From positions 6,782 through 70,781 of the forward strand of contig DATATA010000074.1 of assembly GCA_036263775.1 (NCBI GenBank): DNA of 64,000 bases, written 5' to 3'. Shown here one piece after another: positions 1 to 64,000 of this stretch. Every line of letters starts with the position of its first letter. Positions within the stretch are counted from its first letter, which is position 1. The notes beneath the pieces were generated by a model. The model had not been told where the DNA came from. It did not search any database and saw nothing but the letters and a program-made list of their open reading frames with translations. This DNA comes from Steroidobacteraceae bacterium. GTDB lineage: Bacteria > Pseudomonadota > Gammaproteobacteria > Steroidobacterales > Steroidobacteraceae. The translations under genes and the position numbers were made by a program.

Positions 1-1246
1 CATCGAGGAAGCACCGGCTCCCGGGTTGCGCGATGAGGTCCGGGCCGCAATGGCGCAATCGGCCGTCAAGTCGGCGCAGGCCGTGGGTTACGTAGGCGCG
101 GGGACGGTCGAATTTCTGGTCGATGAGGCCCAGGATTTCTATTTCATGGAAATGAACACTCGGCTGCAGGTCGAGCATCCGGTCACGGAATTGATCACCG
201 GAATCGATTTGGTCGAGTGGCAGTTGCGGATCGCACAGGGAGAGAGGCTGCCGCTCGCGCAATCCGAAATAAAACGGCGCGGCTGCTCGATCGAAGCGCG
301 ATTGTATGCGGAAGATCCCGCGCACGACTATTTGCCGAGCGTCGGCCGGATAGAGCATCTGCGATGGGCCGCGGCCTCCGCGGGATTGCGTCAAGACACC
401 GGAGTTGAGGCGGGCGATGAGGTATCGACCTATTACGATCCCATGCTCGGAAAAATCATCGCCTGGGGCGATTCGCGTTCCACGGCCATCGAGATTCTGC
501 AGCGCGCGCTGGGCGAGATCGAGATCGTGGGCGTTAGGACCAATCGGGCCCTGCTCTTGAGCGTGCTGGCCGATGAGGAGTTTCGGCGCGGCGCGGTGGC
601 CACGGACTTCCTCAATGTTCGCCGGCCGCACCTCAAGTTCGGCGACGCCGACGCGACCGACACGGATTTGGTGCTGGCGGCGGTGTGGTGCGCGGCGCGG
701 CGCACGGATGCCAATGCCTTATGGGCTGACACGCGCGGCTGGCGTCCCGCGTCGGCTTCGAGCACCGAGTGGCGCTTCGGATCATGCAGCGTCACGGTAG
801 AGCTGGCGGCCCCGGATCGATATCTGGCACGCACCGGCGGGAAGGAAATGACCGTGCAGGTGATTTGCCGCGGCGCAGAATCGTTAAGCGCAGAATGCGG
901 CGGGGAAGTGTGCACGGTTCACGTGTTCGAGGCGCATCCGGTGCTGCATCTTTTTCGGGATGGGCTGCATGCGGCGCTGAAGCCGGCGGGCACCGACGAT
1001 GCCTTGCAAGTGACCGGCGGGGCGGACGAGGGCTCGCTGCTCACGCCGCTGCCAGGCACCATCGTGGCGTTGCACGTCGCCGCCGGTGATCGCGTTGCAC
1101 GCGGAGCGCCGTTGGTCACGGTGGAGGCCATGAAGATGGAGCACACGCTGACGGCACCCTATGACGGCGTCGTGTCTCGAGTTGCGTTTGGATTGGCGGA
1201 TCGGGTTCAAGCCGGCGCGATACTGGTCGAACTTGCGCCGCTTTAG
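1..1246 (+). CDS. Biotin-dependent acyl-CoA carboxylase alpha subunit (3-methylcrotonyl-/propionyl-CoA carboxylase-like); 5' end lies outside the window
   Basis: The frame is open from position 2 (IEEAPAPGL...). ATP-grasp/biotin carboxylase C-terminal motifs are present (FMEMNTRLQVEHPVTE). The C-terminal biotinyl domain has the EAMKMEH motif. Confidence 0.85.
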   Translation, partial: IEEAPAPGLRDEVRAAMAQSAVKSAQAVGYVGAGTVEFLVDEAQDFYFMEMNTRLQVEHPVTELITGIDLVEWQLRIAQGERLPLAQSEIKRRGCSIEARLYAEDPAHDYLPSVGRIEHLRWAAASAGLRQDTGVEAGDEVSTYYDPMLGKIIAWGDSRSTAIEILQRALGEIEIVGVRTNRALLLSVLADEEFRRGAVATDFLNVRRPHLKFGDADATDTDLVLAAVWCAARRTDANALWADTRGWRPASASSTEWRFGSCSVTVELAAPDRYLARTGGKEMTVQVICRGAESLSAECGGEVCTVHVFEAHPVLHLFRDGLHAALKPAGTDDALQVTGGADEGSLLTPLPGTIVALHVAAGDRVARGAPLVTVEAMKMEHTLTAPYDGVVSRVAFGLADRVQAGAILVELAPL

Positions 1247-1252
1247 GCCTTT

Positions 1253-1309
1253 GAGCGTCAGGCGATCTGAGCGTCAGGCGATCTGGGCGTCAGGCGACCT
1301 GGGCGTCAG
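1253..1309. repeat. 16-bp tandem repeat, about 3.5 copies (GAGCGTCAGGCGATCT / GGGCGTCAGGCGACCT)
   Basis: Read directly: units at 1253-1268, 1269-1284 and 1285-1300, plus a partial unit at 1301-1309. It spans the convergent gene junction and the last codons of the minus-strand ATPase gene. Confidence 0.8.
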
Positions 1310-2903
1310 CAGCGGCTTCGAGCGCCGGCAGCGTCACCTTGAAACGGGTCTCCTGACTCAAGACGCTGGCGAGCGCAATTTTGCCGCCGGCCTCGTGCAC
1401 GTAGCGCCGCACCAGCGACATGCCGCTGCCATGTTTCGCATCGCCGCCCGAATCCGGCATGGTTGTGAAGCCCGACTTGAATATCAGTTTGATTGCCTGC
1501 CGGTCCCGCAGCTGGCGCGCGTCGTCCTCGCTCAGCAAACCCTTGGCAACGGCAACCTCGCGCACCTTGTCCGGGTCGATGCCCCGGCCATCGTCCTGAA
1601 ATTGCATTTCGAAGCCGCCGCCCGCCGCCGCATTGAATTCAAGTTCCAGGGTGGCAATTTCGGGCTTACCGGCTTGCTCCCGCTCGACCGCGGTCTCGAT
1701 GCCATGCACCACGGCATTGCGAATCAACTGGATGGCGACATTCTTCACGGTGGCTTGATAGCGGGCCGGAACCAGATCCAGGCCCTGGCACGAAAGCACG
1801 ATGTTCTTTTGACTCTCTTGCGCCACCAGATCGGTCAGCGTTGCGAGGGTGCTTTCGAGGCTGCCGACGGCGGCCATACGCTGCGCCAACGCAGGGGCCG
1901 CGTGCCACGCCAGCTCCGCCAAGAATTTCGGGGCTTCGATGATTTGCGTGCCATTTTCCGTGACGCGCGCCTCCGGCGCCGCAACCTCGGCTTCGCGCGA
2001 AGGTCCCGCTTGCGAAGTGAGCGAACGCAGCAAGGCAAATTGTCCGTATAAGGAATCGAGCTTGACGGCCAAGGGCAGAAAGTCGCCGCCGCTCAAGTTT
2101 TCGCGGCTGCGCAATTCCTGCAGCGCATCTTCGAAGTCGCGCGCGGCGCGCTGCAGTCCGGATAACTTGAGTGCCGCCGCATCGCGGCGTATGCGGTCGA
2201 CTTCCTCGAGAGTCTCCTCGAGCTTGTGACGAAATGCCCCGGCTTCACGTGCCGGCTTTTTCAGCACGCCGTTGATGGTTTTCATCGATTCGTCGGTCCG
2301 CTGCAGGAAGGCCCCGAAGCGCGTGCCTCCGGCCTGCAGCACGCTGCGCAGGATTTCGCCTTGCGTAAGCACGTGGACGCGCAGGTCTTCCAATTCCCGC
2401 AGCTCCTGCACACGCGCGGTAATGTCGGTAACCCGAACCATCCAGGAACGCGGTTCTTGCGGGATCTCGACGCTGCTGAATTCGAAGGAATAATGTGCGG
2501 TGGAGTGGCTGCCGTCCGTATTCGTCAATTTCACCTCCACGTCCTGAAGCGGATTGGCCGCCTCGGCCTCGCCGCGCGCGCTTTCGAGCAGGCGCGTCAT
2601 GTGGGTTCGCACGACGCTCAAGGTCTTCGCGGATACCAACGGACCGATCAATTTCTCGACGGTGAGATTGGCGAATTCCTGGCGGCGAAACAGAGCGCCC
2701 AAGGATGCCGAGACTTGCGGCTGAATCCTGCCTTTCGAGTCCATCAGAAACAGGCCGATGGAGCTGGTCTTCAGAACGGCATCGGTCAGCCTGCTGCTGG
2801 CCTCGAGAAGTTCCTGTTTTTCGCGCTCGTGGCGTTTAACGGAGATGAACATGGCTTTTACAGGGTGCCAAAGCGCAGGCACGCGGGGGATGATGGGTTT
2901 CAC
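1290..2903 (-). CDS. CheA-like histidine-kinase-type ATPase (HATPase_c) with an upstream Hpt-like helical region
   Basis: N box IQLIRNAVVHGIE, G1 DDGRGID, F box IFKSGFTT, G2 GSGMSLVRRYV. It lies directly downstream of the receiver-Ser/Thr kinase gene on the same strand. Confidence 0.7.
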   Translation of the reverse strand: MKPIIPRVPALWHPVKAMFISVKRHEREKQELLEASSRLTDAVLKTSSIGLFLMDSKGRIQPQVSASLGALFRRQEFANLTVEKLIGPLVSAKTLSVVRTHMTRLLESARGEAEAANPLQDVEVKLTNTDGSHSTAHYSFEFSSVEIPQEPRSWMVRVTDITARVQELRELEDLRVHVLTQGEILRSVLQAGGTRFGAFLQRTDESMKTINGVLKKPAREAGAFRHKLEETLEEVDRIRRDAAALKLSGLQRAARDFEDALQELRSRENLSGGDFLPLAVKLDSLYGQFALLRSLTSQAGPSREAEVAAPEARVTENGTQIIEAPKFLAELAWHAAPALAQRMAAVGSLESTLATLTDLVAQESQKNIVLSCQGLDLVPARYQATVKNVAIQLIRNAVVHGIETAVEREQAGKPEIATLELEFNAAAGGGFEMQFQDDGRGIDPDKVREVAVAKGLLSEDDARQLRDRQAIKLIFKSGFTTMPDSGGDAKHGSGMSLVRRYVHEAGGKIALASVLSQETRFKVTLPALEAAADAQVA

Positions 2904-2979
2904 AGCCTAGGGCAGGCGATTTACTTATTGTTCGTTGCCGAGGCGCTCTGTGACGCGCATCACGCTATGGGTGATTCGC

Positions 2980-4230
2980 TTACGCGACGGCGGCGATGGG
3001 ACCTAGATCCGCGAGCAGCTCATCGGCGGATGCATAGCGGGCGCTCTGCTGTTTGGCCATGAGCCGATCGAGCAGCGGCTGCTGCATGGAGGTAGCTTCG
3101 GGCAACTGGGGCACCGGCGAACTGGTGTGCTGCGACATGATCGCCACGGCGCTGCGGCCCGCGTAGGGTCTCTGGCCCGTGAGCATCTCGTAGAACATGA
3201 CGCCCAAGCTGTACAGGTCGGTGCGCACATCCACGCGCTGACCCTGTGCCTGCTCGGGGCTGATGTAGTAAGGAGACCCGAGCACCTGGCCGACGCCGGT
3301 GTTGCCGATTTCATCGAGCGAACGGCGCGCCAGCCCGAAATCGATCAGCACGGGCGAATTGTCCTCGCGCAGCATGACGTTCGCGGGCTTGAGGTCGCGG
3401 TGCAAGATCCCAAAGACGTGAATGACCCTCAGCGCTTCGGCGATGGCGCGCAGATAATAGAGGCTCTCATCCACGCTCAACGGATTGCGCAAACGATCGC
3501 GCAGGTCGCCGCATGGAAAATATTCCATCGCGAGGTATAAGTGCCCGGGCTGGGAACCAAAGTCGTGAATCTCGGCGATGGCGCGATGCGTGATGCTGGA
3601 GATGATCTCGTATTCACGCTGGAACCGCTCGGCATCGCCCAGTTCCCGTTCCGATTCCCCACGGTTCATCACTTTGAGTACCACATTTCTGCGCAAGCGC
3701 TCGCTGCGTGCGAGGAACACGGATGAGAAATTGCTGGTGGCAATTTCCTTGACGATGGAATAGCCGGACACCTCGATAATGGTCGAATTTTCACTCTGCG
3801 CCATCATGGCGGCCGCTTGAGCGGCAATGCGGCGTTTGGAGCAGGCTTCGCCCACCGCGGCAAGCAGCTGATCCTTGGTGATTTGCGCCAACGGCAGATA
3901 ATCCTTGGCGCCGCCCTTCAGCGCCCGGACGGCCGACAACTCATTGCCATTGTCCGCGAGCAAAATGCAATAGAGCGCGGGCTGCATGCGCAGCAGCTGG
4001 CCCAAGGTGGCGAGAACTGCCTCGGCCAATGCCTCATTGGCGAAATCGGCTTGCAAGATGACGGCATCCGGGGTGCGTTCGCTGATCAGCCGGCTCAAGG
4101 GCGCGGATTCGCCGGCCCGCAGGGTTGTCACCTGCGCGCTCGGCCAGTGGCTTGTCACGTGATGAGTGAGCCATTGGATGCGTTTGGTATCGCCCCCCAC
4201 GACCACCAAGATTGGACCCACGTCTGCCAT
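2980..4230 (-). CDS. Ser/Thr protein kinase with an N-terminal receiver (REC)-like domain
   Basis: Hanks kinase motifs: VVLKV (catalytic Lys), HRDLKPANVML, DFGLAR, GSPYYISPEQ. The N-terminal ~130 aa look like a CheY fold (ILVVVGGD..., AVILQADF..., KGGAKDYL). Confidence 0.85.
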   Translation of the reverse strand: MADVGPILVVVGGDTKRIQWLTHHVTSHWPSAQVTTLRAGESAPLSRLISERTPDAVILQADFANEALAEAVLATLGQLLRMQPALYCILLADNGNELSAVRALKGGAKDYLPLAQITKDQLLAAVGEACSKRRIAAQAAAMMAQSENSTIIEVSGYSIVKEIATSNFSSVFLARSERLRRNVVLKVMNRGESERELGDAERFQREYEIISSITHRAIAEIHDFGSQPGHLYLAMEYFPCGDLRDRLRNPLSVDESLYYLRAIAEALRVIHVFGILHRDLKPANVMLREDNSPVLIDFGLARRSLDEIGNTGVGQVLGSPYYISPEQAQGQRVDVRTDLYSLGVMFYEMLTGQRPYAGRSAVAIMSQHTSSPVPQLPEATSMQQPLLDRLMAKQQSARYASADELLADLGPIAAVA

Positions 4231-4410
4231 GCCGATAAGGGTAGTCGCTGATACCCCCGCATACCCGTGGGGAATTCACATTTCGGCGCCCCAGGCGCGC
4301 AGATACCTTGAAAAATACCCCGTTTAGCCTGGAAAATTGAAACCAACACCCCAGTTCAGGGGTCAGTCAATTCAATCCAGAATCATTCTTGGCCTAAAGG
4401 ACGTATTTCA

Positions 4411-5871
4411 ATGGGAAGCATCAGAACTTGGTCGCTCGCCGCGGTCGCGGGCATCTTTGTAATGATCGTAGCTCATCAGCGCTCGGACGCCGGCGCCGGG
4501 TCTGCGCCGGCCGCGCAGGTGGCGGCTCTAGCACCCGCAAGCTCATCGCCTGCCCGGGTGACAGGCCTGCCGGATTTTTCGGGTCTGGTCGCCGAGGCGG
4601 GCGGCGCGGTCGTGAACGTCAGCGTCACGGAAAAACCGCAGAAGGTGCCCGGATTAAACAATCAAGGAGACGGCGACGATCCGCTGTCGCAATTCTTCCG
4701 CCGCTTCCAGGCACCCGGGCCGGAGCGTGCACCGCCGAGCAAAGGTCTCGGCTCAGGATTCATCGTGAGTCCGGATGGCTACATATTGACCAACGCGCAT
4801 GTGGTTTCCGACGCTTCCGAAGTCACAGTGACGCTCACGGACCGTCGGGAATTCAGCGCCAAAGTCGTCGGCATCGACAAGGCCAGCGATGTGGCATTGA
4901 TCAAAATTGCCGCGACCGGCCTGTCCATTGTGCGTTTCGGCGACCCCGCGAAGCTGCGGCCGGGCCAATGGGCCATTGCCATTGGTTCGCCGTTCGGATT
5001 CGAGAACAGCGTGACGGCCGGCGTCATCAGCGCGATAGGCCGTCCGTTGACCGACGGCAGCAACTCCAGCTATGTGAATTTCATTCAAACCGACGCGGCC
5101 GTAAACCCGGGCAATTCCGGCGGCCCGCTCTTCAACATCGACGGCGAGGTCATCGGCATCAACTCGCAGATCTACAGCCGCACCGGCGGCTACATGGGCG
5201 TCTCCTTTGCCATACCGATCGACATGGCGCTCAATGTGAAGGATCAGCTGCAGAAAAGCGGCAAAGTGATTCGCAGCCGCATCGGCGTGTCGGTACAGGA
5301 TATTCGCCAGCAGCTGGCGCTGTCCTTCGGTCTCTCTTCGCCGCACGGCGCACTGATCAGCGGGGTGGATCCCACCGGCCCCGGCGAGAAGGCCGGGTTG
5401 AAGGCAGGCGATGTGATTACCGCCGTGAACGGGCGAAATATCGATCATTCCTGGGACCTGCCCGTCATCATTGCCCAACTGCCTCCCGGCAGCACGGCGC
5501 GGCTGGGAATTTGGCACGATCGCAAAGCCACGGAAGTCAACGTCAAAACCGTGTTGCTGGAGGATTCGGGCACGCAAGTCGCGAAAGCCCAGAGCGAAGA
5601 CGGCGGCGGCAAGCTTGGGCTGGTGCTGCGCTCGCTGCAGCCCAACGAACAACAGGAATTGCATACCAAGGGCCGTCTGCTGGTCGAGGACGTCAGCGGG
5701 CCGGCGCTGGCCGCCGGCTTGCAGCCGGGAGACGTGGTGCTGGGAGTCAACGGAGTGGGGGTCGCGACCGTGGCGGACTTGAAACGCGAGATTGCGCGGG
5801 CGGGACACAATGTCGCCTTGTTGGTGCAGCGCGAAGACGCCCAATCCTATTTCCCCATCGATGTCGGGTGA
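4411..5871 (+). CDS. Periplasmic serine endoprotease, DegP/DegQ/MucD (HtrA) family, with two PDZ domains
   Basis: Signal peptide, catalytic His (TNAHVV) and Asp (DVALIK), GNSGGPL serine motif, and two PDZ-like segments (GDVITAVNG, GDVVLGVNG). Confidence 0.9.
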   Translation: MGSIRTWSLAAVAGIFVMIVAHQRSDAGAGSAPAAQVAALAPASSSPARVTGLPDFSGLVAEAGGAVVNVSVTEKPQKVPGLNNQGDGDDPLSQFFRRFQAPGPERAPPSKGLGSGFIVSPDGYILTNAHVVSDASEVTVTLTDRREFSAKVVGIDKASDVALIKIAATGLSIVRFGDPAKLRPGQWAIAIGSPFGFENSVTAGVISAIGRPLTDGSNSSYVNFIQTDAAVNPGNSGGPLFNIDGEVIGINSQIYSRTGGYMGVSFAIPIDMALNVKDQLQKSGKVIRSRIGVSVQDIRQQLALSFGLSSPHGALISGVDPTGPGEKAGLKAGDVITAVNGRNIDHSWDLPVIIAQLPPGSTARLGIWHDRKATEVNVKTVLLEDSGTQVAKAQSEDGGGKLGLVLRSLQPNEQQELHTKGRLLVEDVSGPALAAGLQPGDVVLGVNGVGVATVADLKREIARAGHNVALLVQREDAQSYFPIDVG

Positions 5872-5893
5872 TGGGTTTCGTTGTACTTAAGCC

Positions 5894-8065
<2,172 letters not shown>

Positions 8066-8209
8066 AACTCAAACGGAATCGCTTGCCAGCCTCCCTTTAG
8101 TACGATTAGAGTTTTAGGCTGTCCAGCGGCTTGCCGCCGCATTTCAATAACATTTGCCGCTTTAAGGAGCGCGAGGAACGCCGAGGGTAGCTTCAGGCGC
8201 GTGTGCAGA

Positions 8210-10681
8210 ATGGATAAGTGGGTAGTCCATAAATTTGGGGGTTCCAGCGTCGCGGACGCTGCCTGCTTTCGCCGGGTGGCAGAAATCGTCGAGGCGTCGC
8301 CAAACCCTCGCGAAGCCATTGTGCTGTCCGCCTGCCGCGGCGTTACCGACGCGCTGCTCGAACTGGTCGCGCTGGCTGAACAACCCAAGAAGGAATTCGG
8401 GCCGGCAATCCGCGCACTGAAGGCGAGGCACCTGGACCTTGCCGCCGAACTGATATCGAAACCAGCCTACGAAAGCTACAAGGCGCAATTCGAGCGAGAT
8501 TGCTTGGACATCGCCGGCATGCTGCAGACCGTGCGGCTCATCCGATCCTCGACCTACTCGATGCGCGATGTCATCGCCGGCTTCGGGGAAATATGGTCCA
8601 CGCGCGTGTTCGCGCCTTTCTTGAGGGAGCGCGCTCGGATCAGCGGCGACGTCCTGTGGGTCGACGCTCGCGAAGTCATCATCATCGAATGGGGATCGCT
8701 GGGGCCCGCGGTGCAATGGGCGGCCAGCGAAGCCAACCTGCAAAAGATAGTCCCGCCGAATTTTTCCGGCCGCCTCATAGTGACCGGTTTCGTCGCGACC
8801 ACGACCAAAGGCAAGCAGACCACGCTGGGCCGCAACGGCAGCGATTTTTCGGGCTCCATTTTCGGCTCGCTCCTGGATGCGATCGAAATCATCATCTGGA
8901 CGGACGTCGACGGAGTGCTGTCGGCGGACCCGCGCTTGGTGCCGAATGCGCAGGTTATTGACCAGCTTTCCTACAACGAGGCGATGGAGCTGGCTTACTT
9001 TGGGGCCAAGGTCATTCATCCGCAGACCATGGCGCCGGCGGTGGCGCGCGACATCCCGATTTTCATCCGCAATACCTTCGCGCCGCAGAAGCGCGGCACC
9101 CTGATCTGCGCCAACCCGGTTTCCGCGCTGAAAGTCAAAGGCATCACGAGCATCGACCCGGTCGCACTGGTGAATCTCGAGGGCGCGGGCATGATCGGCG
9201 TACCCGGCACGGCGCATCGCTTGTTCGGTGCGCTGCGCGATTCCGGCATCTCGGTGATTCTCATTTCACAGGGCAGTTCGGAGCATTCCATTTGTTTTGC
9301 CATTCCCGAAGAGCAAGCCGTGCGCGCCGAAGAGGCGGTGCGGCGCGCCTTCGATGCCGAATTGCGCGACGGACAGATTCAGCATGTCGATATCGGGCTC
9401 GGCATGAGTATTCTGGCGGTCGTCGGCGACGGCATGGCCGGCGCACACGGCGTCGCGGCGAAGGTCTTCAATTCCCTCGGGGACGCCGCGATCAGCGTGC
9501 GCGCAATCGCGCAAGGGGCTTCGGAGCGCAACATCTCGGTCGTCGTCGACGGCAAGGGAGCGGCCAGAGCCCTGCGGGCAGTACACGCCGCCTTTTATCT
9601 TTCGCCCAACACCCTGTCCATCGGCTTGATCGGGCCCGGCACGGTGGGACGCGTGCTGCTGGCACAAATCGCCACGCAGATCGATCGGCTGCGGGAACTG
9701 AATCTGGACCTTCGGGTGCGCGGAATCGCCAGTTCGAAGCGCATGCTGCTCGAGGAGACCTCGGTGGACTTGAGCCGCTGGGCCGAGCGCATGGCGGAGG
9801 CGGGCGAGCCATTGGATCTTCAAAAATTCGTCAGCCATGTACAAGCGGACTACGTGCCGCACACGGTGCTGATCGATTGCACGGCGAGCGCCGAGGTTGC
9901 CGATCAATACAGCGATTGGCTGTCGCGCGGCATCCACATCGTGACGCCGAACAAGAAGGCAAACAGCGGCACGCTGCCGTATTACCGATCGCTGCACGAG
10001 GCAAAGCGGGCGGCGGGCACTCACTATTTGTATGAAGCCACGGTGGGCGCGGGACTGCCCATCATCCAGACGCTGCGCGATCTGCGCGGTACCGGCGACG
10101 ACATCACGCAGATCGAGGGGATCTTTTCCGGGACGCTGGCGTATCTGTTCAATGTTTTCGACGGCAGCGAGTCCTTCTCCTCGATCGTCCGCGCCGCGAA
10201 GGCGAAGGGCTATACGGAGCCTGACCCGCGCGACGACTTGTCGGGCATGGATGTCGCGCGCAAGCTGATTATTCTCGCCCGCGAAATGGGCCTGACCCTC
10301 GAGATGTCCGACGTTCAAGTCGAAGGCCTGGTGCCCGCGGCGCTGACACTGTGCAGCGTCGAGGAGTTCATGGCGCGCCTGCCGGAGTCCGACGCCGCCA
10401 TGGCGGCCGCACTGGACGAGGCGCGCAAGAAAGCTCAGGTGCTGCGTTATGTCGGCCGCATCGACGCCGCCGGCAGGGCGACGGTGGGCTTGATGCGGCT
10501 GGACGCCAAGCATGCTTTTGCGAATATCGCGCTCACGGACAACGTGGTGCGCTTCGCTACGCGCCGTTACTGCGACAACCCGCTGATCGTTCAGGGACCG
10601 GGAGCCGGCCCCGAAGTGACCGCGGCGGGGGTATTTTCCGATCTATTGCGCTTGTCCGCCTATCTCGGCGCGCACATTTAG
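8210..10681 (+). CDS. thrA: Bifunctional aspartokinase / homoserine dehydrogenase
   Basis: KFGGSSVA kinase N-terminus, ACT region, and a C-terminal homoserine dehydrogenase domain (GLIGPGTVG, ...EATVGAGLPII). It is followed by thrB and thrC. I prefer the ATG at 8210 over the GTG at 8201. Confidence 0.92.
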   Translation: MDKWVVHKFGGSSVADAACFRRVAEIVEASPNPREAIVLSACRGVTDALLELVALAEQPKKEFGPAIRALKARHLDLAAELISKPAYESYKAQFERDCLDIAGMLQTVRLIRSSTYSMRDVIAGFGEIWSTRVFAPFLRERARISGDVLWVDAREVIIIEWGSLGPAVQWAASEANLQKIVPPNFSGRLIVTGFVATTTKGKQTTLGRNGSDFSGSIFGSLLDAIEIIIWTDVDGVLSADPRLVPNAQVIDQLSYNEAMELAYFGAKVIHPQTMAPAVARDIPIFIRNTFAPQKRGTLICANPVSALKVKGITSIDPVALVNLEGAGMIGVPGTAHRLFGALRDSGISVILISQGSSEHSICFAIPEEQAVRAEEAVRRAFDAELRDGQIQHVDIGLGMSILAVVGDGMAGAHGVAAKVFNSLGDAAISVRAIAQGASERNISVVVDGKGAARALRAVHAAFYLSPNTLSIGLIGPGTVGRVLLAQIATQIDRLRELNLDLRVRGIASSKRMLLEETSVDLSRWAERMAEAGEPLDLQKFVSHVQADYVPHTVLIDCTASAEVADQYSDWLSRGIHIVTPNKKANSGTLPYYRSLHEAKRAAGTHYLYEATVGAGLPIIQTLRDLRGTGDDITQIEGIFSGTLAYLFNVFDGSESFSSIVRAAKAKGYTEPDPRDDLSGMDVARKLIILAREMGLTLEMSDVQVEGLVPAALTLCSVEEFMARLPESDAAMAAALDEARKKAQVLRYVGRIDAAGRATVGLMRLDAKHAFANIALTDNVVRFATRRYCDNPLIVQGPGAGPEVTAAGVFSDLLRLSAYLGAHI

Positions 10682-10696
10682 CAGCGAGGATTTTAA

Positions 10697-11629
10697 GTGC
10701 TCACGGACGTTACCGCCTTTGCGCCCGCCACCGTCGCCAATGTCGGCATTGGATTCGATATTTTGGGTCATGCGGTGGATGAGGTCGGCGACCGGGTGCG
10801 GATCCGCCGCATCGAAGAGAACGAGGTTCGAATACTCTCCATTACCGGCGTGGCGGGCGACCTGCCGGTGGAGCCGCAGCGGAACACGGCCGGCCGAGCG
10901 GTGCAAGCCATGCATGCCGCCTTGTCGCCGGGCTTTGGCTTCGAATTGGAAATAGAAAAGGGCATTCCGTTGGGATCCGGAATGGGCGGGTCGGCGGCCT
11001 CCGCCGTGGCGGCCGTCGTCGCGGCCAATGCGTTGCTGCATGCGCCGGCACCTCAAGTTCAGCTGCTGAAATTTGCGATGGAGGGCGAAATAGTCGCGAG
11101 CGGTGCTGCGCACATCGACAACATCGCGCCATGCTTGTACGGCGGCCTGACTCTCACCGTTGGCATCGACAATCCGCGGGTGAAGCAGATTCCGGTGCCG
11201 CGCGGATTGCGATGCGTGCTGGTGCATCCGCATATGTACCTCGGGACGCGCGAGGCTCGTGCCATCCTCAATATCAATGTGAGCCGTTCGGATTTTGTTT
11301 GGCAAAGCGCCAACCTTGCCGGCTTCATCAGCGGCTGCTATTCCAATGACCTGGAGATGATTCGCGAGTCCTTCAATGACGTGATCATCGAACCCCAGCG
11401 CCACTCGCTCATCCCGGGCTTCAAGGATGTGCAGCGTGCCGCCATGTCGGCCGGCGCGCTCGGCTGCTCGATCTCAGGCGCCGGCCCCGCGGTCTTCGCC
11501 TGGTCGGCGATTCAACACGCCGAGGCGGTGCGCGGCGCCATGGTGGCGGCCTTTGCCGTGCATGAATTGCAGGCCGATTCCTGGGTTTCTCTGATGCAGA
11601 ACTACGGTGCCCGGGTGGTAAAGGCCTGA
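10697..11629 (+). CDS. thrB: Homoserine kinase
   Basis: GHMP kinase motif PLGSGMGGSAASAV and N-terminal APATVANVGIGFDILG. It sits between thrA and thrC. Confidence 0.9.
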   Translation: MLTDVTAFAPATVANVGIGFDILGHAVDEVGDRVRIRRIEENEVRILSITGVAGDLPVEPQRNTAGRAVQAMHAALSPGFGFELEIEKGIPLGSGMGGSAASAVAAVVAANALLHAPAPQVQLLKFAMEGEIVASGAAHIDNIAPCLYGGLTLTVGIDNPRVKQIPVPRGLRCVLVHPHMYLGTREARAILNINVSRSDFVWQSANLAGFISGCYSNDLEMIRESFNDVIIEPQRHSLIPGFKDVQRAAMSAGALGCSISGAGPAVFAWSAIQHAEAVRGAMVAAFAVHELQADSWVSLMQNYGARVVKA

Positions 11630-12939
11630 TGGCGGGTTTATGGTTCGAGAGCTCCCGCGGCGGCGTGCCGCGCGTGAGTTTGAGTCAAGCCATTGCCCAA
11701 GGCCTTGCCGGGGACGGCGGCCTGTACGTCCCGAGCGAAATCCCCACGATCGATCCGCATTCCTTCTTGGCTGGATCCGGCGTGCCGCAAATTGCGCGCG
11801 CGGCGTTGGCGGGTTTTTTCGCCGGCGACGCCTTACAGCAGGAACTCGGACCCATTGCCGACGCATCGATGAACTTTGCGGCTCCGACCACGCCGGTCGC
11901 CGCTTGCCGCGATCCGTTATATGTCTTGGAGCTTTATCACGGCCCCACCGCGGCATTCAAGGATTTTGGAGCAAGATTTCTGGCCGAGTGCCAGCAGCGC
12001 CTGCAACGAAGCGCCGGCAGCCAACCGCTGACCATTCTGGTCGCGACCTCGGGTGATACCGGGGGTGCGGTCGCGGCTGCGTTCCACCGTCGCCCGTGGG
12101 CGAGGGTGGTCATCCTCTATCCCAAAGGATTGGTGAGCCCTCGCCAGGAGCGGCAGTTGACTTGTTGGGGCGACAATGTGCTGGCGCTTCGGGTCGATGG
12201 GACGTTCGACGATTGTCAAGGATTGGTCAAGAAGGCATTCCGCGACCCCAAATTGAGGCGCATGCATCGCTTCAGTTCGGCCAACAGCATCAATATCGGG
12301 CGCCTTCTGCCGCAGATGGTGTACTACATCGCTTCCAGTCTTGAAATCGCCAAGGCGACCCGAAGCAGGCCCTCCTACCTCATTCCGGCGGGAAATTTGG
12401 GCAATGCCTGCGCGGCGCTTTGGGCTCGCGCCATGGGGTTTCCACTGGGGCGCATCGTCTTGGCCCATAACAGCAACCGCACGGTGCCGGATTTCCTCTC
12501 GACAGGCCATTGGCAGCCTAGGCCCAGTATCGCCACGCTGGCGTCCGCCATGGATGTCGGCGATCCCAGCAACATGGAACGCATCCGCGCGCTTTATCCT
12601 ACACTGGAAACCATGCGCGAACATTTGAGCGCGGATACCGTCGATGACGCTACAATTCGCACTCGAATCGGAGGGGACTTCATGGAGTTCGGACGCGAAT
12701 GGTGCCCGCACACCGCGACCGCGGCGGAAGTCTACAGCCGCTTGAGCCCGCAGCAACGGGGCGGGCAGCCATGGGTCGTGGTTGCCACCGCACATCCGGC
12801 GAAGTTCAATGAAATCGTGGAGCCCATCATCGGCAGGCCGATCGCTGTTCCCGACAGTCTCGGCCGCCTCCTGCGCTTGCCCGAACACCGTGTCGATTTA
12901 CCGCCGACCCTCGAGGCCTTGACCGCAGCGCTCGCATGA
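11629..12939 (+). CDS. thrC: Threonine synthase
   Basis: PLP lysine motif GPTAAFKDFGARF. The start overlaps the thrB stop (TGATG). Operon context supports the call. Confidence 0.9.
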   Translation: MAGLWFESSRGGVPRVSLSQAIAQGLAGDGGLYVPSEIPTIDPHSFLAGSGVPQIARAALAGFFAGDALQQELGPIADASMNFAAPTTPVAACRDPLYVLELYHGPTAAFKDFGARFLAECQQRLQRSAGSQPLTILVATSGDTGGAVAAAFHRRPWARVVILYPKGLVSPRQERQLTCWGDNVLALRVDGTFDDCQGLVKKAFRDPKLRRMHRFSSANSINIGRLLPQMVYYIASSLEIAKATRSRPSYLIPAGNLGNACAALWARAMGFPLGRIVLAHNSNRTVPDFLSTGHWQPRPSIATLASAMDVGDPSNMERIRALYPTLETMREHLSADTVDDATIRTRIGGDFMEFGREWCPHTATAAEVYSRLSPQQRGGQPWVVVATAHPAKFNEIVEPIIGRPIAVPDSLGRLLRLPEHRVDLPPTLEALTAALA

Positions 12940-13535
12940 CCGGCATCCGTATCGAACCGCAATGGATTGGCATCGGCGCGGCCGTGGTGCTGCTGGCCGC
13001 GCTCGGTTTCTTCGCGCTGCGCGCTTATCAGCGCCGCGCGCGCCGAAAATCGTTGCTGGCGCGCCTGGAACAGGTCGCTTCGGCCGCTGCCCATCAGGTA
13101 CTCGTGCCGGACGGAATGGGCGGCTTCATTCATATCGATCATATACTTTTGACTCCTCGCGGAGTTCTGGTGCTCGACACGCGCCGCGTTGCCGGACTGA
13201 TATTCGGCGGCGATCAAATGAGCGATTGGACCGTCATGGGGCGCGGTCACCGCTATACCTTCGACAACCCGCAGCCGGCGCTGTACGACCGCATCGCTGC
13301 GGTCAAGGCGATTGTCGGCGAGGTACCGGTCGAGGGACGGCTGCTGTTCTCCAATGTCGGTAAATTCACCAAGGGAATTCCCAAATGGGTGGTGATGCTC
13401 GATGGCATCGAGGTGGAATTTCCCGTGGTTGCGCGCGGCGACCCGACATTGGAGTCACCGGATCAATATCAAGAGGGCTGGAACCGCCTAGTCACGCAAT
13501 TGCGGCCGAGCCCGCATCTATTTACGAATCTGTGA
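12936..13535 (+). CDS. NERD (nuclease-related) domain protein with an N-terminal transmembrane helix
   Basis: TM segment IGIGAAVVLLAALGFFAL followed by a NERD-like core (IDHILLTPRGVLVLDTRR...G). An ATGA overlap joins it to the thrC stop. Confidence 0.6.
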   Translation: MTGIRIEPQWIGIGAAVVLLAALGFFALRAYQRRARRKSLLARLEQVASAAAHQVLVPDGMGGFIHIDHILLTPRGVLVLDTRRVAGLIFGGDQMSDWTVMGRGHRYTFDNPQPALYDRIAAVKAIVGEVPVEGRLLFSNVGKFTKGIPKWVVMLDGIEVEFPVVARGDPTLESPDQYQEGWNRLVTQLRPSPHLFTNL

Positions 13536-14322
13536 GCCCGAACAGCGCCACGGCGTTGCGTGTCGTGACCGCGGCGACGGACTCCAGCGTCTCCCCCCGC
13601 AGTCGCGCGACGGTAGCGGCGATGTGCGGCAGGTAAGAGGGCTCGTTGCGCCGCGACTTAGGCTTGGGGTCGAGGTCCCGCGGCAGCAAGTACGGCGCAT
13701 CGGTCTCTATCAGAAGCCGATCGGCCGGAATTCGCGGCACACTGCGCCTCAAGTCGATGCCGCGGCGCTCATCGCAGGCCCAGCCGGTAATGCCGATGAA
13801 AAGACCGAGTGCTAGGTAGGCTTCCAGTTCGGCCTCTCCGCCCGTGAAGCAGTGCGCCACGCCGCCCGTCAATCGACCGGCAAAGTCCTGCAAAATGGCG
13901 GTAAAATCGGCGTGCGCATCGCGCTGATGCAGAAAGACCGGTTTGCGCACCTGCTCGGCGATTTCCAACTGCGCGATGAATGCGCGCCGCTGGGCGCCGG
14001 GCGGCGAGAGATTGCGAAAATAGTCAAGGCCGCATTCGCCCACCGCCACGACGCACGCCGCGTCCAGAAGTCCGATCAACTGCGGACGCTGCGCGGCGAT
14101 GAAGGATTGCGCGTGATGCGGATGAACTCCCGCCGTGCTCCAGAGACGCCTGGGATGCAAGGCGGCGAGGGCCGCAGCTTGGGTGGAACCGGCAAGATCG
14201 GCGCCCGTGATCACTTGGCGGTGCACGCCGGCCTGCCAGGCACGCGTCATCACGGCGTCACGATCCGCGGCAAAACTCTGATGCGTCAGGTTCGATCCAA
14301 TATCAATCAAGTCCAAGCTCAA
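13522..14322 (-). CDS. tatD: TatD-family metal-dependent hydrolase/DNase
   Basis: LIDIGSNLTH, GECGLDY, VFLHQRDAH, HCFTG and LLIETDAPYL motifs typical of TatD. Confidence 0.85.
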   Translation of the reverse strand: MSLDLIDIGSNLTHQSFAADRDAVMTRAWQAGVHRQVITGADLAGSTQAAALAALHPRRLWSTAGVHPHHAQSFIAAQRPQLIGLLDAACVVAVGECGLDYFRNLSPPGAQRRAFIAQLEIAEQVRKPVFLHQRDAHADFTAILQDFAGRLTGGVAHCFTGGEAELEAYLALGLFIGITGWACDERRGIDLRRSVPRIPADRLLIETDAPYLLPRDLDPKPKSRRNEPSYLPHIAATVARLRGETLESVAAVTTRNAVALFGLTDS

Positions 14323-14375
14323 GATTCAAAACCTCTTGTGATATCTTCGCGGGCATTCTAAGCGCGCGCGAGAGC

Positions 14376-15119
14376 ATGCCGATGAGAAACATTCTGTTGA
14401 TTGTCATGCTGCTGAGCGCCATCGGGGCACGAGCTCAAGAGGGCGGCGATACCCAGGCCCGGATCGACTATGCCTACCAAACCGAGGATAGCAATAGCCT
14501 GGCCAACCTCATTCAAAATCTGACGACCCGCGTCAACGGCGACGTGGGAGACCTCGCGTCGCGCTATCATTTGGCGCACGCCCAGTACCGCTTCGCTCAG
14601 CTGGCGCACGAACGGCGACTTCGCGGCGCGGAATCGGCGTACTCGGATTGCATCGATCAGCTAAAGCCGGTGATCGATAAGAATGACGGATCGGCCGAGG
14701 GCATGGTGCTGCAATCCGCCTGTTATTCCGGGCTTGCGGACCTCAGATCGCTCGAGGCCGTGCTGCTGCGGTCACGTGCGGCCGAGCGGCTCAAATCAGC
14801 GCTCAAATTGGAACCGCGCAATCCACGCGCGGTGCTGCTGTCCGCCTCGCAGGATATGCGGCACGCGAAAGCGGGCTCGCCGCAGAGTCGACAGGCCTTT
14901 GCCGAATTGCAATTGGCAGCGCAGCTATTCGAGCAGTCTTCCGGCACGAGCAATGAGGCGCCGGGATGGGGTCATGCAGAGGCGTATTTGGCGCTGGGTC
15001 ATGAGATGCTAATTCGCGGCGATCATTTGGGCGCACGCAATTGGATTGAGAAAGCACTGCTTGCGGCGCCGGATTACAAAGCCGCGCAGCGTCAGCTGGC
15101 ATCATTGGCAAAACCTTAG
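14376..15119 (+). CDS. Secreted hypothetical protein, helical/TPR-like
   Basis: Signal peptide MPMRNILLIVMLLSAIGARAQE. The rest is alpha-helical repeat-like sequence. No catalytic motif was recognised. Confidence 0.5.
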   Translation: MPMRNILLIVMLLSAIGARAQEGGDTQARIDYAYQTEDSNSLANLIQNLTTRVNGDVGDLASRYHLAHAQYRFAQLAHERRLRGAESAYSDCIDQLKPVIDKNDGSAEGMVLQSACYSGLADLRSLEAVLLRSRAAERLKSALKLEPRNPRAVLLSASQDMRHAKAGSPQSRQAFAELQLAAQLFEQSSGTSNEAPGWGHAEAYLALGHEMLIRGDHLGARNWIEKALLAAPDYKAAQRQLASLAKP

Positions 15120-15169
15120 AGCTCGGCGGTGCGCTTGGTTGCATCGCTAACCTGGTATCATTCGGAGCG

Positions 15170-15898
15170 ATGAAGCCACAAGGCACGCAGCTATCTTTGT
15201 TCGAGACGCGCAGCGTAAATGACCCCTTCGCGGTGCGGGTGAGCCCGCGCGCACGCCGCCTGACCGCACGGGTGCATGTGGGCGGCCGCGTGGAAATCGT
15301 CGTGCCGGTCGGAGTCAATGCGCATGCGGTGCGCGATTTCGTGCAGCGGTTTACTCCGTGGATCGACCGCAAGGTCGCGGCAATGCGCTGCTTCGTGGCT
15401 CCGGCGGAACCGGTGCCGCCCTCGGTTGAGTTTGCGTTCACCGGCGAAACATTTCGCGTGGAATGGCAACGCGCACCGGGCCGCAGGCTGGAACATTCAG
15501 CCGAACGCATCGCGGTGCACGCGCCCGACGACTCCGCTGCACGGGAATTGTTGCGGCGCTGGCTGAGGGGCGCGGCCGAGCGGCGGCTGACGGCGCAGCT
15601 GCTGCAGCTTGCGGCCGATTTGAAATACTCCGTCGCGCGCGTGAGCATCCGCTGTCAGCGGACCCGCTGGGGAAGCTGTTCGACGCGCGGTACCGTCAGC
15701 CTGAACTGCTCTCTGGTGTTCCTGCGTCCGGAGGTGGTGCGCTATTTGTTCGTTCACGAACTGGCGCACACCAAGCACATGAACCACTCCTCGGCCTTCT
15801 GGCGCCTGGTGGAGAAGCTCGAGCCCGATTGCCGACGCCTTGATCGGGAGCTCTTGGCCGGCTGGCGTACCGTACCCGCCTGGGTTTTCAAGAACTAG
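15170..15898 (+). CDS. YgjP-like (DUF45/M48-type) metal-dependent hydrolase
   Basis: C-terminal HELAHTKHMNHSSAFW zinc motif and RWGSCS, characteristic of the YgjP/DUF45 family. Confidence 0.75.
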   Translation: MKPQGTQLSLFETRSVNDPFAVRVSPRARRLTARVHVGGRVEIVVPVGVNAHAVRDFVQRFTPWIDRKVAAMRCFVAPAEPVPPSVEFAFTGETFRVEWQRAPGRRLEHSAERIAVHAPDDSAARELLRRWLRGAAERRLTAQLLQLAADLKYSVARVSIRCQRTRWGSCSTRGTVSLNCSLVFLRPEVVRYLFVHELAHTKHMNHSSAFWRLVEKLEPDCRRLDRELLAGWRTVPAWVFKN

Positions 15899-15905
15899 GC
15901 TTGCG

Positions 15906-16763
15906 ATGAACGAAACGCCGCCACGGGTCGGACCCTTCGTGGACTTGAGCGACGAAGAGGTTCATTGGGACCTAACCGAGGCGCTCAGCTATTCGCAGTA
16001 CCTGAATCTCGGAAAATTGCTCGACGCACAACACCCGTTGTCCTACCAGCACGACGAGATGCTGTTCATCATCATCCATCAGGTTTCGGAATTGTGGATG
16101 AAGCTGTGCCTGCATGAGCTCAATGCCACGGTTGATTGCGTGCGGCGCGACGATCTTGGACCGACATTCAAGATGCTGGCGCGGGTCTCTACCATTCAGC
16201 AGCAGTTGCTTCAGTCGTGGGATGTGCTGGCGACGATCACGCCGCACGACTATTCCGCTTTCCGCAATACGCTCGGCAAGTCCTCGGGATTTCAGTCGCC
16301 GCAGTATCGAATGCTGGAATTTCTGATCGGCAACAAAAATGCCGACACCATCAAGGTATTTCGCAACGATCCACCCATGTTCGAGACGCTGGAGCGTGCC
16401 TTGCGCGCCCCCAGCCTGTACGACGAGGTGCTGCGTCTCTTGAGCCGGCGGGGCCTTGACGTACCGCCCGAAGCCATCGATCGCGACTTCACGCAACCCT
16501 ACCAGGCCAGCAAGCAGGTCGCCGCGGCGTGGCTCAGCGTCTATCACAACTCCGTCAAGGAGTGGGATCTGTATGAGCTGGCCGAACGTCTGGTGGACCT
16601 GGACTACAAATTCCAGCTGTGGCGGTTTGCCCACGTGAAAACCGTCGAGAGGATCATCGGCTACAAGCGCGGCACCGGGGGCACGGGCGGCGTGTCGTAC
16701 CTTACCAAGGCGCTGGAACTGAAGTTCTTTCCGGAACTTTGGACCATTCGCACCTCGATGTAG
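15906..16763 (+). CDS. kynA: Tryptophan 2,3-dioxygenase
   Basis: YSQYLNLGKLLDAQ, IIIHQVSELW, FQSPQYRMLEF and GTGGTGGVSYL are typical bacterial TDO motifs. An internal ATG at 15906 was chosen as the start. Confidence 0.85.
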   Translation: MNETPPRVGPFVDLSDEEVHWDLTEALSYSQYLNLGKLLDAQHPLSYQHDEMLFIIIHQVSELWMKLCLHELNATVDCVRRDDLGPTFKMLARVSTIQQQLLQSWDVLATITPHDYSAFRNTLGKSSGFQSPQYRMLEFLIGNKNADTIKVFRNDPPMFETLERALRAPSLYDEVLRLLSRRGLDVPPEAIDRDFTQPYQASKQVAAAWLSVYHNSVKEWDLYELAERLVDLDYKFQLWRFAHVKTVERIIGYKRGTGGTGGVSYLTKALELKFFPELWTIRTSM

Positions 16764-16773
16764 GAAGGAAAGC

Positions 16774-17847
16774 GTGGCATCCATTCAAGATCAGCTGCAT
16801 AACGTCAACGTCGCCTCGAGCGATCTATTGGCCACGCCGGAAGAGATCAAACGGCGCTTGCCATTGACCGCGAAGGCCGCGGACACGGTTTTTAAATCTC
16901 GCGAGGCGGTGCGGGCAATTCTGGAGCGGCGCGACCCGCGCCTGTTCGTGGTGGTCGGCCCATGCTCAATCCATGATGTCGCGGCCGCCCGCGAATATGC
17001 AGGGCGCCTCAAGGAACTCGCGCTGCGAGTCGGTTCGACGCTGCTGCTGATCATGCGCGTGTATTTCGAGAAGCCGCGCACCACGGTCGGCTGGAAGGGG
17101 CTGATCAACGACCCCGATTTGGACGACTCGTTCCATATCGAGAAGGGAATTCTGCTGGCCCGCGAGCTGCTGCTGTACGTCGCCGAATTGGGGCTGCCGG
17201 CGGGCACCGAAGCCCTTGATCCCATCATGCCTCAATATTTGTCGGAGCTCATTACCTGGACGGCCATCGGCGCTCGCACCACCGAGTCGCAGACTCATCG
17301 TGAAATGGCGAGCGGGCTTTCGACACCGGTGGGTTTCAAGAACGGCACCGACGGCGCGTTGGCGGGTTCGATCAACGCACTGAAGTCCGTTCGGCAGCCG
17401 CATCACTTCCTGGGCATCACGCAGCAGGGCCAGTCGGCGGTATTTCGCACCAAGGGCAATCAGCATGCGCACATCGTGCTGCGCGGCGGCGGCGGGCGGG
17501 TCAATTACGATGCGGTCAGCATCGCCGTGGCTGAGCGGGAGCTCAAGGCGGAGGGATTGCCGGCCACCATCGTGGTGGATTGCAGTCACGGCAATTCAAA
17601 CAAGGATGCCGACCTGCAGCCCTTGGTCGCCGAGAATTGCGTTACCCAAATCGTGGACGGCAACCGCTCGATCGTCGGCCTGATGCTCGAGAGTCATTTG
17701 AAGGCCGGCAGCCAATCCATTCCCAAAGACCTGAGCAAGCTCGAGTATGGAATGTCGATTACCGATCCTTGCATCGACTGGGCGAGCACCGAAGCCCTGT
17801 TGCTCAAATTGCACGATTCGCTGCGGAGCGTTTCGAATCGCGCTTAG
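16774..17847 (+). CDS. 3-deoxy-7-phosphoheptulonate (DAHP) synthase, class I (AroF/G/H type)
   Basis: VVVGPCSIHD, YFEKPRTTVGWKGL, GARTTESQTHREMASGLS and VDCSHGNS motifs. GTG start. Confidence 0.9.
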   Translation: MASIQDQLHNVNVASSDLLATPEEIKRRLPLTAKAADTVFKSREAVRAILERRDPRLFVVVGPCSIHDVAAAREYAGRLKELALRVGSTLLLIMRVYFEKPRTTVGWKGLINDPDLDDSFHIEKGILLARELLLYVAELGLPAGTEALDPIMPQYLSELITWTAIGARTTESQTHREMASGLSTPVGFKNGTDGALAGSINALKSVRQPHHFLGITQQGQSAVFRTKGNQHAHIVLRGGGGRVNYDAVSIAVAERELKAEGLPATIVVDCSHGNSNKDADLQPLVAENCVTQIVDGNRSIVGLMLESHLKAGSQSIPKDLSKLEYGMSITDPCIDWASTEALLLKLHDSLRSVSNRA

Positions 17848-18527
17848 TTCCAATAGGTAACGGCAACCTCCCATTTAGCGGCCAGACGCCGCGCGGCGTC
17901 ATCACCATTGACCAGAAGCGCCCGATCCGCCTGCCGCAGATGATCCAAATCGGACGCCGAATTGGCATAGGCAATGACGGGCACGCCCCGATACCGCTCG
18001 CGCAACCACGCCAGACAGCGAAGTTTTTCCTCACCGCGGCGATTGGGGGTTTTTAATGCTCCGTCAAGGCGCTCACCCCGCCATTCGAGCTCCGTGCACA
18101 GCGTCAGCTCGAAGCCCAGCTGCCGCCCAATCAAGGGGACATACAAGTCCGGGCTTGCTGACAGCAGAACCAAGTGATCGCCGGCCGCGCGGTGCGTCTC
18201 CAACACCGCCAGCGCAACGGGTCGAAAGCGTCGTTTGGATTCAAAATCGGCCACGAAGCGTTGCGCCCAAGCGTCCAGCGTCTCGCGCTTCTCGCCCCGC
18301 AAGAGCATGCGAATGACCCGCGATTTGAGCGCGCCGCGGTCGCTATCGCGCCAGAAAAACCAAAGCGCAGCCGGCAAGCGCCACAGGCCGAGCGCGCGGT
18401 GTGGCCGTAGCCGCAAGAACCCGAGCAGAAACGGCAGCAGCGTATCGCGCCAGGTCAGTGTTCCGTCCAAATCAAAAAGCGCCAGCCATGGACTGGAGGC
18501 GACGCTCGGGGCAGCATTGACGGCCAC
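17844..18527 (-). CDS. HAD-superfamily hydrolase, subfamily IB
   Basis: DLDGTLT motif I, LLSASP motif II, and a C-terminal AYANSASD motif. Confidence 0.75.
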   Translation of the reverse strand: MAVNAAPSVASSPWLALFDLDGTLTWRDTLLPFLLGFLRLRPHRALGLWRLPAALWFFWRDSDRGALKSRVIRMLLRGEKRETLDAWAQRFVADFESKRRFRPVALAVLETHRAAGDHLVLLSASPDLYVPLIGRQLGFELTLCTELEWRGERLDGALKTPNRRGEEKLRCLAWLRERYRGVPVIAYANSASDLDHLRQADRALLVNGDDAARRLAAKWEVAVTYWN

Positions 18528-18620
18528 TCTATTACCTTAAGATACAGTCATATAGAATGTTTATCTCGATCTGACTTTAATGGACTGCGGCCTAAAGAGG
18601 GCGCAAGCGCGTCCTATACA

Positions 18621-19604
18621 ATGGCAAGCATTATGAACTCTTCCGTGGCAATCGTCGGCGCAGGCGCCATCGGCGCATGGTTCAGCGATGCGTTCGACCG
18701 GGCAGGATGGCGCGTGTCCATGGTTGCACGCGGTGCGACGCTCGAGGCTTTGCGGCAATCGGGCTTGCGAGTGGAGCAGGACGGCGCGGTTCGCACCAGC
18801 CGCCCGCGGACCGGGTCGCCTGCGGAGCTCGGCATTCACGACTTCGTCGTCCTTGCGGTGAAGGCGCAGCTGTTGCCGGCGTTGGCGCCGGAATTGAGCC
18901 CCCTCTTGGGTCCACAAAGTGTGGTCATCAGCGCTACCAACGGCATCCCCTGGTGGTTTTTTCAGGATTTCGCAGGTCCGCTCGCGAATACGAGGCTTCA
19001 GTCCGTCGACCCGGGCGGCATGCAGCAGCAGACCTTTCCTCGGGATCGCACTCTCGGATCGGTGGTGCATGCTTCAGTCCGGGTTGTCGCCCCCGGGCAC
19101 GCTCGAGTCGTGGCTGCGGATCGCCTGATTCTCGGCGCGCCCGATGGCGCCTCGACGCCGCCGCTCGAAGCGGCGATGCAGGCGCTGCGCGCCGGTGGCA
19201 TCAATGCGCTGGTATCCGCCAACATCCGGCGGGACGTATGGACCAAGCTCTGGGGCAACATGACGATGAATCCCTTGAGTGCGCTTACGCGCTGCGGTAC
19301 CGCCAAGATGCTGGCGAATGCGGATGTGCGCGAGCTGTGCATCCGCATGATGGAGGAGATGCAGCTTTGCGCGCAGCGGCTTGAATTGGCCGTGTCGATC
19401 ACCGCGGCGGAGCGCATCGGCGTGACGCAGCGGCTCGGCGACTTCAAAACCTCCATGCTTGCGGACATTGAAGCCGGCCGTCCGCTCGAGATCGATCCGC
19501 AACTTGGCGCCGTGGTCGAGATCGCGAGCTTGCTCAACATCCCGACACCTTTTCTGCGTTCGGTGCTCGGACTTACCCGCTTGGTCTCCCCGCGGAACGT
19601 ATAG
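18621..19604 (+). CDS. panE: 2-dehydropantoate 2-reductase (ApbA/PanE family)
   Basis: N-terminal Rossmann motif VAIVGAGAIG, NGIPWW, and the KLWGN..NPL and S(M)L.D motifs of ketopantoate reductases. Confidence 0.8.
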   Translation: MASIMNSSVAIVGAGAIGAWFSDAFDRAGWRVSMVARGATLEALRQSGLRVEQDGAVRTSRPRTGSPAELGIHDFVVLAVKAQLLPALAPELSPLLGPQSVVISATNGIPWWFFQDFAGPLANTRLQSVDPGGMQQQTFPRDRTLGSVVHASVRVVAPGHARVVAADRLILGAPDGASTPPLEAAMQALRAGGINALVSANIRRDVWTKLWGNMTMNPLSALTRCGTAKMLANADVRELCIRMMEEMQLCAQRLELAVSITAAERIGVTQRLGDFKTSMLADIEAGRPLEIDPQLGAVVEIASLLNIPTPFLRSVLGLTRLVSPRNV

Positions 19605-19641
19605 AATTACAAAATATCCGTTTGAATGGGTGGAATGAAGC

Positions 19642-21093
19642 ATGTTCGAAAAGGGCAACAGCACTGCGCGCGCGGTGTACTTGGCAAGCGCCGCCGCGCT
19701 CTTATTCCTGTCCGTCACCGCGCAAAGCGCGCCCGTGGCGCCGGCGGCGAAGCCTCCAAATAAGCACGCCGCCGTTCCGGCCGAGACGGCCGGGTCGGCG
19801 GACTTCTCACACATCAAGTCGCTCGGCGGCATCGATGAATATCGGCTCGACGGCAATGGGCTGACGGTGCTCCTGGTGCCGGATCACTCCGCGCCGGTGG
19901 TTACCTTTGAGGTCACGTACCAGGTCGGTTCGCGCAACGAAGTCACCGGCACGACCGGCGCCACCCACATCCTCGAACACCTGATGTTCAAGGGCAGCGA
20001 CGCTTTCAATGACGTCAAGGGCAACAGCATCAAGCAAATGCTGGAGCGCGTGGGCGGGCAGTTCAATGCCACCACATCGTTCGACCGCACCAACTACTTC
20101 GCCACCATTGGCCGCGAGAACCTCGAGAGCTACATCGCCATCGAGGCAGACCGCATGCGACACCTATGGCTGCACGAGTCGGATCGGCAGGCGGAAATGA
20201 CGGTCGTGCGCAATGAATACGAGCGCGGTAAGAACGATCCCGAGAACGTTTTGCTCGAAGAGGTCATGGAAGCGGCCTATGTAGCGCTTCCGTATCACCA
20301 TCCGACCATCGGCTGGAAGAGCGATATCGAACACGTGCCGATCGCGAAGCTTCGCGAGTTCTACGATACGTTTTATTGGCCGAACAATGCGGTTGTCACG
20401 GTGGTGGGCGATATCGATTCGGACTCGGTTCTCGGGCTCATCAAGAAATATTACGGGGTCTATCCGCGCTCCCCCGCGCCGATCCCGGCGGTCTACACGG
20501 AAGAACCTGCGCAAAGCGGCGAGCGGCGCGTCGTCGTCAAGCGGCCCGGCGAGTTGGGGACGATCATCGTGGCGCACAAGGTTCCGAACGGCCGGGATGC
20601 CGATCAGGCCGCGCTCGAGATGCTCGACGCCATCCTGAGTTCCGGAAAAAACGGCCGCCTCTATCGCACGCTGGTCGATCAAGGTCTGGCATTGAGCGCG
20701 GGCGCGGGCATCGATCTGCTCCACGACCTGTCGCTCCATACCTTGTACGCCGCGCTCACTCCGGGAACCAGCCATGAACAGGTCGAAAATGCGCTGGTGG
20801 CGGAGTTGAACAAGATCAAAACCAACGGCGTGACGCCTGCCGAAGTCGCCACGGTGAAGCAGCAATTCACCGCCGAGGATGCCTATAAGCGCGACGGCAC
20901 CGCGGCGGTCGCCAGTGAGCTCAGCGAATGGATCGGTGTCGGCGATTGGACGCTCTATGTCACCTTTCCGCAAAAGGTCCAACAGGTCTCGCCGGCGGAT
21001 GTGCAACGGGTCGCCAAGCAATACTTCGGCGCGGACCAGAGCACGGTCGGCTGGTTCGTTCCCGTAGCGCCCAAAACGGAGAAAGGCTCGTGA
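19642..21093 (+). CDS. M16 (pitrilysin) family zinc peptidase, active subunit
   Basis: Signal peptide plus the inverted zincin motif HILEHLMFKG and a downstream ...NEYE... glutamate. Confidence 0.85.
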   Translation: MFEKGNSTARAVYLASAAALLFLSVTAQSAPVAPAAKPPNKHAAVPAETAGSADFSHIKSLGGIDEYRLDGNGLTVLLVPDHSAPVVTFEVTYQVGSRNEVTGTTGATHILEHLMFKGSDAFNDVKGNSIKQMLERVGGQFNATTSFDRTNYFATIGRENLESYIAIEADRMRHLWLHESDRQAEMTVVRNEYERGKNDPENVLLEEVMEAAYVALPYHHPTIGWKSDIEHVPIAKLREFYDTFYWPNNAVVTVVGDIDSDSVLGLIKKYYGVYPRSPAPIPAVYTEEPAQSGERRVVVKRPGELGTIIVAHKVPNGRDADQAALEMLDAILSSGKNGRLYRTLVDQGLALSAGAGIDLLHDLSLHTLYAALTPGTSHEQVENALVAELNKIKTNGVTPAEVATVKQQFTAEDAYKRDGTAAVASELSEWIGVGDWTLYVTFPQKVQQVSPADVQRVAKQYFGADQSTVGWFVPVAPKTEKGS

Positions 21094-22415
21094 TTCGACT
21101 TTCGCTGATGATGATGTCGTTGTTGACCGCGAGCGGCACGGCGGCCGCCGCCATGGCCGACCTGGCGCACCGCTCGAGGCCCGCGGGAATCGATCTGATC
21201 ACCTATCACAGCAACGTGAAAGATGTCGTCATTGTCCTCGGTGTTTTGCCGGCCGGCGATGCCATGGCGGAAGCGGGCAACATCGCGATTCCCACGCTGT
21301 CGGGAATGATGCTCGATCGCGGCACCAAGGCGCTCGATAAGTTCGCGATCTCGGATAAATTGGACAATGTGGGCGCTGAGATCGGCTTTCAGGTCGGCGA
21401 GCAGTCGCTGGAGATCCGCGCGAAGTGCCTGAAAAAGGACCTGCCCTTGATCATCGAAACGATTGCAGCGGAATTGCGCACCCCCGCGCTGTTGGCGGGT
21501 GAGTTCAACAAAGCCAAGCAGCAATTTGTCGGTGAGCTCCAGGCATCCGCACAGAACAGCGGCGCACTGGCATCCGAAGCGTTCGGCCGGGCGGTGTTTC
21601 CGCAGGGCCATCCGAATCGCCCTCATACGCTCAAGGAATACATAGCGGCGGCCAAGAGTGCGAGCCTCGAGGAACTCAAGGCCTTTCAGGCCAAATACAA
21701 TGGCCCGGCGCACATGACGATGGTGATAGCCGGCGATGTCTCCGATGCGGACGCTCAGTCTGAAATAGGCAAGGCGTTCTCAGGCTGGTTGGGCGGCCAG
21801 GATTACTTGCGGCCTGCAAAGCCCGCGGTGGCGGCCGCAGCCGCCGAATTTACCGTGCCGCTCGCGGATAAGCCCAGCGTGACCATGCTCCTGGGTCAAG
21901 CGAGCGGACTGCGCTACAGCGATGCCGACAGCTTGCCGCTGCGCCTCGGCACGGCAATTCTCGGACGCGGCTTCACCGGCCGACTCATGGGCACGGTGCG
22001 CGACAAGGAAGGTTTGACCTACAACATCGGCGCCAGCATGGGCGATGACAGCATCGCCGACGGCGTATGGGAAATCTCCGCGAGCTTCGCGCCCGCCCTT
22101 TTGAACAAAGGCGTCGAATCGACGCGCCGCGAGGTGGCCAAATGGTGGAAGGATGGGGTCACCGAGCAAGAATTGGCAGTGCGTAAGCAGGGTGTGATCG
22201 GCAGCTACTATGTGAGCTTATCGACGACGCTGGGCCTCGCGGAAACCATTCTGGTCAATACTCAACGCGGTTACGACCTTGGCTGGCTCGACGGCTATCC
22301 GAAGGCGCTGAAAGCAGTGACGCGCGATGAGGTCGATGCCGCGATCAAAGCGCACATCAATCCGAACACGATGGTGCTCGTGGAAGCAGGCAGCGTGCCG
22401 GCGGCCGCCAAGTAG
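21090..22415 (+). CDS. M16 family peptidase-like partner subunit (no HxxEH motif)
   Basis: A GTG at 21090 overlaps the upstream stop (GTGA). Signal peptide present. M16 fold-like sequence without the zinc motif, and the pairing is typical of the family. Confidence 0.75.
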   Translation: MIRLSLMMMSLLTASGTAAAAMADLAHRSRPAGIDLITYHSNVKDVVIVLGVLPAGDAMAEAGNIAIPTLSGMMLDRGTKALDKFAISDKLDNVGAEIGFQVGEQSLEIRAKCLKKDLPLIIETIAAELRTPALLAGEFNKAKQQFVGELQASAQNSGALASEAFGRAVFPQGHPNRPHTLKEYIAAAKSASLEELKAFQAKYNGPAHMTMVIAGDVSDADAQSEIGKAFSGWLGGQDYLRPAKPAVAAAAAEFTVPLADKPSVTMLLGQASGLRYSDADSLPLRLGTAILGRGFTGRLMGTVRDKEGLTYNIGASMGDDSIADGVWEISASFAPALLNKGVESTRREVAKWWKDGVTEQELAVRKQGVIGSYYVSLSTTLGLAETILVNTQRGYDLGWLDGYPKALKAVTRDEVDAAIKAHINPNTMVLVEAGSVPAAAK

Positions 22416-22456
22416 GCGGCAACCGGCGACACAACCAGCGACATTCGGACGGGCTG

Positions 22457-25400
22457 CTACGCGGCCTTGGCCGGCGCGGCAAGCTGACGCAACACATATT
22501 GCAGTATTCCGCCGTGCTGGTAGTAGTCCAGTTCCTTCGGTGTATCGATGCGCAAGCGCGCTTGAAACTCGATGGATATGCCGTCATCGCCTTTTGCGAT
22601 GACTCTGACCACCTTCGCCGCGCCCCGGTTCAGGCCGGCGATCTCGAAAGTCTCCTTGCCCGAAAGCCCTAGGCTCTGCGTGCTCTGACCTTCCTTGTAT
22701 TGCAGCGGCAGCACGCCCATGCCGATCAGATTGGAGCGGTGAATGCGCTCGAAGCTCTCGGCGATGACAGCCTTGACGCCCAACAGCATCGTGCCCTTGG
22801 CCGCCCAATCGCGCGAACTGCCCGTGCCATATTCCTTGCCGGCGAGAATCACCAGCGGCGTTTTCGCCTCTTGGTACTTGACCGAGGCGTCGAAAATCGA
22901 CATTTGCTCGCCGCTGGGAATGTGCAGCGTGACGCCACCCTCGGTGCCGGGTAACAACAGATTGCGCAATCGGATGTTGGCGAACGTGCCGCGCATCATG
23001 ACTTCGTGATTGCCGCGGCGCGCGCCGTAGGAATTGAAATCCGCCGCTTGCACGCCTTGCGCCATGAGGTACTTGGCAGCCGGACTGGATTTCGAAATGT
23101 TGCCGGCGGGGGAAATGTGGTCGGTCGTGACCGAATCACCCAACACTGCGAGCGCGCGTGCTCCTTTGATGTCGCCCATCGGGGCCGGCGTCATGGTCAT
23201 GCCCTCGAAGTAGGGCGGATTTTTCACGTAGGTGGATTTTCCGTCCCACGAGTAGATTTTTCCGGCCGGCGTCTTGATCGCCGCCCAATTCGTGTCGCCC
23301 AAAAACACATTGGCGTAGCCTTTCTTGAACATGGCCGAATCGACCGATGAAGCGACCGCGGCGGCGACATCTTGGGCGCTCGGCCAGATGTCCTTAAGAT
23401 ATACCGGCTTGCCGTCCTTGCCCGTTCCCAAGGGCTCGGTGGTGATATCGATGTCCAGGCTTCCTGCCAGGGCATAGGCGACAACCAGCGGCGGCGAAGC
23501 CAGAAAATTCATCTTGATTTCCGGATGCACGCGGCCTTCGAAATTGCGATTACCGGATAACACCGAACAGGCGACAACATCGCCCACTTTTACAGCCTCG
23601 GAGATTTCGGGCTTGAGGGGTCCTGAGTTTCCGATGCAATTGTGTACGGCCACGTTGCCGGCTAAAAAAGCCTGTACCTGGGGCACGGCAATGTCGAACA
23701 CCCGCCGGCGTCCTGCGCCGCGGCGGTCGATGACGCGCAAGCTCAAGGCCGGGAGAGTGAGGGACTCCTTGTCGACAAAGTAGCGACTCGCACGATCAAG
23801 CGATTGACCCACTCGCAATGCGCCGAACCAGTGGCTTACCCCGAGCTGCTCAAAGAGTTGTGCAGGCGAGGGGAACTCCGGTGTCTCGACCTCGGCGAGT
23901 TCGGCTGCGGCAATCGATCGCGATCGGGCGAAGGTCCGTTGGACCGGGAGGCGGTACATGCGATCGAGTCGGTCGGCCATCCCTAGCCGCTGACGGTTGA
24001 TGGTTGCGAGCATACGCCAATACACGGCAGCCGCACTCGCTCGCAGATTCTTGTCGATACAGTAGCGATAGCCGACCCGCTCAACAAAAGAAAGCCCGTC
24101 GGGCAGCTCTAAACGGATTTCCCGTCGAGCGATCCCGTCCTGCGCGCTCGGATAAGCGGAGGCCGAGCGAGGCGTGGGATATTCGCGGACCGCGGCACCA
24201 GAGACCTCGACCCCGCAACGGGAGAGCAGCTGGATGATCCTGTCCATCTTCTGTCTGGTTGAATCGACGAACTCGGGTTTGGCGCTTTGCGAGTACCTGG
24301 GCGGCTCCAGGCTCGCATGAGCCGCGGTCTTGCCATAGCGGTGCAGGATAGGAGCATGTCCGTCTGCACCGAAGATACCGCCCAGGAATTCGCGCACCAC
24401 CGAGACCGGGCAGGTTGATTTCAACAGGAATTCGGGCAGGAACGCGGGCTGTTCGATGCGCCGGCCGACATGGACACCTCGGAGCGCCAGCACGCTCTGG
24501 GTCAGCTCGAGCGGCAGCACGATGGACCACTTGCGCTGATCGTAAGCGGTGGCTTTCGGCCGCTTGGCCGTGAGCAGCTCGATATCATTGAGAACCGCTT
24601 CGCGGTCAAATTTTTGCCCCACGTTCATCCGCGCCTGCCCGGCGCAACTGATCGACCCGTCGCCAAGTAAATGGCCCAGCAGACGCGCGAACGCGAGGGT
24701 GCAGCGACGTTCGTTGTCGCTCGCCATGGTAAAGGTCCGAGGTCCCGCCTGCAGCTCGTAGCCCGACTCATCGTCACCAGGATCATCGAGCGGAGCCTCC
24801 GGTCCTATCAGAACGCGATCATTGTTTAGAACGAGCTCGTCGGCCCGAACCCAGCGTCCATCCGCGCATAACACACGATGATCGGGCGTGAGCGTGAGAG
24901 CGCGGCCGTCCTCGAGCACGATCGACAGGCAGTCGCGCTCGCCCTGATCCATGCGCTCGGTCTGCATCGCCATCTGCAGCTCGCCTTCAGCGAGGGGCGC
25001 AAGCACTCGCAGCCCTCCGGCCGCGGCCATCGATTCGATGCGGCGGGCGGTGCCATCCGCCAGCGTTACGGGAGTGCCATCGGCGATGCACGTAGTACAG
25101 CCATAGCCCACCGTGTAAAACCCCAGCCGTTCCAAATCGCTCAACAGACCCGCTTTGGCTAGGTAGTCCGTCACCACACGCGACCCTGGAGCCAGCGAAG
25201 TTTTCACCCACGGTTTCGCGCTCAAGCCTTTTTCGAGCGCACTGCGCGCCAGCAGACCCGCGGCCACGAGGACGGCGGGGTTGGAAGTATTGGTGCAACT
25301 CGTGATGGCGGCGATGAGCACCGCGCCATCTTTGACGTCGAAACTGGCGTTGCCGACCGTGGCCGGCGCGCTGCCCGCGGCCTGGGGGTTTTTCTGGGTG

Positions 25401-26602
25401 CGTTCCTCCGCCATTTTCTTCACGCTGCTCCGATAGACGCTCTTCGCCTTTGTCAAGGGCACCCGGTCCTGCGGACGTTTGGGTCCGGCCAGAGACGGTT
25501 CTACCTTCGACAGGTCCAATTCGACCACATCGGTGTAATCCGCGGCCGGCGCGCCGTTGATGCGCCACAGGCCCTGCGCCTTGGCGTAAGCCTCGACAAG
25601 GGAGATCTGCTCGGCCGATCGGCCGGTCAATTCCAGATAGCGGATCGTTTCCTCGTCGATGGGGAAAATTGCACAGGTCGAGCCGAACTCCGGCGACATA
25701 TTGGCAATGGTCGCGCGATCGGCGAGAGGCAATCCTTTGAGCCCATCGCCGAAGAATTCCACGAATTTGTCGACGACGCCTTTTTTGCGCAGCATCTCCG
25801 TCACCATCAGCACCAGGTCGGTCGCCGTGGTGCCGGGCGGCAATGCGCCCGTCAGCTTGAAGCCAATGACTTGCGGTATCAACATGGTGACCGGCTGCCC
25901 CAACATGGCCGCCTCGGCTTCGATTCCGCCGACGCCCCAGCCGAGAACTCCCAAGCTGTTCACCATGGTGGTGTGCGAATCGGTGCCCACCAGCGTATCC
26001 GGGTACGCGGTTTTTTTGCCGCCGGCATCATCGGAGAAGATCACGCGCGCGAGGCGCTCGATGTTGACCTGGTGCACGATGCCGGTATTCGGCGGCACGA
26101 CCTTGAAGTTGCTGAACGCAGTCTGGCCCCAGCGCAGGAACATGTAGCGTTCGCCGTTGCGCTTGAACTCGATTTCGTTGTTGTGCTGCAGTGAACTAGC
26201 GGCACCATACTCATCGACCTGCACCGAGTGATCGATCACCAGTTCGGCCGGAGCCAGCGGGTTGACCTTCTGCGGATCGCCTCCCAGCTTCACGATCGCC
26301 TCGCGCATCGCGGCAAGATCCACGATGCATGGAACACCGGTGAAATCCTGCATGATGACCCGGGCGGGGGTGAACGCGATCTCATGGCTCGGAAGCGCCT
26401 TCGAGTCCCACTTCAGCAGCGCTTCGATGTCGTCCTTCGTCACGTTGACGCCGTCTTCGAATCGCAGCAAATTCTCCAATAGGATCTTGAGCGAGAAGGG
26501 CAGGCGCTCGACGTTGAGCGAATTCAGGGCCGCAAGGCTCAAAATGTCGTACTGCTGCGCGCCGACTTTGAGCGTCGTTCGTGCCTTGAAGCTGTCTGTC
26601 AT
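22457..26602 (-). CDS. acnA: Aconitate hydratase A interrupted in frame by a 484-aa intein (precursor 1381 aa; predicted spliced enzyme 897 aa)
   Basis: The N-extein (aa 1-504) and C-extein (aa 989-1381) are collinear with AcnA: LPFSLKILLENLLR, VGTDSHT, ITSCTNTS, GYGCTT|CIGNSGPL, SGNRNFEGR, GSSRDWAAKG. Total extein length of 897 aa is typical for AcnA. Confidence 0.93.
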   Translation of the reverse strand: MTDSFKARTTLKVGAQQYDILSLAALNSLNVERLPFSLKILLENLLRFEDGVNVTKDDIEALLKWDSKALPSHEIAFTPARVIMQDFTGVPCIVDLAAMREAIVKLGGDPQKVNPLAPAELVIDHSVQVDEYGAASSLQHNNEIEFKRNGERYMFLRWGQTAFSNFKVVPPNTGIVHQVNIERLARVIFSDDAGGKKTAYPDTLVGTDSHTTMVNSLGVLGWGVGGIEAEAAMLGQPVTMLIPQVIGFKLTGALPPGTTATDLVLMVTEMLRKKGVVDKFVEFFGDGLKGLPLADRATIANMSPEFGSTCAIFPIDEETIRYLELTGRSAEQISLVEAYAKAQGLWRINGAPAADYTDVVELDLSKVEPSLAGPKRPQDRVPLTKAKSVYRSSVKKMAEERTQKNPQAAGSAPATVGNASFDVKDGAVLIAAITSCTNTSNPAVLVAAGLLARSALEKGLSAKPWVKTSLAPGSRVVTDYLAKAGLLSDLERLGFYTVGYGCTTCIADGTPVTLADGTARRIESMAAAGGLRVLAPLAEGELQMAMQTERMDQGERDCLSIVLEDGRALTLTPDHRVLCADGRWVRADELVLNNDRVLIGPEAPLDDPGDDESGYELQAGPRTFTMASDNERRCTLAFARLLGHLLGDGSISCAGQARMNVGQKFDREAVLNDIELLTAKRPKATAYDQRKWSIVLPLELTQSVLALRGVHVGRRIEQPAFLPEFLLKSTCPVSVVREFLGGIFGADGHAPILHRYGKTAAHASLEPPRYSQSAKPEFVDSTRQKMDRIIQLLSRCGVEVSGAAVREYPTPRSASAYPSAQDGIARREIRLELPDGLSFVERVGYRYCIDKNLRASAAAVYWRMLATINRQRLGMADRLDRMYRLPVQRTFARSRSIAAAELAEVETPEFPSPAQLFEQLGVSHWFGALRVGQSLDRASRYFVDKESLTLPALSLRVIDRRGAGRRRVFDIAVPQVQAFLAGNVAVHNCIGNSGPLKPEISEAVKVGDVVACSVLSGNRNFEGRVHPEIKMNFLASPPLVVAYALAGSLDIDITTEPLGTGKDGKPVYLKDIWPSAQDVAAAVASSVDSAMFKKGYANVFLGDTNWAAIKTPAGKIYSWDGKSTYVKNPPYFEGMTMTPAPMGDIKGARALAVLGDSVTTDHISPAGNISKSSPAAKYLMAQGVQAADFNSYGARRGNHEVMMRGTFANIRLRNLLLPGTEGGVTLHIPSGEQMSIFDASVKYQEAKTPLVILAGKEYGTGSSRDWAAKGTMLLGVKAVIAESFERIHRSNLIGMGVLPLQYKEGQSTQSLGLSGKETFEIAGLNRGAAKVVRVIAKGDDGISIEFQARLRIDTPKELDYYQHGGILQYVLRQLAAPAKAA
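23639..25090 (-). mobile_element. Intein with embedded LAGLIDADG homing-endonuclease domain, in frame inside acnA
   Basis: Block A CIADGTPVTLADG (Cys1). Block B LTLTPDHRVL (TxxH). LAGLIDADG motif 1 RLLGHLLGDGS (24653..24685) and motif 2 FLGGIFGADGH (24356..24388). Blocks F/G RRVFDIAVPQVQAFLAGNVAVHN, followed by the +1 Cys. Removing exactly 1452 nt restores the conserved GCTTCIGNSG. Confidence 0.9.
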
Positions 26603-27771
26603 GGCCCCTCCACCGAAAAAAGAGAATTATATGGGATTCCTCGCGCCTCCGGCGCGAGCTCGAAATTGAAACGCCGCGCAATGATGCCGCCGCCAAGGCA
26701 ACGCTCGCCGTCGTAGAAAACGGCGTACTGGCCGGGCGTGACCGCACGCGCAGGGTGTTCGAGCGTCACGCGCCAGGACGCGGCGCCGCTCGAGCGCAGC
26801 GAGCAGGATAGATCGTTCTGCCGATAGCGGGTCTTGACCGCACAATCGATCGCATGCGCCGGTGCGTCCGCAGGATCGATCCAGTGCATCTGCTCGACGC
26901 TGAACTCGTCGGACAAAAGCAACGGATGGTATTGGTCCTGGACCACGACGAGCGCATTGCGTTCGATGATCTTGGCCGCCACATACCACGGCGCTGCGGC
27001 GGCTCCGGCCCGGCCGCCGATTTTAAGGCCGGAACGCTGACCCAAGGTGTATAGGGCAAGGCCGCGATGCTCGCCAAGGACTCGCCCCTCGGGGGTCTCG
27101 ATCGGTCCCGGCGTGGTATGAAGATGCCGGCTCAAGAAATCTTGGAACGGCCGCTCGCCGATGAAGCAGATACCGGTGCTGTCCGGCTTGTCGAATACCG
27201 GCAGCCCTGCGGCATGCGCGATTCGACGCACCTCCGCCTTGCGCATGCCTCCCAACGGGAAGAGTGTCTTCGACAACGCGGAGGCTGCAACCCCATGCAG
27301 GAAATAGCTCTGATCTTTGGCGGTATCGGCCGCTTTCAGCAACTCGATATGCGAACCGGCGCGGCGAATCCGTGCATAGTGGCCGGTTGCCATCCAGGCC
27401 GCGCCCAGACGTTGCATGTACGAAAGGCAAATGCCGAACTTGATCTCTCGATTGCACAGCACGTCCGGATTGGGGGTGCGGCCCGCGGCATATTCGCGAA
27501 GGAAGTGACTGAATACCCGGTCGCGATACTCGCCGGCAAAACTCACCCGATGCAGCGGGATCTGCAAGGTCTCGCTGACGCGACGCGCGTCCTGGAAATC
27601 CGACGCCGTGGTGCAGTAGCCGTCGTCATCTTCCCAATTGGACATGAACAACGCTTGCACCGAATACCCGGCGTCGCGCAATAAAAGTGCGGCGACGGCC
27701 GAGTCAACGCCGCCCGACATGCCGACGATGACGTGTTGTTTCGACTGGGGATTCGGCAGGGGCTTCTGCAT
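26599..27771 (-). CDS. mnmA: tRNA 2-thiouridine(34) synthase
   Basis: PP-loop VIVGMSGGVDSAV, SNWEDDD, and GHYAR and DQSYFL motifs. The stop overlaps the acnA start (ATGA). Confidence 0.9.
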   Translation of the reverse strand: MQKPLPNPQSKQHVIVGMSGGVDSAVAALLLRDAGYSVQALFMSNWEDDDGYCTTASDFQDARRVSETLQIPLHRVSFAGEYRDRVFSHFLREYAAGRTPNPDVLCNREIKFGICLSYMQRLGAAWMATGHYARIRRAGSHIELLKAADTAKDQSYFLHGVAASALSKTLFPLGGMRKAEVRRIAHAAGLPVFDKPDSTGICFIGERPFQDFLSRHLHTTPGPIETPEGRVLGEHRGLALYTLGQRSGLKIGGRAGAAAAPWYVAAKIIERNALVVVQDQYHPLLLSDEFSVEQMHWIDPADAPAHAIDCAVKTRYRQNDLSCSLRSSGAASWRVTLEHPARAVTPGQYAVFYDGERCLGGGIIARRFNFELAPEARGIPYNSLFSVEGP

Positions 27772-27807
27772 CCGCCCATTATACGGGCAATGCCGGAAGC
27801 GATAGCG

Positions 27808-28452
27808 TTACATGAGCATTTGCCGCATTTGCGATTCTTGCATGCTCGTCTGCCACACTTCATCGAAGAAGTTCAGGTAGCGCCGCACCACGGCCGGATC
27901 GTTCATGTCCGATATTCCATCCCAGCGGTCGGCCTGCAGCCGGTACACAAGTGCTTTGTCGTCGGCGATGATGAAGGCGCCCGCGCTGGCCGGATATTCC
28001 GGGCTCATCGCGCGCAGATCGATGCAGCTGGTCAGGCGGCGAGCCAGCGCGAGGAAGCGGTTGTTGTCGACCATGGCGCGCGACGGGTCGGCGAGCAGCA
28101 CGCGGACTTTGGCGTAGGATCTTGCCAGAACCAGGCGCTTGATGGCCTCGAGGAAGGGCTCCTCGCCGTACACCAAGGGTTCCAGGTCTTGTGTAAAAAT
28201 GGACAACAGACGTTGCGCGGACTTGGCGACTTTTAGACTGGCGTCGCGAACCTCGGGCATCGTGCTCAAGATGGTGCGGGTACCCGAACCCATAGAAACG
28301 TCGCCGCCGGGCGCGGGAACTTTGTCCCCAATCCCCGGTTTTGAGCGTTCTTCTGTGTTACCCGCCATATGCCTGACCCCGACCCCGCGTACTTTGAGCT
28401 TGATATTACCGTTATGGTCGGGCGCCCCCGTGCTAACTACGTCACGTTTCAA
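27808..28452 (-). CDS. Conserved hypothetical protein; start uncertain, with internal Met candidates
   Basis: Open frame between purB and mnmA with plausible composition. No recognisable catalytic motif. Not similar to HflD, although it occupies the position HflD holds in the mnmA-hflD-purB arrangement. Confidence 0.45.
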   Translation of the reverse strand: MKRDVVSTGAPDHNGNIKLKVRGVGVRHMAGNTEERSKPGIGDKVPAPGGDVSMGSGTRTILSTMPEVRDASLKVAKSAQRLLSIFTQDLEPLVYGEEPFLEAIKRLVLARSYAKVRVLLADPSRAMVDNNRFLALARRLTSCIDLRAMSPEYPASAGAFIIADDKALVYRLQADRWDGISDMNDPAVVRRYLNFFDEVWQTSMQESQMRQMLM

Positions 28453-28458
28453 GCAACC

Positions 28459-29835
28459 CTAGGAAGGTATTCGGCGCAGCGCGAGCGCCGCCGCCAAACC
28501 TATATACGCAGACGGCGTAAGGGCCAGCAGGCGAGCCCTTTCTTCGGCCGGCAGCCCTAAGGATGCGATGAATTCATGCATGGCGCGCTCGTCCACCGCG
28601 CGGCCTCGGGTGAAGTTTTTGAGCTTATCGTAGGCATCCGGAATGCCGTGGGCGCGCATCACAGTTTGCACCGCTTCGCCCAACACCTCCCAGGCGCGGT
28701 CCAAATCCAGGCCTATTCGCGCCGAATCCAACCCGAGCTTCTCGAGTCCTGTGTTCAGCGCCTTGTAGGCGAGCACCGAGTGCCCGATGGCGGTGCCGAG
28801 ATTGCGCAGCACCGTCGAGTCGGTCAGATCGCGCTGCAGGCGCGAGATCGGCAGCTTGTCGGCGAAATAGCCGAGCAGCGCGTTTGCGAGCCCGAGATTG
28901 CCCTCTGCGTTCTCGAAATCGATCGGATTGACCTTGTGAGGCATGGTCGAGGAACCGACTTCTCCGGCAACCAGGCGCTGCCTGAAATAGCCCATTGAAA
29001 TGTAGCTCCACATGTCGCGGGAGAAATCCAACAGCACCGTGTTGGCGCGCATCAGGGCGTGGCAGTACTCGGCGATCCAATCGTGCGGTTCGATTTGAGT
29101 GGTGTAGCTATTCAGTTGCAGGCCCAGCGAGCCGACGAATGCGGCGCTGAACGCCGGCCAGTCGACCCGCGGCAGGGCGGCTACGTGCGCATTGAAATTA
29201 CCCACGGCACCGTTCATCTTGCCGAGAATCGCGACCCGTTCGATGCCGCTGCGTTGCGATTCGAGGCGCGCCGCGAAGTTTGCGAATTCCTTTCCCATCG
29301 TGGTCGGCGTCGCTGCCTGGCCGTGCGTGCGCGCCAGCATTCCGGCATCGGCGTGGCGGTGCGCCAACGCGTCCAGCGTGGCGCCGAGGCTGCTGAGCCA
29401 GGGCAGCAGCAGCGTCGCACGGGCGCTCTTCAGCATCATGGCGTAGGCAAGATTGTTGATATCCTCCGATGTGCACGCAAAATGCACCCACTCCAGTGCG
29501 GCGGGAGCGGTGCCGCGCGTTTGCAGTTCCGCGCGCAGCCAATATTCGACCGCCTTGACATCGTGATTGGTGCGCGCCTCGATTTGCTTGATGGCAGCGA
29601 CATCGGCCGCCTCCGGATTCCTGGCCAGCGACGTTAACAGCTCGCGGGCAGCCGCCGGTAAATCAGCCAGCGCGTGGGATGCAGGGCCGGACGCCAGCGC
29701 AAGAAACCAGGCGCACTCCACGCGCACGCGTTCGCGCATCAGGCCCGATTCGCTGAACAGGCGGCGCACCTCGCCGAGCTTGCCGGCATAACGGCCGTCG
29801 AGAGGAGACAGGGCGTCGGTAAAAAAAGTGGACAT
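28459..29835 (-). CDS. purB: Adenylosuccinate lyase
   Basis: LSPLDGRY N-terminus, the fumarate-lyase signature SSTMPHKVNP, and length of ~456 aa. Confidence 0.92.
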   Translation of the reverse strand: MSTFFTDALSPLDGRYAGKLGEVRRLFSESGLMRERVRVECAWFLALASGPASHALADLPAAARELLTSLARNPEAADVAAIKQIEARTNHDVKAVEYWLRAELQTRGTAPAALEWVHFACTSEDINNLAYAMMLKSARATLLLPWLSSLGATLDALAHRHADAGMLARTHGQAATPTTMGKEFANFAARLESQRSGIERVAILGKMNGAVGNFNAHVAALPRVDWPAFSAAFVGSLGLQLNSYTTQIEPHDWIAEYCHALMRANTVLLDFSRDMWSYISMGYFRQRLVAGEVGSSTMPHKVNPIDFENAEGNLGLANALLGYFADKLPISRLQRDLTDSTVLRNLGTAIGHSVLAYKALNTGLEKLGLDSARIGLDLDRAWEVLGEAVQTVMRAHGIPDAYDKLKNFTRGRAVDERAMHEFIASLGLPAEERARLLALTPSAYIGLAAALALRRIPS

Positions 29836-29910
29836 CGGAGCGCCGGCGGCTTGAGTGGTAGAATAGTGGATTCTACCGTAAACAAGCCTGATCCTGCGGA
29901 GTAAGGCGCG

Positions 29911-31305
29911 ATGACAGCAACCACCCGCGTCGAGCGCGACAGTTTGGGAACGCTCGACGTGCCGGCCGACGCGTTATGGGGCGCCCAAACGCAGCGCGCA
30001 ATTCAGAACTTTCCGCCCAGCGGCCTGCGCATGCCGCGCGCCTTCATCCGGGCGTTGGCTCTGATCAAGCATGCGGCGGCAAAAGCGAACGCGGAACTAG
30101 GCGACCTGCCGCCGGCCATTGCCGCGGCAATTTCAGGAGCCGCGCTGCAGGTGGCCTCCGGCCGCCATGATGATCAGTTTCCGGTGGATGTATTTCAGAC
30201 CGGCTCCGGCACCAGCAGCAATATGAACGCCAACGAAGTGATTGCGTCGCTGGCAACCCGCTCGCTCGGATCGCCCGTGCACGCGCACGACCAGGTGAAC
30301 ATGAGTCAGAGCAGCAATGACGTGGTGCCGACCGCCATCCATGTTTCAGCTGCGTTGCTGTTGCATGAACAATTGCTGCCGGCGCTCGCGCGATTGCGGG
30401 AAGTCTTGGCCGGGCGGAGCGCGGAGTTTGCCGGAATCGCCAAAACCGGCCGCACGCACTTGATGGATGCGATGCCCATTACGCTGGGGCAGGAATTGAG
30501 CGCCTGGCAGGCGCAGATCGCCGCTTGCGAGGCACGCTTGACGTCGGTCGCTCCGCGGCTGCAGGCATTGGCGCAAGGCGGCACGGCGGTGGGCACGGGA
30601 ATCAATGCCCGGGCGCAATTCGGCGCGGTGTTCGCCCGTCATCTTGCGGAGCGCACGGGAATCGCATTTCAACCGAGCGCAAATTATTTCGAGGCATTAG
30701 CGAGCCAGGATACGGCCGTGGAACTGTCGGGCCAGCTCAAGGTCTTGAGCGTGAGCCTCACGAAGATCGCGAACGACTTGCGATGGATGAACAGCGGACC
30801 GCTCGCGGGCTTGGCGGAGATTGCATTGCCTGCGCTGCAGCCGGGCAGCAGCATCATGCCGGGCAAAGTGAATCCGGTGGTGGCCGAGTCGGTGACCATG
30901 ATTGCGGCGCAGGTAATCGGCAATGATTCGACCATCACGCTGGCAGGTCAGTCGGGTAATTTCCAGCTGAACGTCATGCTGCCCGTGATCGCGTATAACC
31001 TGTTGCAGAGCATCGAACTGCTCGCGATCGGCAGCCGTAACCTCGCCGATCACGCGTTGGCCGGATTCAACGCCAACCCGGACCGAATGCAGGAGGCATT
31101 GGCGCGCAATCCGATCCTGGTCACGGCGCTCAATCCGCGCATCGGCTACGAAAAGGGCGCGGCGATTGCAAAGAAAGCCTATAAGGAAGGCCGCCCCATT
31201 CTGGATGTTGCCGCCGAAATGACCGACTTGAGCATCGATGAACTCAAGCGGCTGTTGGATCCGATGTCCCTCACGCGAGGAGGCATCAAGGGTGCCGGCG
31301 GCTGA
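29911..31305 (+). CDS. fumC: Class II fumarate hydratase
   Basis: GAQTQRA, TGSGTSSNMN, and the GSSIMPGKVNP signature. 464 aa. Confidence 0.93.
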   Translation: MTATTRVERDSLGTLDVPADALWGAQTQRAIQNFPPSGLRMPRAFIRALALIKHAAAKANAELGDLPPAIAAAISGAALQVASGRHDDQFPVDVFQTGSGTSSNMNANEVIASLATRSLGSPVHAHDQVNMSQSSNDVVPTAIHVSAALLLHEQLLPALARLREVLAGRSAEFAGIAKTGRTHLMDAMPITLGQELSAWQAQIAACEARLTSVAPRLQALAQGGTAVGTGINARAQFGAVFARHLAERTGIAFQPSANYFEALASQDTAVELSGQLKVLSVSLTKIANDLRWMNSGPLAGLAEIALPALQPGSSIMPGKVNPVVAESVTMIAAQVIGNDSTITLAGQSGNFQLNVMLPVIAYNLLQSIELLAIGSRNLADHALAGFNANPDRMQEALARNPILVTALNPRIGYEKGAAIAKKAYKEGRPILDVAAEMTDLSIDELKRLLDPMSLTRGGIKGAGG

Positions 31306-31313
31306 GTTTGACC

Positions 31314-31964
31314 ATGGACGCGCTCTTCACCAAACAGCACATCCGCGCTGCGTTAGATCCGTCGCCGTCGACCCCTGAGGAGGACTTGCACTGGCTGGCC
31401 GCGGCACCGCCCGAGGTTGCCGCCCGGGTCCGCGCAACCTTGCCGACGCGCCGCACCCCGGCGGCCGTGCTCGTGCCGCTGGTGGAACACGGCACGGGAA
31501 TGACCGTCTTGTTGACACAGCGCGCGACGACGCTCAAGGACCATGCCGGTCAGATCAGCTTTCCGGGCGGCCGCATCGAGCCCCAGGATGCCGATGCCTG
31601 GCACGCCGCGCTGCGCGAGGCGTTTGAGGAGATCGGCCTTCAGTCCGGACTGGTGGAGTTCGCCGGCTACCTGCCCGACCACATCGTGATATCGGGCTTC
31701 CGGGTGACGCCCGTGGTCGGCTTCGTCAAACCGCAATATCAGCTCAAAATCGCCACCGCAGAGGTGCACGATGTTTTCGAGGTGCCCCTGGACTACATCT
31801 TGGATGCCGCCAATCACAAATCGCGCCAGCGCATGATTGGAGAGTTGACCATCGACATTCACGACATTCCCTACGGCGATCGCAACATCTGGGGCGCGAC
31901 GGCCGGGATGCTGATGACCCTGCGCCGGCTGCTGCTGCAGGCGAATTCCACCCCGCCCGCATGA
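31314..31964 (+). CDS. NUDIX hydrolase, CoA pyrophosphatase-like
   Basis: NUDIX box GGRIEPQDADAWHAALREAFEEIGL preceded by FPGG. I prefer the ATG at 31314 over the TTG at 31308. Confidence 0.75.
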   Translation: MDALFTKQHIRAALDPSPSTPEEDLHWLAAAPPEVAARVRATLPTRRTPAAVLVPLVEHGTGMTVLLTQRATTLKDHAGQISFPGGRIEPQDADAWHAALREAFEEIGLQSGLVEFAGYLPDHIVISGFRVTPVVGFVKPQYQLKIATAEVHDVFEVPLDYILDAANHKSRQRMIGELTIDIHDIPYGDRNIWGATAGMLMTLRRLLLQANSTPPA

Positions 31965-32740
31965 GCGCGAGAATCATGGAACTCTTGGCGATAATGGCGC
32001 GTTTGCGTGCCGCGGATGGCTGCCCGTGGGACCGCCGGCAGACCTTCGCCAGCATTGCGCCCTTTACCGTCGAGGAGGCTTACGAGGTTGCCGATGCGAT
32101 TGAACGCGGCGACTTGGGCGAGCTCAAATCCGAGCTCGGCGATCTTTTATTCCAAGTGGTGTTTCACGCGCAAATGGCGCAGGAGGCGGGCGAATTTGAT
32201 TTCGACGCCGTGGCGGGAGCCATTTGCGACAAGCTCACGCGGCGCCATCCTCATGTATTCGGCGCCGGCCGCCCTTTGAGCATGGCCGAGCAGAGCGCGG
32301 CGTGGGAGGACATCAAGGCTGCGGAGCGCGCCGCGACGGCTGATTCGGCGTTGCATGGAGTGCCGAACACACTGCCGGCGCTGCTCCGCGCCTACAAGCT
32401 CAGCAAGCGCGCCGCCCGCGTCGGCTTCGACTTCGAGCACGCGGGGCAATGCGCCGACAAGGTCGATGAGGAGCTTGCGGAAGTGCGTGCCGCGTCGCGC
32501 GACGGACCTGGCGCGTCGCCGGAGATTTTTGAAGAGATCGGCGATCTCTTGTTCGCGGCCGCGAATCTCGCACGGAAATTGGAGGTCGATGCTGAAGCGG
32601 CCTTGCGCGCCGCCAATGCGAAATTCGAGCGTCGATTTCGCGGCATGGAGGCCCTGGCCGCGCAGCGCGGTCAAGTGTTCGCCGAGCTGGATCTGGCGGC
32701 CCAAGAGAGTCTCTGGCAAGCCGTCAAGCGTGGCGGGTAA
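31961..32740 (+). CDS. mazG: Nucleoside triphosphate pyrophosphohydrolase MazG
   Basis: CPWDRRQTF, EEAYEV, ELGDLLFQVV, and a second EExxE/D repeat (EEIGDLLF). Confidence 0.88.
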   Translation: MSARIMELLAIMARLRAADGCPWDRRQTFASIAPFTVEEAYEVADAIERGDLGELKSELGDLLFQVVFHAQMAQEAGEFDFDAVAGAICDKLTRRHPHVFGAGRPLSMAEQSAAWEDIKAAERAATADSALHGVPNTLPALLRAYKLSKRAARVGFDFEHAGQCADKVDEELAEVRAASRDGPGASPEIFEEIGDLLFAAANLARKLEVDAEAALRAANAKFERRFRGMEALAAQRGQVFAELDLAAQESLWQAVKRGG

Positions 32741-32743
32741 GCC

Positions 32744-35700
32744 ATGATCGATGAGGATCGGGCGGCGCGCCTGGCCGCAGCGCGCGCGGCACAGCAGTTC
32801 ACGTTCAAGCACGATCCGGCATTGCCCATCACGGCCCGGCGCGAGGCGATTGTGCAGGCACTGCAGGAGCGCCAGGTGCTCATCGTCGCCGGCGACACCG
32901 GATCGGGCAAGAGTACTCAGCTTCCGCAATATTGTCTGGAGCTGAATCGAGGCATGGCAGGATTGATTGCGCACACGCAACCCCGGCGCCTGGCGGCGCG
33001 CGCCTTGGGCGCGCGGATTGCCGAGGAAGTGGGCCAAGCCTTGGGGCGGGGCGTGGGGTTTCGAGTGCGTTTCGCGGACCAGGTGTCCGATGCGACCCGG
33101 CTCCTGCTCATGACCGATGGGCTGTTGCTTGCTGAACTGACGTCCGATCCGCTGCTGCGCCGTTACGACACCATCATCGTGGATGAGGCGCATGAGCGCA
33201 CGCTCAACGTCGATTTGCTGCTGGGCGTGCTCAAACGCTTGCTGCCGCGCCGGTCCGACCTCAAGCTCATCGTGACCTCCGCGACGCTGGACGTCGAGCG
33301 GGTATCGAGGTTCTTCGATGATGCACCCATCATCACCGTCAGCGGCCGCAGCTTTCCCATTGAATTACGCTACTCGAGTGCCACGGAGGACGAGGAACTC
33401 GACCTGCCGCTCGCCGTGCTCGAAGCCTGCCAAGAGATAGCCGGCGAACCCGGCGATATCGGCAACGGCGATATATTGGTGTTTCTTCCGGGCGAGCGTG
33501 AGATTCGCGACGTCGGCGAGCTCTTGGAACGCGAACTGCAGTCTCGCGTCGAGGTCTTGAGCCTATATTCGCGTCTCTCTTGGGAGCAGCAGAGCAAGAT
33601 TTTTCAGCGCGGCGCACGCCAGCGCATCGTGCTGTCGACCAATGTGGCGGAAACATCGATCACCGTCCCCGGTATTCGCGCCGTCGTCGATACCGGCCTC
33701 GCGCGCATCAGCCGCTACAGCGTACGCAATCGGCTGCAGCGCCTGCCCATTGAGCCAATTGCACGCGCCAGTGCCGATCAGCGCAAGGGCCGCTGCGGCA
33801 GGCTCGGAGCGGGCCTGTGCCTGCGTCTATTCACTGAAGAGGACTATGAACAGCGGGCCGCCTTCACGGAGCCCGAGGTGCTGCGTACCAATCTGGCGGC
33901 GCTGCTGCTGCGATTGGCAGCCGATGGGCTAGGCCAGGCGGAGGAGTTTCCTTTCATCGACGCGCCCGATTCACGCGCGCTCAATGACGGCTATCGCCTG
34001 CTGCAGGAGCTTCAGGCACTCGATGAGAATCGGTGCATCACGCGCCGCGGCCGCGCGATGGCGCGGCTGCCGCTCGACCCTCGCCTAAGCCGCGCGCTGC
34101 TGGAGAGCAAGCGCTTTCATGCGCAGCGCGAGTTGTTGGCCATCGTCTCAGGCTTGAGTGTGCCGGACGTGCGTGTGGGCGATGATCCGCCGGCCGGCGC
34201 CGCCTTCGAGGATTCCAAGTCGGAATTTTCCGGCCTGCTCAAGCTCTGGAGCGCTTATCGAATGGCGCGCGAGGGCCCGCGGCGCGAACTGCGCCGTTGG
34301 TGCAAGGAGCGGCATTTATCGTTGCTGCGGCTGTCCGAGTGGGACGATGTATACACCCAGGTTGTCGACCGGGCGCGCGAACTCGGCATCATTGCGCAAA
34401 GCCTCAAGGCCAGTTACACCGGCGTGCATCGCTCCTTGCTGGCGGGCTTCTGCACCATGGTCGGGGCGCGTGCTGAAGACGGCGTGTATACCGGAACGCG
34501 CGGGGTGCATTTTCATATTTTCCCAGGCTCTCCGCTGGCCCGCCGGCGTCCTCGTTGGGTGATGGCGGCCGGCATCGTCGAGACTTCGCGGGTGTTTGCG
34601 CGGCGCGTGGCGGAAATCGAACCTATGTGGATCGAGGCCGCTGCGGCGCATCTGGTGAAGCGTGAATACCTGGAGCCCGATTGGGATGAAGCGCGCGAGG
34701 AAGTGGCGGCGCGTGAGCGGGTCACGTTCCTCGGTCTCATTTTAAGTGCCGGACGCGTGGTGAACTATGGACCGATCGCGCCGGAGGAGTCGCGCCGCAT
34801 TTTCGCGCGTGAAGCATTGGTGTATCAGCGGCTGCAGCGCCGGCCCGAATGGCTGGCCGCGAACGATGCCGCCGTGCGCGAGGCGCAACAGGCCGAGGAG
34901 CGACTGCGGACGCGCGACCTGGTGCAGGGCGCCGAGTCCTTCGTCGATTTTTACGACCAACGCCTGCCGCGTCAGGTTTCCAGCGCCGCGACCTTGGAGC
35001 ACTTCAGCCGCCACCTCGCGCCGGACCAACGCGCAGGCTTGACATTGACGCCGGCGCTCATTTTCGCACGGCTGCCGGAATCAGAAGCGCTCGAGCGCTT
35101 CCCTGAACAGACGCGTGTGGATGGATTGTGCGTCCCGGTCGAATATCGCTTCGCTCCAGGCGAAGCTCAGGACGGCGCCGACATCAAAGTGCCTTTGCTG
35201 GCACTGCCCGGACTCACGCGCGCGCTGGTCGATGCCGCGATTCCGGGCTTGGCAGCGCCGCGCATCGAGGCGCTGCTGCGCTCGCTGCCGAAGGAAGCTC
35301 GCCGCGGCTTGATTCCGGTTGCGGCCAGCGCCGCGGAATTTCTGGCGCAAACACCGGCCGGCGCCGCGGATGCAGAACGCTTGAGAGCCTGGCTCAAAGA
35401 ACGGCGTGCCGTGCCTGAGCATCTGATTCGCTTCGCAGCCGCGGCAATTCCCGCCCACCTCACCGCGCACCTGACCATTCTGCAGGGCGGCCAACCGATC
35501 GCGCGCGGCACCGATCTTGCGCAGCTGCGCAGGCAATGTGCCGCGGCGGCTGAAGCGGAACTTGAACGCCACGCGCGCGCGGTCTTCCCGCTCATCGGCA
35601 GTTGGCGCAAGTTTGAAAGTGACGAATTGCCCGATCGCGTGCCGCTCGCATTGGAGCAGGGCTCGATTTGGGTTTACCCAACACTGCGGCAGCGGGGCTC

Positions 35701-36469
35701 GATACTGCGGCCGCAGTATGAATGGACTGATGAAGAGGCGCAGCGCACCTGGCGACAGGGCGCCGTGCGGCTGGCGCGCGCCATGCTCGAGCGTCAATCC
35801 CGGGATCTGGCCAAGGTCATCGAGGGTTCCGTTTCCTTGCTGCTGAGCGCCAGCGGTTACCTGCGGAGCGAGGAACTCGTGGATTCGTTGCTGCATATTG
35901 CTTTTCGCGATGCGTGTTTCGCCGATGCCGAGCCGCCGCGCACACGAGATGCCTTCAACGCCGCGGTTGACCAAGGACGCTCACGTCTGTACCCGTGCTT
36001 GGAGGAGATCACCGCCATGGCATCGGATTGGCTGAAGGAGGCAGCGGCAGTGCGCCGGGCAGTCGAAGGTGCCCGTGTCCATCTTCTGGCGGATGCCGCT
36101 GAAGAGACGCGCGGGCATCTTAGCCGGCTGTTCGATCATCGGATCCTGCAAGAGACATCCATGGAGTGGCTGCGTCAACTGCCGCGCTATCTCAAGGCGG
36201 AACAGCGCCGCTGGCAGCGCAATAGCGTTCGGGGCGGCGAACCGACGCATATTGCGGGGGAGCTTCAGGAGTGGTCGGCTCGCCATCAGAATCTCGTGCA
36301 GCAATTGGATGCCGAATTGCGCTGGACGCCCAAGCTCGACGAACTGCGCTTCTGGATCGAGGAATACCGCGTTTCCCTCTACGCCCAGGAATTGAAAACC
36401 CTGGGTCCGATTTCTGCGGCGCGCTTGACGCAGCGAGCGGCGGAAATCGAGGCATGGTTGCGCCGCTAG
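32744..36469 (+). CDS. hrpA: ATP-dependent RNA helicase HrpA (DEAH box)
   Basis: [41 protein letters not shown] and QRKGRCGR. The ~1240 aa length is typical of HrpA. Confidence 0.92.
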
Positions 36470-37995
36470 ACGTCGAATTTAATTCCCTGCGCGAGTGCCA
36501 TTTGTCCGCTCCAGTTGATGGTGTTGGTCTGGCGGCGCATGTACGCCTTCCACGAATCGGAGCCGGCCTCGCGGCCGCCGCCCGTGTCCTTTTCACCGCC
36601 GAACGCACCGCCGATCTCGGCGCCGGATGTGCCTAGATTCACATTGGCAATTCCGCAGTCGCTGCCGTCGGCGGAAAGGAATCGCTCCGTGGCCTGCAAG
36701 CTGTCTGAAAAAATGGCGGACGAAAGGCCGTAGGCCACCGAATTCTGCAGCGCCAAGGCCTGCTCGAGCGTGTCGTAGCTCAAGAGATATAAAATGGGCG
36801 CAAATGTTTCAGTACGCACCACTGCCATGCCGGCATTGGCGCGAATGATGGTGGGCTCGACGAAATTGCCGGCCTTCCTGAGCACCTTGCCGCCGTACAG
36901 CACCTGTCCGCCTTCCGCTTGCGCCGCGGCGATGGCGGTGGTGTAGCGCGATACCGAATTTGCATCGATCAAGGGCCCCATGAGAGTCTCCGGGTCGAGC
37001 GGATCGCCGATGCGCACTTGTGCGTAGGCGGCCATCAGGCGCCGCTCGAGCTCCGCAGCCCGCGAGCGATGCACGAGTACGCGCCGGGTGGTCGTGCAGC
37101 GCTGGCCGGCCGTTCCCACGGCGCCGAATACGATTGCCGGCACCGCGAGGTCCAAATTGGCGTGCTCATCCACGATGAGCGCGTTATTGCCGCCCAGCTC
37201 GAGCAGGCTCTTGCCGAGACGCTCGGCGACACGCACGCCAACCTGCTTGCCCACATGCGTGGATCCCGTAAATGACACCAGCGCGACACGGCGATCATCG
37301 ACGAACCGGCCGGCAAGCTCCGTCCCCGCGTCGATGAAAACTTGGAATATGGCAGGCAGTGAAAGCCGTTCCATGACGCGGTTGCAAACCTGCTGTACGG
37401 CGAGCGCGCACAACGAGGTCTTGGGCGAGGGCTTCCACACGGTGGCATTGCCGGTGATGGCGGCCAAGAATGCATTCCAAGCCCATACGGCGACGGGAAA
37501 ATTGAACGCGGAGATCACGCCCACCACGCCGAGCGGGTGCCATTGTTCGTACATGCGATGCTGCGCCCGCTCCGAATGCATGGTGTTGCCATAGAGCATG
37601 CGCGCCTGTCCGACCGCAAAATCGGCGATATCGATCATTTCTTGGACCTCGCCGTCGCCCTCAGCCTTGATCTTGCCGTTTTCCAGCGACACCAGGCTGC
37701 CGAGCGCACCTTTGATGATGCGCAGCTCCTCGCCGATGAGACGCACCGCCTCGCCGCGCTTCGGCGCCGGCACGCGCCGCCACGCTGCGGCGGCAGCCAC
37801 GGCCGCACTCATGACGTGCTCGTAGTCTGCGGCGGTTGCGGCGCGCACCTGCGCCAGCCGCTGACCGTTCGAAGGACTGATGGAATCGATCACGGGTCCG
37901 GTTGTGTCGGTGCTCCAGCCACGAGTCCCGGACCATGCGCCGGCGTTGATGTCCCGAAGCCCCAAGGTTTCGAGCGGATTGCTGCTTTGCTTCAT
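36466..37995 (-). CDS. Aldehyde dehydrogenase, ALDH7 / piperideine-6-carboxylate (alpha-aminoadipic semialdehyde) dehydrogenase type
   Basis: ALDH7-like N-terminus (...[17 protein letters not shown]), ELGGNNA, and the catalytic Cys in GQRCTT. Overlaps the hrpA 3' end by 4 nt, convergently. Confidence 0.8.
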
Positions 37996-38076
37996 AGTGG
38001 ATTCTCGGATCAGCCGGTCATGAGTGAAGGGGCCGCATTTTGACTTGGCAGAGCGTACAACGCTAGCATCTCAGGC

Positions 38077-39465
38077 GTGTCGAACACTCCCGCCCTGACC
38101 AATTGGCATCCCGCGACCTGGCAGGGCCGTCCTGCCGCGCAACAGCCCAAGTATGCCGATGCACCCGCTTTGGAGCGTGCGGTCGCCTCGTTGAGCCGAC
38201 TGCCGCCCTTGGTGGTTTCCTGGGAGATCGAGGCGCTCAACGCCAAGCTCGCCCGGGCGCAGCGCGGCGAGCAATTTCTGCTGCAGGGCGGCGATTGCGC
38301 CGAAAGTTTCGAGGACTGCGAATCCGACAACATTGCAAGACGGCTCAAAATCCTGCTGCAGATGAGCTTGGTCCTGCTGCAGGGCCTGAAGAAACCCATC
38401 GTGCGGGTGGGCCGGTTTGCCGGCCAATACGCCAAGCCGCGCTCGGCCGACACCGAGACCCGCGACGGCCTGACGCTGCCTTGCTACCGTGGCGACAATG
38501 TCAATCGGCCTGGGTTTACCGCAACGGAACGCGAGCCGGATCCGGAACTGCTGCTGCGTGGCTATGAGCGCGCCTCGCTGACCTTGAATTTCGTGCGCGC
38601 CTTGATAGACGGCGGCTTTGCCGACTTGCATCACCCGGAATACTGGGACTTGGGGTTCTTGCGGCATGCGCCGCTGCGCGACGCGTACCAGCAGATCGTC
38701 GACTCGATTGCCGAGTCGATGGATTTTTTCGAATCGATGAGCGGCCAGCGCGTCCACGCGGCCACGCGTGTCGATTTCTACACCAGTCACGAGGGGTTGC
38801 ATCTGCTCTCGGAACAGGCGCAGACGCGCTACATCGAGCGGCAGAAGCGCTGGTACAACTTGTCGACGCACATGCCCTGGATCGGCATGCGCACGGCCAA
38901 CATCGACGGCGCACATGTCGAGTATTTTCGGGGGATAGCCAATCCGATCGGCGTGAAAATCGGCGCATCGATGAGCGCGGAGTGGCTGCAGGAATTGATT
39001 CAAGTCTTGAATCCGCAAAATCTGCCGGGCCGCCTGACGCTGATCCATAGATTCGGCGTCAAGGACATCGAGCAACGGCTGCCCGGCATGATCCGCGCGG
39101 TCCGCGCCACCGGCTCGCAGGTGCTGTGGGTCTGCGATCCCATGCACGGCAACACCGAGACCACGGCAGGCGGCGTCAAGACGCGGCGCTTCGATAATAT
39201 ATTGGGCGAGGTCGAGGCTGCGTTTCGCATTCACAGCGAAGAGGGCTCGATGCTGGGCGGCGTGCATATCGAGCTCACCGGAGAGGATGTGACCGAGTGC
39301 GTCGGCGGTGCGCGCGGATTGACCGAGAATGATCTGGTAAGGGCGTACCGATCGCAAGTCGACCCGCGCCTGAACGCAGAGCAGGCGCTGGAATTGGCCA
39401 TGTTGATTGCGCGCCGCGCGGGCGCACGGCATCTGAAGGCCAAGGCGCCGCGGCCGGCGGCCTAA
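38077..39465 (+). CDS. 3-deoxy-7-phosphoheptulonate (DAHP) synthase, class II
   Basis: W.P.SW..RPAAQQPKY N-terminus, LLQGGDCAESF, RFAGQYAKPRS and CDPMHGNT motifs. GTG start. Confidence 0.9.
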   Translation: MSNTPALTNWHPATWQGRPAAQQPKYADAPALERAVASLSRLPPLVVSWEIEALNAKLARAQRGEQFLLQGGDCAESFEDCESDNIARRLKILLQMSLVLLQGLKKPIVRVGRFAGQYAKPRSADTETRDGLTLPCYRGDNVNRPGFTATEREPDPELLLRGYERASLTLNFVRALIDGGFADLHHPEYWDLGFLRHAPLRDAYQQIVDSIAESMDFFESMSGQRVHAATRVDFYTSHEGLHLLSEQAQTRYIERQKRWYNLSTHMPWIGMRTANIDGAHVEYFRGIANPIGVKIGASMSAEWLQELIQVLNPQNLPGRLTLIHRFGVKDIEQRLPGMIRAVRATGSQVLWVCDPMHGNTETTAGGVKTRRFDNILGEVEAAFRIHSEEGSMLGGVHIELTGEDVTECVGGARGLTENDLVRAYRSQVDPRLNAEQALELAMLIARRAGARHLKAKAPRPAA

Positions 39466-39470
39466 AGACC

Positions 39471-39827
39471 ATGACGCTCGCCAATTTCTTGAAGGAGCCC
39501 CTGGAAGGGAAGACCTCACTGTCGCGGGTGATCTGGCTTTACGGGATCGTGGGCTCGCTGTTGTTTGGCTCGATCGAATTGTTTCTCAATCCCGAGAATC
39601 AGTTCATCATGCGCATGTACACGATTCTCGGGCTGTTCTTCAGCCTCTATGTGACGGTCGCCACGTATCGCTGCGCGGGAAACGCCCGATCGCCGTTAGT
39701 TGCGCGCTTCGTGCGGGTCTGCGCCGTCATCTCGGTATTGCTGTTGCCGGTGCTGGCCTATCTCGAGCTGGCCGGAGCGCTGGATCGGATGCTCGCCGGC
39801 CTGCTGGGAGGCCAACTGCCTGAGTGA
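39471..39827 (+). CDS. Small integral membrane protein, hypothetical
   Basis: Three predicted hydrophobic helices. No recognised motif. Confidence 0.45.
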   Translation: MTLANFLKEPLEGKTSLSRVIWLYGIVGSLLFGSIELFLNPENQFIMRMYTILGLFFSLYVTVATYRCAGNARSPLVARFVRVCAVISVLLLPVLAYLELAGALDRMLAGLLGGQLPE

Positions 39828-39843
39828 CGCTGCACGGCTCGAA

Positions 39844-40491
39844 GTGGATCATGCCTTCATTGGCTGCAGCAAAGATGCCCCTGAGGCAGACGCACTGCTG
39901 CGCCTGGGGCTGATCGAGGGTCCGCGCAACACGCACCCGGGCCAAGGCACGGCCAATCGCCGGTTCTTCTTCGAAAACTTCATGCTGGAGCTGGTGTGGG
40001 TGTCGGATTCCGCCGAGGCACAAAATGAGCGCACGCGCCGCACGCGCCTCTGGGATCGATGCGAACGCCGTGACGGGGCGGTCTCTCCGTTCGGAATTAT
40101 TTTCAGACCGTCGAGTGCGCAAGCCACAGCGGCCCCGTTTCCGACGTGGCACTACGCGCCGGCTTATTTGCCGCCGGGGCTCACCATACAGGTGGCCGAG
40201 GGTACGACCCTTGTTGAACCGGAGCTTTTCTATTTGCCGTTCCTCGAGCGCGCGGAGCGCGGCAGCGATGTTGAGCACGCGCTGCCGATCCGCCGAATTT
40301 GCGCTCTGTCGGTGGGCGTGCGCGGCTGCAGCGCCCTGTCGGCGGCGTCGCGCTGCGCCGAGCGGCACGGACTGGTGAAGTACTTTGAATCGCCGCAGCC
40401 GATGCTCGAGATTCTCTTTGAGGGTTCCCCAGGACTATGCTTCGACCTGCGGCCCGAATTGCCGTTGATATTTCGCAGCGCGCCGGGCTAG
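39844..40491 (+). CDS. Glyoxalase-like / VOC-family domain protein
   Basis: VDHAFIGC...G.GTANRRFFFENFMLELVWV resembles the Glyoxalase_3 type. The start is uncertain: a GTG at 39844, and the ORF is open from 39700. Confidence 0.5.
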   Translation: MDHAFIGCSKDAPEADALLRLGLIEGPRNTHPGQGTANRRFFFENFMLELVWVSDSAEAQNERTRRTRLWDRCERRDGAVSPFGIIFRPSSAQATAAPFPTWHYAPAYLPPGLTIQVAEGTTLVEPELFYLPFLERAERGSDVEHALPIRRICALSVGVRGCSALSAASRCAERHGLVKYFESPQPMLEILFEGSPGLCFDLRPELPLIFRSAPG

Positions 40492-40529
40492 GAGCTAGGA
40501 GAGTACACGCATGCGAGTCGCGCGCGGAT

Positions 40530-41309
40530 TCAAGTGCGCAGATAGCTCGCGCCGTTGACGTCGATGACGCAGCCGGTCATCGCAGCAGGTGCGTCGAGCG
40601 CGCAGTACACGGCGGCGCTCGCGACCTCGTCGGCGCGGTTCACCCGCCCCAAGGGATGCTGTGCGAGGATCGCCGGGCCGTCCGGACCTTCAAGGTGGCT
40701 GTTCGCCATTTCGGTCTCAACCCAGCCGGGCGCGACGCAGTAAACGTAGATCGCTTCCGCGGCCAGCGCCTTGGATAAGGATTGCGACATGGCATTGAGA
40801 CCGGCCTTGCTGGCAGCGTAGGCGGGGGCATCAGGTTCGCCGCGGAATGCGCCGCGCGACGAAATGTTGACGATTCGACCGCGGCCGAATACGGGATCCG
40901 CGTCGCGGGCAGCCATGCCATGGGCCGCAAGCAGCGACAAACTCGCGGGACCGACGAGATTGGTGATCAAGGTGTGCTGCCACGCAAATTGCCAGGCGTC
41001 ATAGGCGGTTTTCAAGGGCGGATGAAAGATATACAGTCCCGCGTTGTTGATCAGAATATTGACTGCGCCGAGAGATTCGGCCACGTGTTTCCAAAGTTTG
41101 CTCGCCTGCGCCGGGTCCGAAAGATCTGCGGCAAAGCTCGCGTGCCCGACGCCGGGCAGGCTCGCCAGGGTTTCTTCCGCCGCCTTGCGATTGTTACGGT
41201 AGTGAAGCGCCACGCGCACGCCCCGCTGCGCAAGCTGCAGGGCGATCACGCGGCCGATGCCGCGGGAAGCACCGGTCACCAGAGCCAGGGCGTTCTCGCT
41301 AGGGTGCAA
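40530..41309 (-). CDS. Short-chain dehydrogenase/reductase (SDR)
   Basis: TGASRGIG, NNAG and YAASKAG catalytic motifs. Confidence 0.85.
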   Translation of the reverse strand: MHPSENALALVTGASRGIGRVIALQLAQRGVRVALHYRNNRKAAEETLASLPGVGHASFAADLSDPAQASKLWKHVAESLGAVNILINNAGLYIFHPPLKTAYDAWQFAWQHTLITNLVGPASLSLLAAHGMAARDADPVFGRGRIVNISSRGAFRGEPDAPAYAASKAGLNAMSQSLSKALAAEAIYVYCVAPGWVETEMANSHLEGPDGPAILAQHPLGRVNRADEVASAAVYCALDAPAAMTGCVIDVNGASYLRT

Positions 41310-42192
41310 CGTCGCGCACCATGGCGGCCTTTACTTCCGCGAGCTGCTGCCGGTCGGTGATGCGCGTTCCGTACACCGCCTTCAGGAACGATTCGTCCCA
41401 AGCGGTCACGCTGGGGGGAGCCTTGCCGGTGTCCGCGAATAGATTGAGGATCGAGGGCGCTTCGGCCACATTCGCCTCGGGTCGAATTTGGGCGAGTCCG
41501 ATCATTGCGACATAGGCCGCTACTTGACCAAATGAGACTCCCTTCATGCGCCGCGTATCTATGATCGCCAAGACCGAAGAGAGCACGCGATAGGAATTAA
41601 CCTCGAGGCGGGTTGCGCGAGCGCTCTGGTCCACGCGGCCTTCGGTGTTACCAAGCGGCGTTCCATCCAACTCGTAGTATTGGGCGTTGTACCAGACGCG
41701 AATCGGGCGGGATGCGCTGAACTCGCGGATCTTCGTTCCGCCCTGGTCGGCCTCGTCGCCGAACATGCGTACGTCGCGCTTGCTCCACGCCTTGATCATG
41801 GCCTCGGGATCCGAGGTCACGACAATGAAGAAATTGCCCTTGCAATGCTCAGGCGCGAGCGGTGCGCCGGCCGCGGCGGCGATTTTCGAGACTCGTGACA
41901 AAATGTACTCGCCATCCTTGCCCGGCAGGCCGGCCACCAACGGACAGAATGGAATCTGCAACTGCCACCGAGCCAGCGATTGGTCGCCGGGCTTGACCGC
42001 GATTGCGTTGACGAATGATCCGATCTCACGTTCGACTGCCGCGCGGTCCTTCGGCGCGACGACGGTCGTCGAGTCGATCTTCGGGTCCTCCGCCGCGGCG
42101 GTAAAGGCCGGCAACGCAAGCGTCAGCGCCACGAGAGAGTTCCGCAGAGCGAGTCGTTTCAACCAACCTGCCGGCAATGTTCGCTTTGTCAT
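41299..42192 (-). CDS. Secreted hypothetical protein
   Basis: Signal peptide (LVALTLALPAFTAAAED). No recognised domain. Confidence 0.45.
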   Translation of the reverse strand: MTKRTLPAGWLKRLALRNSLVALTLALPAFTAAAEDPKIDSTTVVAPKDRAAVEREIGSFVNAIAVKPGDQSLARWQLQIPFCPLVAGLPGKDGEYILSRVSKIAAAAGAPLAPEHCKGNFFIVVTSDPEAMIKAWSKRDVRMFGDEADQGGTKIREFSASRPIRVWYNAQYYELDGTPLGNTEGRVDQSARATRLEVNSYRVLSSVLAIIDTRRMKGVSFGQVAAYVAMIGLAQIRPEANVAEAPSILNLFADTGKAPPSVTAWDESFLKAVYGTRITDRQQLAEVKAAMVRDVAP

Positions 42193-42281
42193 GTTGCCTT
42201 CCTCAATGGAAGGGTCCCAACAATCGGCATGCCGGTCAAGCTCCGTTGGCGCGCGCGAATTCTATTTGCGTTGCTTCTGTT

Positions 42282-42875
42282 TTAGTTCTTCCGCGCTATC
42301 GGCCCGGAATTGCGGTGATGAGGCATCGGCCGGTGATGCGAGTGTTCGGGGCGACGCCGCGGTATAAAGCCGACGCCGCGAACGATCGCGTAAGAGTCGC
42401 CGACGGATTCCGCGCTTGTTTGGTCCGAATAGGGCTCTTGATCCGAGCTATCCGATTCTGCGTAGGCCGGCTCAGGCGCAAAAGTGCGGGCGTAATGTAT
42501 TGTAGGTGCCGGATTCATCGTATTGATTGGGGCAATTTCCAGCAGCGTGGATTTGTCGCCGCAGGGGTTGTTCGAGAAAGTCTTGACACCCTTTGTCGTG
42601 CATTCCCAAACTTGGCCGCTTGGTGCAGACGACTCAGGCGCGGCTTGCGCCTGCACAGCAGACTGCGGCGCCGCTATATCGGGTTCCGCTGCGGGTCCGG
42701 CGACAGCAGCCTCACCGACAAGAGGCGGTGCCGCAGGCGACGATGTCGTGGCCGAGGGTGCGGGCGCTGCAGGCGGCTCGGACTTGTTGGACGATACCGC
42801 GGTAATGGCGACGGCAACGACGGTTGCGCATAGGGCGCCCAAAACCCAGGGAAGCAAATCGCGTTCCTTACTCAT
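42282..42875 (-). CDS. DUF4124-like periplasmic protein with a Pro/Ala-rich linker
   Basis: N-terminal TM/signal anchor, low-complexity PA-rich stretch, then VWECTTKGVKTFSNNPC, typical of DUF4124. Confidence 0.55.
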   Translation of the reverse strand: MSKERDLLPWVLGALCATVVAVAITAVSSNKSEPPAAPAPSATTSSPAAPPLVGEAAVAGPAAEPDIAAPQSAVQAQAAPESSAPSGQVWECTTKGVKTFSNNPCGDKSTLLEIAPINTMNPAPTIHYARTFAPEPAYAESDSSDQEPYSDQTSAESVGDSYAIVRGVGFIPRRRPEHSHHRPMPHHRNSGPIARKN

Positions 42876-43118
42876 GCGGCCATTATCCTCCGCAGCGCGG
42901 GGCGATGAAATGAATAACAGCCAACTTTATGGGCGCGCCGAAACCGTACGATGGATGGCGCCGATAATTCTAGTAAAATCCATATATAGTATGTATATAC
43001 CTGATATTTACATGGTTATCGGCATTTATTCTCGTGGATTGCCGAGTGTCGACGAGATTAAGTAATCACGGCCCGAGTGAGATTCGGACACGCCGGTGCC
43101 CCATGTTAGATTGCCCTC

Positions 43119-44516
43119 ATGACGACCCTTAACAGTCCTGTTTCCGCGCCGGTCCTGCCCGCGCCCGTGCCGCGCCAGCGCCGCCTCAGCTTCTTTGAGT
43201 TTGTTCGTGCGTTGCGCGAGAGCGCGATCGAATCCTTTGCTCAGGAGGCGTACGAGCAGGACATCCTGGAACGAAAAATGTTTGGGCGGCGATTGTTCCT
43301 GGTCAACGATCCGGCGGCCATCAAGCGTGTGCTCATCGACAACGCCGCGAACTATCAAAAGACGGAAATCACTCGCCGCATCCTCGAACCCGGGTTGGGG
43401 AAGGGTCTCATTACCTCGGAAGGCGAGACCTGGCGGCAGCATCGCCGTGCGATGTCGCCGGCCTTTGATCATCGCAGCGTTGCGGCCTACACGCCCATCA
43501 TGACAGGCGCGGCCGAGGAACTGCTGGCTGAATGGGCAAAGGTTCCCGCCGCTACCGGGATCGATGTGTCCACCGCAATGATGCAAGTCACGCTCAACAT
43601 CATTTCCCGCACCATGTTTTCGAGCGATTCGGACGACATCGTCACCATCATGGGCCGCAGCGCAGGACGTTACCAAGCGGAGATGCGGCCGAACATCATG
43701 GATATGCTGGGCTGGCCCCGATGGCTGGCTGCCTGGCCGCGCAGACACGTCGCGCAACGCACGCTCGGCGAGTTCGACCAGGTGATCGATCGGCTAATCG
43801 AAGAGCGCACGCGGGACCCCGGCGCCTATCCCAAAGACCTGCTCGCCAGATTGGTCGCAGCCCGCGACGAGCAAACCGGCGGCGGCATGACGGCGCAAGA
43901 AGTGCGCGACCATGTCATCACTATTTTTCTCGCGGGCCACGAGACCACGGCCATGGCCATGACGTGGACCTGGTTCCTGTTGTCGCAGCATCCGGTCGAG
44001 GAAGCGAGACTGCATGCCGAACTCGATTCGGTGCTGGGCGGCCGCGCGCCCACCCACGATGACTTGAACAAGCTCACTTACTCGCGCATGGTGGTCGAGG
44101 AATCGATGCGCATATATCCGCCCGTACACACCATCGCTCGGGCAGCGATCGGCGAGGACACGTTGGTCGGCCGGCGCATCCCCAAAGGCTCGACCGTGAT
44201 GATTGCTCCCTGGCTGCTCCACCGGCATGTCAAGCTTTGGGAGAATCCCGGACGGTTCGATCCCGAGCGCTTTTCACCCGAACGCTCGGCGGCACGCGCG
44301 CGCTTTTCGTACCTGCCATTCGGCGGCGGCAAACGCATTTGCATCGGTGCGGCTTTCGCCCTGGCTGAAGCCACCATCCTGCTGGCGACCCTTGCGCAGC
44401 GCTTTACCCTTCGGGTCGTCCCGGGGCATCCGGTCGAGCCTCAGGGCTTGATCACGCTCCGTGCCCGCCACGGCATGAAAATGTTCCTTGCGCCGCGGCT
44501 CGGATCGCGAATTTAG
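43119..44516 (+). CDS. Cytochrome P450
   Basis: Heme-binding loop FGGGKRICIGAAFA, ExxR (EESMR), and I-helix AGHETTA. Confidence 0.9.
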   Translation: MTTLNSPVSAPVLPAPVPRQRRLSFFEFVRALRESAIESFAQEAYEQDILERKMFGRRLFLVNDPAAIKRVLIDNAANYQKTEITRRILEPGLGKGLITSEGETWRQHRRAMSPAFDHRSVAAYTPIMTGAAEELLAEWAKVPAATGIDVSTAMMQVTLNIISRTMFSSDSDDIVTIMGRSAGRYQAEMRPNIMDMLGWPRWLAAWPRRHVAQRTLGEFDQVIDRLIEERTRDPGAYPKDLLARLVAARDEQTGGGMTAQEVRDHVITIFLAGHETTAMAMTWTWFLLSQHPVEEARLHAELDSVLGGRAPTHDDLNKLTYSRMVVEESMRIYPPVHTIARAAIGEDTLVGRRIPKGSTVMIAPWLLHRHVKLWENPGRFDPERFSPERSAARARFSYLPFGGGKRICIGAAFALAEATILLATLAQRFTLRVVPGHPVEPQGLITLRARHGMKMFLAPRLGSRI

Positions 44517-44626
44517 TGAGGTACCGCTCTGATATGGAACCACAATATATTCAGGTAGTTACGTAAAGTATCCGGCTTCGGCGCCCAAACAGAGGCGCAG
44601 TTTTTAAAAAGCCGGCTTGCCCCCCT

Positions 44627-44866
44627 GCCCGCAGGTGCTATTCTGGCTCTCGAACCTTCCCCGCAGCCGAGCCCCAGGGCGCCCCAAAGCCGCTCCGGTT
44701 CGGAGCCGATGAAAAATATCGGCGACTGTGAGGAATCTTTTCCCCGACAACGGGGTCTGACAGGTTCGCAAGCCTTCTGGGCTAGGTTCAGTTGCGCTCG
44801 GGTTAGTCCAAAGTCCAAGCGCGATCGATGGCGGGCTACGCGGTGATCCGCGTAGCCCGTTTTTTC
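44627..44866 (+). ncRNA. Candidate structured small RNA (family unassigned), ending in an intrinsic terminator
   Basis: Nested long-range helices. 44627-44635 pairs with 44775-44782 (one G-U wobble and one mismatch, with G44635 left unpaired). 44645-44656 pairs with 44763-44774. 44657-44666 pairs with 44726-44735 (includes a G-U). Local hairpins: GCTCCG-GTT-CGGAGC, CCGAT-GAAAAAT-ATCGG, CCCCG-ACAA-CGGGG. No credible ORF in the 384-nt gap. Terminator at the 3' end. Confidence 0.4.
44833..44866 (+). terminator. Rho-independent terminator
   Basis: Perfect 11-bp stem GGGCTACGCGG / CCGCGTAGCCC with loop TGAT, followed by G and TTTTTT. Confidence 0.8.
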
Positions 44867-44900
44867 TTGTGCGCACGCATTGTGATACACCGTCGCGAGC

Positions 44901-45554
44901 ATGAATCCGATTTTTGATGCCGACTGCAGACGCTGCCCGCGTCTCGCGGCGTTCTTGGACGCCGTTCACGTCGAGGAACCGAGCTATTACTGCCGCCCCG
45001 TGCCCCCCTTCGGCGACCCGCGTGCGCGCCTGGTGTTGGTGGGCTTGGCCCCAGGCATGCACGGCGCGAACCGCACCGGCCGGCCCTTTACGGGTGATCA
45101 CGCCGGCATACTGCTTTACCGCACGCTGTATAAATTTGGACTGGCCTCAGGCCCCGAATCGCTCGCCGCGGACGATGGGCTCAAGTTGATCGACGCACGG
45201 ATCACCAATTCGGTGAAGTGCCTGCCGCCGGCAAACAAACCGCTTCCCGCGGAGGTCAAGGAGTGCAACGCGTACTTGCGTACGGAGCTCGAAGCGAGCG
45301 TTGACGCGCGTGTCTTTCTGGCGCTGGGGGCGGTCGCGCATGGGGCGGTACTGCGCGCGTTTGACCTGGCGAGCGCGCACTTTCGCTTCGCTCATGGTGC
45401 GCAACACGAGATCGGAAATCGCCGGGTGCTGCTGGACTCTTACCATTGCAGCCGCTACAACACCCAGACTCGGCGCTTAACGACGCCCATGTTCGAAGCC
45501 GTCATCGAAAAGGCGCGTGAGCTGGCCTTCGGCGCCGGCGGCAGCCATGAATAG
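44901..45554 (+). CDS. Uracil-DNA glycosylase, Fe-S containing, family 4/5 (UdgB-like)
   Basis: CRRCPRL cluster cysteines, GLAPGMHGANRTGRPFTGD motif, and the C-terminal HCSRYN motif. Confidence 0.8.
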   Translation: MNPIFDADCRRCPRLAAFLDAVHVEEPSYYCRPVPPFGDPRARLVLVGLAPGMHGANRTGRPFTGDHAGILLYRTLYKFGLASGPESLAADDGLKLIDARITNSVKCLPPANKPLPAEVKECNAYLRTELEASVDARVFLALGAVAHGAVLRAFDLASAHFRFAHGAQHEIGNRRVLLDSYHCSRYNTQTRRLTTPMFEAVIEKARELAFGAGGSHE

Positions 45555-47397
45555 CCCCGAGCCTGCGTCCGTGGAATCGATGCTGCGCTTTGATCCCAAA
45601 GTGTTCGTCGATAGTTTGCCCGGCCGCCCGGGTGTCTATCGGATGCTGGATGGCGAGGGCCAGATTCTTTACGTCGGCAAGGCCCGCAACCTCAAGAGCC
45701 GCGTTGGGTCCTATTTTCAGCCGAGCAATGTTCAGCCGAAGGTCCAGGCGCTGGTCGCCAAGACGGCCAATATGGAAGTCACGATCACGAATTCCGATAC
45801 GGAAGCGCTGCTGCTCGAATACAACCTCATCAAGAAGCACCGACCGCGCTTCAACGTGGTGTTGCGCGACGATAAGAGTTTCCCGTACCTGCATCTGGAA
45901 ACTCGGCATGAATTTCCACGCTTGAACTTCTATCGCGGATCACGCAAGGAGCCCGGAAAATATTTCGGGCCCTATCCGTCGGCCGGGGCCGTGCGCGACA
46001 CGCTGCAACAGCTGCAAAAGCTGTTCCGCATCCGCAACTGCGATGATGCGTACTTCGCGAATCGTTCGCGGCCCTGCCTGCAATATCAGATCCAGCGCTG
46101 CACCGCTCCCTGCGTCGGCCTGGTTTCCAAAGAGACCTATGCGCGTGACGTGAGTACGGCCATCAAAGTGCTGGAAGGCCGCAATGACGAAGTCGGCGAA
46201 GATCTGGGCCGGCGAATGGACGCGGCGGCTGCACGATTGGACTTCGAAGAGGCCGCGCGGCTGCGCGACCAGCTTGCCAAACTCAAGGTCATTCAAGCGC
46301 AGCAGATCGTGACCGCAGGGGCCGACCATGACGCCGATGTCATCGCGATTGCCGCCGCGAACGGCGAGTATTGCGTGGCGCTCATGTTCGTGCGCGCCGG
46401 CCGCAGCCTGGGCAGCACGACCTTTTTCCCAAAGGCCCCGTTTGCGGAGCTGCCCGAGGTGCTGGCGGCATTCGTCATGCAATACTACTTGGAGCGCGAC
46501 GCGCCGGCAGAGATCATCGTCGAGCAGGACTTCGACGAAATGCAGTTGCTGGAAACCACGTTGGCCGACCGCCTGTCCCATAAGGTGCGCATCGTCGCGT
46601 CGGTTCGCGGCATCCGCGCGCGATGGCTGGAAATGGTGCACAACAACGCCGAGCAAGCGCTCACCATGCGGCGCCTGGCGCGCGCGGGAATTGAATCCAG
46701 CTTGGAGGACCTGCGCGAGGCTTTCGACCTGGAGGAATCGCCGGGTCGGCTGGAGTGCTTCGACATCAGCCATACGGGCGGCACGGACACGGTCGCCTCG
46801 TGCGTCGTGTTCGGCGTCGAGGGGCCGCTGAAGAGCGATTATCGGCGCTTTAATATCAGCGGAATCCAGCCGGGTGACGATTACGCGGCCATGTACCAGG
46901 CGTTGACGCGGCGCTACAAGCGGGTGCGCGACGGCGAGATCGTGAAGCCAGACGTGCTGCTGATCGACGGCGGCAAGGGACAGCGGGCGGAGGCGGCCAA
47001 GGTTCTCGAAGAGCTGGGAATAGGGGGCATAACGCTGATCGGCGTCGCCAAAGGCGCTGACCGGCGTGCCGGGCAGGAACAGCTGTTCTTGTTGGGCCAG
47101 GACACGCCCACTATACTGCCGCCGGACTCACGTGCATTGCACTTGATTCAACGCGTGCGCGACGAAGCGCATCGATTTGCGATCGCAGGACACCGGCGAA
47201 AACGCGCCAAACGGCATAGTCAGTCGATCCTGGAAACCATCCCGGGGTTGGGACCGGTCAAACGGCGCGAGCTGCTGAAGCAATTCGGCGGCCTTCAAGG
47301 GATACTGCGTGCCGGCATCGATGATTTCGTACAAATTCGCGGCCTCGGGCGCGAACTCGCTCAGGTGATCTATGAACACCTCCATCCCGGACGCTAA
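45547..47397 (+). CDS. uvrC: Excinuclease ABC subunit C
   Basis: GIY-YIG (PGVYRMLD...ILYVGKARNLKSRV), UVR domain (FEEAARLRDQL), and a C-terminal HhH. The ATG at 45547 overlaps the upstream gene end. Confidence 0.92.
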   Translation: MNSPEPASVESMLRFDPKVFVDSLPGRPGVYRMLDGEGQILYVGKARNLKSRVGSYFQPSNVQPKVQALVAKTANMEVTITNSDTEALLLEYNLIKKHRPRFNVVLRDDKSFPYLHLETRHEFPRLNFYRGSRKEPGKYFGPYPSAGAVRDTLQQLQKLFRIRNCDDAYFANRSRPCLQYQIQRCTAPCVGLVSKETYARDVSTAIKVLEGRNDEVGEDLGRRMDAAAARLDFEEAARLRDQLAKLKVIQAQQIVTAGADHDADVIAIAAANGEYCVALMFVRAGRSLGSTTFFPKAPFAELPEVLAAFVMQYYLERDAPAEIIVEQDFDEMQLLETTLADRLSHKVRIVASVRGIRARWLEMVHNNAEQALTMRRLARAGIESSLEDLREAFDLEESPGRLECFDISHTGGTDTVASCVVFGVEGPLKSDYRRFNISGIQPGDDYAAMYQALTRRYKRVRDGEIVKPDVLLIDGGKGQRAEAAKVLEELGIGGITLIGVAKGADRRAGQEQLFLLGQDTPTILPPDSRALHLIQRVRDEAHRFAIAGHRRKRAKRHSQSILETIPGLGPVKRRELLKQFGGLQGILRAGIDDFVQIRGLGRELAQVIYEHLHPGR

Positions 47398-47971
47398 ACC
47401 CAAATCTCACCTGAATCTGCCGAACACGCTGACGTGGTTGCGCATATTGATGATTCCCGGCGTGGCGATTCTGTTCTACCTGCCGTTTTGGTGGGCGCAC
47501 CCCGCGGCCGGCATCGGCTTCGCGCTGGCCGGCATTACCGACACGTTGGACGGCTATTTCGCGCGCAAGCTCGGATTGACCTCCCGCCTCGGAGCGTTTC
47601 TCGATCCCGTCGCAGACAAATTGATCGTGGCCGCCGCGCTGGTGCTGATCGTCAGCGACGACCCGCGCTGGTTTGTCGTGATCATGGCGATCGTCATCAT
47701 CGGCCGTGAAATAGCGGTCTCGGCGCTGCGCGAATGGATGGCCGAAATCGGTGCGCGCGGCCGGATCAAGGTGTCGCAGTTGGCCAAATACAAAACCATC
47801 ATGCAGATAACGGGACTGTCGATGATGTTGTTTCATCATCAGTTGCTCGGCATCGCAATTTATAAGCTCGGCGTGGTGTTGACCGCCGTCGCAGCGGTGC
47901 TCACGCTTTGGTCGATGATTCTTTATTTGCGCCTGGCGTGGCCCGAGCTGCGGGACAGTTCGCGGCTGTAG
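47372..47971 (+). CDS. pgsA: CDP-diacylglycerol--glycerol-3-phosphate 3-phosphatidyltransferase
   Basis: NLPNTLTWLRI and the CDP-alcohol motif DTLDGYFARKLGLTSRLGAFLDPVADK. Downstream of uvrC, as in E. coli. Confidence 0.9.
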   Translation: MNTSIPDAKPKSHLNLPNTLTWLRILMIPGVAILFYLPFWWAHPAAGIGFALAGITDTLDGYFARKLGLTSRLGAFLDPVADKLIVAAALVLIVSDDPRWFVVIMAIVIIGREIAVSALREWMAEIGARGRIKVSQLAKYKTIMQITGLSMMLFHHQLLGIAIYKLGVVLTAVAAVLTLWSMILYLRLAWPELRDSSRL

Positions 47972-48060
47972 CCGCCGCCGGCGCTTCGTGCGCGGCTCGG
48001 CAGCTTCGAGAAAAAGCCGGTGTGTTCAAGGCGTTAGCGGCATCATTCGCCGACTTCTCC

Positions 48061-48088
48061 TTGACTATCAGCGGGACGGCCCTACAAT
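48061..48088 (+). promoter_or_regulatory. Sigma-70 type promoter for tRNA-Gly
   Basis: TTGACT (48061-48066), a 16-nt spacer, then TACAAT (48083-48088), followed by a GC-rich discriminator (TGCGCC) about 18 nt upstream of the tRNA 5' end. Confidence 0.55.
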
Positions 48089-48105
48089 TGCGCCTCTGTT
48101 TAAGG

Positions 48106-48181
48106 GCGGGAATAGCTCAGTTGGTAGAGCGCAACCTTGCCAAGGTTGAGGTCGCGAGTTCGAGCCTCGTTTCCCGCTCCA
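48106..48181 (+). tRNA. tRNA-Gly (anticodon GCC)
   Basis: 76-nt cloverleaf, with acceptor GCGGGAA/TTCCCGC, D-loop AGCTCAGTTGGTAGAGC, anticodon loop CTTGCCAAG, T-arm GCGAGTTCGAGCCTCGT and an encoded CCA. Confidence 0.95.
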
Positions 48182-48193
48182 AATTTTGCGCTG

Positions 48194-48733
48194 CTAAAGC
48201 GTTAGCGCTCCAAGCTCAGTGAGCGCCTGGCGAATGTTTTCCCGGGCGGCACCCTCGTTCGCCAAGCGCAACCGCTCGACTCCCGCGAAAGCCTGCCCGG
48301 CGGTTGCCGTGTGTTCACTATTGATGTCCTTTGTCCACACCGTGCTGCCGGACTTCGTATCTTTCAATGCGTAGCTGACTTCCATCTTTACGGTGAACGA
48401 AAATCCAAATGTCGGCTGGTCCACCTTGCCGATGAACGCCGTCAGCCGATAACGGGCACCGTCCGCCGCCACGCTGCTGAAAAGGCCGGCTTTCTGAATC
48501 GAGTCACGCAGCGCTTGTGCGAAAGCGTCATTCGAGATCTGCGATGCACCCATCTTGGAGGTCTCTTTGCCGCCGGACACCGCGATCGATACGTCCCCGT
48601 CCACCTTATGCACCGGCGCTACGATTTGCGCCACCATCGCATCCGGCTTCGATCCGGACGCGCAGCCGCCGACCAACAACGCCGCCAGGAATAGGGCCGC
48701 AAGCACAGGTTTGTTGTTGATTGCTATTTTCAT
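48194..48733 (-). CDS. Putative lipoprotein, hypothetical
   Basis: Signal peptide with lipobox LLVGGC. No recognised domain. Confidence 0.6.
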   Translation of the reverse strand: MKIAINNKPVLAALFLAALLVGGCASGSKPDAMVAQIVAPVHKVDGDVSIAVSGGKETSKMGASQISNDAFAQALRDSIQKAGLFSSVAADGARYRLTAFIGKVDQPTFGFSFTVKMEVSYALKDTKSGSTVWTKDINSEHTATAGQAFAGVERLRLANEGAARENIRQALTELGALTL

Positions 48734-49149
48734 TTGAGTATCTCCCCGAGGACTTCCTGGACCATGGCTTCCGGTGATTTGCGCTGCAACGACGGACGCA
48801 TTGACTGGGCTCTTGCAATGACTGCGCCGGATTCGCCGTCATGAAGCTGCACATCGAGCTTGATCATGTACATGGTGATGTCCCACATCCAGCGATCCTG
48901 ATAGGTGATGATCGCATCGACGCGGCTTGCCGGTTGCGGCGCTTCGCCGCAACTCGCGCTATAGCCCAAGCCCGTTAAACGGCCGGCGATCAGCTTGTCG
49001 ATGGCATGGTCATCGCCCGCTTCCTGCGCCACGTAGAAGGACTTGAGTCCCTTGATATTCGCGTCGGGCGCTTTGGCCGATTCCAAACTCGCGCAAGCCG
49101 GCAGCAAAAGCGCCATGCAGGCAATGCCAGCCAAGGGGGATCTGTTCAC
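48730..49149 (-). CDS. Putative lipoprotein, hypothetical
   Basis: Lipobox LLPAC. A GTG at 49149 is preceded by AGGGAAG. The ORF is open up to 49215, so the start is uncertain. The stop overlaps the start of the downstream lipoprotein gene. Confidence 0.55.
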   Translation of the reverse strand: MNRSPLAGIACMALLLPACASLESAKAPDANIKGLKSFYVAQEAGDDHAIDKLIAGRLTGLGYSASCGEAPQPASRVDAIITYQDRWMWDITMYMIKLDVQLHDGESGAVIARAQSMRPSLQRKSPEAMVQEVLGEILK

Positions 49150-49325
49150 GGTAACTTCCCTGTTTTCTTGAGTATTTATCCGCGGCGGGAGATTGTACTG
49201 CAACTCGTAGGCCACATGTAGTGGTGTCTACCAGCACGAAGCGGATTGAGTGCCATCGCCTGAGCGGATGAGCTAAACTTGCTGCGGAAACCCCGGCCCG
49301 TCCGGGGTTACTATTTTCGACAATG

Positions 49326-49399
49326 GGCTAAGTGGCAGAGTGGTCATGCAGCGGCCTGCAAAGCCGTCTACGCCGGTTCGATTCCGACCTTAGCCTCCA
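49326..49399 (+). tRNA. tRNA-Cys (anticodon GCA)
   Basis: 74-nt cloverleaf, with acceptor GGCTAAG/CTTAGCC, anticodon loop CTGCAAA, T-loop TTCGATT and an encoded CCA. There is one C-A mismatch in the T-stem. Confidence 0.9.
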
Positions 49400-49434
49400 A
49401 TGAGTCCAATTGGCAGAAGCGCCCTGCATTGGCG

Positions 49435-49468
49435 CATAATTGCTTTGATCATCCAATTATTGTACTAT
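49435..49468 (+). promoter_or_regulatory. Candidate marR promoter with overlapping inverted-repeat operator
   Basis: TTGCTT (49440-49445), N17, TACTAT (49463-49468). An inverted repeat CATAATTG (49435-49442) / CAATTATTG (49454-49462) lies between the -35 and -10 elements. Confidence 0.35.
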
Positions 49469-49477
49469 GCAAGCATA

Positions 49478-49972
49478 ATGAGCAAAGCCAAACAACCATT
49501 TGAGGTGCCCGGGGACGGCAACGCAGAGGAACTTGCCGGCATGTTCGAGCGGATGATGCAGCAGTTGACCTTGCTGGGCCACACCCTGCCGACGTCCGCG
49601 ACATCCCTGACGCCGCAGCAGCTGAAAATTCTGTTCACGCTCGATTTTCTTGGTGAGCCGACGCCCATGTCAAAACTCTCGGCGCAACTCGGGGTCACGG
49701 CCGGGACCTTGACGAAGGTGGCGGGCGGCCTGGTTGCAAAGAACTACCTCGGCAGAAAGCGCTCGGAGGAGGACGACCGAATTGTGAATCTCTCCCTGAC
49801 CAAAGAAGGCCGCGGCATGGTCGAGCACATCAAGAAGTACCGGCGGCAGTTCTTCGGCGAAATTTGCTCCCGCCTGAGCGCCGCCGAGCGCCGCAGGCTG
49901 ATTGAGAGCCACCGGCATATTTTCGAGACTTACCGCAGGATTCTGCAGCAAAAGAAAGGATCAGGAGCGTGA
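49478..49972 (+). CDS. MarR-family transcriptional regulator
   Basis: Winged-helix region (LTPQQLKILFTLDFLGEPTPMSKLSAQLGVTAGTLTKVAGGLVAKNYLGRKRSEEDDR). Internal ATG at 49478, just after the tRNA. Confidence 0.8.
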   Translation: MSKAKQPFEVPGDGNAEELAGMFERMMQQLTLLGHTLPTSATSLTPQQLKILFTLDFLGEPTPMSKLSAQLGVTAGTLTKVAGGLVAKNYLGRKRSEEDDRIVNLSLTKEGRGMVEHIKKYRRQFFGEICSRLSAAERRRLIESHRHIFETYRRILQQKKGSGA

Positions 49973-50751
49973 GCGATCCAAAGTCACCGCTTCCGGTATA
50001 CCCGGACCTCGCGGGCAAGGTCGCCCTGGTGACTGGCTCGTCACGGGGTATAGGCGCGGAAACCGCGCGCCATCTCGCAGCCAACGGGGTCAAGGTCGTT
50101 ATCAACGGCAGACAGGCTGAAGCGGTCGAGCGCACCGTCGCAGAGATCAAGGTGTCCGGAGGAGCAGCGATCGGCTGCGTCGCAGACTGCTCGAAAGCCG
50201 AGCAGCTCGAAGGGATGCGCCGGCAGATCGAGCATCAGTTTGGCGTGGTCAGCCTTTTGTTTGCGTTTGCGGGAGGCGACGGCAACCCAGAGCCGGTCGA
50301 GCGGCTCACCGAAGAGCGATGGGACGCGGTGATGGCCGGGAACCTGAAATCCAAATTTTTCACCGTGAAGAGCTTTCTGCCCGGCATGAAGCAGCACGGA
50401 GCGGGGTCGATCGTACTGATGTGTTCGGCAGCCGGACGCGCGCCCAGCCAAGCTTCGCTCGCTTATTCGTCGGCCCAGGCCGGCGTCGCCATGCTCACGC
50501 GAAACCTCGCGCAGCAGCTGGGCAAAGCAGGCGTTCGCGTGAATGCGATCGCCCCCTCGACCGTCATGAACGACAAGATTCGCAGGTTCATGGCCGAGGA
50601 TCAGCAGCGAAGCCTTGCGTCGTCGTATGCGGTTCCCCGCCTCGGCGAGCCTGCGGACGTCGCGGCGGCGGCTCTGTTTCTGGCCTCGGATGCCTCGTCC
50701 TGGATTACGGGCATTGTGCTCGATGTCGCGGGCGGGAAGGTCATGTTGTAA
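49969..50751 (+). CDS. Short-chain dehydrogenase/reductase (SDR)
   Basis: TGSSRGIG, YSSAQAG (a YxxxQ variant of YxxxK), and the PGxxxT-like tail IAPSTV. The start overlaps the marR stop. Confidence 0.8.
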   Translation: MSDPKSPLPVYPDLAGKVALVTGSSRGIGAETARHLAANGVKVVINGRQAEAVERTVAEIKVSGGAAIGCVADCSKAEQLEGMRRQIEHQFGVVSLLFAFAGGDGNPEPVERLTEERWDAVMAGNLKSKFFTVKSFLPGMKQHGAGSIVLMCSAAGRAPSQASLAYSSAQAGVAMLTRNLAQQLGKAGVRVNAIAPSTVMNDKIRRFMAEDQQRSLASSYAVPRLGEPADVAAAALFLASDASSWITGIVLDVAGGKVML

Positions 50752-50769
50752 GGAACGAGCGGAGGCGAC

Positions 50770-51153
50770 GTGAGAATCGTACTCGGATTGCTGATGGCCT
50801 TGAATGCGGCGCTATTCGTGTTCGGCGCGATACAACACGTCGGCGTCGAAATCGGACCCTTTCACGAGCCTGTGATTGTTCCCGCAGCGATCGTGGAGTC
50901 CGTATGCGCGCTCTCGCTGCTTTGGGGGCTGTGGGCGGTGTTCCGCGGTTCCTCAGGCGTCTGGCGCATCGCCTTCACTGGAAATTTGATCGCGCTCGCC
51001 GGCGTGCTGCTCGGCATCGTGGCGCTCGCGGCCGGCCGAGGGCCGCGCACGCTCAGCAACGACAATCTCCACCGCGCCATGCTCACGCTGATCGGTCTCA
51101 GCTTATTGGCGCTTACCTTGAGCCGATTGCTGCCGGGTTTCGGCAAAAAGTGA
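50770..51153 (+). CDS. Small integral membrane protein, hypothetical
   Basis: Four hydrophobic helices. GTG start. Confidence 0.45.
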   Translation: MRIVLGLLMALNAALFVFGAIQHVGVEIGPFHEPVIVPAAIVESVCALSLLWGLWAVFRGSSGVWRIAFTGNLIALAGVLLGIVALAAGRGPRTLSNDNLHRAMLTLIGLSLLALTLSRLLPGFGKK

Positions 51154-51174
51154 GGGCCTGGGAGAGCTGCAACC

Positions 51175-52269
51175 ATGTCGCAAAACCGCCTTCGCTCACT
51201 GCAGATGTGCGTGATCAGCGCTGCCCTGGCAGTTCCCACGGTAACCCCGGCTCAAGACGCTGCATCCGCACGGCGACCGAAAGTGACGGTCGAGGCCGGC
51301 GGGACGGTCGAAGTACCTGCGCAAACCGTGCCGCTCTCGGTATTTCTTAGCCCCGAAGCCAAAGCGTACGTTGCGCAGCATTTGAAGGACATGCAAGACC
51401 CGGAAGTTCTGCAGCAGGATGCCGGCGTGCCGCGATTCATGAAGGGATATCTTGTCCGTGATCACCAGCGGTTCGCCGTGGCAAAAAGCGACGAGAAAAT
51501 CGGTGGCGTACATGTCTATGACTACACGCCGAAATCGGGAATCTCTGCGAAGAACAAGCATCGGATCCTGATCAATCTCCATGGTGGTGCGTTCAGGGGC
51601 TGCTGGCCGGGTTGCGCGGAACTCGAGTCGCTCCCTATCGCTGCATTGGGGAAAGTTCAAGTCATAAGCGTTGACTATCGCGAGGGTCCGGACAACAGAT
51701 TTCCTGCGGCGAGCGAAGACGTCGCGGCGGTCTATCGGGAACTTCTGAAGACCCACAAGCCCGCAAACATCGGCATCTACGGCTGCTCGGCGGGCGGCTT
51801 GCAGACCGCAATGTCGGTGGCGTGGTTCCAAAAGCATTCTCTTCCCACGCCCGGCGCGATCGGAATTTTTTGCGCCTCGGCAGGCACGGTGGTGGGCGGG
51901 GATGCTCTCTTTACTGCCATGCCCTTCGGTGAAGCTCGCTTGGCTCAGCCGGCCACACCGGGCGCAAAATCACCGCCGGGCTATTTCAGCGGCACGGACC
52001 CGAATGACCCGGTGGTTTCGCCCATCAACTCCGCAACAGTTCTCGCGAAGTTCCCGCCGACGCTGATCATCACGGGAACGCGCGACTTCGAACTGAGCTC
52101 CGCGCTCCATACGCACGAGCAATTGGTGAAGCTCGGCGTAGAAACGGAACTCCATGTCTGGGAAGGTCTCTTTCACGGATTCTTTTACAATGCAGATATT
52201 CCGGAGTCGAACGATGCATTCAATGTGATGATCCGGTTCTTCGATCGTCATTTGGGCCGCGGAGCGTGA
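51175..52269 (+). CDS. Secreted alpha/beta hydrolase (esterase/lipase, hormone-sensitive-lipase-like fold)
   Basis: Signal peptide, oxyanion HGGAF, nucleophile elbow GCSAGG, and late D/H residues (TRDFE...GLFHGF). Confidence 0.8.
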   Translation: MSQNRLRSLQMCVISAALAVPTVTPAQDAASARRPKVTVEAGGTVEVPAQTVPLSVFLSPEAKAYVAQHLKDMQDPEVLQQDAGVPRFMKGYLVRDHQRFAVAKSDEKIGGVHVYDYTPKSGISAKNKHRILINLHGGAFRGCWPGCAELESLPIAALGKVQVISVDYREGPDNRFPAASEDVAAVYRELLKTHKPANIGIYGCSAGGLQTAMSVAWFQKHSLPTPGAIGIFCASAGTVVGGDALFTAMPFGEARLAQPATPGAKSPPGYFSGTDPNDPVVSPINSATVLAKFPPTLIITGTRDFELSSALHTHEQLVKLGVETELHVWEGLFHGFFYNADIPESNDAFNVMIRFFDRHLGRGA

Positions 52270-52397
52270 CCGCTGCGGAAGCCGTCGTTTGGAAGAGGGC
52301 ACCGGCTACCCGGCCTGCCCATGCCAAGACGGGGGGGCGATTTTCGACCTGGGTCTCCACATTTCAATGCGCTGCTGCGAACAGGTAGAATCCCGCC

Positions 52398-53501
52398 ATG
52401 TCCGAAGACGTCTCGAACCTAGCGACCCTGCGATCGTCAATCCCGGTTGACGCCGTGGATCTGCGCCGCATCGGCGCGCACCCGGACCAGTGGTACCCTC
52501 TTGCATGGGCGGATGAGCTCAAGCCCGGCAAGACCTTAGGCCGGCGCTTCGCCGGCGAGCCCATCGTCCTGTACCGCGGCAACAGCGGCAAAGTGTTCGC
52601 CTTGGAGGATCGCTGCGCGCATCGTCAAGTACCCTTGCATCTGGGCGTGGTGAGCGGCGACGACCTGAAGTGCCACTATCATGGCTGGGTCTATAACTGC
52701 AGCGGCAAGTGCGTCAATGTGCCCTATCTGGGCCCCGAGCGCTTGCCCACCGGCGTGAGAAGCTATCCTGCGCGCGAGATCGACGGCTTGATTTTTGTTT
52801 TTCCCGGCGATGCCGCGCTCGCCGAAAGCCGAGTGCCGGCAACTCTGGGTTCATCGCGGCGCAAGGATTATAAAACTCGCCGGTTAAACCGCGAGGTTGC
52901 GTGTCATTACACTTTCATGCATGAAAATTTGTTCGACATGAACCATCAATTCATGCACCGCAAACAGATGGGCTCGATACGCGCCCGCTGCTTGGGACGC
53001 AATCACGGCGAGAACTGGGCTGAAGTGGAATACAGCTTCAGCCGCACCGAGGGAAAATCATCCGTTGGCGAGCAAGTCATCGTCGACCTCATGCGTAAGC
53101 GCGGCGAGGCCAAGAAGGATTTTTCCGACCACATGCGCATTCGCACCGACTACCCGACCCAAAGTCTCAAGGTCTGGGTTGGACGCGACATCAAGCAATC
53201 GGACGCACCGGTTCTCGATGTCTGGTTGGGCTACACGCCTCTGGATGCGGAGCAGCGTACCAATCGAACCTATGGGTATCTGTCGGTGAAGAAGCCGAGT
53301 TTTCCCGGAGTCATCCACCTGGTCTGGCCGTTCGTGACTTGGTTCACCGAGAACATTTTCCGCGAGGACAAAGAGATCGTGGAATACGAGCAGAAAGCCT
53401 ACGACCTACAAGGGGCGGATTGGAACAATGAAGTCTTTCCTCCTATCCGCGATCTGCGCGGCGTGCTGGCACGCTGTGGTGTGCCGATGAAACCCGGCTA
53501 G
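52398..53501 (+). CDS. Rieske [2Fe-2S] non-heme iron oxygenase (alpha-subunit type)
   Basis: Rieske motif CAHRQVPL-x16-CHYHGW and a downstream mononuclear iron region (ENLFDMNHQFMH). Confidence 0.8.
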   Translation: MSEDVSNLATLRSSIPVDAVDLRRIGAHPDQWYPLAWADELKPGKTLGRRFAGEPIVLYRGNSGKVFALEDRCAHRQVPLHLGVVSGDDLKCHYHGWVYNCSGKCVNVPYLGPERLPTGVRSYPAREIDGLIFVFPGDAALAESRVPATLGSSRRKDYKTRRLNREVACHYTFMHENLFDMNHQFMHRKQMGSIRARCLGRNHGENWAEVEYSFSRTEGKSSVGEQVIVDLMRKRGEAKKDFSDHMRIRTDYPTQSLKVWVGRDIKQSDAPVLDVWLGYTPLDAEQRTNRTYGYLSVKKPSFPGVIHLVWPFVTWFTENIFREDKEIVEYEQKAYDLQGADWNNEVFPPIRDLRGVLARCGVPMKPG

Positions 53502-53584
53502 GCGGCCGGCGCCCTACGCGCGCGATATTTCACTTTGATGACCGAGGCTGATCTGACGTAAAATACGTCGTAAGTGATGTTGCC

Positions 53585-54253
53585 ATGCTAAATCCACTGC
53601 CATTGCCCCAAACCGCGGCCGCTGAGCGACCGTGGGATGCCCGCCTGGCGCGGCGTTTGGTGGCGCCGCTCATTCACACCCGGGTGACGCCCAATCATCT
53701 GACCACGCTGCGTTTGGCGGTCGGCCTGGCGGCTGCCGCCGCCTTCATACCGGGGCGTTACGCGTGGTCCAATTTGGCTGCGCTGCTGTTGGTAGTGTCG
53801 AATTTTCTGGATCACACCGACGGCGAATTGGCGCGCATGAGCGGCAAGACCAGCCGCATCGGGCATATCTACGATTTAGCCAGCGACGCCGTGGTGACGA
53901 TTTTGCTGTTCATCGCGATCGGCATTGGCGTCGGCGCGCGGTCCGGAGGCGAGGCGAGCTTTCCGCCGGCAGTTTTGGGGCTGGTGGCCGGCGTGGCAGT
54001 CGCACTCATTTTTTATCTGCGCATGCGCATCGAAGAACTGCTCGGCAAGTCCGCGACGCAACAGGCCTCCCTCGGCGGGTTCGAGACCGAGGACGTGCTG
54101 TATTTATTTCCCTTGGCGACGCTCAGTAATGCGCTGATGCCCACGCTGCTTGCGGCAGCAATCTGCGCCCCGCTGTTCGCCGTTTGGGTGATCATCGACT
54201 ATCAACGGTTGCTGCGCCGAGATCGCCGCATGGCTGCTGGGGTCGCCGGATAA
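53585..54253 (+). CDS. CDP-alcohol phosphatidyltransferase family membrane protein
   Basis: Perfect DxxDGxxARx8GxxxDxxxD motif (DHTDGELARMSGKTSRIGHIYDLASD). Multi-TM protein. Confidence 0.85.
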   Translation: MLNPLPLPQTAAAERPWDARLARRLVAPLIHTRVTPNHLTTLRLAVGLAAAAAFIPGRYAWSNLAALLLVVSNFLDHTDGELARMSGKTSRIGHIYDLASDAVVTILLFIAIGIGVGARSGGEASFPPAVLGLVAGVAVALIFYLRMRIEELLGKSATQQASLGGFETEDVLYLFPLATLSNALMPTLLAAAICAPLFAVWVIIDYQRLLRRDRRMAAGVAG

Positions 54254-54255
54254 GC

Positions 54256-55002
54256 GTGGCGGCGACCGCAACCGGAGGCGAGCCGGTCTTAACCTCACGA
54301 TTGGATTCCCTCGATTTGCAGGCCTTGCGCCGCGAATACGCCGCGCAAGGTTGCTTCCTCTATGTCGAAGATTTCTTGCCGCCGCAGCTTACGGCACAAT
54401 TGATCGAGGCGGTTGCCGCCGTAAACGGCGCGGTCAATCGCAATTACCTGCCCGGACATAAACAGGGGGGCAGCGTCAGCCGTCACGTCATCGACAAGCA
54501 GGCGCCGATCATCTCCGAGCTGTACCGGTCGGTTGCGTTGAGACGGTGGCTTGATGAGCTTACAGACGAGCATCTAGAGCTCTCTCCGGCCGACGACCCG
54601 CATGGCTACGCATTTTATTTCTACACGCGCGCGGGAGATCACATCGGCTGGCACTACGACACCTCGTACTATGCCGGCCGGCGCTATACATTGCTGTTCG
54701 GTGTGGTCGACGACTCCTCGTGCACGCTGGACTATCAGCTGCACACGCGCAAGCGGGGTGCAAAGGTGGACTCCGGTTCCATCCGGATCCCGCCGGGCGG
54801 CTTGGTGGTCTTTGATGGCGATGCATTGCGGCATCGAATCAGCCCCTCGCGCGAAGGTGAAACCCGCGTTTCTTTGACCTTCGAGTACGTGACCGATCCG
54901 CGCATGCATCCCGGATGGCGCATCATTTCCAATATGAAGGATGCCTTTGCCTATTTCGGCTTCCGGCAGGTGTTCCATCGCCTATTGGGCCGCGGCGAAT
55001 GA
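54256..55002 (+). CDS. 2-oxoglutarate/Fe(II)-dependent oxygenase-like protein
   Basis: HxD (GWHYDTS) and a distal His (LRHRISP) followed by RVSLTFEY, arranged as in 2OG oxygenases. The GTG start at 54256 is uncertain. Confidence 0.55.
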   Translation: MAATATGGEPVLTSRLDSLDLQALRREYAAQGCFLYVEDFLPPQLTAQLIEAVAAVNGAVNRNYLPGHKQGGSVSRHVIDKQAPIISELYRSVALRRWLDELTDEHLELSPADDPHGYAFYFYTRAGDHIGWHYDTSYYAGRRYTLLFGVVDDSSCTLDYQLHTRKRGAKVDSGSIRIPPGGLVVFDGDALRHRISPSREGETRVSLTFEYVTDPRMHPGWRIISNMKDAFAYFGFRQVFHRLLGRGE

Positions 55003-55991
55003 CCAAGACGGCGAGCTGGCTGCTGAGCATCGGCGTGCTTTTGTTCGTCGCCGTGCTGGTTTCGCAAGATTTGCCCGCCATCGTCGCGACGCTGGCTCAC
55101 GCGGGCTGGGGTCTGTTGTTGGTGGCTGCTTTTCATTTATTGCCGCTGTGGCTCGATGCTGCGGCAATTGGCGTGCTTTTCGAGCCTGGTTCGAGCCGCA
55201 GCCCTGTAAAAGACTCGCTGCTGGCGCGTTGGGTGGGCGAATCCGCCAATAGTCTGATGCCGGCCGGACAACTAGGCGGTACGGTGCTCATGGCGCGCTA
55301 TCTGGCGCGCCACGGATTGCCGACGGAGGATGCGGCCGCGGCCATTACCGTCAGCACGACCTTGCAGACTTTTGCACAAATCGCCTTCGCGCTGCTCGGC
55401 GTCGTCGTGCTGGGGACGCAAACCAGGCATTTCTCGCCTGCGGCGCTGCGAACCGCCGCGCTGGTTGCGAGCGCCTTTTTGGCCGTCCAGGTGGGCGGCT
55501 TTTACCTGATTCAGAGGCGGGGTCTTTTCAGCAAGCTGATGATGGCCGTGAGACGATTCTCGCGCAAGCGCGATTGGTCGCAATGGGTCGCCCAGGCGCA
55601 GGCCATTGATCTCGCCGTGCAGAGTACCTACCGGCGCAACGGACCCGTGACGGCAAGTTTTTTGCTCAGCTTGATCGGCTGGATGGTAGGCACGGGCGAG
55701 GTGTATTTGATCGCCGCCTTGCTGGGCACGCCGGTCGGTTGGCGCGATGCATTCGTGCTCGAAAGCCTGGGCCAGGCTATTCGCGGTGCTGGATTCGCAA
55801 TACCCGGCGCGCTGGGCGTGCAAGAGGGCGGCTATTTGTTGCTCGGCCCCTTGGCAGGTCTCGGGCCCGATGCGGCCTTGGCCTTGTCGCTGGCGAAGCG
55901 CGCGCGCGAATTGTTGTTGGGTTTGCCCGGATTGCTGTATTTGCGGTTTGTCCGCGATGATCCCGCCGCCGCCGGCGCCGCCCCTCCTTGA
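54999..55991 (+). CDS. Lysylphosphatidylglycerol-synthase TM-region / flippase-like membrane protein (UPF0104 family)
   Basis: Roughly eight TM helices with the family-typical (G)ESANSLMPAGQLGG and P.G.GVQEG segments. ATGA overlap with the upstream gene. Confidence 0.65.
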   Translation: MTKTASWLLSIGVLLFVAVLVSQDLPAIVATLAHAGWGLLLVAAFHLLPLWLDAAAIGVLFEPGSSRSPVKDSLLARWVGESANSLMPAGQLGGTVLMARYLARHGLPTEDAAAAITVSTTLQTFAQIAFALLGVVVLGTQTRHFSPAALRTAALVASAFLAVQVGGFYLIQRRGLFSKLMMAVRRFSRKRDWSQWVAQAQAIDLAVQSTYRRNGPVTASFLLSLIGWMVGTGEVYLIAALLGTPVGWRDAFVLESLGQAIRGAGFAIPGALGVQEGGYLLLGPLAGLGPDAALALSLAKRARELLLGLPGLLYLRFVRDDPAAAGAAPP

Positions 55992-56027
55992 GTTAATATC
56001 TCTGACGCTTGATATGGAAGGATTTTG

Positions 56028-56795
56028 ATGCGCGCGATTATTCTGGCGGCTGGGCGAGGTATTCGTCTGCAACTACCCGAGGACAGCCAGCTACCGAAGT
56101 GTTTGCTGCGCTTCGACGGGATGACGCTGCTCGAGCGGCATTTACGTATGCTAAAGAGCGCCGGCATCACCGATGTGGTCTTGGCGCTGGGCTTTCGGCA
56201 CGAACTCGTGGAGGCCGAACTCGATCGCTTGGCGTGGGCGCCACGCCCGCAAATCGTGCTCAACACGAGTTTCGAGCTCGGCAGCGTGCTGACCGTGCAG
56301 ACGGTGGCTCGAGCCATGACCGGCGGCGGCGAAGTCTTGCTGATGGATGCAGACGTATTGTACGACGAGCGCATCTTAACAGCGTTGGTGTCCGGGAGCC
56401 GTCCGGTAAACCGTCTGCTGATCGACCGCGATTTCGAGGCCGGCGACGAACCCGTCAAACTCTGCGTGCAAGGCGGAGTGCCGATCGAGCTGCGCAAGCA
56501 GTTGGCGGCCGATTTAAAATTCGACACGATCGGCGAGTCGGTCGGGTTTTTTCGCTTCGACCAGCCTGGGGCGAAGCGCCTGGCGGAATTGGTCGCAGGC
56601 TACGTCGATACGGGACGTGCCCACATGCCGCATGAAGAAGCGGTGCGCGATTTCTTGAGAGAGAGAAGCCAGGTGCTGGAAGTCGCCGACGTAACGGGAT
56701 TTCCGTGGATTGAAATTGATTTTCCAAATGATGTTGTGCGCGCGACCCAGGAAGTGTTGCCGCAACTTCAGCCGTTATCCAGAGGTGGCCAATGA
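56028..56795 (+). CDS. LicC-like nucleotidyltransferase (cytidylyltransferase family)
   Basis: N-terminal [12 protein letters not shown]...PKCLL nucleotide-binding motif. About 255 aa. Confidence 0.75.
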
Positions 56796-58489
56796 ATGCA
56801 ACGACTCGCCCCGCCGCGGGGTCCGCTTATCAAAAGAGCGCCAAGGGCAGTGCTCCGACGCGCTCCGCCAAGCTGCGCCAGATGCTGCACAGCGCGGATT
56901 TGGAGTTTCTGATGGAGGCCCACAACGGTCTCTCGGCGCGCATCGTGCGCGAGGCCGGCTTCAAGGGCATTTGGGCGTCGGGGCTGACCATATCTGCGCA
57001 GTTCGGCGTGCGCGACAACAACGAGGCGAGCTGGACCCAGGTCGTTGATATGTTGGAGTTCATGGCGGATGCCGGCGACTTGCCAATATTGCTCGACGGC
57101 GACACCGGGTACGGCAATTTCAACAATATGCGCCGTCTGGTGCGCAAACTCGAGCAGCGCGGGATCGCCGGCGTCTGCATCGAGGACAAGCAATTTCCAA
57201 AAACGAACAGCTTCTTGAACGGCGAGCGGCAGCCGCTGGCCGACATCGAGGAGTTCGTGGGCAAGATCGCTGCCGGAAAGGACACCCAGCAGGACGCCAA
57301 TTTCTCGATTGTGGCCCGGGTCGAGGCGCTGATCGCCGGCTGGGGCATGGACGAGGCTTTGCGCCGCGCGGAAGCCTACCGGCTCGCCGGTGCCGACGCG
57401 ATTCTCATTCATAGCAAGCTATCGAAGCCGGATGAGATCGTAACCTTCGCCAAGGAATGGGCTCGGCGCGCACCGTTGGTCATAGTGCCGACCCGTTACT
57501 ACAGCACGCCAACGGATGTGTTTCGCCAGGCCGGCATCAGCACCGTCATTTGGGCCAATCATCTGGTGCGTGCGGCCGCTTCGGCAATGCAGAGCATCGC
57601 CAAGGAGATATTCGAGAGCCAGACGCTGGTGAATGTCGAGGACCGCATCGTCTCGGTCAATGAGATCTTTCGTCTGCAGGACGCGGAGGAATACTCGGCG
57701 GCGGAGCGGATTTATCTGTCGAACGGCGGCTCGCCGCGGGCAGCAGTGGTATTGGCTGCGAGCCGCGGCAGAGGGCTGGAGGCAATTACCGAGGATCGTC
57801 CCAAGGTGATGCTGCCCATAGCGGGCAAGCCGCTGCTGCGCTGGTTGGTCGATGGCTTTAAAAAAGAAAACATCAACGATATTACCGTGGTGGGCGGGTA
57901 CCGCGCCGATGCGATCGATACGGCCGGAATCAAACTCGTGGTCAACCAGCGCTACGCCGAGACCGGCGAATTGACGTCGCTGGCGTGCGCCGTCGAATCC
58001 CTCGACTCGGACGCGGTCATTGCCTACGGCGATTTGTTGTTTCGCAGCTATGTGCTGCGGGACCTCGTGGAGTCCAAGGCGGATTTTGCCGTCATCGTCG
58101 ATTCGCTCATGACCGGCGACAGCAATCTTACCGTGCGCGACTATGCATACTGCTCCCGTAGCGACGACCGCGGACTGTTCGGCACGCCGGTACTGCTCGA
58201 GCGAGTCACGAGTGCGGCCGACCTTGAACGCACGCCCCACGGCAGATGGGTCGGTATGCTGGGTGTCAGCCGCGCGGGCCTGAGCAAGATCAAAGCGATG
58301 ATCGCGACGCTGCGCGCCGAGCCCCGCTTCGATGAATTGGATCTGCCCGCGCTGCTCAATGCCTTGGTCGCCGCCGGCTCGGCCGTAGAGGTTGTGTACG
58401 TTCATGGCCACTGGCGCGGCGTCAATGATTTGGAAGATTTGAGACAGGCCGTGGACTTTGCCCACGCCCAGGCCCCCTTCGATCGATGA
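56792..58489 (+). CDS. Phosphoenolpyruvate mutase fused to a C-terminal nucleotidyltransferase domain
   Basis: PepM hallmarks ([35 protein letters not shown]). The C-terminal ~230 aa carry [12 protein letters not shown]...[17 protein letters not shown] overlap at the start. Confidence 0.9.
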
Positions 58490-59697
58490 TCGAGGCGCGG
58501 CATTTCGTCGAGGCTGCGCGCGCACGCGGATTTTACTGGTATGCCGGCGTACCGTGTTCCTTCCTTACGCCCTTCATCAACTACGTGCTTCAGGATCCCG
58601 CTCTGCATTATGTCTCTGCGGCAAACGAGGGCGATGCGGTGGCGTTGATTGCCGGCGTGGCGCTCGGCGGTACAGGCGCGGCGCTCGGCGGTGGGGCGGG
58701 CGCGGCTCACGGCCGCGGCATTGCGATGATGCAGAATTCCGGATTGGGCAATGCGGTAAGCCCCTTGACTTCGTTGACCTGGACCTTCCGCTTGCCGCAA
58801 CTGCTGATCGTCACGTGGCGCGCTCAACCCGGCATTGCCGATGAACCGCAGCACGCCTTGATGGGCCCGATTACGCCCACCATGCTCGAGACCATGCAGA
58901 TACCGTGGGAGTTGTTTCCCACGGACACGGCGCAGATCGACGCCGCCCTGGATCGCGCAACGGCGCATATGGAGCAAACCGGCCGGCCGTACGCGCTGGT
59001 GATGCAAAAGGGCAGTGTGGCTTCCTATCCGTTAAAGGTGGGGGTCGGGGCGATATCGAGCCGCTCGGCGGCGGCGAGCGCGGTGCACGCAACTCGCGGC
59101 GTGGCCGCCGACATGAGGCCGACTCGCGAGGAGGCGCTGCGTCTGGTGGTGGCGCGCACCTCGCCGGAGTCGACGGTGCTCCTGGCATCCACCGGTTTTT
59201 GCGGACGCGAACTGTACGCGATACAGGATCGCGCCAATCATCTTTATATGGTCGGTTCGATGGGATGCGTGCTGCCGCTGGCTCTTGGACTTGCATTGGC
59301 CCGTCCCGATTTGCGCGTGCTCGCATTGGACGGCGACGGCGCTGCGCTCATGCGCCTCGGCGCATTCGCGACTGCCGGAGTGTACGGTCCCGGTAACTTG
59401 TGGCACCTTCTGCTCGACAATGGCGCGCACGATTCCACCGGAGGCCAAGCAACGGTTTCGCCTCGAATCGGCTTCGCCGAAGTGGCGGCAGGGTGCCGCT
59501 ATGCCTCCGCGTTCGAGACCGATGACCTTGAGCGGATTGCGACCTGGTTGGACCAACCGCCGCTCGATGGCGCGCGCTTTGCCAGGCTGCTTATCCGCCC
59601 GGGGACGCGCAGCGACCTGCCCCGTCCCTCCGCTACGCCCGTCGAGGTGAAGACGCGTTTAATGCAGCACATCGGCGCGCCGGGTAGGGCACGCTAG
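58486..59697 (+). CDS. Phosphonopyruvate decarboxylase (TPP-dependent)
   Basis: TPP motif [12 protein letters not shown]...[14 protein letters not shown] and an N-terminal GVPCSFL pyrimidine-binding domain. ATGA overlap with pepM. Confidence 0.88.
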
Positions 59698-60773
59698 TGC
59701 TGCTGTTGAATCCGGGGCCGGTCACCTTGAGCGATCGCGTCAGGCGCAGCCTGCTGCAGCCGGATCTATGCCACCGCGAAAGCGAATTCTTCGATCTACA
59801 GGATGAGGCACGCAGCGGCTTGCTGGCCGCCTATGACTTGGATCCGGCACGGTGGTCTGCGGTGCTCATGACTGCTTCCGGCACCGCAGCGGTCGAGAGC
59901 ATGGTTGCGGCATTGGTTCCGCAAGGCGGCCGGCTGCTCGTGGTGGAGAACGGAACCTACGGCGAACGAATTTCGCGCATCTGCGCGCAATATGGAATTG
60001 CTCACGAGCGCATCGTCGGCGATTGGATGCGGGCGCCTGATTATGCCGCGGTGGGGGCAAGGCTTTCATCTCAGCCTAAGAGCGCGCGCTTTACACATGT
60101 TGCCGTCGTCCACCACGAAACCACAACCGGCCGACTGAACGATCTTGGCGAGTTGCTCGCGCTATGCCGCGAGCACGATGCGGACTTGCTGGTCGACGGC
60201 GTGAGCAGCTTCGGCGCCGAGTCGATCGACTTCGGAAATCCCGCGCTCGTTGCCGTCGCGGCCACGGCCAACAAATGCCTGCATGGCGTGCCGGGGGCCG
60301 CTTTTGTGATCGTACGGCGCAGCGAGCTGCCGAATGCGGTAAGCCGCACGTACTACTTGGATCTGACGCGGCTGGCGCGCCTCCAGGCTGAGCGCAATAC
60401 CCCCTTCACGCCGGCGGTGCATGCCTACTACGCGCTGGTCGAAGCCTTGCGCGAGTATGCCGAGCAGGGAGGGCGGGGCGCTCGTTTTCAGCGCTACGCA
60501 CAGCTGGCCGAGCGTGTCCGGGCGGGGCTCGCCGGCTTGGGTATCCAATCTGCCATACCGCCGCAGGAATCCTCCGTGGTCCTGCGCGCCTATTCGCTGC
60601 CGGCCGACATCGCTTACCCGGAATTGCACGATAGGCTGAAGGCCGATGGGTTCGTCATCTACGCGGGGCAGGGCAATTTATCCAAGAACCTGTTCCGAAT
60701 CTCGACGATGGGGGAATTAACCGCGGCGGACATCGATCGTCTGCTGGATTCCTTCTCGCGGCTGCCGCGATGA
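59697..60773 (+). CDS. 2-aminoethylphosphonate:pyruvate aminotransferase-like (class V aminotransferase)
   Basis: LLNPGP N-terminus and the PLP-lysine motif TANKCLHGVPGAAFV, as in PhnW. GTG start abutting the upstream stop. Confidence 0.85.
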   Translation: MLLLNPGPVTLSDRVRRSLLQPDLCHRESEFFDLQDEARSGLLAAYDLDPARWSAVLMTASGTAAVESMVAALVPQGGRLLVVENGTYGERISRICAQYGIAHERIVGDWMRAPDYAAVGARLSSQPKSARFTHVAVVHHETTTGRLNDLGELLALCREHDADLLVDGVSSFGAESIDFGNPALVAVAATANKCLHGVPGAAFVIVRRSELPNAVSRTYYLDLTRLARLQAERNTPFTPAVHAYYALVEALREYAEQGGRGARFQRYAQLAERVRAGLAGLGIQSAIPPQESSVVLRAYSLPADIAYPELHDRLKADGFVIYAGQGNLSKNLFRISTMGELTAADIDRLLDSFSRLPR

Positions 60774-62068
60774 AGGTTTTCGCCGTTGCTTCAGCCGCAA
60801 CGGTGATGGCCCTGGCCACTCCTTGTTGGGCGCAGATCCCCCCCGGCGATCCGGGAGTCCAAGCGCCCCCGGGTCCCGTTACGGTGCCGCCCCCGGCGGC
60901 TACTCCAGGATGGACCAAGTGGTTCAATCCCGCGACGGCACCGTTCATTCCGGTGCCTGAGATTGCGCAAGACCCGGACAGCGGCTTGACCCTCGGCTTG
61001 ATCCCGACCTGGGTGAAGACCGATGAAAATCGCAACGTCCGGCGCATCATCGCGCCGGACCTAATTTACAACCCGAACTTTGGTATCGGCATGCACGCGC
61101 GCATGTACGAATATGCATCTCGCGACGAGCAGTGGTCCATCGTGACGGGCATCAAGCAGCGGGTGGAGCGCGAGTTTGATGCGGAGTATCAAATCGGCCG
61201 CTTACGGGAGGACCGCTGGTCGATCAACTACAGTTTGGTGTATGACCGAGATGGTACGACGCGCTTTTACGGCATCGGCAATCAAACGCGGTCCGGCGCG
61301 CAGACCAACTACGTCGACCAGCAGGAGTACGGACAAGTACAAGTCGGCCTCAATTTCAACCATACCTGGCAGCTGCTCTACACCGTACGCCTGCGGGGAG
61401 TGGATGTGCAGCGGGGCGCGTTGGACGATGTGCCTTCAATTGAAACTCGATTCCAGGGGCTGCTGGGCACCGACAAGGAACTGCTTAACCGTCTGTCCCT
61501 GGTCTACGACACCCGCGATGACCTGACCGTGCCCTCACGCGGCATGAAGTGGGTTTTATATGTCGGCGCCTCGGCCAAGAACGGCTTGCTGAACGATTCC
61601 TCGTACAGCGAAGCGGGAATCGACGGCCGCGGCCTGTGGCCCGTCGCCCCGGATACGGTGCTCGCCGCACACATGTCGCTGCGTTACCTGCCGACCGTCA
61701 ATGACATACCGTTTTGGGCCTTGAGCAGCATCGGCGGGGGCCAGAGCGTGATCGGCGGCGAACAGCCGCTTCGCGGCTTCGGCCAGGGACGATTTTACGA
61801 TCGAGATTCCTTCTCCTCCACCATCGAGCTTCGGCACAAGGTCATCTCGTTCGACGCCGTGACGACACTGCTCGACATCGAAGTGGCTCCCTTCGCCGAC
61901 TTCGGACGTGTTTTTTCCCAATCCGGCACCAATCCCCTCAGCCACGTGCACCAAGTGTATGGAGTGGGCTTTCGCGGTATTGCGCGGCCGTTCGTCGTGG
62001 GGTACGTCGACATCGGCTACGGCAGCGAAGGCGCTGCGGTATTCACGGGCTTGAATTATCCTTTCTAG
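60770..62068 (+). CDS. Omp85/BamA-family outer-membrane beta-barrel (bacterial surface antigen domain), no evident POTRA domains
   Basis: Signal peptide, loop-6 type PLRGFGQGRF motif, alternating beta-strand pattern, and a C-terminal ...FTGLNYPF. ATGA overlap with the transaminase gene. Confidence 0.7.
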   Translation: MKVFAVASAATVMALATPCWAQIPPGDPGVQAPPGPVTVPPPAATPGWTKWFNPATAPFIPVPEIAQDPDSGLTLGLIPTWVKTDENRNVRRIIAPDLIYNPNFGIGMHARMYEYASRDEQWSIVTGIKQRVEREFDAEYQIGRLREDRWSINYSLVYDRDGTTRFYGIGNQTRSGAQTNYVDQQEYGQVQVGLNFNHTWQLLYTVRLRGVDVQRGALDDVPSIETRFQGLLGTDKELLNRLSLVYDTRDDLTVPSRGMKWVLYVGASAKNGLLNDSSYSEAGIDGRGLWPVAPDTVLAAHMSLRYLPTVNDIPFWALSSIGGGQSVIGGEQPLRGFGQGRFYDRDSFSSTIELRHKVISFDAVTTLLDIEVAPFADFGRVFSQSGTNPLSHVHQVYGVGFRGIARPFVVGYVDIGYGSEGAAVFTGLNYPF

Positions 62069-62186
62069 GAGTGGCCGTGACCTTGGGCTGTTCCGGATGC
62101 TCCTCGACGATTTCGTACCAAATCGCGTTCAGCACTGCAAAGGAAAGCGCAAGACCGGTGCCGAGAATCCAGCTGAAGTACCACAT
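62043..62186 (-). CDS. cydX: Cytochrome bd oxidase small subunit CydX-like (47 aa)
   Basis: Hand translation gives [47 protein letters not shown]. The N-terminus closely resembles E. coli CydX (MWYFAWILGT...). The start overlaps the cydB stop (TGATG). It is below the size cutoff of the ORF track. Confidence 0.75.
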   Translation of the reverse strand: MWYFSWILGTGLALSFAVLNAIWYEIVEEHPEQPKVTATPRKDNSSP

Positions 62187-63331
62187 CAGTAACGCCCCTC
62201 ATGGTCGTGCATGTTCTCAAGAGTAATTTGGCCTCGAAGTATCCTGAACACCCATCCGGTGTAGGCCAGAATGATGGGCAAGAACACGATCACGGCGGCG
62301 AGCATTATGAATAACGTCTTGGCGCTGCTGGAAGCATCCCACACGGTCAGGCTCTGGTCGGGGAATGTGGAGGAAGGCAGCAAAAACGGGAACAGCGCAA
62401 ATCCTCCCGTCAATACCGTGCCAGCTTGAACGAACACGCTGGCCAGGAACGCGGCGCCGCCATGCTGCAGGCGCAGCAGCACATAGGCGCTCAGCGCGCC
62501 CAACACCGCCGCGGCTGGTGCGGCCCACATCCAGGGCCACGCGCGGTAGTTGTTGAGCCAGGCGCCCGCGATGATGGCGACGTGCTTGTGCATGGGATCG
62601 GACGGTGCGGCGTGATTGACGGTGCCGGTGACTTGGTATCCGCCAAGCGTCGAGCAAATCCAGAAACCCGCGCAGAGAAACGCGACAAGATACACGCATG
62701 CAGCCACGCGGCCGGCCTGGCGCGCGCGCCCCGCCATCGGTTCGCCGACTTTCAATGCGGCGTACGCGTTGCCGTGCAGCACCAGCATGGAAAGGCTGAT
62801 GAGACCGCCGAGCAGCGCGAAGGGATGCAGCAAACTGAAAAGGCTGCCGCCGACGATGGGACGCTGCAGGCTGTCGAAATGAAATGGCAAGCCGAGAAAA
62901 AGATTTGCGAACGCCACGCCGAACAGCAGGCTGGGTAGGGCGCCGCCCAGGGTCAGCGCTGCATCCCATGCCGTGCGCCATCGGCCGTCCGTCAATTTGT
63001 CGCGATACGTGAAACCAACGGGGCGCAAAATCAATGCCAGGAGCACCAAGAACATGGCCAGATACAGGCCCGAAAAGGAGGTCGCGTACAGAAGCGGCCA
63101 CGCGGCAAAAGCCGACCCGCCGCCCAGCACGAACCAGACCTGGTTGCCTTCCCAAACCGGTTCGACCGATGAGAGCAGCGCGCGGCGTTCCGCATCGGTT
63201 CGACCGAGAAAGGTAAAGCTGGCGCCCAGCCCCAGGTCGAACCCGTCCATGATTGCGAATCCCGCGAGCAGCACGCCCAGAATCAGCCACCAGATCACGC
63301 GCAATGTCGCATAGTCGCGCAGCGTGTTCAT
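62186..63331 (-). CDS. cydB: Cytochrome bd ubiquinol oxidase subunit II
   Basis: Polytopic membrane protein with the typical CydB N-terminus (L..IWW.ILGVLL.GFAI.DGFDLG). It lies between cydA and cydX. Confidence 0.9.
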
Positions 63332-64000
63332 GTCGAATAGCCCAGGCCGTCGGGCCCGCGCCTGATCGTGCGCACCAAGAGAAAAGCGTCCACCGCTGCC
63401 AACACCGAATAGAAGACAACGAAGCCGGCGAGGGACAGCCAGACATTCCCCGCCGAAGTGCGCGACACGCCCAGGAATGTGGGCAGCACGCCGTCCACGG
63501 CCCAGGGCTGGCGGCCGTACTCCGCGACGATCCAGCCTATCTCGATCGCGATCCAGGGCAAGGGCAGGCTGAAAAAGGCGATCTTGAGAAACCAGGGGTG
63601 CCGCTCAAAGCGGTGGCGGCTCGCGAGATAAAACGCGGCGGCGAACAGTGCGATAAAAAATAAGCCCAGTCCCACCATGAGCCTGAAGCACCAAAACAGC
63701 ACGGGAACGTTCGGGACGGTCGACCAGGCGGCCGCGTCGATCTGCGCGGGCGTCGCGGCCGCGGGATTGTCGGTAAAGCGCAGCAGCAACAGTGCGTAGC
63801 CTAGGTCGGCCTGATTGGCTTCAAATCGTTGCAAAACGCCGGCATCCGGCGGATCCGCGGAGGCGCGCAGCAGCTGCAGCGCCGAGTAGGCTTCGATTCC
63901 TGCGACGATGCGTGCGCGTGCCCGGGCCACGAGATCGTCAATACCCAAGACCGGCTGATCGATCGACCGCGTAGCGATGAGACCCAACAGCCACGGGATT
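63328..64000 (-). CDS. cydA: Cytochrome bd ubiquinol oxidase subunit I; only the C-terminal part is in the window
   Basis: C-terminal CydA motifs ([12 protein letters not shown], ...[12 protein letters not shown]). The frame is open to the window edge. Confidence 0.88.

Follow-up and report, generated by a model that had tools for sequence, protein, structure and literature searches.

The window (the whole 64-kb stretch of DNA analysed), from a soil gammaproteobacterium, carries an acnA gene immediately downstream of mnmA. The acnA frame is open throughout its 4146 nt and encodes a protein (P0121 in the clustered protein collection) in which two aconitase parts, the N- and C-exteins, flank an in-frame insert. 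The features of this region are as follows.

26599..27771, minus strand: mnmA (tRNA 2-thiouridylase); stop codon shared in part with the start codon of acnA (ATGA)
22457..26602, minus strand: acnA precursor ORF, 1381 aa plus stop (NCBIfam NF006757; Pfam Aconitase and Aconitase_C)
25091..26602, minus strand: N-extein, AcnA residues 1-504, ending ...GYGCTT (gapless against IRP1 and the 897-aa intein-free orthologues)
25295..25297, minus strand: Cys436, equivalent to IRP1 Cys437, first Fe-S ligand (alignment with IRP1, 2b3x)
25097..25099, minus strand: Cys-3 of the N-extein (precursor Cys502), equivalent to IRP1 Cys503, second Fe-S ligand and possible disulfide partner of Cys1 (IRP1 alignment)
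23639..25090, minus strand: intein, 484 aa, precursor residues 505-988 (PDB phmmer, AF2 model, Foldseek)
24776..25090, minus strand: N-terminal Hint subdomain, intein residues 1-105, with Cys1 at 25088-25090 and TPDH at 24878-24889 (phmmer, AF2, Foldseek, family alignment)
23882..24775, minus strand: LAGLIDADG endonuclease domain, intein residues ~106-403, with motif 1 at 24656-24682 and motif 2 at 24359-24388 (NCBIfam, Foldseek, conservation)
23876..23881, minus strand: intein codons Pro404 and Glu405, between which a 33-aa family segment is absent (family alignment)
23639..23773, minus strand: C-terminal Hint subdomain, intein residues 440-484, with Asp466 at 23693-23695 and His483-Asn484 at 23639-23644 (phmmer, AF2, conservation)
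22457..23638, minus strand: C-extein, 393 aa plus stop, with Cys+1 (23636-23638) as first residue (IRP1 alignment)

On either side of the insert the precursor is matched by the NCBIfam AcnA models, in two stretches and with scores far above their cut-offs (NF006757, 1410 bits against 686; TIGR01341, 1349 bits against 945). With the insert deleted, AcnA is 897 aa long and reads ...GYGCTTCIGNSGPL..., the expected ligated extein junction peptide being GYGCTTCIGNSGPLK. This spliced form aligns with human IRP1 (2b3x; 1019 bits) without a gap across the junction, and shares 96% identity with intein-free AcnA proteins, likewise of 897 aa, that are encoded at the same chromosomal locus in Steroidobacteraceae. 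When the window acnA is aligned as DNA with the intein-free gene of a related locus (L009), the one gap coincides with the intein, and the uninterrupted site of L009 reads ...GGCTACGGATGTACGACC/TGTATCGGTAATTCCGGACCC... (the slash marks the insertion point). All eight alleles compared have exteins of 504 (N) and 393 (C) codons, without gaps. The original prediction, that an ORF at 22457-26602 is interrupted by 484 codons at 23639-25090 (residues 505-988) and that deleting them restores an aconitase, is correct to the base, and alignment of the exteins with intein-free AcnA places both junctions exactly where it had put them. The spliced product resembles the intein-free AcnA/IRP1 aconitases in its length of 897 aa, its collinearity with IRP1 and its possession of all three ligand cysteines, whereas in the precursor 484 extra residues have to be excised for the cluster-binding site to form. 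The mnmA-acnA gene order also occurs at loci L008, L009 and L010. A tblastn search within the 64-kb window found neither a second aconitase nor a second intein.

The insertion site falls within the iron-sulfur centre of the enzyme. We take Cys437, Cys503 and Cys506 of IRP1 to be its [4Fe-4S] cluster ligands, and the assignments in AcnA follow from the 2b3x alignment together with this established knowledge of IRP1. Cys+1, which becomes Cys505 of mature AcnA, aligns with Cys506, the third ligand, so that the intein lies between Thr504 and the cysteine predicted to serve as third ligand of the cluster. Position -3 is a cysteine in all 17 family members that cover it. As the three cluster cysteines (436, 502 and 505 of the mature protein) are in place only after splicing, Fe-S insertion and aconitase activity would depend on it.

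By its sequence blocks and its predicted Hint fold, the insert is a canonical class 1 intein. Its translation runs from CIADGTPV to VAVHN and is followed by CIGNSGPL, the start of the C-extein. All the canonical blocks that had been read from the sequence were found, namely Cys1, TPDH, Asp466, His-Asn, Cys+1 and two LAGLIDADG motifs, and they are strongly conserved in the family. Cys1 (block A) is present in 18 of the 18 members covering it, and Thr68 and His71 of block B (TPDH, intein residues 68-71) are invariant in 23 of 23. Asp466 (block F) is kept in 31/31 members; in block G, Asn484 is likewise kept in 31/31 and His483 in 26/31, and the Cys+1 nucleophile is found in 30/30. A phmmer search of PDB with the window intein retrieves the Mtu RecA intein (E 1.4e-7), and an AF2 model (pLDDT 89, pTM 0.89, with pLDDT >90 for the Hint parts at both ends) matches TliVMA, PI-PfuI and PI-SceI in Foldseek with E values from 5e-15 to 1e-8. 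The Mtu RecA mini-intein superposes with an rmsd of 1.8 A and 34% identity, and the Hint matches to the Mtu RecA, NpuDnaB and Ssp DnaB mini-inteins span 1.6-2.3 A. The sequence-only models, in contrast, score slightly below the curated thresholds (Pfam PF14890, 28.9 against 35.8 bits; TIGR01445, 24.3 against 24.5), so that the domain call relies on PDB, structure-prediction and family evidence and not on Pfam.

Between the Hint subdomains lies the predicted homing endonuclease. Motif 1 (LLGHLLGDG, residues 137-145) retains its acidic residue, Asp144, in 33 of 34 sequences, and motif 2 (FLGGIFGADG, residues 235-244) retains Asp243 in 39 of 39. The NCBIfam model RtcB_rel_intein matches residues 132-381 of the window intein, and Foldseek matches of the predicted structure include I-DmoI, I-Tsp061I, E-DreI and I-OnuI variants (E 1e-4 to 2e-6). 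A segment of 33 aa that follows this domain is present in 56 of ~60 family members by a census of spacing, and is absent from the window copy. It is modelled confidently in P0001 (pLDDT 78-93) as mostly non-helical, and its deletion falls outside both Hint subdomains. The element had been described as a full-length intein; this is apt for the splicing blocks and both endonuclease motifs, all of which are present, but not for the conserved 33-aa segment. The deleted form also occurs on an independent JGI contig; the allele of this second sample is identical to that of the window at 1376 of 1381 residues and is without disruption. Because the lost segment is conserved and adjoins the endonuclease domain, the endonuclease of the window copy may be decaying and its homing activity reduced. 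The dN/dS of the intein in the window lineage (0.17-0.24) is slightly above that of L001-L006 (0.12-0.18), and this and the 33-aa loss are both compatible with some relaxation of selection.

Taken together, the most probable reading (roughly 0.88) is that acnA contains a class 1 intein with a LAGLIDADG endonuclease, that the precursor splices, and that the element spreads by homing. The class 1 splicing route is well established, and by inference from it the 1381-aa precursor would be translated as a single chain, in which Cys1 would form a thioester with Thr-1, aided by Thr68 and His71 of block B. Cys+1 would then attack the thioester to give a branched intermediate, from which cyclisation of Asn484, aided by His483 and Asp466 of block F, would release an intein of ~53 kDa, and an S-to-N shift would leave a normal GCTT-CIGNSG peptide. 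In homing, the endonuclease would cut the highly conserved site of an intein-free acnA, and repair would copy the intein in; such spread would explain both the patchy distribution of the intein and the disagreement between its phylogeny and that of the host gene. Selection on the coding sequence is consistent with splicing. The exteins have a dN/dS of 0.044-0.051 when the window is compared with L009, L010 and L001, a range that also covers a pair of alleles both bearing the intein, and purifying selection of this kind implies a functional host gene, which requires splicing. Within the intein, dN/dS is 0.12-0.24 across the Hint and endonuclease parts (0.15-0.24 for the endonuclease domain). 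Judged from purifying selection on both intein domains and on the exteins, splicing very probably works, and the window copy still looks able to splice.

Database proteins with a related intein at the identical AcnA site number more than 160; they come from several bacterial phyla and from bins labelled archaeal, and the site is the same in all the database relatives examined, across many phyla. Among the best 120 AcnA clusters, two are intein carriers. The proposed search of relatives for acnA with and without the intein found both states, L009 being intein-free and L010 intein-bearing, each with the gene order of the window. Synonymous divergence of intein and exteins disagrees strongly: between the window and L001-L006 dS is 1.2-1.4 for the exteins and 0.32-0.65 for the intein, whereas between the window and L010 it is 0.57 for the exteins and 1.79 for the intein. 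Extein values above 1 are near saturation, so that the direction of the discordance is safe and its size is not. This discordance points to horizontal movement of the aconitase intein. A co-conversion tract was not visible in any pair compared, identity in the flanks being no higher near the junction than further away. A distribution across domains is not taken as established, since the contigs with the two alleles labelled archaeal measure 3.1 and 5.8 kb. In one of them the gene call starts inside the intein.

Rather than being simply a parasite of acnA, the intein could be kept for regulation. Splicing could be gated by redox state or by metal or Fe-S status, making the intein a kind of sensor: a disulfide between Cys-3 and Cys1, or metal binding by Cys-3, Cys1 and Cys+1, would stop splicing at its first step in oxidative stress, and the oxygen-labile aconitase would mature only when the cell is suitably reducing or its metal status is right. 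Cys-3 and Cys1 have the C-x-x-C geometry for this, invariant in the 17 family members covering the N-junction, and Cys+1 is itself an Fe-S ligand. There is also precedent, as the MoaA intein of Pyrococcus abyssi has a disulfide between an N-extein cysteine and Cys1 that blocks splicing of an oxygen-sensitive enzyme (PMC10663303), and disulfides involving catalytic cysteines make splicing redox-sensitive (PMC4031507); the 'redox trap' precursor of DnaE (3nzm) is among the Foldseek matches of the Hint domain. Redox- or metal-gated splicing of AcnA is plausible. However, Cys-3 and Cys+1 are conserved as aconitase ligands and occur in every intein-free AcnA, so their presence carries no information on selection for a switch, and two carriers among the 120 closest AcnA clusters, horizontal movement and possible decay fit a selfish element better. 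Retention of the intein as a sensor is on balance unlikely.

A spliceable intein also has to be set against a dead insert, which would leave acnA a pseudogene or its product inactive, and aconitase activity dependent on AcnB or another AcnA. The window copy does lack 33 aa relative to its family, and a second aconitase may be encoded in the genome outside the window, but the deletion spares the Hint subdomains, the 4146-nt frame is uninterrupted with every splicing residue intact, and the predicted Hint fold exceeds pLDDT 90 at both ends. Moreover, the extein dN/dS of ~0.05 in intein-bearing lineages indicates strong purifying selection, and the allele recurs undisrupted in the second sample (1376/1381). 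In view of the open frame, the intact splicing residues and the selection on the exteins, the pseudogene reading was rejected as very improbable. Still less credible is a chimeric contig, produced in assembly or binning, that joined the intein of a foreign gene to acnA. The source is a metagenome-type contig and many related database entries are fragmentary, which is due to short contigs and to frameshift-split genes in MAG-derived loci; against this, the same in-frame architecture and junctions are found in the genomes of six GTDB species, in JGI contigs and in more than 100 independent fragments. With identical junctions recurring in independent genomes and contigs, this reading was rejected as well, its probability being negligible.

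The best sequence and structure matches to the intein are PI-SceI/VMA1, PI-PfuI, TliVMA and the full-length Mtu RecA intein PI-MtuI, all of which have an endonuclease domain inside a split Hint domain. They share with it Cys1, TxxH, the block F Asp, His-Asn and Cys+1 and, like it, interrupt their hosts in a strongly conserved motif of the active site. The window intein differs from them in its host, AcnA, and in its site before the third Fe-S ligand cysteine; identity to known class 1 LAGLIDADG inteins is no more than 12-14% when the whole fold is compared, and 34% for the Hint part of the RecA intein. The aconitase family also differs in its conserved post-endonuclease segment of ~33 aa, the one lost in the window copy. 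The closest relatives in sequence outside aconitase are inteins of RPB2-type RNA polymerase subunits and ribonucleotide reductases in metagenomic proteins, with 29-40% identity over ~370-400 aa covering Hint and endonuclease parts. These interrupt other host proteins at other sites, and the aconitase clade stands apart from them, its members being ~46% or more identical to the window intein. The MoaA intein of P. abyssi, a precedent for an Fe-S enzyme as host, is similar by description only: its host is oxygen-sensitive, and an N-extein cysteine close to Cys1 offers a disulfide that could block the first step (PMC10663303). The AcnA intein differs in lying inside the C-x-x-C ligand motif itself, with Cys+1 also a ligand.

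The original prediction had regarded aconitase as a new intein host. No paper on an aconitase intein was found in the open-access literature searched (also under aconitate hydratase, acnA and TCA cycle), the matches retrieved (among them PMC4686929 and PMC9732441, which were checked) being unrelated, and the main text of the Novikova 2016 intein survey does not list aconitase. The host and site are undescribed in that literature, yet NCBI, JGI and ENA already contain more than 160 entries for the allele under plain aconitase names, and it is neither rare nor confined to this genome. There is precedent for metabolic and for Fe-S/radical-SAM enzymes as intein hosts, NCBIfam having intein-containing models for the Rv2578c radical SAM protein and RtcB.

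The AcnA intein extends the range of intein hosts to a core enzyme of the TCA cycle, and offers a very clean natural case of insertion at the host's most conserved motif, where it separates two cysteines that bind the cluster. With a splicing nucleophile that is itself a cluster ligand, and another ligand cysteine three residues away, the precursor is a natural candidate for redox- or metal-conditional splicing. If such gating operates, many soil bacteria would have a TCA-cycle flux that depends on protein splicing, and the activities of cluster-free AcnA might depend on splicing as well. The family is large. Close relatives differ in whether they carry the intein, one bacterial family has two diverged lineages of it, and some copies bear independent deletions, so that the material for work on the homing cycle of uncultured soil bacteria is already in place. 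Deposited intein-bearing alleles are named 'aconitase family protein' or 'aconitase A', some with a precomputed PF14890 match, and others are called 'partial' aconitase or hypothetical. NCBIfam has no model for intein-containing AcnA, and a dedicated one would correct these annotations.

The acnA gene of the window encodes an aconitase precursor interrupted by an intein, with the following features:

22457-26602, minus strand: acnA precursor ORF, 1381 aa, the longest ORF of the region
23639-25090, minus strand: intein (by translation), 484 aa, beginning CIADGTPV, ending VAVHN and followed by the Cys of CIGNSGPL
23876-23881, minus strand: position (by family alignment) of a missing 33-aa segment, between intein Pro404 and Glu405

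An ORF search and translation of 23639-25090 showed that the coordinates, motifs and arithmetic of the original prediction were right. Deleting the 484-aa segment gives a spliced AcnA of 897 aa with the restored reading GYGCTTCIGNSGPL. The 1381-aa product carries the Pfam domains Aconitase and Aconitase_C, and the NCBIfam AcnA models NF006757 (1410 bits) and TIGR01341 (1349 bits) match in two stretches, one on either side of the intein. The best database matches of spliced AcnA are the window's own protein (P0121), then many AcnA of exactly 897 aa (92-96% identity), and those with a named source are from Steroidobacteraceae MAGs. One intein-free relative (P0126, locus L009) lies within the window gene order, i.e., fumC, purB, DUF7931, mnmA, acnA and two M16 peptidases. 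The junctions are exact, because the alignment of human IRP1 (2b3x) with spliced AcnA (868 residues, 1019 bits) is gap-free at the junction, the DNA alignment of L009 with the window acnA shows one gap, at the intein position, and a codon-by-codon comparison gives an N-extein of 504 and a C-extein of 393 codons in all eight alleles. The predicted borders therefore hold against IRP1, the intein-free 897-aa AcnA and L009, and both intein-minus (L009) and intein-plus (L010) alleles occur in relatives with the window gene order.

The insert scores 28.9 bits with Pfam Intein_splicing and 24.3 bits with TIGR01445, both narrowly under the curated cut-offs. Hint-type matches were nevertheless obtained, as had been expected: phmmer against the PDB matched the M. 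tuberculosis RecA intein (E 1.4e-7) over residues 1-95 plus the last 25 residues, and the NCBIfam intein-containing RtcB, RecA, RFC and radical-SAM models matched the expected parts. An AlphaFold2 model of the intein (39 family sequences as input; pLDDT 89, pTM 0.89) has intein homing endonucleases as its top PDB matches (TliVMA, E 5e-15, then PI-PfuI and PI-SceI). Its two terminal parts match mini-inteins (Mtu RecA, rmsd 1.8 A, 34% identity), and its middle part matches free-standing LAGLIDADG enzymes such as I-DmoI. The splicing residues Cys1, Thr68/His71 (TPDH), Asp466 (block F), His483-Asn484 and Cys+1 are present, and these and the LAGLIDADG acidic residues Asp144 and Asp243 are conserved in the family where the alignment covers them. 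Sequence matches, predicted structure and conserved residues together identify the insert as a class 1 intein of canonical type, whose LAGLIDADG endonuclease has both motifs.

IRP1 residues Cys437, Cys503 and Cys506, the trio that binds the [4Fe-4S] cluster, align with Cys436, Cys502 and the +1 Cys of the AcnA precursor. As Cys502 is the -3 residue, the intein is placed by this alignment so as to divide the C-x-x-C ligand motif, and two cluster ligands thus flank it, one at -3 and the other serving at +1 as the nucleophile of splicing. With the motif divided, the [4Fe-4S] site would be absent until splicing is done. The analysis shows directly the architecture, the catalytic residues, where the intein lies with respect to the ligands, the constraint on both intein and exteins, and the discordant divergence. 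The established class 1 mechanism supplies the steps that would follow: an N-S acyl shift between Thr-1 and Cys1, transthioesterification onto Cys+1, cyclisation of Asn484, and an S-N shift restoring the GCTT-CIGNSG peptide, with Fe-S insertion taking place after splicing. At the DNA level, the conserved intein-free site would be cut and repaired from an intein-bearing allele.

Extein dN/dS (Nei-Gojobori) is about 0.05, also for a pair of intein-bearing alleles, and intein dN/dS is 0.12-0.24, with the Hint and endonuclease parts alike. The host gene is thus strongly constrained in intein-carrying lineages, which would require efficient splicing. Between the window and the intein-bearing loci L001-L006, extein dS is 1.2-1.4 and intein dS 0.32-0.65 (intein protein identity 82-86%), whereas against L010, where the gene order is the same and the exteins are 95% identical in protein, extein dS is 0.57 and intein dS 1.79 (L010:7513-9054 compared with window 23639-25090; 63% identity in protein, 65% in DNA). 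Because dS approaches saturation once it exceeds 1, only the direction of the intein/extein contrast is relied on. Close hosts bear distant inteins and distant hosts close ones, and at least two aconitase-intein lineages occur in one bacterial family, given the 63% identity to L010. The intein is present in only two of the best 120 AcnA clusters nearest the window AcnA. Such discordance and patchy presence is the pattern that a homing element would be expected to leave. Comparison of alleles found no co-conversion tract in the flanks.

Splicing might serve as a gate through which redox state or metals control the maturation of aconitase. In the precursor, Cys-3 is paired with Cys1 in a C-x-x-C arrangement, and disulfide precedents make a gate plausible: redox-sensitive splicing arises from disulfides involving catalytic cysteines (PMC4031507), and the oxygen-sensitive MoaA of Pyrococcus abyssi does not splice when an N-extein Cys is disulfide-bonded to Cys1 (review PMC10663303). 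However, every AcnA keeps Cys-3 and the +1 Cys because the enzyme needs them, and an intein that is rare in close relatives, moves horizontally and appears to be decaying in the window copy looks more like a selfish element than like a regulator that the host has kept. We consider a gate unlikely.

The possible decay concerns the 33-aa segment (family consensus VFPHYSLLEGxDRFxRLPxxxxRxFxPLHRxSC) that alignment with relatives shows to be missing from the window intein. It is retained in 56 of about 60 family members spanning the region and is predicted with pLDDT 78-93 in a model of the full-length relative P0001, while P0002, P0083 and L005 have different, independent deletions at the same place. 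A separate JGI contig (P0386) encodes a 1381-aa protein with the same deletion and 1376 identical residues, four of the five differences lying inside the intein. This independent contig rules out an assembly error as the source of the deleted form. Splicing should be unaffected, since the deletion falls outside the Hint subdomains, but it may mark the onset of endonuclease decay, and the chances that the window intein is still an active homing endonuclease seem roughly even.

The intein alone gave 163 database matches, and among the best 120, which were checked, every match with a recognisable junction has the site GCTT/C...HN/CIGNSGPL. Most of the matches come with precomputed Pfam annotation of aconitase domains. 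Named hosts are Steroidobacteraceae, Rhodanobacteraceae, other Gammaproteobacteria, Acidobacteriota, Chloroflexota (Ktedonobacterales, Limnocylindria), Gemmataceae, Eisenbacteria and two archaeal bins. The archaeal-labelled alleles (Thaumarchaeota, Nitrososphaerota) are on very short contigs (L007, 3.1 kb; L011, 5.8 kb) and are viewed with caution for that reason; the L011 gene call begins within the intein, and both archaeal assignment and gene intactness are uncertain. A window-type intein at 76-81% identity occurs in six GTDB species genomes, each of them listed as an uncultured gammaproteobacterium, and in five of the six it lies in an ORF of 1392-1498 aa. Many database matches are fragments, owing to short contigs or to frameshift-split genes in the MAG loci L004, L008 and L009. 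In these loci many genes (e.g., fumarase, purB, Trp dioxygenase) are broken into two or three ORFs, as is acnA itself in L004 and L008, apparently by assembly frameshifts, which therefore inflate the count of 'partial' aconitase-intein entries. An exhaustive HMMER search with the intein gave 1027 relatives with E <= 0.001, of which 343 reach E <= 1e-30, the nearest beyond the aconitase clade (29-40% identity) being inteins of RPB2-type RNA polymerase subunits and ribonucleotide reductase. Non-aconitase relatives (P0243-P0384, including P0251, P0258, P0259, P0267 and P0282) include host proteins of 2000-2900 aa with four to five intein-like stretches each, suggesting multi-intein genes.

Metabolic enzymes with inteins have long been known, such as PEP synthase, GlmS, UDP-glucose dehydrogenase, GLT1 and MoaA. 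An intein in aconitase was not mentioned in the open-access papers searched, nor in the main text of the Novikova 2016 survey, and no dedicated intein-containing AcnA model was found in NCBIfam. The predicted novelty of host protein and insertion site stands insofar as acnA is undescribed as an intein host in that literature, but the kind of element is well known. Many copies of the allele, moreover, are already deposited in NCBI, JGI and ENA, named simply as aconitases, and some of these entries have a precomputed PF14890 match.

At about 61% G+C, the window is a normal piece of chromosome, and its housekeeping genes include thrA, a GHMP-family kinase gene adjoined by a threonine-synthase-like gene, hrpA, fumC, purB, mnmA and uvrC. 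Intein composition (G+C 0.63, GC3 0.72) is close to that of the exteins (0.59-0.61 and 0.75-0.79). The acnA start codon overlaps the mnmA stop codon (ATGA, 26599-26602), an arrangement kept in L009 and L010 that suggests translational coupling of this tRNA-thiolation gene with the aconitase gene. An ORF that joins PEP mutase to an NTP-transferase domain (56792-58489, plus strand) lies within a run of plus-strand genes at about 54.9-62.1 kb, a possible phosphonate biosynthesis cluster. At 1290-4230 (minus strand), a eukaryotic-type Ser/Thr protein kinase (2980-4230) adjoins a 537-aa protein (1290-2903) whose sole match is an HATPase_c domain.

What the first reader, a model, noticed from the sequence alone, without database searches (positions are those of the whole stretch)
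23627..25102. Intein sits exactly on an Fe-S cluster ligand: the +1 nucleophile is the third cluster cysteine
Aconitases bind their [4Fe-4S] cluster through three cysteines. Here these are ITSC(436)TNTS and the pair in GC(502)TTC. The intein is inserted between T504 and that last Cys, so the +1 splice nucleophile (Cys989 of the precursor) is itself the third cluster ligand. Intein Cys1 occupies its place in the unspliced protein.

The precursor therefore cannot assemble a native cluster. Aconitase (and any apo-aconitase RNA-binding) activity should depend strictly on splicing. A Cys1/Cys+1 pair flanking an insertion in a redox- and iron-sensing enzyme invites a hypothesis: splicing may be gated by redox state, for example through a Cys1-Cys+1 disulfide trap, as reported for some other inteins. 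That would add a post-translational switch on TCA flux.
Basis: inference. Interest (0 to 1): 0.7.

Follow-up and report, generated by a model that had tools for sequence, protein, structure and literature searches.

The report
Mobile intein in aconitase Fe-S site
The aconitase gene is interrupted by a self-splicing, mobile protein element inserted exactly at the third iron-sulfur cluster cysteine; it belongs to a widespread, apparently undescribed family that looks like a selfish element, not a proven redox switch.

Summary
ORF 22457-26602 (-) encodes a 1381-aa AcnA precursor. A 484-aa intein (window 23639-25090) lies between Thr504 and Cys989. Cys436, Cys502 and Cys989 align with the human IRP1 cluster ligands Cys437, Cys503 and Cys506. 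Intein Cys1 (Cys505) takes the sequence slot of ligand 3.

The element is a canonical class-1 intein carrying a LAGLIDADG homing endonuclease, and every splicing residue is present. It is not unique. The same insertion (GYGCTT|C...HN|CIGNSGP) is in 80 of 80 fetched loci, out of 249 species-level genomes. These span Proteobacteria, Chloroflexota, Acidobacteriota and Planctomycetota, with Thaumarchaeota among the protein hits. I found no paper describing it.

Comparative data point to a selfish, horizontally moving element:
- Hosts with up to 94% identical aconitase have an empty site.
- Other hosts, also 94% identical, carry an intein only 63% identical.
- Synonymous divergence is 2-4 times lower in the intein than in the exteins.
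- Across most phylum pairs, inteins are more alike than aconitases.

The window copy has lost a conserved 33-aa endonuclease-region segment.

Redox or Fe-S gating remains an untested hypothesis. But these cysteines are fixed by host function, so they are not evidence of adaptation.

The parts
22457..26602 (-). acnA precursor ORF, 1381 aa including the intein; the end coordinate includes the stop codon
   Evidence: NCBIfam AcnA TIGR01341 scores 1349 bits against a cut-off of 945. Pfam Aconitase and Aconitase_C match.
25091..26602 (-). N-extein, residues 1-504, ending ...GYGC(502)TT. It contains cluster ligands 1 (C436, codon 25295-25297) and 2 (C502, codon 25097-25099). C502 is position -3 relative to the intein.
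23639..25090 (-). Intein, 484 aa, precursor residues 505-988: a class-1 Hint splicing domain with an inserted LAGLIDADG homing-endonuclease domain
   Evidence: AF2 model and Foldseek matches. Family alignment.
25088..25090 (-). Intein Cys1 (precursor C505), the N-terminal splice nucleophile. It sits in the sequence slot of cluster ligand 3.
   Evidence: Cys in 81 of 81 family members.
24929..24931 (-). Intein Cys54 (precursor C558). Invariant in the AcnA intein family but not in the related giant-virus RPB2 inteins. Its role is unknown.
   Evidence: 81 of 81 and 43 of 43. RPB2 relatives have T, I or L here.
24878..24889 (-). Block B TPDH (intein T68 and H71), which catalyses the N-S acyl shift
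   Evidence: Both residues are present in 81 of 81 members. Coordinates checked.
24650..24682 (-). LAGLIDADG motif 1, LLGHLLGDGSI (acidic residue D144)
   Evidence: D144 is present in 79 of 81 members.
24353..24385 (-). LAGLIDADG motif 2, LGGIFGADGHA (acidic residue D243)
   Evidence: D243 is present in 81 of 81 members. Weak Pfam LAGLIDADG_3 hit.
23876..23881 (-). Junction of a window-specific 33-codon in-frame deletion (ETP^EFP). It removes the family-conserved segment IFPHYSLLEGHDRFSRLP..F.PLHR.SC.
   Evidence: The segment is present in 79 of the 80 other loci and in RPB2 inteins.
23639..23701 (-). Blocks F and G, VFDIAVPQVQAFLAGNVAVHN: D466, penultimate H483, terminal N484. The block F histidine is replaced by Gln in this clade.
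23636..23638 (-). Cys+1 (precursor C989). It is both the C-extein nucleophile and the third [4Fe-4S] ligand, equivalent to IRP1 Cys506.
22457..23638 (-). C-extein, residues 989-1381, plus the stop codon

Best explanation
This is a canonical class-1 intein carrying a LAGLIDADG homing endonuclease. It has invaded acnA at the most conserved stretch of the gene, the GYGCTTCIGNSGPL cluster-ligand loop, immediately upstream of the third ligand cysteine.

How it works (inferred from conserved residues and established intein chemistry):
1. After translation the Hint domain folds.
2. Cys505 (Cys1) makes the N-S acyl shift, helped by block B T68/H71 and block F D466.
3. Cys989 (+1) attacks the thioester.
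4. Asn484 cyclises with H483, and an S-N shift restores the native CTTC peptide.
5. Only then can Cys436/Cys502/Cys989 bind the [4Fe-4S] cluster.

Why this site (inferred):
- A class-1 intein needs Cys, Ser or Thr at +1.
- The endonuclease benefits from a DNA target that is invariant across phyla.
- An insertion at an essential ligand can be removed only precisely.

What is shown is that the element belongs to a large family that spreads horizontally by homing and is polymorphic among close relatives.

The window copy keeps every splicing residue but has lost a conserved 33-aa segment and other conserved residues of the endonuclease region. It is therefore probably a splicing-competent copy whose endonuclease is starting to decay, a late stage of the homing cycle. 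Any redox or metal sensitivity would be a by-product of having three reactive cysteines at the junction. It need not be a selected switch.
For: Anatomy:
- Junctions GYGCTT|CIADG...VAVHN|CIGNSG.
- C1, T68, H71, D466 and N484 are present in 81 of 81 members, and H483 in 79 of 81.
- LAGLIDADG D144 is present in 79 of 81, and D243 and K347 in 81 of 81.
- AF2 model with pLDDT 87.4. Foldseek matches HE-inteins TliVMA, PI-PfuI, PI-SceI and PI-TkoII, free LAGLIDADG enzymes I-Tsp061I and I-DmoI, and mini-inteins RecA, DnaB and DnaE.

Family:
- 249 species-representative genomes encode relatives.
- All 80 fetched loci have the identical site in an intact long ORF, and intein length is 511-519 aa in 78 of 80.
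- 38 of 38 N-junctions and 63 of 63 C-junctions in metagenome proteins are identical in position.

Mobility:
- The window exteins are 94% identical to L010/L018, but the inteins are only 63-64% identical.
- The nearest inteins (83%) are in L001/L002/L004, whose exteins (87-89%) and flanking mnmA and M16 genes are more distant.
- Against L001/L002/L004, intein dS is 0.35-0.74 and extein dS is 1.27-1.47.
- In every Acidobacteriota-Chloroflexota pair the intein (mean 69%) is more similar than the extein (mean 53%).
- 118 of the 120 closest AcnA homologues (75-94% identical) have an empty site, including one in a syntenic locus.

Selection: omega is 0.10-0.23 in the endonuclease region.

Decay in the window copy: it is the top outlier of 81 for changes at conserved endonuclease-region columns, with 19 against a median of 2, while the Hint blocks are intact.

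Target site: first and second codon positions are nearly invariant across phyla.
Against: - No experiment shows splicing or endonuclease activity for any member.
- The block F histidine is Gln in the window clade (9 of 81), which could slow the C-terminal steps.
- Purifying selection on the endonuclease region is also compatible with some host-level function.
- The family carries an invariant, AcnA-specific Cys54 whose role is unexplained. It could mean the intein has adapted to this host.
- The extein flanks in the AF2 mini-precursor are low confidence (pLDDT 52-68), and no coordinates were available. The Cys(-3)/Cys1/Cys+1 geometry is therefore unknown.
Confidence: 0.8

Rival explanations
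1. The intein is a domesticated conditional-splicing sensor. Under oxidising or iron-limited conditions a disulfide holds the precursor unspliced. The disulfide could be Cys502(-3)-Cys505(1), Cys505(1)-Cys989(+1), or involve Cys54. Alternatively, metal or cluster binding to Cys1 does the same job. Production of the oxidant-labile aconitase, or of its apo RNA-binding form, would then be gated after translation.
For: - The precursor carries C(-3)-T-T-C(1) plus C(+1).
- This is the arrangement of the engineered Ssp DnaE trap and the natural Pab MoaA Cys-3/Cys1 trap. The Cys1/Cys+1 pair matches the Pab PolII trap.
- MoaA, like aconitase, is an oxygen-labile enzyme.
- The Mtb SufB intein, in an Fe-S assembly protein, is ROS/RNS sensitive.
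- Zinc reversibly inhibits inteins (PMC7360933, listed).
- Cys54 is invariant and specific to the AcnA family.
Against: - All three junction cysteines are required by host function or intein chemistry whether or not there is regulation.
- Close relatives manage without the intein, or with a 63%-identical one.
- The homing endonuclease is retained and the element moves horizontally. No mini-intein form appears among the 80 loci.
- Redox sensitivity is not universal among Cys1 class-1 inteins, and the HEN-bearing DnaBi2 was the unresponsive one (PMC6195587).
- A 2014 review states that no physiologically relevant role for conditional splicing had been shown (PMC4031507).
- Nothing was tested here.
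Confidence: 0.15
2. The insertion is a dead intein and the gene is a pseudogene or non-functional aconitase, with a paralogue elsewhere in the genome supplying activity.
For: - The window copy has a 33-aa deletion and three substitutions at family-conserved positions.
- The block F histidine is Gln.
- The rest of the genome was not available, so a second aconitase cannot be excluded.
Against: - The 1381-codon ORF is intact.
- All essential splicing residues are present.
- The deletion is in frame and outside the Hint blocks.
- The exteins are under strong purifying selection (omega 0.03-0.12).
- The Gln variant is shared by the clade's intact ORFs.
Confidence: 0.05

Closest known systems
Homing-endonuclease inteins of the PI-SceI / PI-PfuI / TliVMA type (class 1, LAGLIDADG)
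   Same: Hint splicing domain interrupted by a two-motif LAGLIDADG endonuclease. Cys1, block B TxxH, C-terminal HN and Cys+1 are all present. The insertion is at a highly conserved host site. Foldseek E = 6e-15 to 1e-10.
   Different: The host is a TCA-cycle Fe-S enzyme. Known inteins favour replication, repair and nucleotide-metabolism proteins: 61.5% of bacterial intein hosts are in COG category L and 21.7% in F (PMC4760082). Sequence identity to solved inteins is only 12-14% over the full length.
Giant-virus (NCLDV) RPB2 and PolB inteins
   Same: Homologous over the whole length, at 24-31% identity. Shared motifs are LAFARxLGY..DG, DIELxTGKxPK, CPxSxxREFLGGxFGGDGHAP and GFRHCxxK, plus the segment that is deleted in the window copy.
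   Different: Different hosts and sites (for example NPH|CIPSRMT, GEMERD|C, DF|CSLYP). None of the 65 full-length junctions inspected, other than AcnA, lies at a CxxC ligand motif. Cys54 is not conserved in them.
Pyrococcus abyssi MoaA intein (natural Cys-3/Cys1 redox trap) and the engineered Ssp DnaE trap (PDB 3NZM)
   Same: Cys at extein position -3 and catalytic Cys1 form a CxxC. The host is an oxygen-labile enzyme. 3NZM appears among the structural matches of the Hint domain.
   Different: For the AcnA intein, disulfide formation and redox-dependent splicing are untested. The Cys at -3 is there because it is cluster ligand 2 in all aconitases. From memory only, not verified here: the MoaA Cys-3 may likewise belong to an Fe-S motif.
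Pab PolII intein (Cys1-Cys+1 disulfide), Mma PolII and Msm DnaBi1 (internal disulfides), and Mtb SufB intein (ROS/RNS sensitive)
   Same: Catalytic cysteines that can be oxidised and so stall splicing. SufB links an intein to Fe-S metabolism.
   Different: Those cases rest on biochemical data, and none exists here. SufB is a cluster-assembly scaffold. Nothing I read describes its intein as sitting on a cluster ligand.

Membership tests
Class 1 intein | In-frame insertion in a conserved host protein whose homologues lack the insertion | tested here: met
   Removing residues 505-988 gives a gap-free alignment to IRP1. 118 of the 120 closest AcnA homologues are uninterrupted at GYGCT[TS]CIGNSGP. 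An empty site also occurs in a syntenic locus, L100.
Class 1 intein | N-terminal Cys or Ser (block A) and block B TxxH | tested here: met
   Cys1 and TPDH (T68, H71) are present in 81 of 81 family members.
Class 1 intein | Block F Asp, penultimate His, terminal Asn, and +1 Cys, Ser or Thr | tested here: met
   D466, H483, N484 and C989 are all present. The family counts are 81/81, 79/81, 81/81 and 80/80 loci. The second block F residue, a His, is Gln in this clade (9 of 81).
Class 1 intein | Hint fold | tested here: met
   AF2 pLDDT is 87.4. Foldseek matches to RecA, DnaB and DnaE mini-inteins give TM(target) 0.52-0.63 and rmsd 1.6-2.9 A. phmmer to the RecA intein gives E = 1e-7. The Pfam PF14890 score of 28.9 bits is below the gathering score of 35.8.
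Class 1 intein | Autocatalytic protein splicing | not testable with these tools
   This needs expression of the precursor and detection of ligated exteins and free intein.
LAGLIDADG homing endonuclease (intein-borne) | Two LAGLIDADG motifs with their acidic residues | tested here: met
   LLGHLLGD(144)GSI and LGGIFGAD(243)GHA. Family conservation is 79/81 and 81/81.
LAGLIDADG homing endonuclease (intein-borne) | LAGLIDADG fold | tested here: met
   Foldseek matches to PI-SceI, PI-PfuI, TliVMA, I-Tsp061I, I-DmoI and E-DreI. The Pfam LAGLIDADG_3 hit is only E = 0.05.
LAGLIDADG homing endonuclease (intein-borne) | Complete family architecture in this copy | tested here: not met
   The window copy lacks 33 conserved residues and has R207H, R307P and C438F. 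It has the most deviations of the 81 sequences.
LAGLIDADG homing endonuclease (intein-borne) | Site-specific cleavage of the intein-less allele | not testable with these tools
   Homing is inferred indirectly from intein/extein discordance.
AcnA/IRP-type aconitase | Full-length match above the curated cut-off, with three cluster cysteines | tested here: met
   TIGR01341 scores 1349 bits against 945. AcnD (TIGR02333) scores 839 bits against 1420, so it is not met. C436, C502 and C989 align to IRP1 C437, C503 and C506.
Redox-trap (conditional-splicing) inteins of the MoaA / PolII type | Cysteine partner positioned to bond catalytic Cys1 (extein -3 or +1) | tested here: met
   C502(-3)-T-T-C505(1) and C989(+1) are present. 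This is a sequence-level test only.
Redox-trap (conditional-splicing) inteins of the MoaA / PolII type | Disulfide actually forms, and splicing depends on reduction | not testable with these tools
   The extein flanks in the model have low confidence and no coordinates were available. Biochemistry is required.

The most novel reading that the evidence does not exclude
The AcnA intein family could be a natural Fe-S and redox checkpoint. The precursor presents Cys436, Cys502(-3) and intein Cys1 in the exact native ligand spacing, with Cys+1 and the invariant, family-specific Cys54 nearby. Oxidation could form a Cys-3/Cys1, Cys1/Cys+1 or Cys1/Cys54 disulfide. Alternatively, iron, zinc or a cluster could bind Cys1. 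Either event would reversibly stall splicing. Mature, oxidant-labile aconitase, and its apo RNA-binding form, would then be released only when the cytoplasm is reducing.
Probability: 0.12. Interest if true: 0.75.

Novelty: new member of a known kind. Interest (0 to 1): 0.45.

Why it matters
Known inteins concentrate in replication, repair and nucleotide-metabolism proteins (PMC4760082). A large family inside a central-metabolism Fe-S enzyme, with the cluster ligand as its splice nucleophile, extends the known host range.

The family has at least 249 species-level genomes across several bacterial phyla, plus archaeal protein hits. It shows cross-phylum homing into a housekeeping metabolic gene of soil microbes.

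It also offers a native system in which conditional splicing could be tested in a physiologically meaningful setting: Cys(-3)xxCys1...Cys+1 in an oxidant-sensitive enzyme. The many natural variants, empty-site alleles and a copy with a damaged endonuclease would serve as controls.

Practically, gene callers and protein databases fragment these precursors. Many of the hits are labelled 'hypothetical' or 'aconitase family protein, partial'.

Tried and rejected
- **Literature.** Full-text searches for intein with aconitase, aconitate hydratase, AcnA, cluster ligand and radical SAM found no description of an aconitase intein. Callahan 2011 (PMC3087850) and Belfort 2017 (PMC5671916) are not held. 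I therefore could not verify whether the MoaA Cys-3 is itself an Fe-S ligand.
- **Second aconitase or intein.** tblastn found none in the window.
- **Cysteine-rich intein as an adaptation to the Fe-S host.** The family has about 8 conserved cysteines, and I considered a metal site. I largely rejected this. The Cys before block B, C227 and C344 are also conserved in giant-virus RPB2 inteins, whose host is not an Fe-S protein. Only Cys54 is AcnA-specific.
- **Geometry of Cys-3/Cys1/Cys+1/Cys54.** I could not measure it. The structure tool returns no coordinates, and the extein flanks are low confidence.
- **Phage or virus vector.** No AcnA intein appears in IMG/VR, only distant RPB2 inteins.
- **Compositional signature of recent import.** None is evident. 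Intein GC is 0.632 and GC3 0.719. The exteins have GC 0.59-0.61 and GC3 0.75-0.79.
- **Other RNAs.** The Rfam and tRNA scans of the window gave only two tRNAs.
Full report
**1. Observation**

The minus-strand ORF 22457..26602 encodes 1381 aa.

The insertion is residues 505-988, which is 484 aa at window 23639..25090. Deleting it gives an 897-aa protein. That protein aligns over its full length with human IRP1 (PDB 2B3X, 1019 bits) with no gap at the junction. The alignment puts C436, C502 and C989 on IRP1 Cys437, Cys503 and Cys506, the three [4Fe-4S] ligands (PMC7181819).

NCBIfam calls the host AcnA: TIGR01341 scores 1349 bits against a cut-off of 945. It is not AcnD. So the +1 splice nucleophile is the third cluster ligand, and intein Cys1 occupies its position in the primary sequence.

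**2. What the insertion is**

It has every hallmark of a class-1 intein:
- Cys1 and block B TPDH.
- Block F Asp466, then C-terminal His483-Asn484 followed by Cys+1.
- Two LAGLIDADG motifs, LLGHLLGDGSI and LGGIFGADGHA.

Sequence searches find the Mtu RecA intein (E = 1e-7) and Pfam Intein_splicing (E = 1e-6, below the gathering score).

An AlphaFold2 model of a mini-precursor (20 aa + intein + 20 aa) has pLDDT 87.4 and pTM 0.87. By Foldseek it matches three groups:
- endonuclease-bearing inteins TliVMA, PI-PfuI, PI-SceI and PI-TkoII (E = 6e-15 to 5e-10);
- free LAGLIDADG enzymes;
- mini-intein splicing domains.

**3. It is a family, not a singleton**

A protein search with the intein alone returned 163 hits. 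Of the 120 listed, every one with a recognisable host domain is an aconitase. All 38 N-junctions and 63 C-junctions that could be read are at the same position.

A scan of 185,579 species-representative genomes found 249 that encode a relative. In all 80 loci kept, the intein sits at GYGC[TM][TS]|C...N|CIGNSGP inside an intact ORF spanning both exteins, mostly 1400-1580 codons where the contig holds the whole gene. Intein length is 511-519 aa in 78 of them.

The hosts are uncultured, judging by the MAG names mostly from soil:
- Gammaproteobacteria, including Steroidobacteraceae;
- Ktedonobacteria and other Chloroflexota;
- Pyrinomonadaceae and Blastocatellia;
- Gemmatales;
- a 'delta proteobacterium';
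- Thaumarchaeota/Nitrososphaerota, among the protein hits.

Full-text searches found no paper describing an aconitase intein. The large 2016 survey of intein hosts does not mention aconitase. It reports that 61.5% of bacterial intein hosts are in COG category L and 21.7% in F (PMC4760082).

A profile search of 1.84 billion representative proteins shows that the wider superfamily has 533 representatives at E <= 1e-30. Among the full-length junctions I inspected, the recognisable hosts look like giant-virus RPB2 and family-B DNA polymerase. Aconitase was the only metabolic host I recognised among those junctions. The homology to RPB2 inteins runs along the full length.

**4. How it behaves in evolution**

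The window's exteins are 94% identical to those of L010 and L018. The flanking mnmA and M16-peptidase genes agree that these are the closest hosts (mnmA 78-79%, M16 77-80%). Yet their inteins are only 63-64% identical to the window's.

The closest inteins (83%) are in L001, L002 and L004, whose exteins (87-89%) and flanks (mnmA 71-73%) are more distant. Against those three, synonymous divergence is 0.35-0.74 in the intein but 1.27-1.47 in the exteins.

Across phyla the pattern is more striking. In every Acidobacteriota-Chloroflexota pair the intein (mean 69%) is more similar than the highly conserved aconitase (mean 53%).

Empty sites are also common. 118 of the 120 closest aconitase homologues (75-94% identical over a 426-aa junction segment) have an uninterrupted site. 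One of them lies in the same acnA-M16-M16 arrangement.

Omega is 0.10-0.23 in the endonuclease region, against 0.03-0.12 in the exteins. Empty sites, occupied sites and sites occupied by a different lineage all occur among close relatives. Together with purifying selection on the endonuclease, this is the classical signature of a homing element.

The reconstructed target site is nearly invariant at first and second codon positions across phyla. That explains how one endonuclease can reach so many hosts.

**5. State of the window copy**

All splicing residues are intact. Relative to the family, however, the copy has changed in three ways:
- It lacks 33 residues, IFPHYSLLEGHDRFSRLP..F.PLHR.SC. 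This segment is conserved in the family and even in RPB2 inteins.
- It has lost the conserved Cys438 (now Phe).
- It carries R207H and R307P.

It is the top outlier of 81 sequences for changes at conserved endonuclease-region columns, with 19 against a median of 2. The Hint blocks show one change each. In the model of a complete member (P0009), the missing segment is predicted with confidence (pLDDT about 87-90) as an ordered, mostly non-helical stretch.

I read this as a splicing-competent intein whose endonuclease module has begun to decay. This is an inference. The block F histidine is Gln in the whole window clade.

**6. The redox-switch idea**

Precedents exist:
- the natural Cys-3/Cys1 disulfide of the P. 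abyssi MoaA intein, and its engineered DnaE counterpart;
- the Cys1/Cys+1 disulfide of Pab PolII;
- internal disulfides in Mma PolII and Msm DnaBi1;
- ROS/RNS sensitivity of Mtb SufB.

That gives the same CxxC geometry as the MoaA trap.

I also note that the N-extein plus Cys1 reproduces the full ligand spacing. Metal or cluster binding to Cys1 is therefore a second conceivable brake.

None of this is evidence, for four reasons:
- These cysteines are present in every aconitase or required by intein chemistry.
- Relatives 92-94% identical in aconitase do without the intein.
- The element keeps its endonuclease and moves horizontally.
- Redox sensitivity is not general among class-1 inteins (PMC6195587).

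The one family-specific feature that might hint at adaptation is Cys54. It is invariant in 81 of 81 and 43 of 43 AcnA inteins and absent from RPB2 relatives. From the beta-hairpin register I infer that it lies next to block B, but I had no coordinates to check this.

**7. Verdict**

The site observation is right. The element is an ordinary kind of thing, a homing-endonuclease intein, in an unusual and apparently undescribed host and site, and it belongs to a large horizontally spreading family.

The regulatory interpretation is a legitimate, testable hypothesis with good precedents. It has no support from the comparative data. I give it about 0.12-0.15 as a selected physiological switch. Some in-vitro redox sensitivity is more likely than that.

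Noticed in passing
window 23876-23881 (-), the deletion junction inside the intein: This copy has a 33-codon in-frame deletion flanked by a short TTCCC-like microhomology. It removes a segment conserved across the family and in giant-virus RPB2 inteins. The neighbouring conserved Cys438 is now Phe. L004 carries a different deletion of about 30 aa just upstream.
   Followed up: yes
window 24929-24931 (-), intein Cys54; family alignment of L001-L080: The AcnA intein family has about 8 conserved cysteines: C1, C54, the residue before block B Thr, C75, C227, C292, C344, one in the deleted segment, and position 438. Only Cys54 is both invariant and specific to the AcnA family. Several of the others are shared with RPB2 inteins. 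26 of 81 members also have Cys three residues before the terminal Asn (CVHN|C).
   Followed up: partly
L081-L095 (IMG/VR giant-virus contigs); P0243-P0382: The intein's nearest non-aconitase relatives (24-31% identity over the full length) are inteins at junctions such as NPH|CIPSRMT, GEMERD|C and DF|CSLYP. I read these, from the motifs, as RNA polymerase subunit 2 and family-B DNA polymerase. Several of the contigs are labelled giant-virus MAGs. This suggests an old link between a bacterial/archaeal metabolic-gene intein and giant-virus inteins.
   Followed up: partly
L010, L018 and L034 compared with the window: Hosts with 93-94% identical aconitase exteins and conserved mnmA-acnA-M16 synteny carry a different intein lineage at the same site. 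It is 63-64% identical, 514 aa long and ends ...TVCVHN. This implies independent invasion or intein replacement.
   Followed up: yes
window 25084-25090 and 23632-23638 (-): The intein and the C-extein both begin with the same 7 bases, TGCATCG (Cys-Ile-). The unspliced N-junction therefore reads GYGCTTCI, exactly like the mature protein. Most family members start CI or CL.
   Followed up: partly
window 22457-26602 (-); NCBIfam scan: There are weak whole-intein matches to NCBIfam 'intein-containing RtcB family protein' (E = 7e-11) and 'intein-containing Rv2578c family radical SAM protein' (E = 2e-7). The second match starts in the extein at YGCTT|C. That hints at another intein placed at an Fe-S cysteine motif, but I could not inspect the alignment.
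   Followed up: no
protein database hits P0001-P0120: Many database entries for this family are fragments, frameshifted or called from internal starts, for example P0001, P0002 and P0008. They are labelled 'hypothetical' or '3-isopropylmalate dehydratase small subunit'. Intein-bearing aconitases are poorly annotated in public data.
   Followed up: no
window 48106-48181 and 49326-49399 (+): tRNA-Gly(GCC) and tRNA-Cys(GCA) genes. Nothing else in the window reaches an Rfam gathering score.
   Followed up: no

Follow-up and report, generated by a model that had tools for sequence, protein, structure and literature searches.

The gene cluster considered here, in which synthesis of 2-aminoethylphosphonate (AEP) is combined with a CDP-alcohol phosphotransferase (CDPOH), has already been predicted, mainly in Burkholderia, to produce a membrane lipid whose head group carries a carbon-phosphorus bond, and the present copy comes from a soil bacterium. 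In Li and Horsman (2022, PMC8942020) the 'Burkholderiales_CDP-OH' families are equated with the Group 1 phosphonolipid clusters of Yu et al. 2013, a work that PMC5987646 cites for the phosphonolipid prediction. [quoted passage not shown] 7 and SI), and the same set is carried by a lichen Nostoc (PMC5987646). PntC enzymes make CMP-AEP (PMC6697681). As of 2022 the product of this cluster family was uncharacterised (PMC8942020); a literature search turned up neither a product reported for a family member nor anything newer than that statement, which agrees with an earlier note on this DNA, where the route was described as not experimentally defined.

The DNA analysed (the window) is a stretch of 64,000 nucleotides from a Steroidobacteraceae bacterium. 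An ORF check of the window recovered nine plus-strand ORFs between 52398 and 62068, all present as the earlier note had described them, and every one of its domain calls was borne out by Pfam and NCBIfam profiles. Seven of the genes (53585-60773) encode CDPOH, a 2-oxoglutarate (2OG) oxygenase, an LPG-synthase-TM/HpnL protein, a stand-alone PntC, a Ppm-PntC fusion, Ppd and AEPT, in the order of the published 'Burkholderiales_CDP-OH' / Group 1 phosphonolipid cluster; Mycetohabitans rhizoxinica pBRH01 and B. cenocepacia match all seven in content and order, at a protein identity of 50-77%. Inspection of the junctions revealed ATGA overlaps at 54999, 56792, 58486 and 60770 (the last between AEPT and an Omp85 gene), a TAGTG overlap at 59697 between Ppd and AEPT, a 2-nt gap between CDPOH and the 2OG gene (54253/54256) and a gap of about 36 nt between HpnL and PntC; the refined starts are GTG 54256 for the 2OG gene, ATG 54999 for HpnL and ATG 56028 for PntC. 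Judged by these overlaps, the junctions in the run are predicted to be translationally coupled. The arrangement is non-random, as the gene-neighbourhood survey proposed in the earlier note found the CDPOH-2OG-HpnL-PntC core in 78-80 of 80 species-level loci.

The AEP pathway is represented by three proteins, all of them over curated cut-offs. PEP mutase (Ppm, 56792..58489; TIGR02320, 399 bits vs cut-off 320) has a 10-residue motif at residues 131-140 and is fused to a second LicC-like nucleotidyltransferase module (NTP_transf_3 at residues 318-436), followed by phosphonopyruvate decarboxylase (Ppd, 58486..59697; TIGR03297, 421 bits vs 312) and 2-aminoethylphosphonate aminotransferase (AEPT, 59697..60773; TIGR03301, 382 bits vs 361). 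The other of the two expected LicC-type modules is the stand-alone LicC/PntC-type cytidylyltransferase (56028..56795; NTP_transf_3), found in 80 of 80 loci and so also in every one that lacks ppm. Its best PDB match, full length and weak (E 6.5e-8), is the PntC domain of Tde1415 (6pd1), its canonical LAAGxGxRL and DAD motifs are conserved, and it also matches the IPCT half of the IPCT/DIPPS model. The Ppm-fused module has LicC (1jyk) as best PDB match and a non-canonical signature, LAA[S/G/T]RGxGLE, with the Arg shifted. Between CDPOH and these genes lies a polytopic HpnL / MprF-flippase-like membrane protein (54999..55991), present in 78 of 80 loci, for which the earlier MprF-type call was upheld by PF03706 (LPG_synthase_TM, 6e-27) and TIGR03476 (313 bits vs cut-off 196); the TIGR00374 flippase-like domain is over its cut-off as well. 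Flippase activity of HpnL-type proteins is a putative, annotation-based function.

The proposed head-group transferase is CDPOH (53585..54253, 222 aa; PF01066, CDP-OH_P_transf, 54 bits), not to be confused with the housekeeping pgsA (47372-47971). Its signature D76x2D79G80x2A83R84x8G93x3D97x3D101, called perfect in the earlier note, is indeed present and invariant in 83 homologues. In a profile search of the PDB the users of soluble CDP-alcohols came on top (AF2299 2.4e-9, CEPT1 5.4e-7, IPCT/DIPPS 9.4e-7, CHPT1 6e-6), with the CDP-DAG users lower (PIS/PIPS at least 7.5e-3, PgsA 0.15, PssA 0.6). By sequence profile, CDPOH is thus nearer to enzymes with a soluble CDP-alcohol donor, including the DAG-accepting CEPT1 and CHPT1, than to CDP-DAG users. 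Its top matches among HMMs of named families are inositol-phosphate-accepting synthases, all far under their cut-offs.

The gene product at 54256..55002 is an Fe(II)/2OG oxygenase of the HalD/BesD type (PF23169, 44 bits vs cut-off 26) and a candidate AEP 1-hydroxylase; it gave no PhyH match in Pfam and has no close solved relative in the PDB. The motif H157-x-D159...H217 is kept in 79 of 80 loci, and because HxD is present the enzyme is taken to be of the hydroxylase type. It occurs together with CDPOH in 79 of 80 loci. In one variant (L160) the 2OG slot is occupied by a PhyH protein that scores best against the model of the phosphonate hydroxylase PhnY*, and since this variant is without ppm, it argues that the cassette handles phosphonate even where ppm is not adjacent. 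Two oxygenases had been correctly noticed in the run; the 2OG enzyme had however been given no role, while the literature and the PhnY*-like variant point to alpha-hydroxylation yielding 1-hydroxy-AEP.

The second oxygenase is the Rieske [2Fe-2S] / VanA_C-type monooxygenase, oxygenase subunit (52398..53501; Pfam Rieske 3.8e-24, VanA_C 6.3e-13), whose closest NCBIfam model is SdmA-like (143 bits, far under the cut-off of 600) and whose PDB neighbours are DdmC, CarAa, SxtT and KshA. An 83-nt spacer divides it from CDPOH and contains a promoter-like site, TTGATG-18-TAAAAT (53535..53569, plus strand), overlapped by the palindrome GACGTAaaaTACGTC (53555-53569). This is the sole plus-strand sigma-70-like match within 51000-63500 and the motif is kept in the close relatives L001, L003, L004 and L012; the palindrome is single-copy in the window and had zero occurrences in shuffles. 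The site is regarded as a putative promoter upstream of CDPOH, and the Rieske gene, although included by the earlier note in the co-directional set, is probably outside the operon, a conserved upstream neighbour with its own transcription unit. Its distribution also speaks against a place in the operon, as it is found in 49 of 80 loci, only within one Steroidobacterales clade, is missing from Burkholderiaceae and a deep Steroidobacterales clade, and remains beside the Omp85 gene where the entire cassette is gone.

At the other end stands an Omp85-family outer-membrane barrel (60770..62068), probably co-transcribed as the last gene of the operon. It has a signal peptide, a Pro-rich linker and PF01103 at residues 132-391 as sole Pfam domain, with no POTRA match, as had been proposed; all homologues are about 430 aa with PF01103 only. 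The AF2 model, of low quality (pLDDT 42), is all-beta from residue 72 on. Of the 80 cassette loci 64 have the gene, placed downstream, upstream or divergently, yet it persists, adjoining the Rieske gene, in the 13 of 111 related loci where the whole cassette is missing. The description of a 'dedicated' outer-membrane component was therefore too strong: Omp85 is linked to the cassette and not dependent on it, and it may have a part in bringing the lipid into the outer membrane. Rieske and Omp85 are a conserved flanking pair and look like neighbours of a removable cassette.

The remaining related loci comprise 61 of 111 with cassette and AEP genes, 35 of 111 (among genome loci, 24 of 76) with an intact cassette and none of Ppm, Ppd and AEPT within 10 kb, and two of 111 with the PhnY*-like oxygenase variant. 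Partial AEP remnants were also seen (Ppm and Ppd without AEPT, Ppd only, AEPT only). Because the four locus states interleave on trees, the stable functional unit is the four-gene lipid cassette (CDPOH, oxygenase, HpnL and PntC), with Ppm/Ppd/AEPT as an optional add-on supplying AEP in cis.

It is proposed, with a probability of roughly 0.6, that the cluster is a phosphonolipid operon. Ppm, Ppd and AEPT, according to their equivalog-level family membership, would convert PEP to AEP, which the HalD-type enzyme may hydroxylate to 1-hydroxy-AEP, and PntC, by the example of its characterised relatives, would form CMP-(hydroxy)AEP. Following Kennedy-type logic, CDPOH would then take the phosphonyl head group off CMP and attach it to a membrane alcohol, diacylglycerol being the likeliest one, to give a phosphono analogue of phosphatidylethanolamine; the HpnL/MprF-like protein, to go by its family, might bring this lipid into the inner membrane's outer leaflet. 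The sequence of AEP, CMP-AEP, lipid acceptor and flipping suggested in the earlier note is the best-supported reading and, the gene set and order being those of the published cluster, matches the published prediction, except that the latter adds hydroxylation to 1-hydroxy-AEP.

The polarity of the transfer could be reversed: CDP-diacylglycerol would then be the donor and 1-hydroxy-AEP would accept through its hydroxyl, which would yield a phosphatidylserine-like phosphatidyl-HAEP with free phosphonate. Bacterial PF01066 enzymes mostly use CDP-DAG, the best named HMM matches (AIPS, PIPS, PgsA) are synthases accepting a phosphorylated alcohol, and a hydroxylation that makes the acceptor OH would account for the pairing of oxygenase and CDPOH in 79 of 80 loci. 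It is nevertheless an unlikely scheme, since it leaves the ever-present PntC without a role, CDP-DAG users rank well under CDP-alcohol users in the profile search and none of the named matches approaches its cut-off. That CDPOH joins two small molecules into a phosphonate solute or secreted metabolite seems very improbable: IPCT/DIPPS and AF2299 are among its closest solved relatives and PntC resembles the IPCT half, but a flippase-like protein is encoded in 78 of the 80 loci, the cassette is linked to an outer-membrane barrel, and the exporters and tailoring enzymes usual for small-molecule phosphonates are lacking.

With the phosphonolipid chemistry retained, the acceptor might be a hopanoid polyol, ceramide, ornithine- or glyco-lipid or a lipid-linked envelope precursor and not diacylglycerol. 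Such an acceptor is suggested by the membrane protein passing the model of HpnL, whose family takes its name from hopanoid loci, by HAEP known on sphingolipid in Bacteriovorax (PMC8942020), by the distant likeness of the adjacent Rieske protein to the sterol demethylase SdmA and by dxs coming after the cluster in Mycetohabitans. We consider it improbable, as no hopanoid or sphingolipid genes occur in the flanks that were inspected (window 42-64 kb, L072, L082, L160) and, of the solved enzymes whose lipid acceptor is known, the nearest ones (CEPT1 and CHPT1) use DAG. The intact cassettes without Ppm/Ppd/AEPT within 10 kb, about one third of loci, also leave room for a non-phosphonate substrate, i.e. 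an ordinary phospho-alcohol such as phosphoethanolamine or phosphocholine, AEP being an alternative only where ppm genes are present; no alignment column separates ppm+ from ppm- loci, and LicC relatives use phosphocholine (PMC6697681). This is judged quite improbable. Phosphoethanolamine hydroxylated at either carbon should be unstable on chemical grounds, yet the oxygenase is kept without ppm and in the variant is replaced by a PhnY*-like phosphonate hydroxylase homologue; the partial remnants fit decay of in-cis supply, and a split pathway is reported in Chlorogloeopsis (PMC5987646 SI).

The phosphonolipid reading finds its parallels in several known systems. Similarly to the PntC tailoring cytidylyltransferases (Rice et al. 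2019, PMC6697681; 6pd1/6pd2), LicC-like NTP_transf_3 modules stand beside or fused to Ppm, but Tde E104 aligns with an Asp in the stand-alone PntC here, as in LicC. The reaction proposed for the oxygenase, AEP to 1-hydroxy-AEP, is that of the PhnY* (PhyH family) alpha-hydroxylases, whereas the window's enzyme belongs to another 2OG family, HalD/BesD-like PF23169. With the MprF flippase domain and HpnL the membrane protein shares PF03706 and TIGR03476, both over cut-offs; it differs in that a synthase domain is absent and the flanks examined contain no hopanoid genes. IPCT/DIPPS and AF2299 (4mnd, 4o6m), the top PDB matches of CDPOH, likewise combine a nucleotidyltransferase with a small six-helix-type CDP-alcohol phosphotransferase using a soluble CDP-alcohol, while here there are two separate genes without fusion, phosphonate genes in place of inositol genes and a presumed lipid product. 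The eukaryotic Kennedy (CDP-ethanolamine) pathway follows the same logic of cytidylyl activation and PF01066 transfer to diacylglycerol, and its enzymes also accept AEP. CEPT1 and CHPT1, among the best PDB matches of CDPOH, are nonetheless very distant (E ~1e-6, N-terminal half only), and the enzyme here is bacterial, of about 220 aa, with an activating enzyme of LicC/PntC type. In comparison to Burkholderiales_CDP-OH, the host is a Steroidobacteraceae-like gammaproteobacterium from a lineage in which the AEP block, or indeed the entire cassette, is often missing; the Burkholderia and Mycetohabitans loci examined are without the Rieske gene and the POTRA-less Omp85, whereas here both flank the cassette.

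The cluster at 52398-62068 probably makes a C-P lipid along a Kennedy-type route (we would put the chance at roughly 60%); within this scheme we infer the identity of the acceptor, whether hydroxylation or activation comes first, and what the second nucleotidyltransferase, the HpnL-like protein and the Omp85 protein do. All nine open reading frames are present on the + strand where they had been predicted, and each assignment was confirmed by Pfam and NCBIfam. The run comprises a Rieske/VanA_C oxygenase gene (52398-53501), the CDP-alcohol phosphotransferase gene CDPOH (53585-54253; PF01066, 54 bits), a HalD-type Fe/2OG oxygenase gene (2OG, start most likely GTG 54256), a gene for an HpnL/LPG_synthase_TM membrane protein (HpnL, start most likely ATG 54999; PF03706 and TIGR03476, 313 bits at a cut-off of 196) and a stand-alone NTP_transf_3 enzyme gene (PntC, 56028-56795). 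The 2-aminoethylphosphonate (AEP) block consists of PEP mutase (Ppm; TIGR02320, 399 bits; EDKxxxxxNS motif at residues 131-140) fused to a second NTP_transf_3 module (PF12804, residues 318-436), phosphonopyruvate decarboxylase (Ppd; TIGR03297, 421 bits) and AEP aminotransferase (AEPT; TIGR03301, 382 bits), the last two above cut-off and adjoining Ppm with overlapping start and stop codons. An Omp85 gene (60770-62068) ends the run. The earlier note's inventory of an AEP pathway trio, two LicC-type modules, a flippase-like membrane protein of MprF type, two oxygenases and a POTRA-less barrel therefore stands, as does its description of the genes as mostly joined by overlaps or short gaps (four ATGA overlaps, one TAGTG overlap and a 2-nt gap), the exceptions being gaps of about 36 nt and, after the Rieske gene, 83 nt.

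CDPOH is a polytopic membrane protein with the motif DX2DGX2ARX7-8GX3DX3D, and the signature had been called perfect with good reason: D76x2DGx2ARx8Gx3Dx3D101 is invariant in 83 homologues. Since a housekeeping pgsA gene (TIGR00560, 157 bits) already lies upstream, CDPOH is a second, specialised PF01066 enzyme. When its profile was compared with the PDB, users of soluble CDP-alcohols came on top (AF2299, 2.4e-9; CEPT1, 5.4e-7; IPCT/DIPPS, 9.4e-7; CHPT1, 6e-6) and users of CDP-DAG lower (PIS/PIPS, 7.5e-3 or worse; PgsA, 0.15; PssA, 0.6), a ranking that weakly favours the Kennedy-type direction over the CDP-DAG route. The ranking bears indirectly on the predicted donor, a CMP-linked phosphonate, and on the predicted acceptor, diacylglycerol. 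A hopanoid as acceptor of the phosphonyl head group is a minor alternative to diacylglycerol; around HpnL, the flanks scanned in parts of the window and in the related loci L072, L082 and L160 contain no hopanoid genes.

LicC-like NTP_transf_3 modules occur both beside and fused to ppm, as expected of PntC-type enzymes. The stand-alone enzyme has the PntC domain of Tde1415 (6pd1) as its top PDB match over its full length and carries the nucleotide-binding signature GxGxR(L) in canonical form (LAAGRGIRL), and the top match of the fused module is LicC (1jyk). The latter (window 57752-57781, residues 321-330) reads LAA[S/G/T]RGxGLE versus the canonical LAAGxGxRL, and because Gly takes the usual Arg position in 51 of 51 homologues, its catalytic status or its substrate may differ from that of the stand-alone PntC. 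The 2OG oxygenase retains H157xD159...H217, and its sequence gave no significant match in the PDB.

A gene-neighbourhood survey, which the earlier note had proposed, was run by scanning a species-representative genome collection with CDPOH; a relative is encoded in at least 546 stretches, and the survey retained 80 loci. The four-gene lipid cassette CDPOH-2OG-HpnL-PntC recurs in 78-80 of the 80 loci, accompanied by Omp85 in 64, the Ppm fusion in 51, Ppd in 50, AEPT in 44 and the Rieske gene in 49. The nearest proteins and loci belong to Steroidobacteraceae genomes assembled from soil metagenomes. Omp85 directly follows PntC in 16 genomes, in which the cassette genes are mostly intact, with stray stop codons in three loci. 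Four Paraburkholderia/Burkholderia species have the cassette alone, and in the one that was checked (L072) an MFS gene comes next. Some blocks are partial: Ppm and Ppd occur without AEPT in five loci (L009, L019, L025, L043, L044), Ppd only in L030 and AEPT only in L027, and L037 is reduced to CDPOH-PntC-Omp85; such forms resemble stages of a gradual decay, or would depend on enzymes whose genes lie elsewhere. Loci that have ppm and loci that lack it intermingle in the tree of the three core proteins, which implies that the AEP genes were lost or gained repeatedly. The retention of the lipid cassette after loss of the AEP genes implies that AEP comes from elsewhere or that the substrate is broader. 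As to specificity-switch residues, no alignment column discriminates between ppm-containing and ppm-free loci, the largest frequency difference being 0.48.

The second survey was anchored on the Omp85 gene and gave 111 classifiable loci, of which 61 have the cassette with AEP genes, 35 the cassette only, 13 no cassette and two a variant cassette; these four states are interleaved. Among the 13 cassette-less loci the Rieske gene is within reach of Omp85 in 12, usually immediately upstream. The two genes adjoin each other directly, and the lipid cassette is lacking, in L084 (7821-10269, where cydX, cydB and cydA come after the pair), L118, L128, L137, L143, L145, L150, L152, L157 and L163, and it is apparently this Rieske-Omp85 pair that forms the site's stable backbone. 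The variant cassette was found in L160 (5276-11167) and L162. In L160 the order is uvrC, pgsA, PhyH oxygenase, HpnL-like gene, CDP-OH transferase, PntC, Rieske, Omp85; the transferase is 37% and PntC 78% identical to those of the window, and ppm genes are absent. Its PhyH protein scores highest with the model of the phosphonate hydroxylase PhnY* (169 bits, under the cut-off of 500). The oxygenase slot is thus filled by another family, which supports phosphonate alpha-hydroxylation as the job of the oxygenase, and the combination of this PhnY*-like protein with a ppm-less locus suggests that a cassette lacking ppm nonetheless acts on a phosphonate that comes from elsewhere.

The Omp85 protein possesses the C-terminal 16-strand barrel domain (PF01103, 59 bits, residues 132-391), and a search with Pfam for a POTRA domain gave no match. 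There is no space for one because its 432 residues include a signal peptide and a Pro-rich linker. An AlphaFold2 model, of low confidence (pLDDT 42, alignment of 27 sequences), is all-beta from residue 72. Relative to the linked cassette the gene may lie downstream, upstream or in divergent orientation, and two betaproteobacterial metagenome-assembled genomes show the linkage too; this goes beyond simple inherited gene order. Nevertheless, the dedicated outer-membrane role that had been proposed for it is no more than a possibility, because the gene is missing from the loci of cultured Burkholderiaceae and is present without the cassette elsewhere. The Rieske gene was treated as a neighbour, since it is limited to one clade, is set off from CDPOH by a spacer with a promoter-like site and stays beside Omp85 in cassette-less loci. 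Its protein is distantly similar to SdmA-type sterol demethylases (143 bits at a cut-off of 600), a likeness that offers only a lead.

The promoter-like site in the Rieske-CDPOH spacer is the only one on the + strand between 51 and 63.5 kb, and its -10-like hexamer is overlapped by a perfect palindrome, GACGTAaaaTACGTC (53555-53569). The palindrome occurs once in the window and is kept, together with the promoter-like site, in close relatives; it may therefore be an operator. These features of the spacer suggest that the operon begins at CDPOH. The spacers downstream of the Rieske gene in cassette-less loci could not be aligned with this promoter region. On the upstream side the cluster is preceded by uvrC, pgsA, tRNA-Gly and tRNA-Cys, in this order at 45517-49399, and then by MarR, SDR and esterase genes, which are not conserved in related loci. 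Between the two tRNAs, the - strand carries two lipoprotein-like reading frames (48194-49215) that have no Pfam match. On the downstream side cydB and cydA are convergent with the cluster. Farther away, the aconitase gene (22457-26602, - strand) encodes 1381 amino acids because a 484-residue intein-like element (23639-25090) interrupts the conserved motif of its Fe-S ligands (GYGCTT, the insert C...VHN, then CIGNSGPL); the insert starts with Cys, ends in His-Asn followed by Cys and has two LAGLIDADG-like motifs.

A wider interpretation, which we consider unlikely, would regard the cassette as a self-sufficient plug-in turning AEP into an envelope phosphonolipid. CDPOH, a phosphonate hydroxylase, an HpnL-like flippase and PntC would convert AEP of any source, whether made by adjoining ppm genes, made by ppm genes at another place or taken up from soil. 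In Steroidobacterales the cassette would be coupled to a POTRA-less Omp85 downstream of it, which would handle the lipid at the outer membrane, and the adjacent Rieske oxygenase would work in the same envelope process. Were this so, the POTRA-less class of Omp85 proteins would have its first hint of a function.

Decoration of the cell surface is the presumed purpose of about half of the phosphonate gene clusters in bacteria, and no single group of such clusters in RefSeq is larger than the 'Burkholderiales_CDP-OH' family. It can be said that the locus brings no new chemistry and shows this family to be abundant in uncultured soil Steroidobacteraceae. What is new here is the modular region, composed of cassette, AEP block and Rieske-Omp85 backbone, and the recurrence of a POTRA-less Omp85 beside the cassette. 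Retention of the cassette without AEP genes and the repeated Omp85 linkage are testable points that could inform laboratory work on culturable Burkholderia or Mycetohabitans.

The 'Burkholderiales_CDP-OH' families make up 36% of ppm neighbourhoods in one RefSeq survey and are identical with the phosphonolipid clusters that Yu et al. 2013 placed in Group 1; they are predicted to make a lipid whose head group is 1-hydroxy-AEP, and according to the same paper no lipid of this kind had been characterised (PMC8942020). A matching gene set is known from a lichen Nostoc, for which the pathway was drawn up to CMP-HAEP (the 1-hydroxy-AEP conjugate) and diacyl- or alkylacyl-glycerol, and a split pathway was noted in Chlorogloeopsis (PMC5987646). 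Formation of CMP-AEP by PntC enzymes has been demonstrated (PMC6697681). Our literature search found no later experimental characterisation of the family's lipid product, and the 2026 Burkholderia 'flavophos' preprint mentions neither lipids nor AEP. The earlier note's statement that the route is not experimentally defined agrees with the literature searched. Its interpretation is supported in part: its pathway agrees with the published prediction for the seven-gene core, but with the cluster family, the Nostoc pathway and the PntC chemistry in print that pathway is the standard prediction and not a new one.

The locus is accordingly a known but uncharacterised kind of cluster in a new host lineage. 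The stretch 53585-60773 represents the core of seven genes that defines the 'Burkholderiales_CDP-OH' families, whose gene set is wholly present in the window: Ppm-NTP_transf_3 fusion, Ppd, AEPT, 2OG, second PntC, CDP-OH transferase and LPG-synthase-TM protein. Its order is that of Mycetohabitans rhizoxinica pBRH01 (CDPOH, 2OG, LPG-synthase-domain protein, 'phosphocholine cytidylyltransferase family protein', fused aepX, aepY, AEPT), where dxs, an isoprenoid precursor gene, directly follows the cluster, maybe by coincidence (L081, 17371-19275). The seven genes stand in the identical order in B. cenocepacia, the window's proteins are 50-77% identical to those of the Burkholderiaceae reference loci L081 and L082, and the pBRH01 annotations for the 2OG oxygenase, the stand-alone PntC and the two phospholipid-type genes match those of the window.
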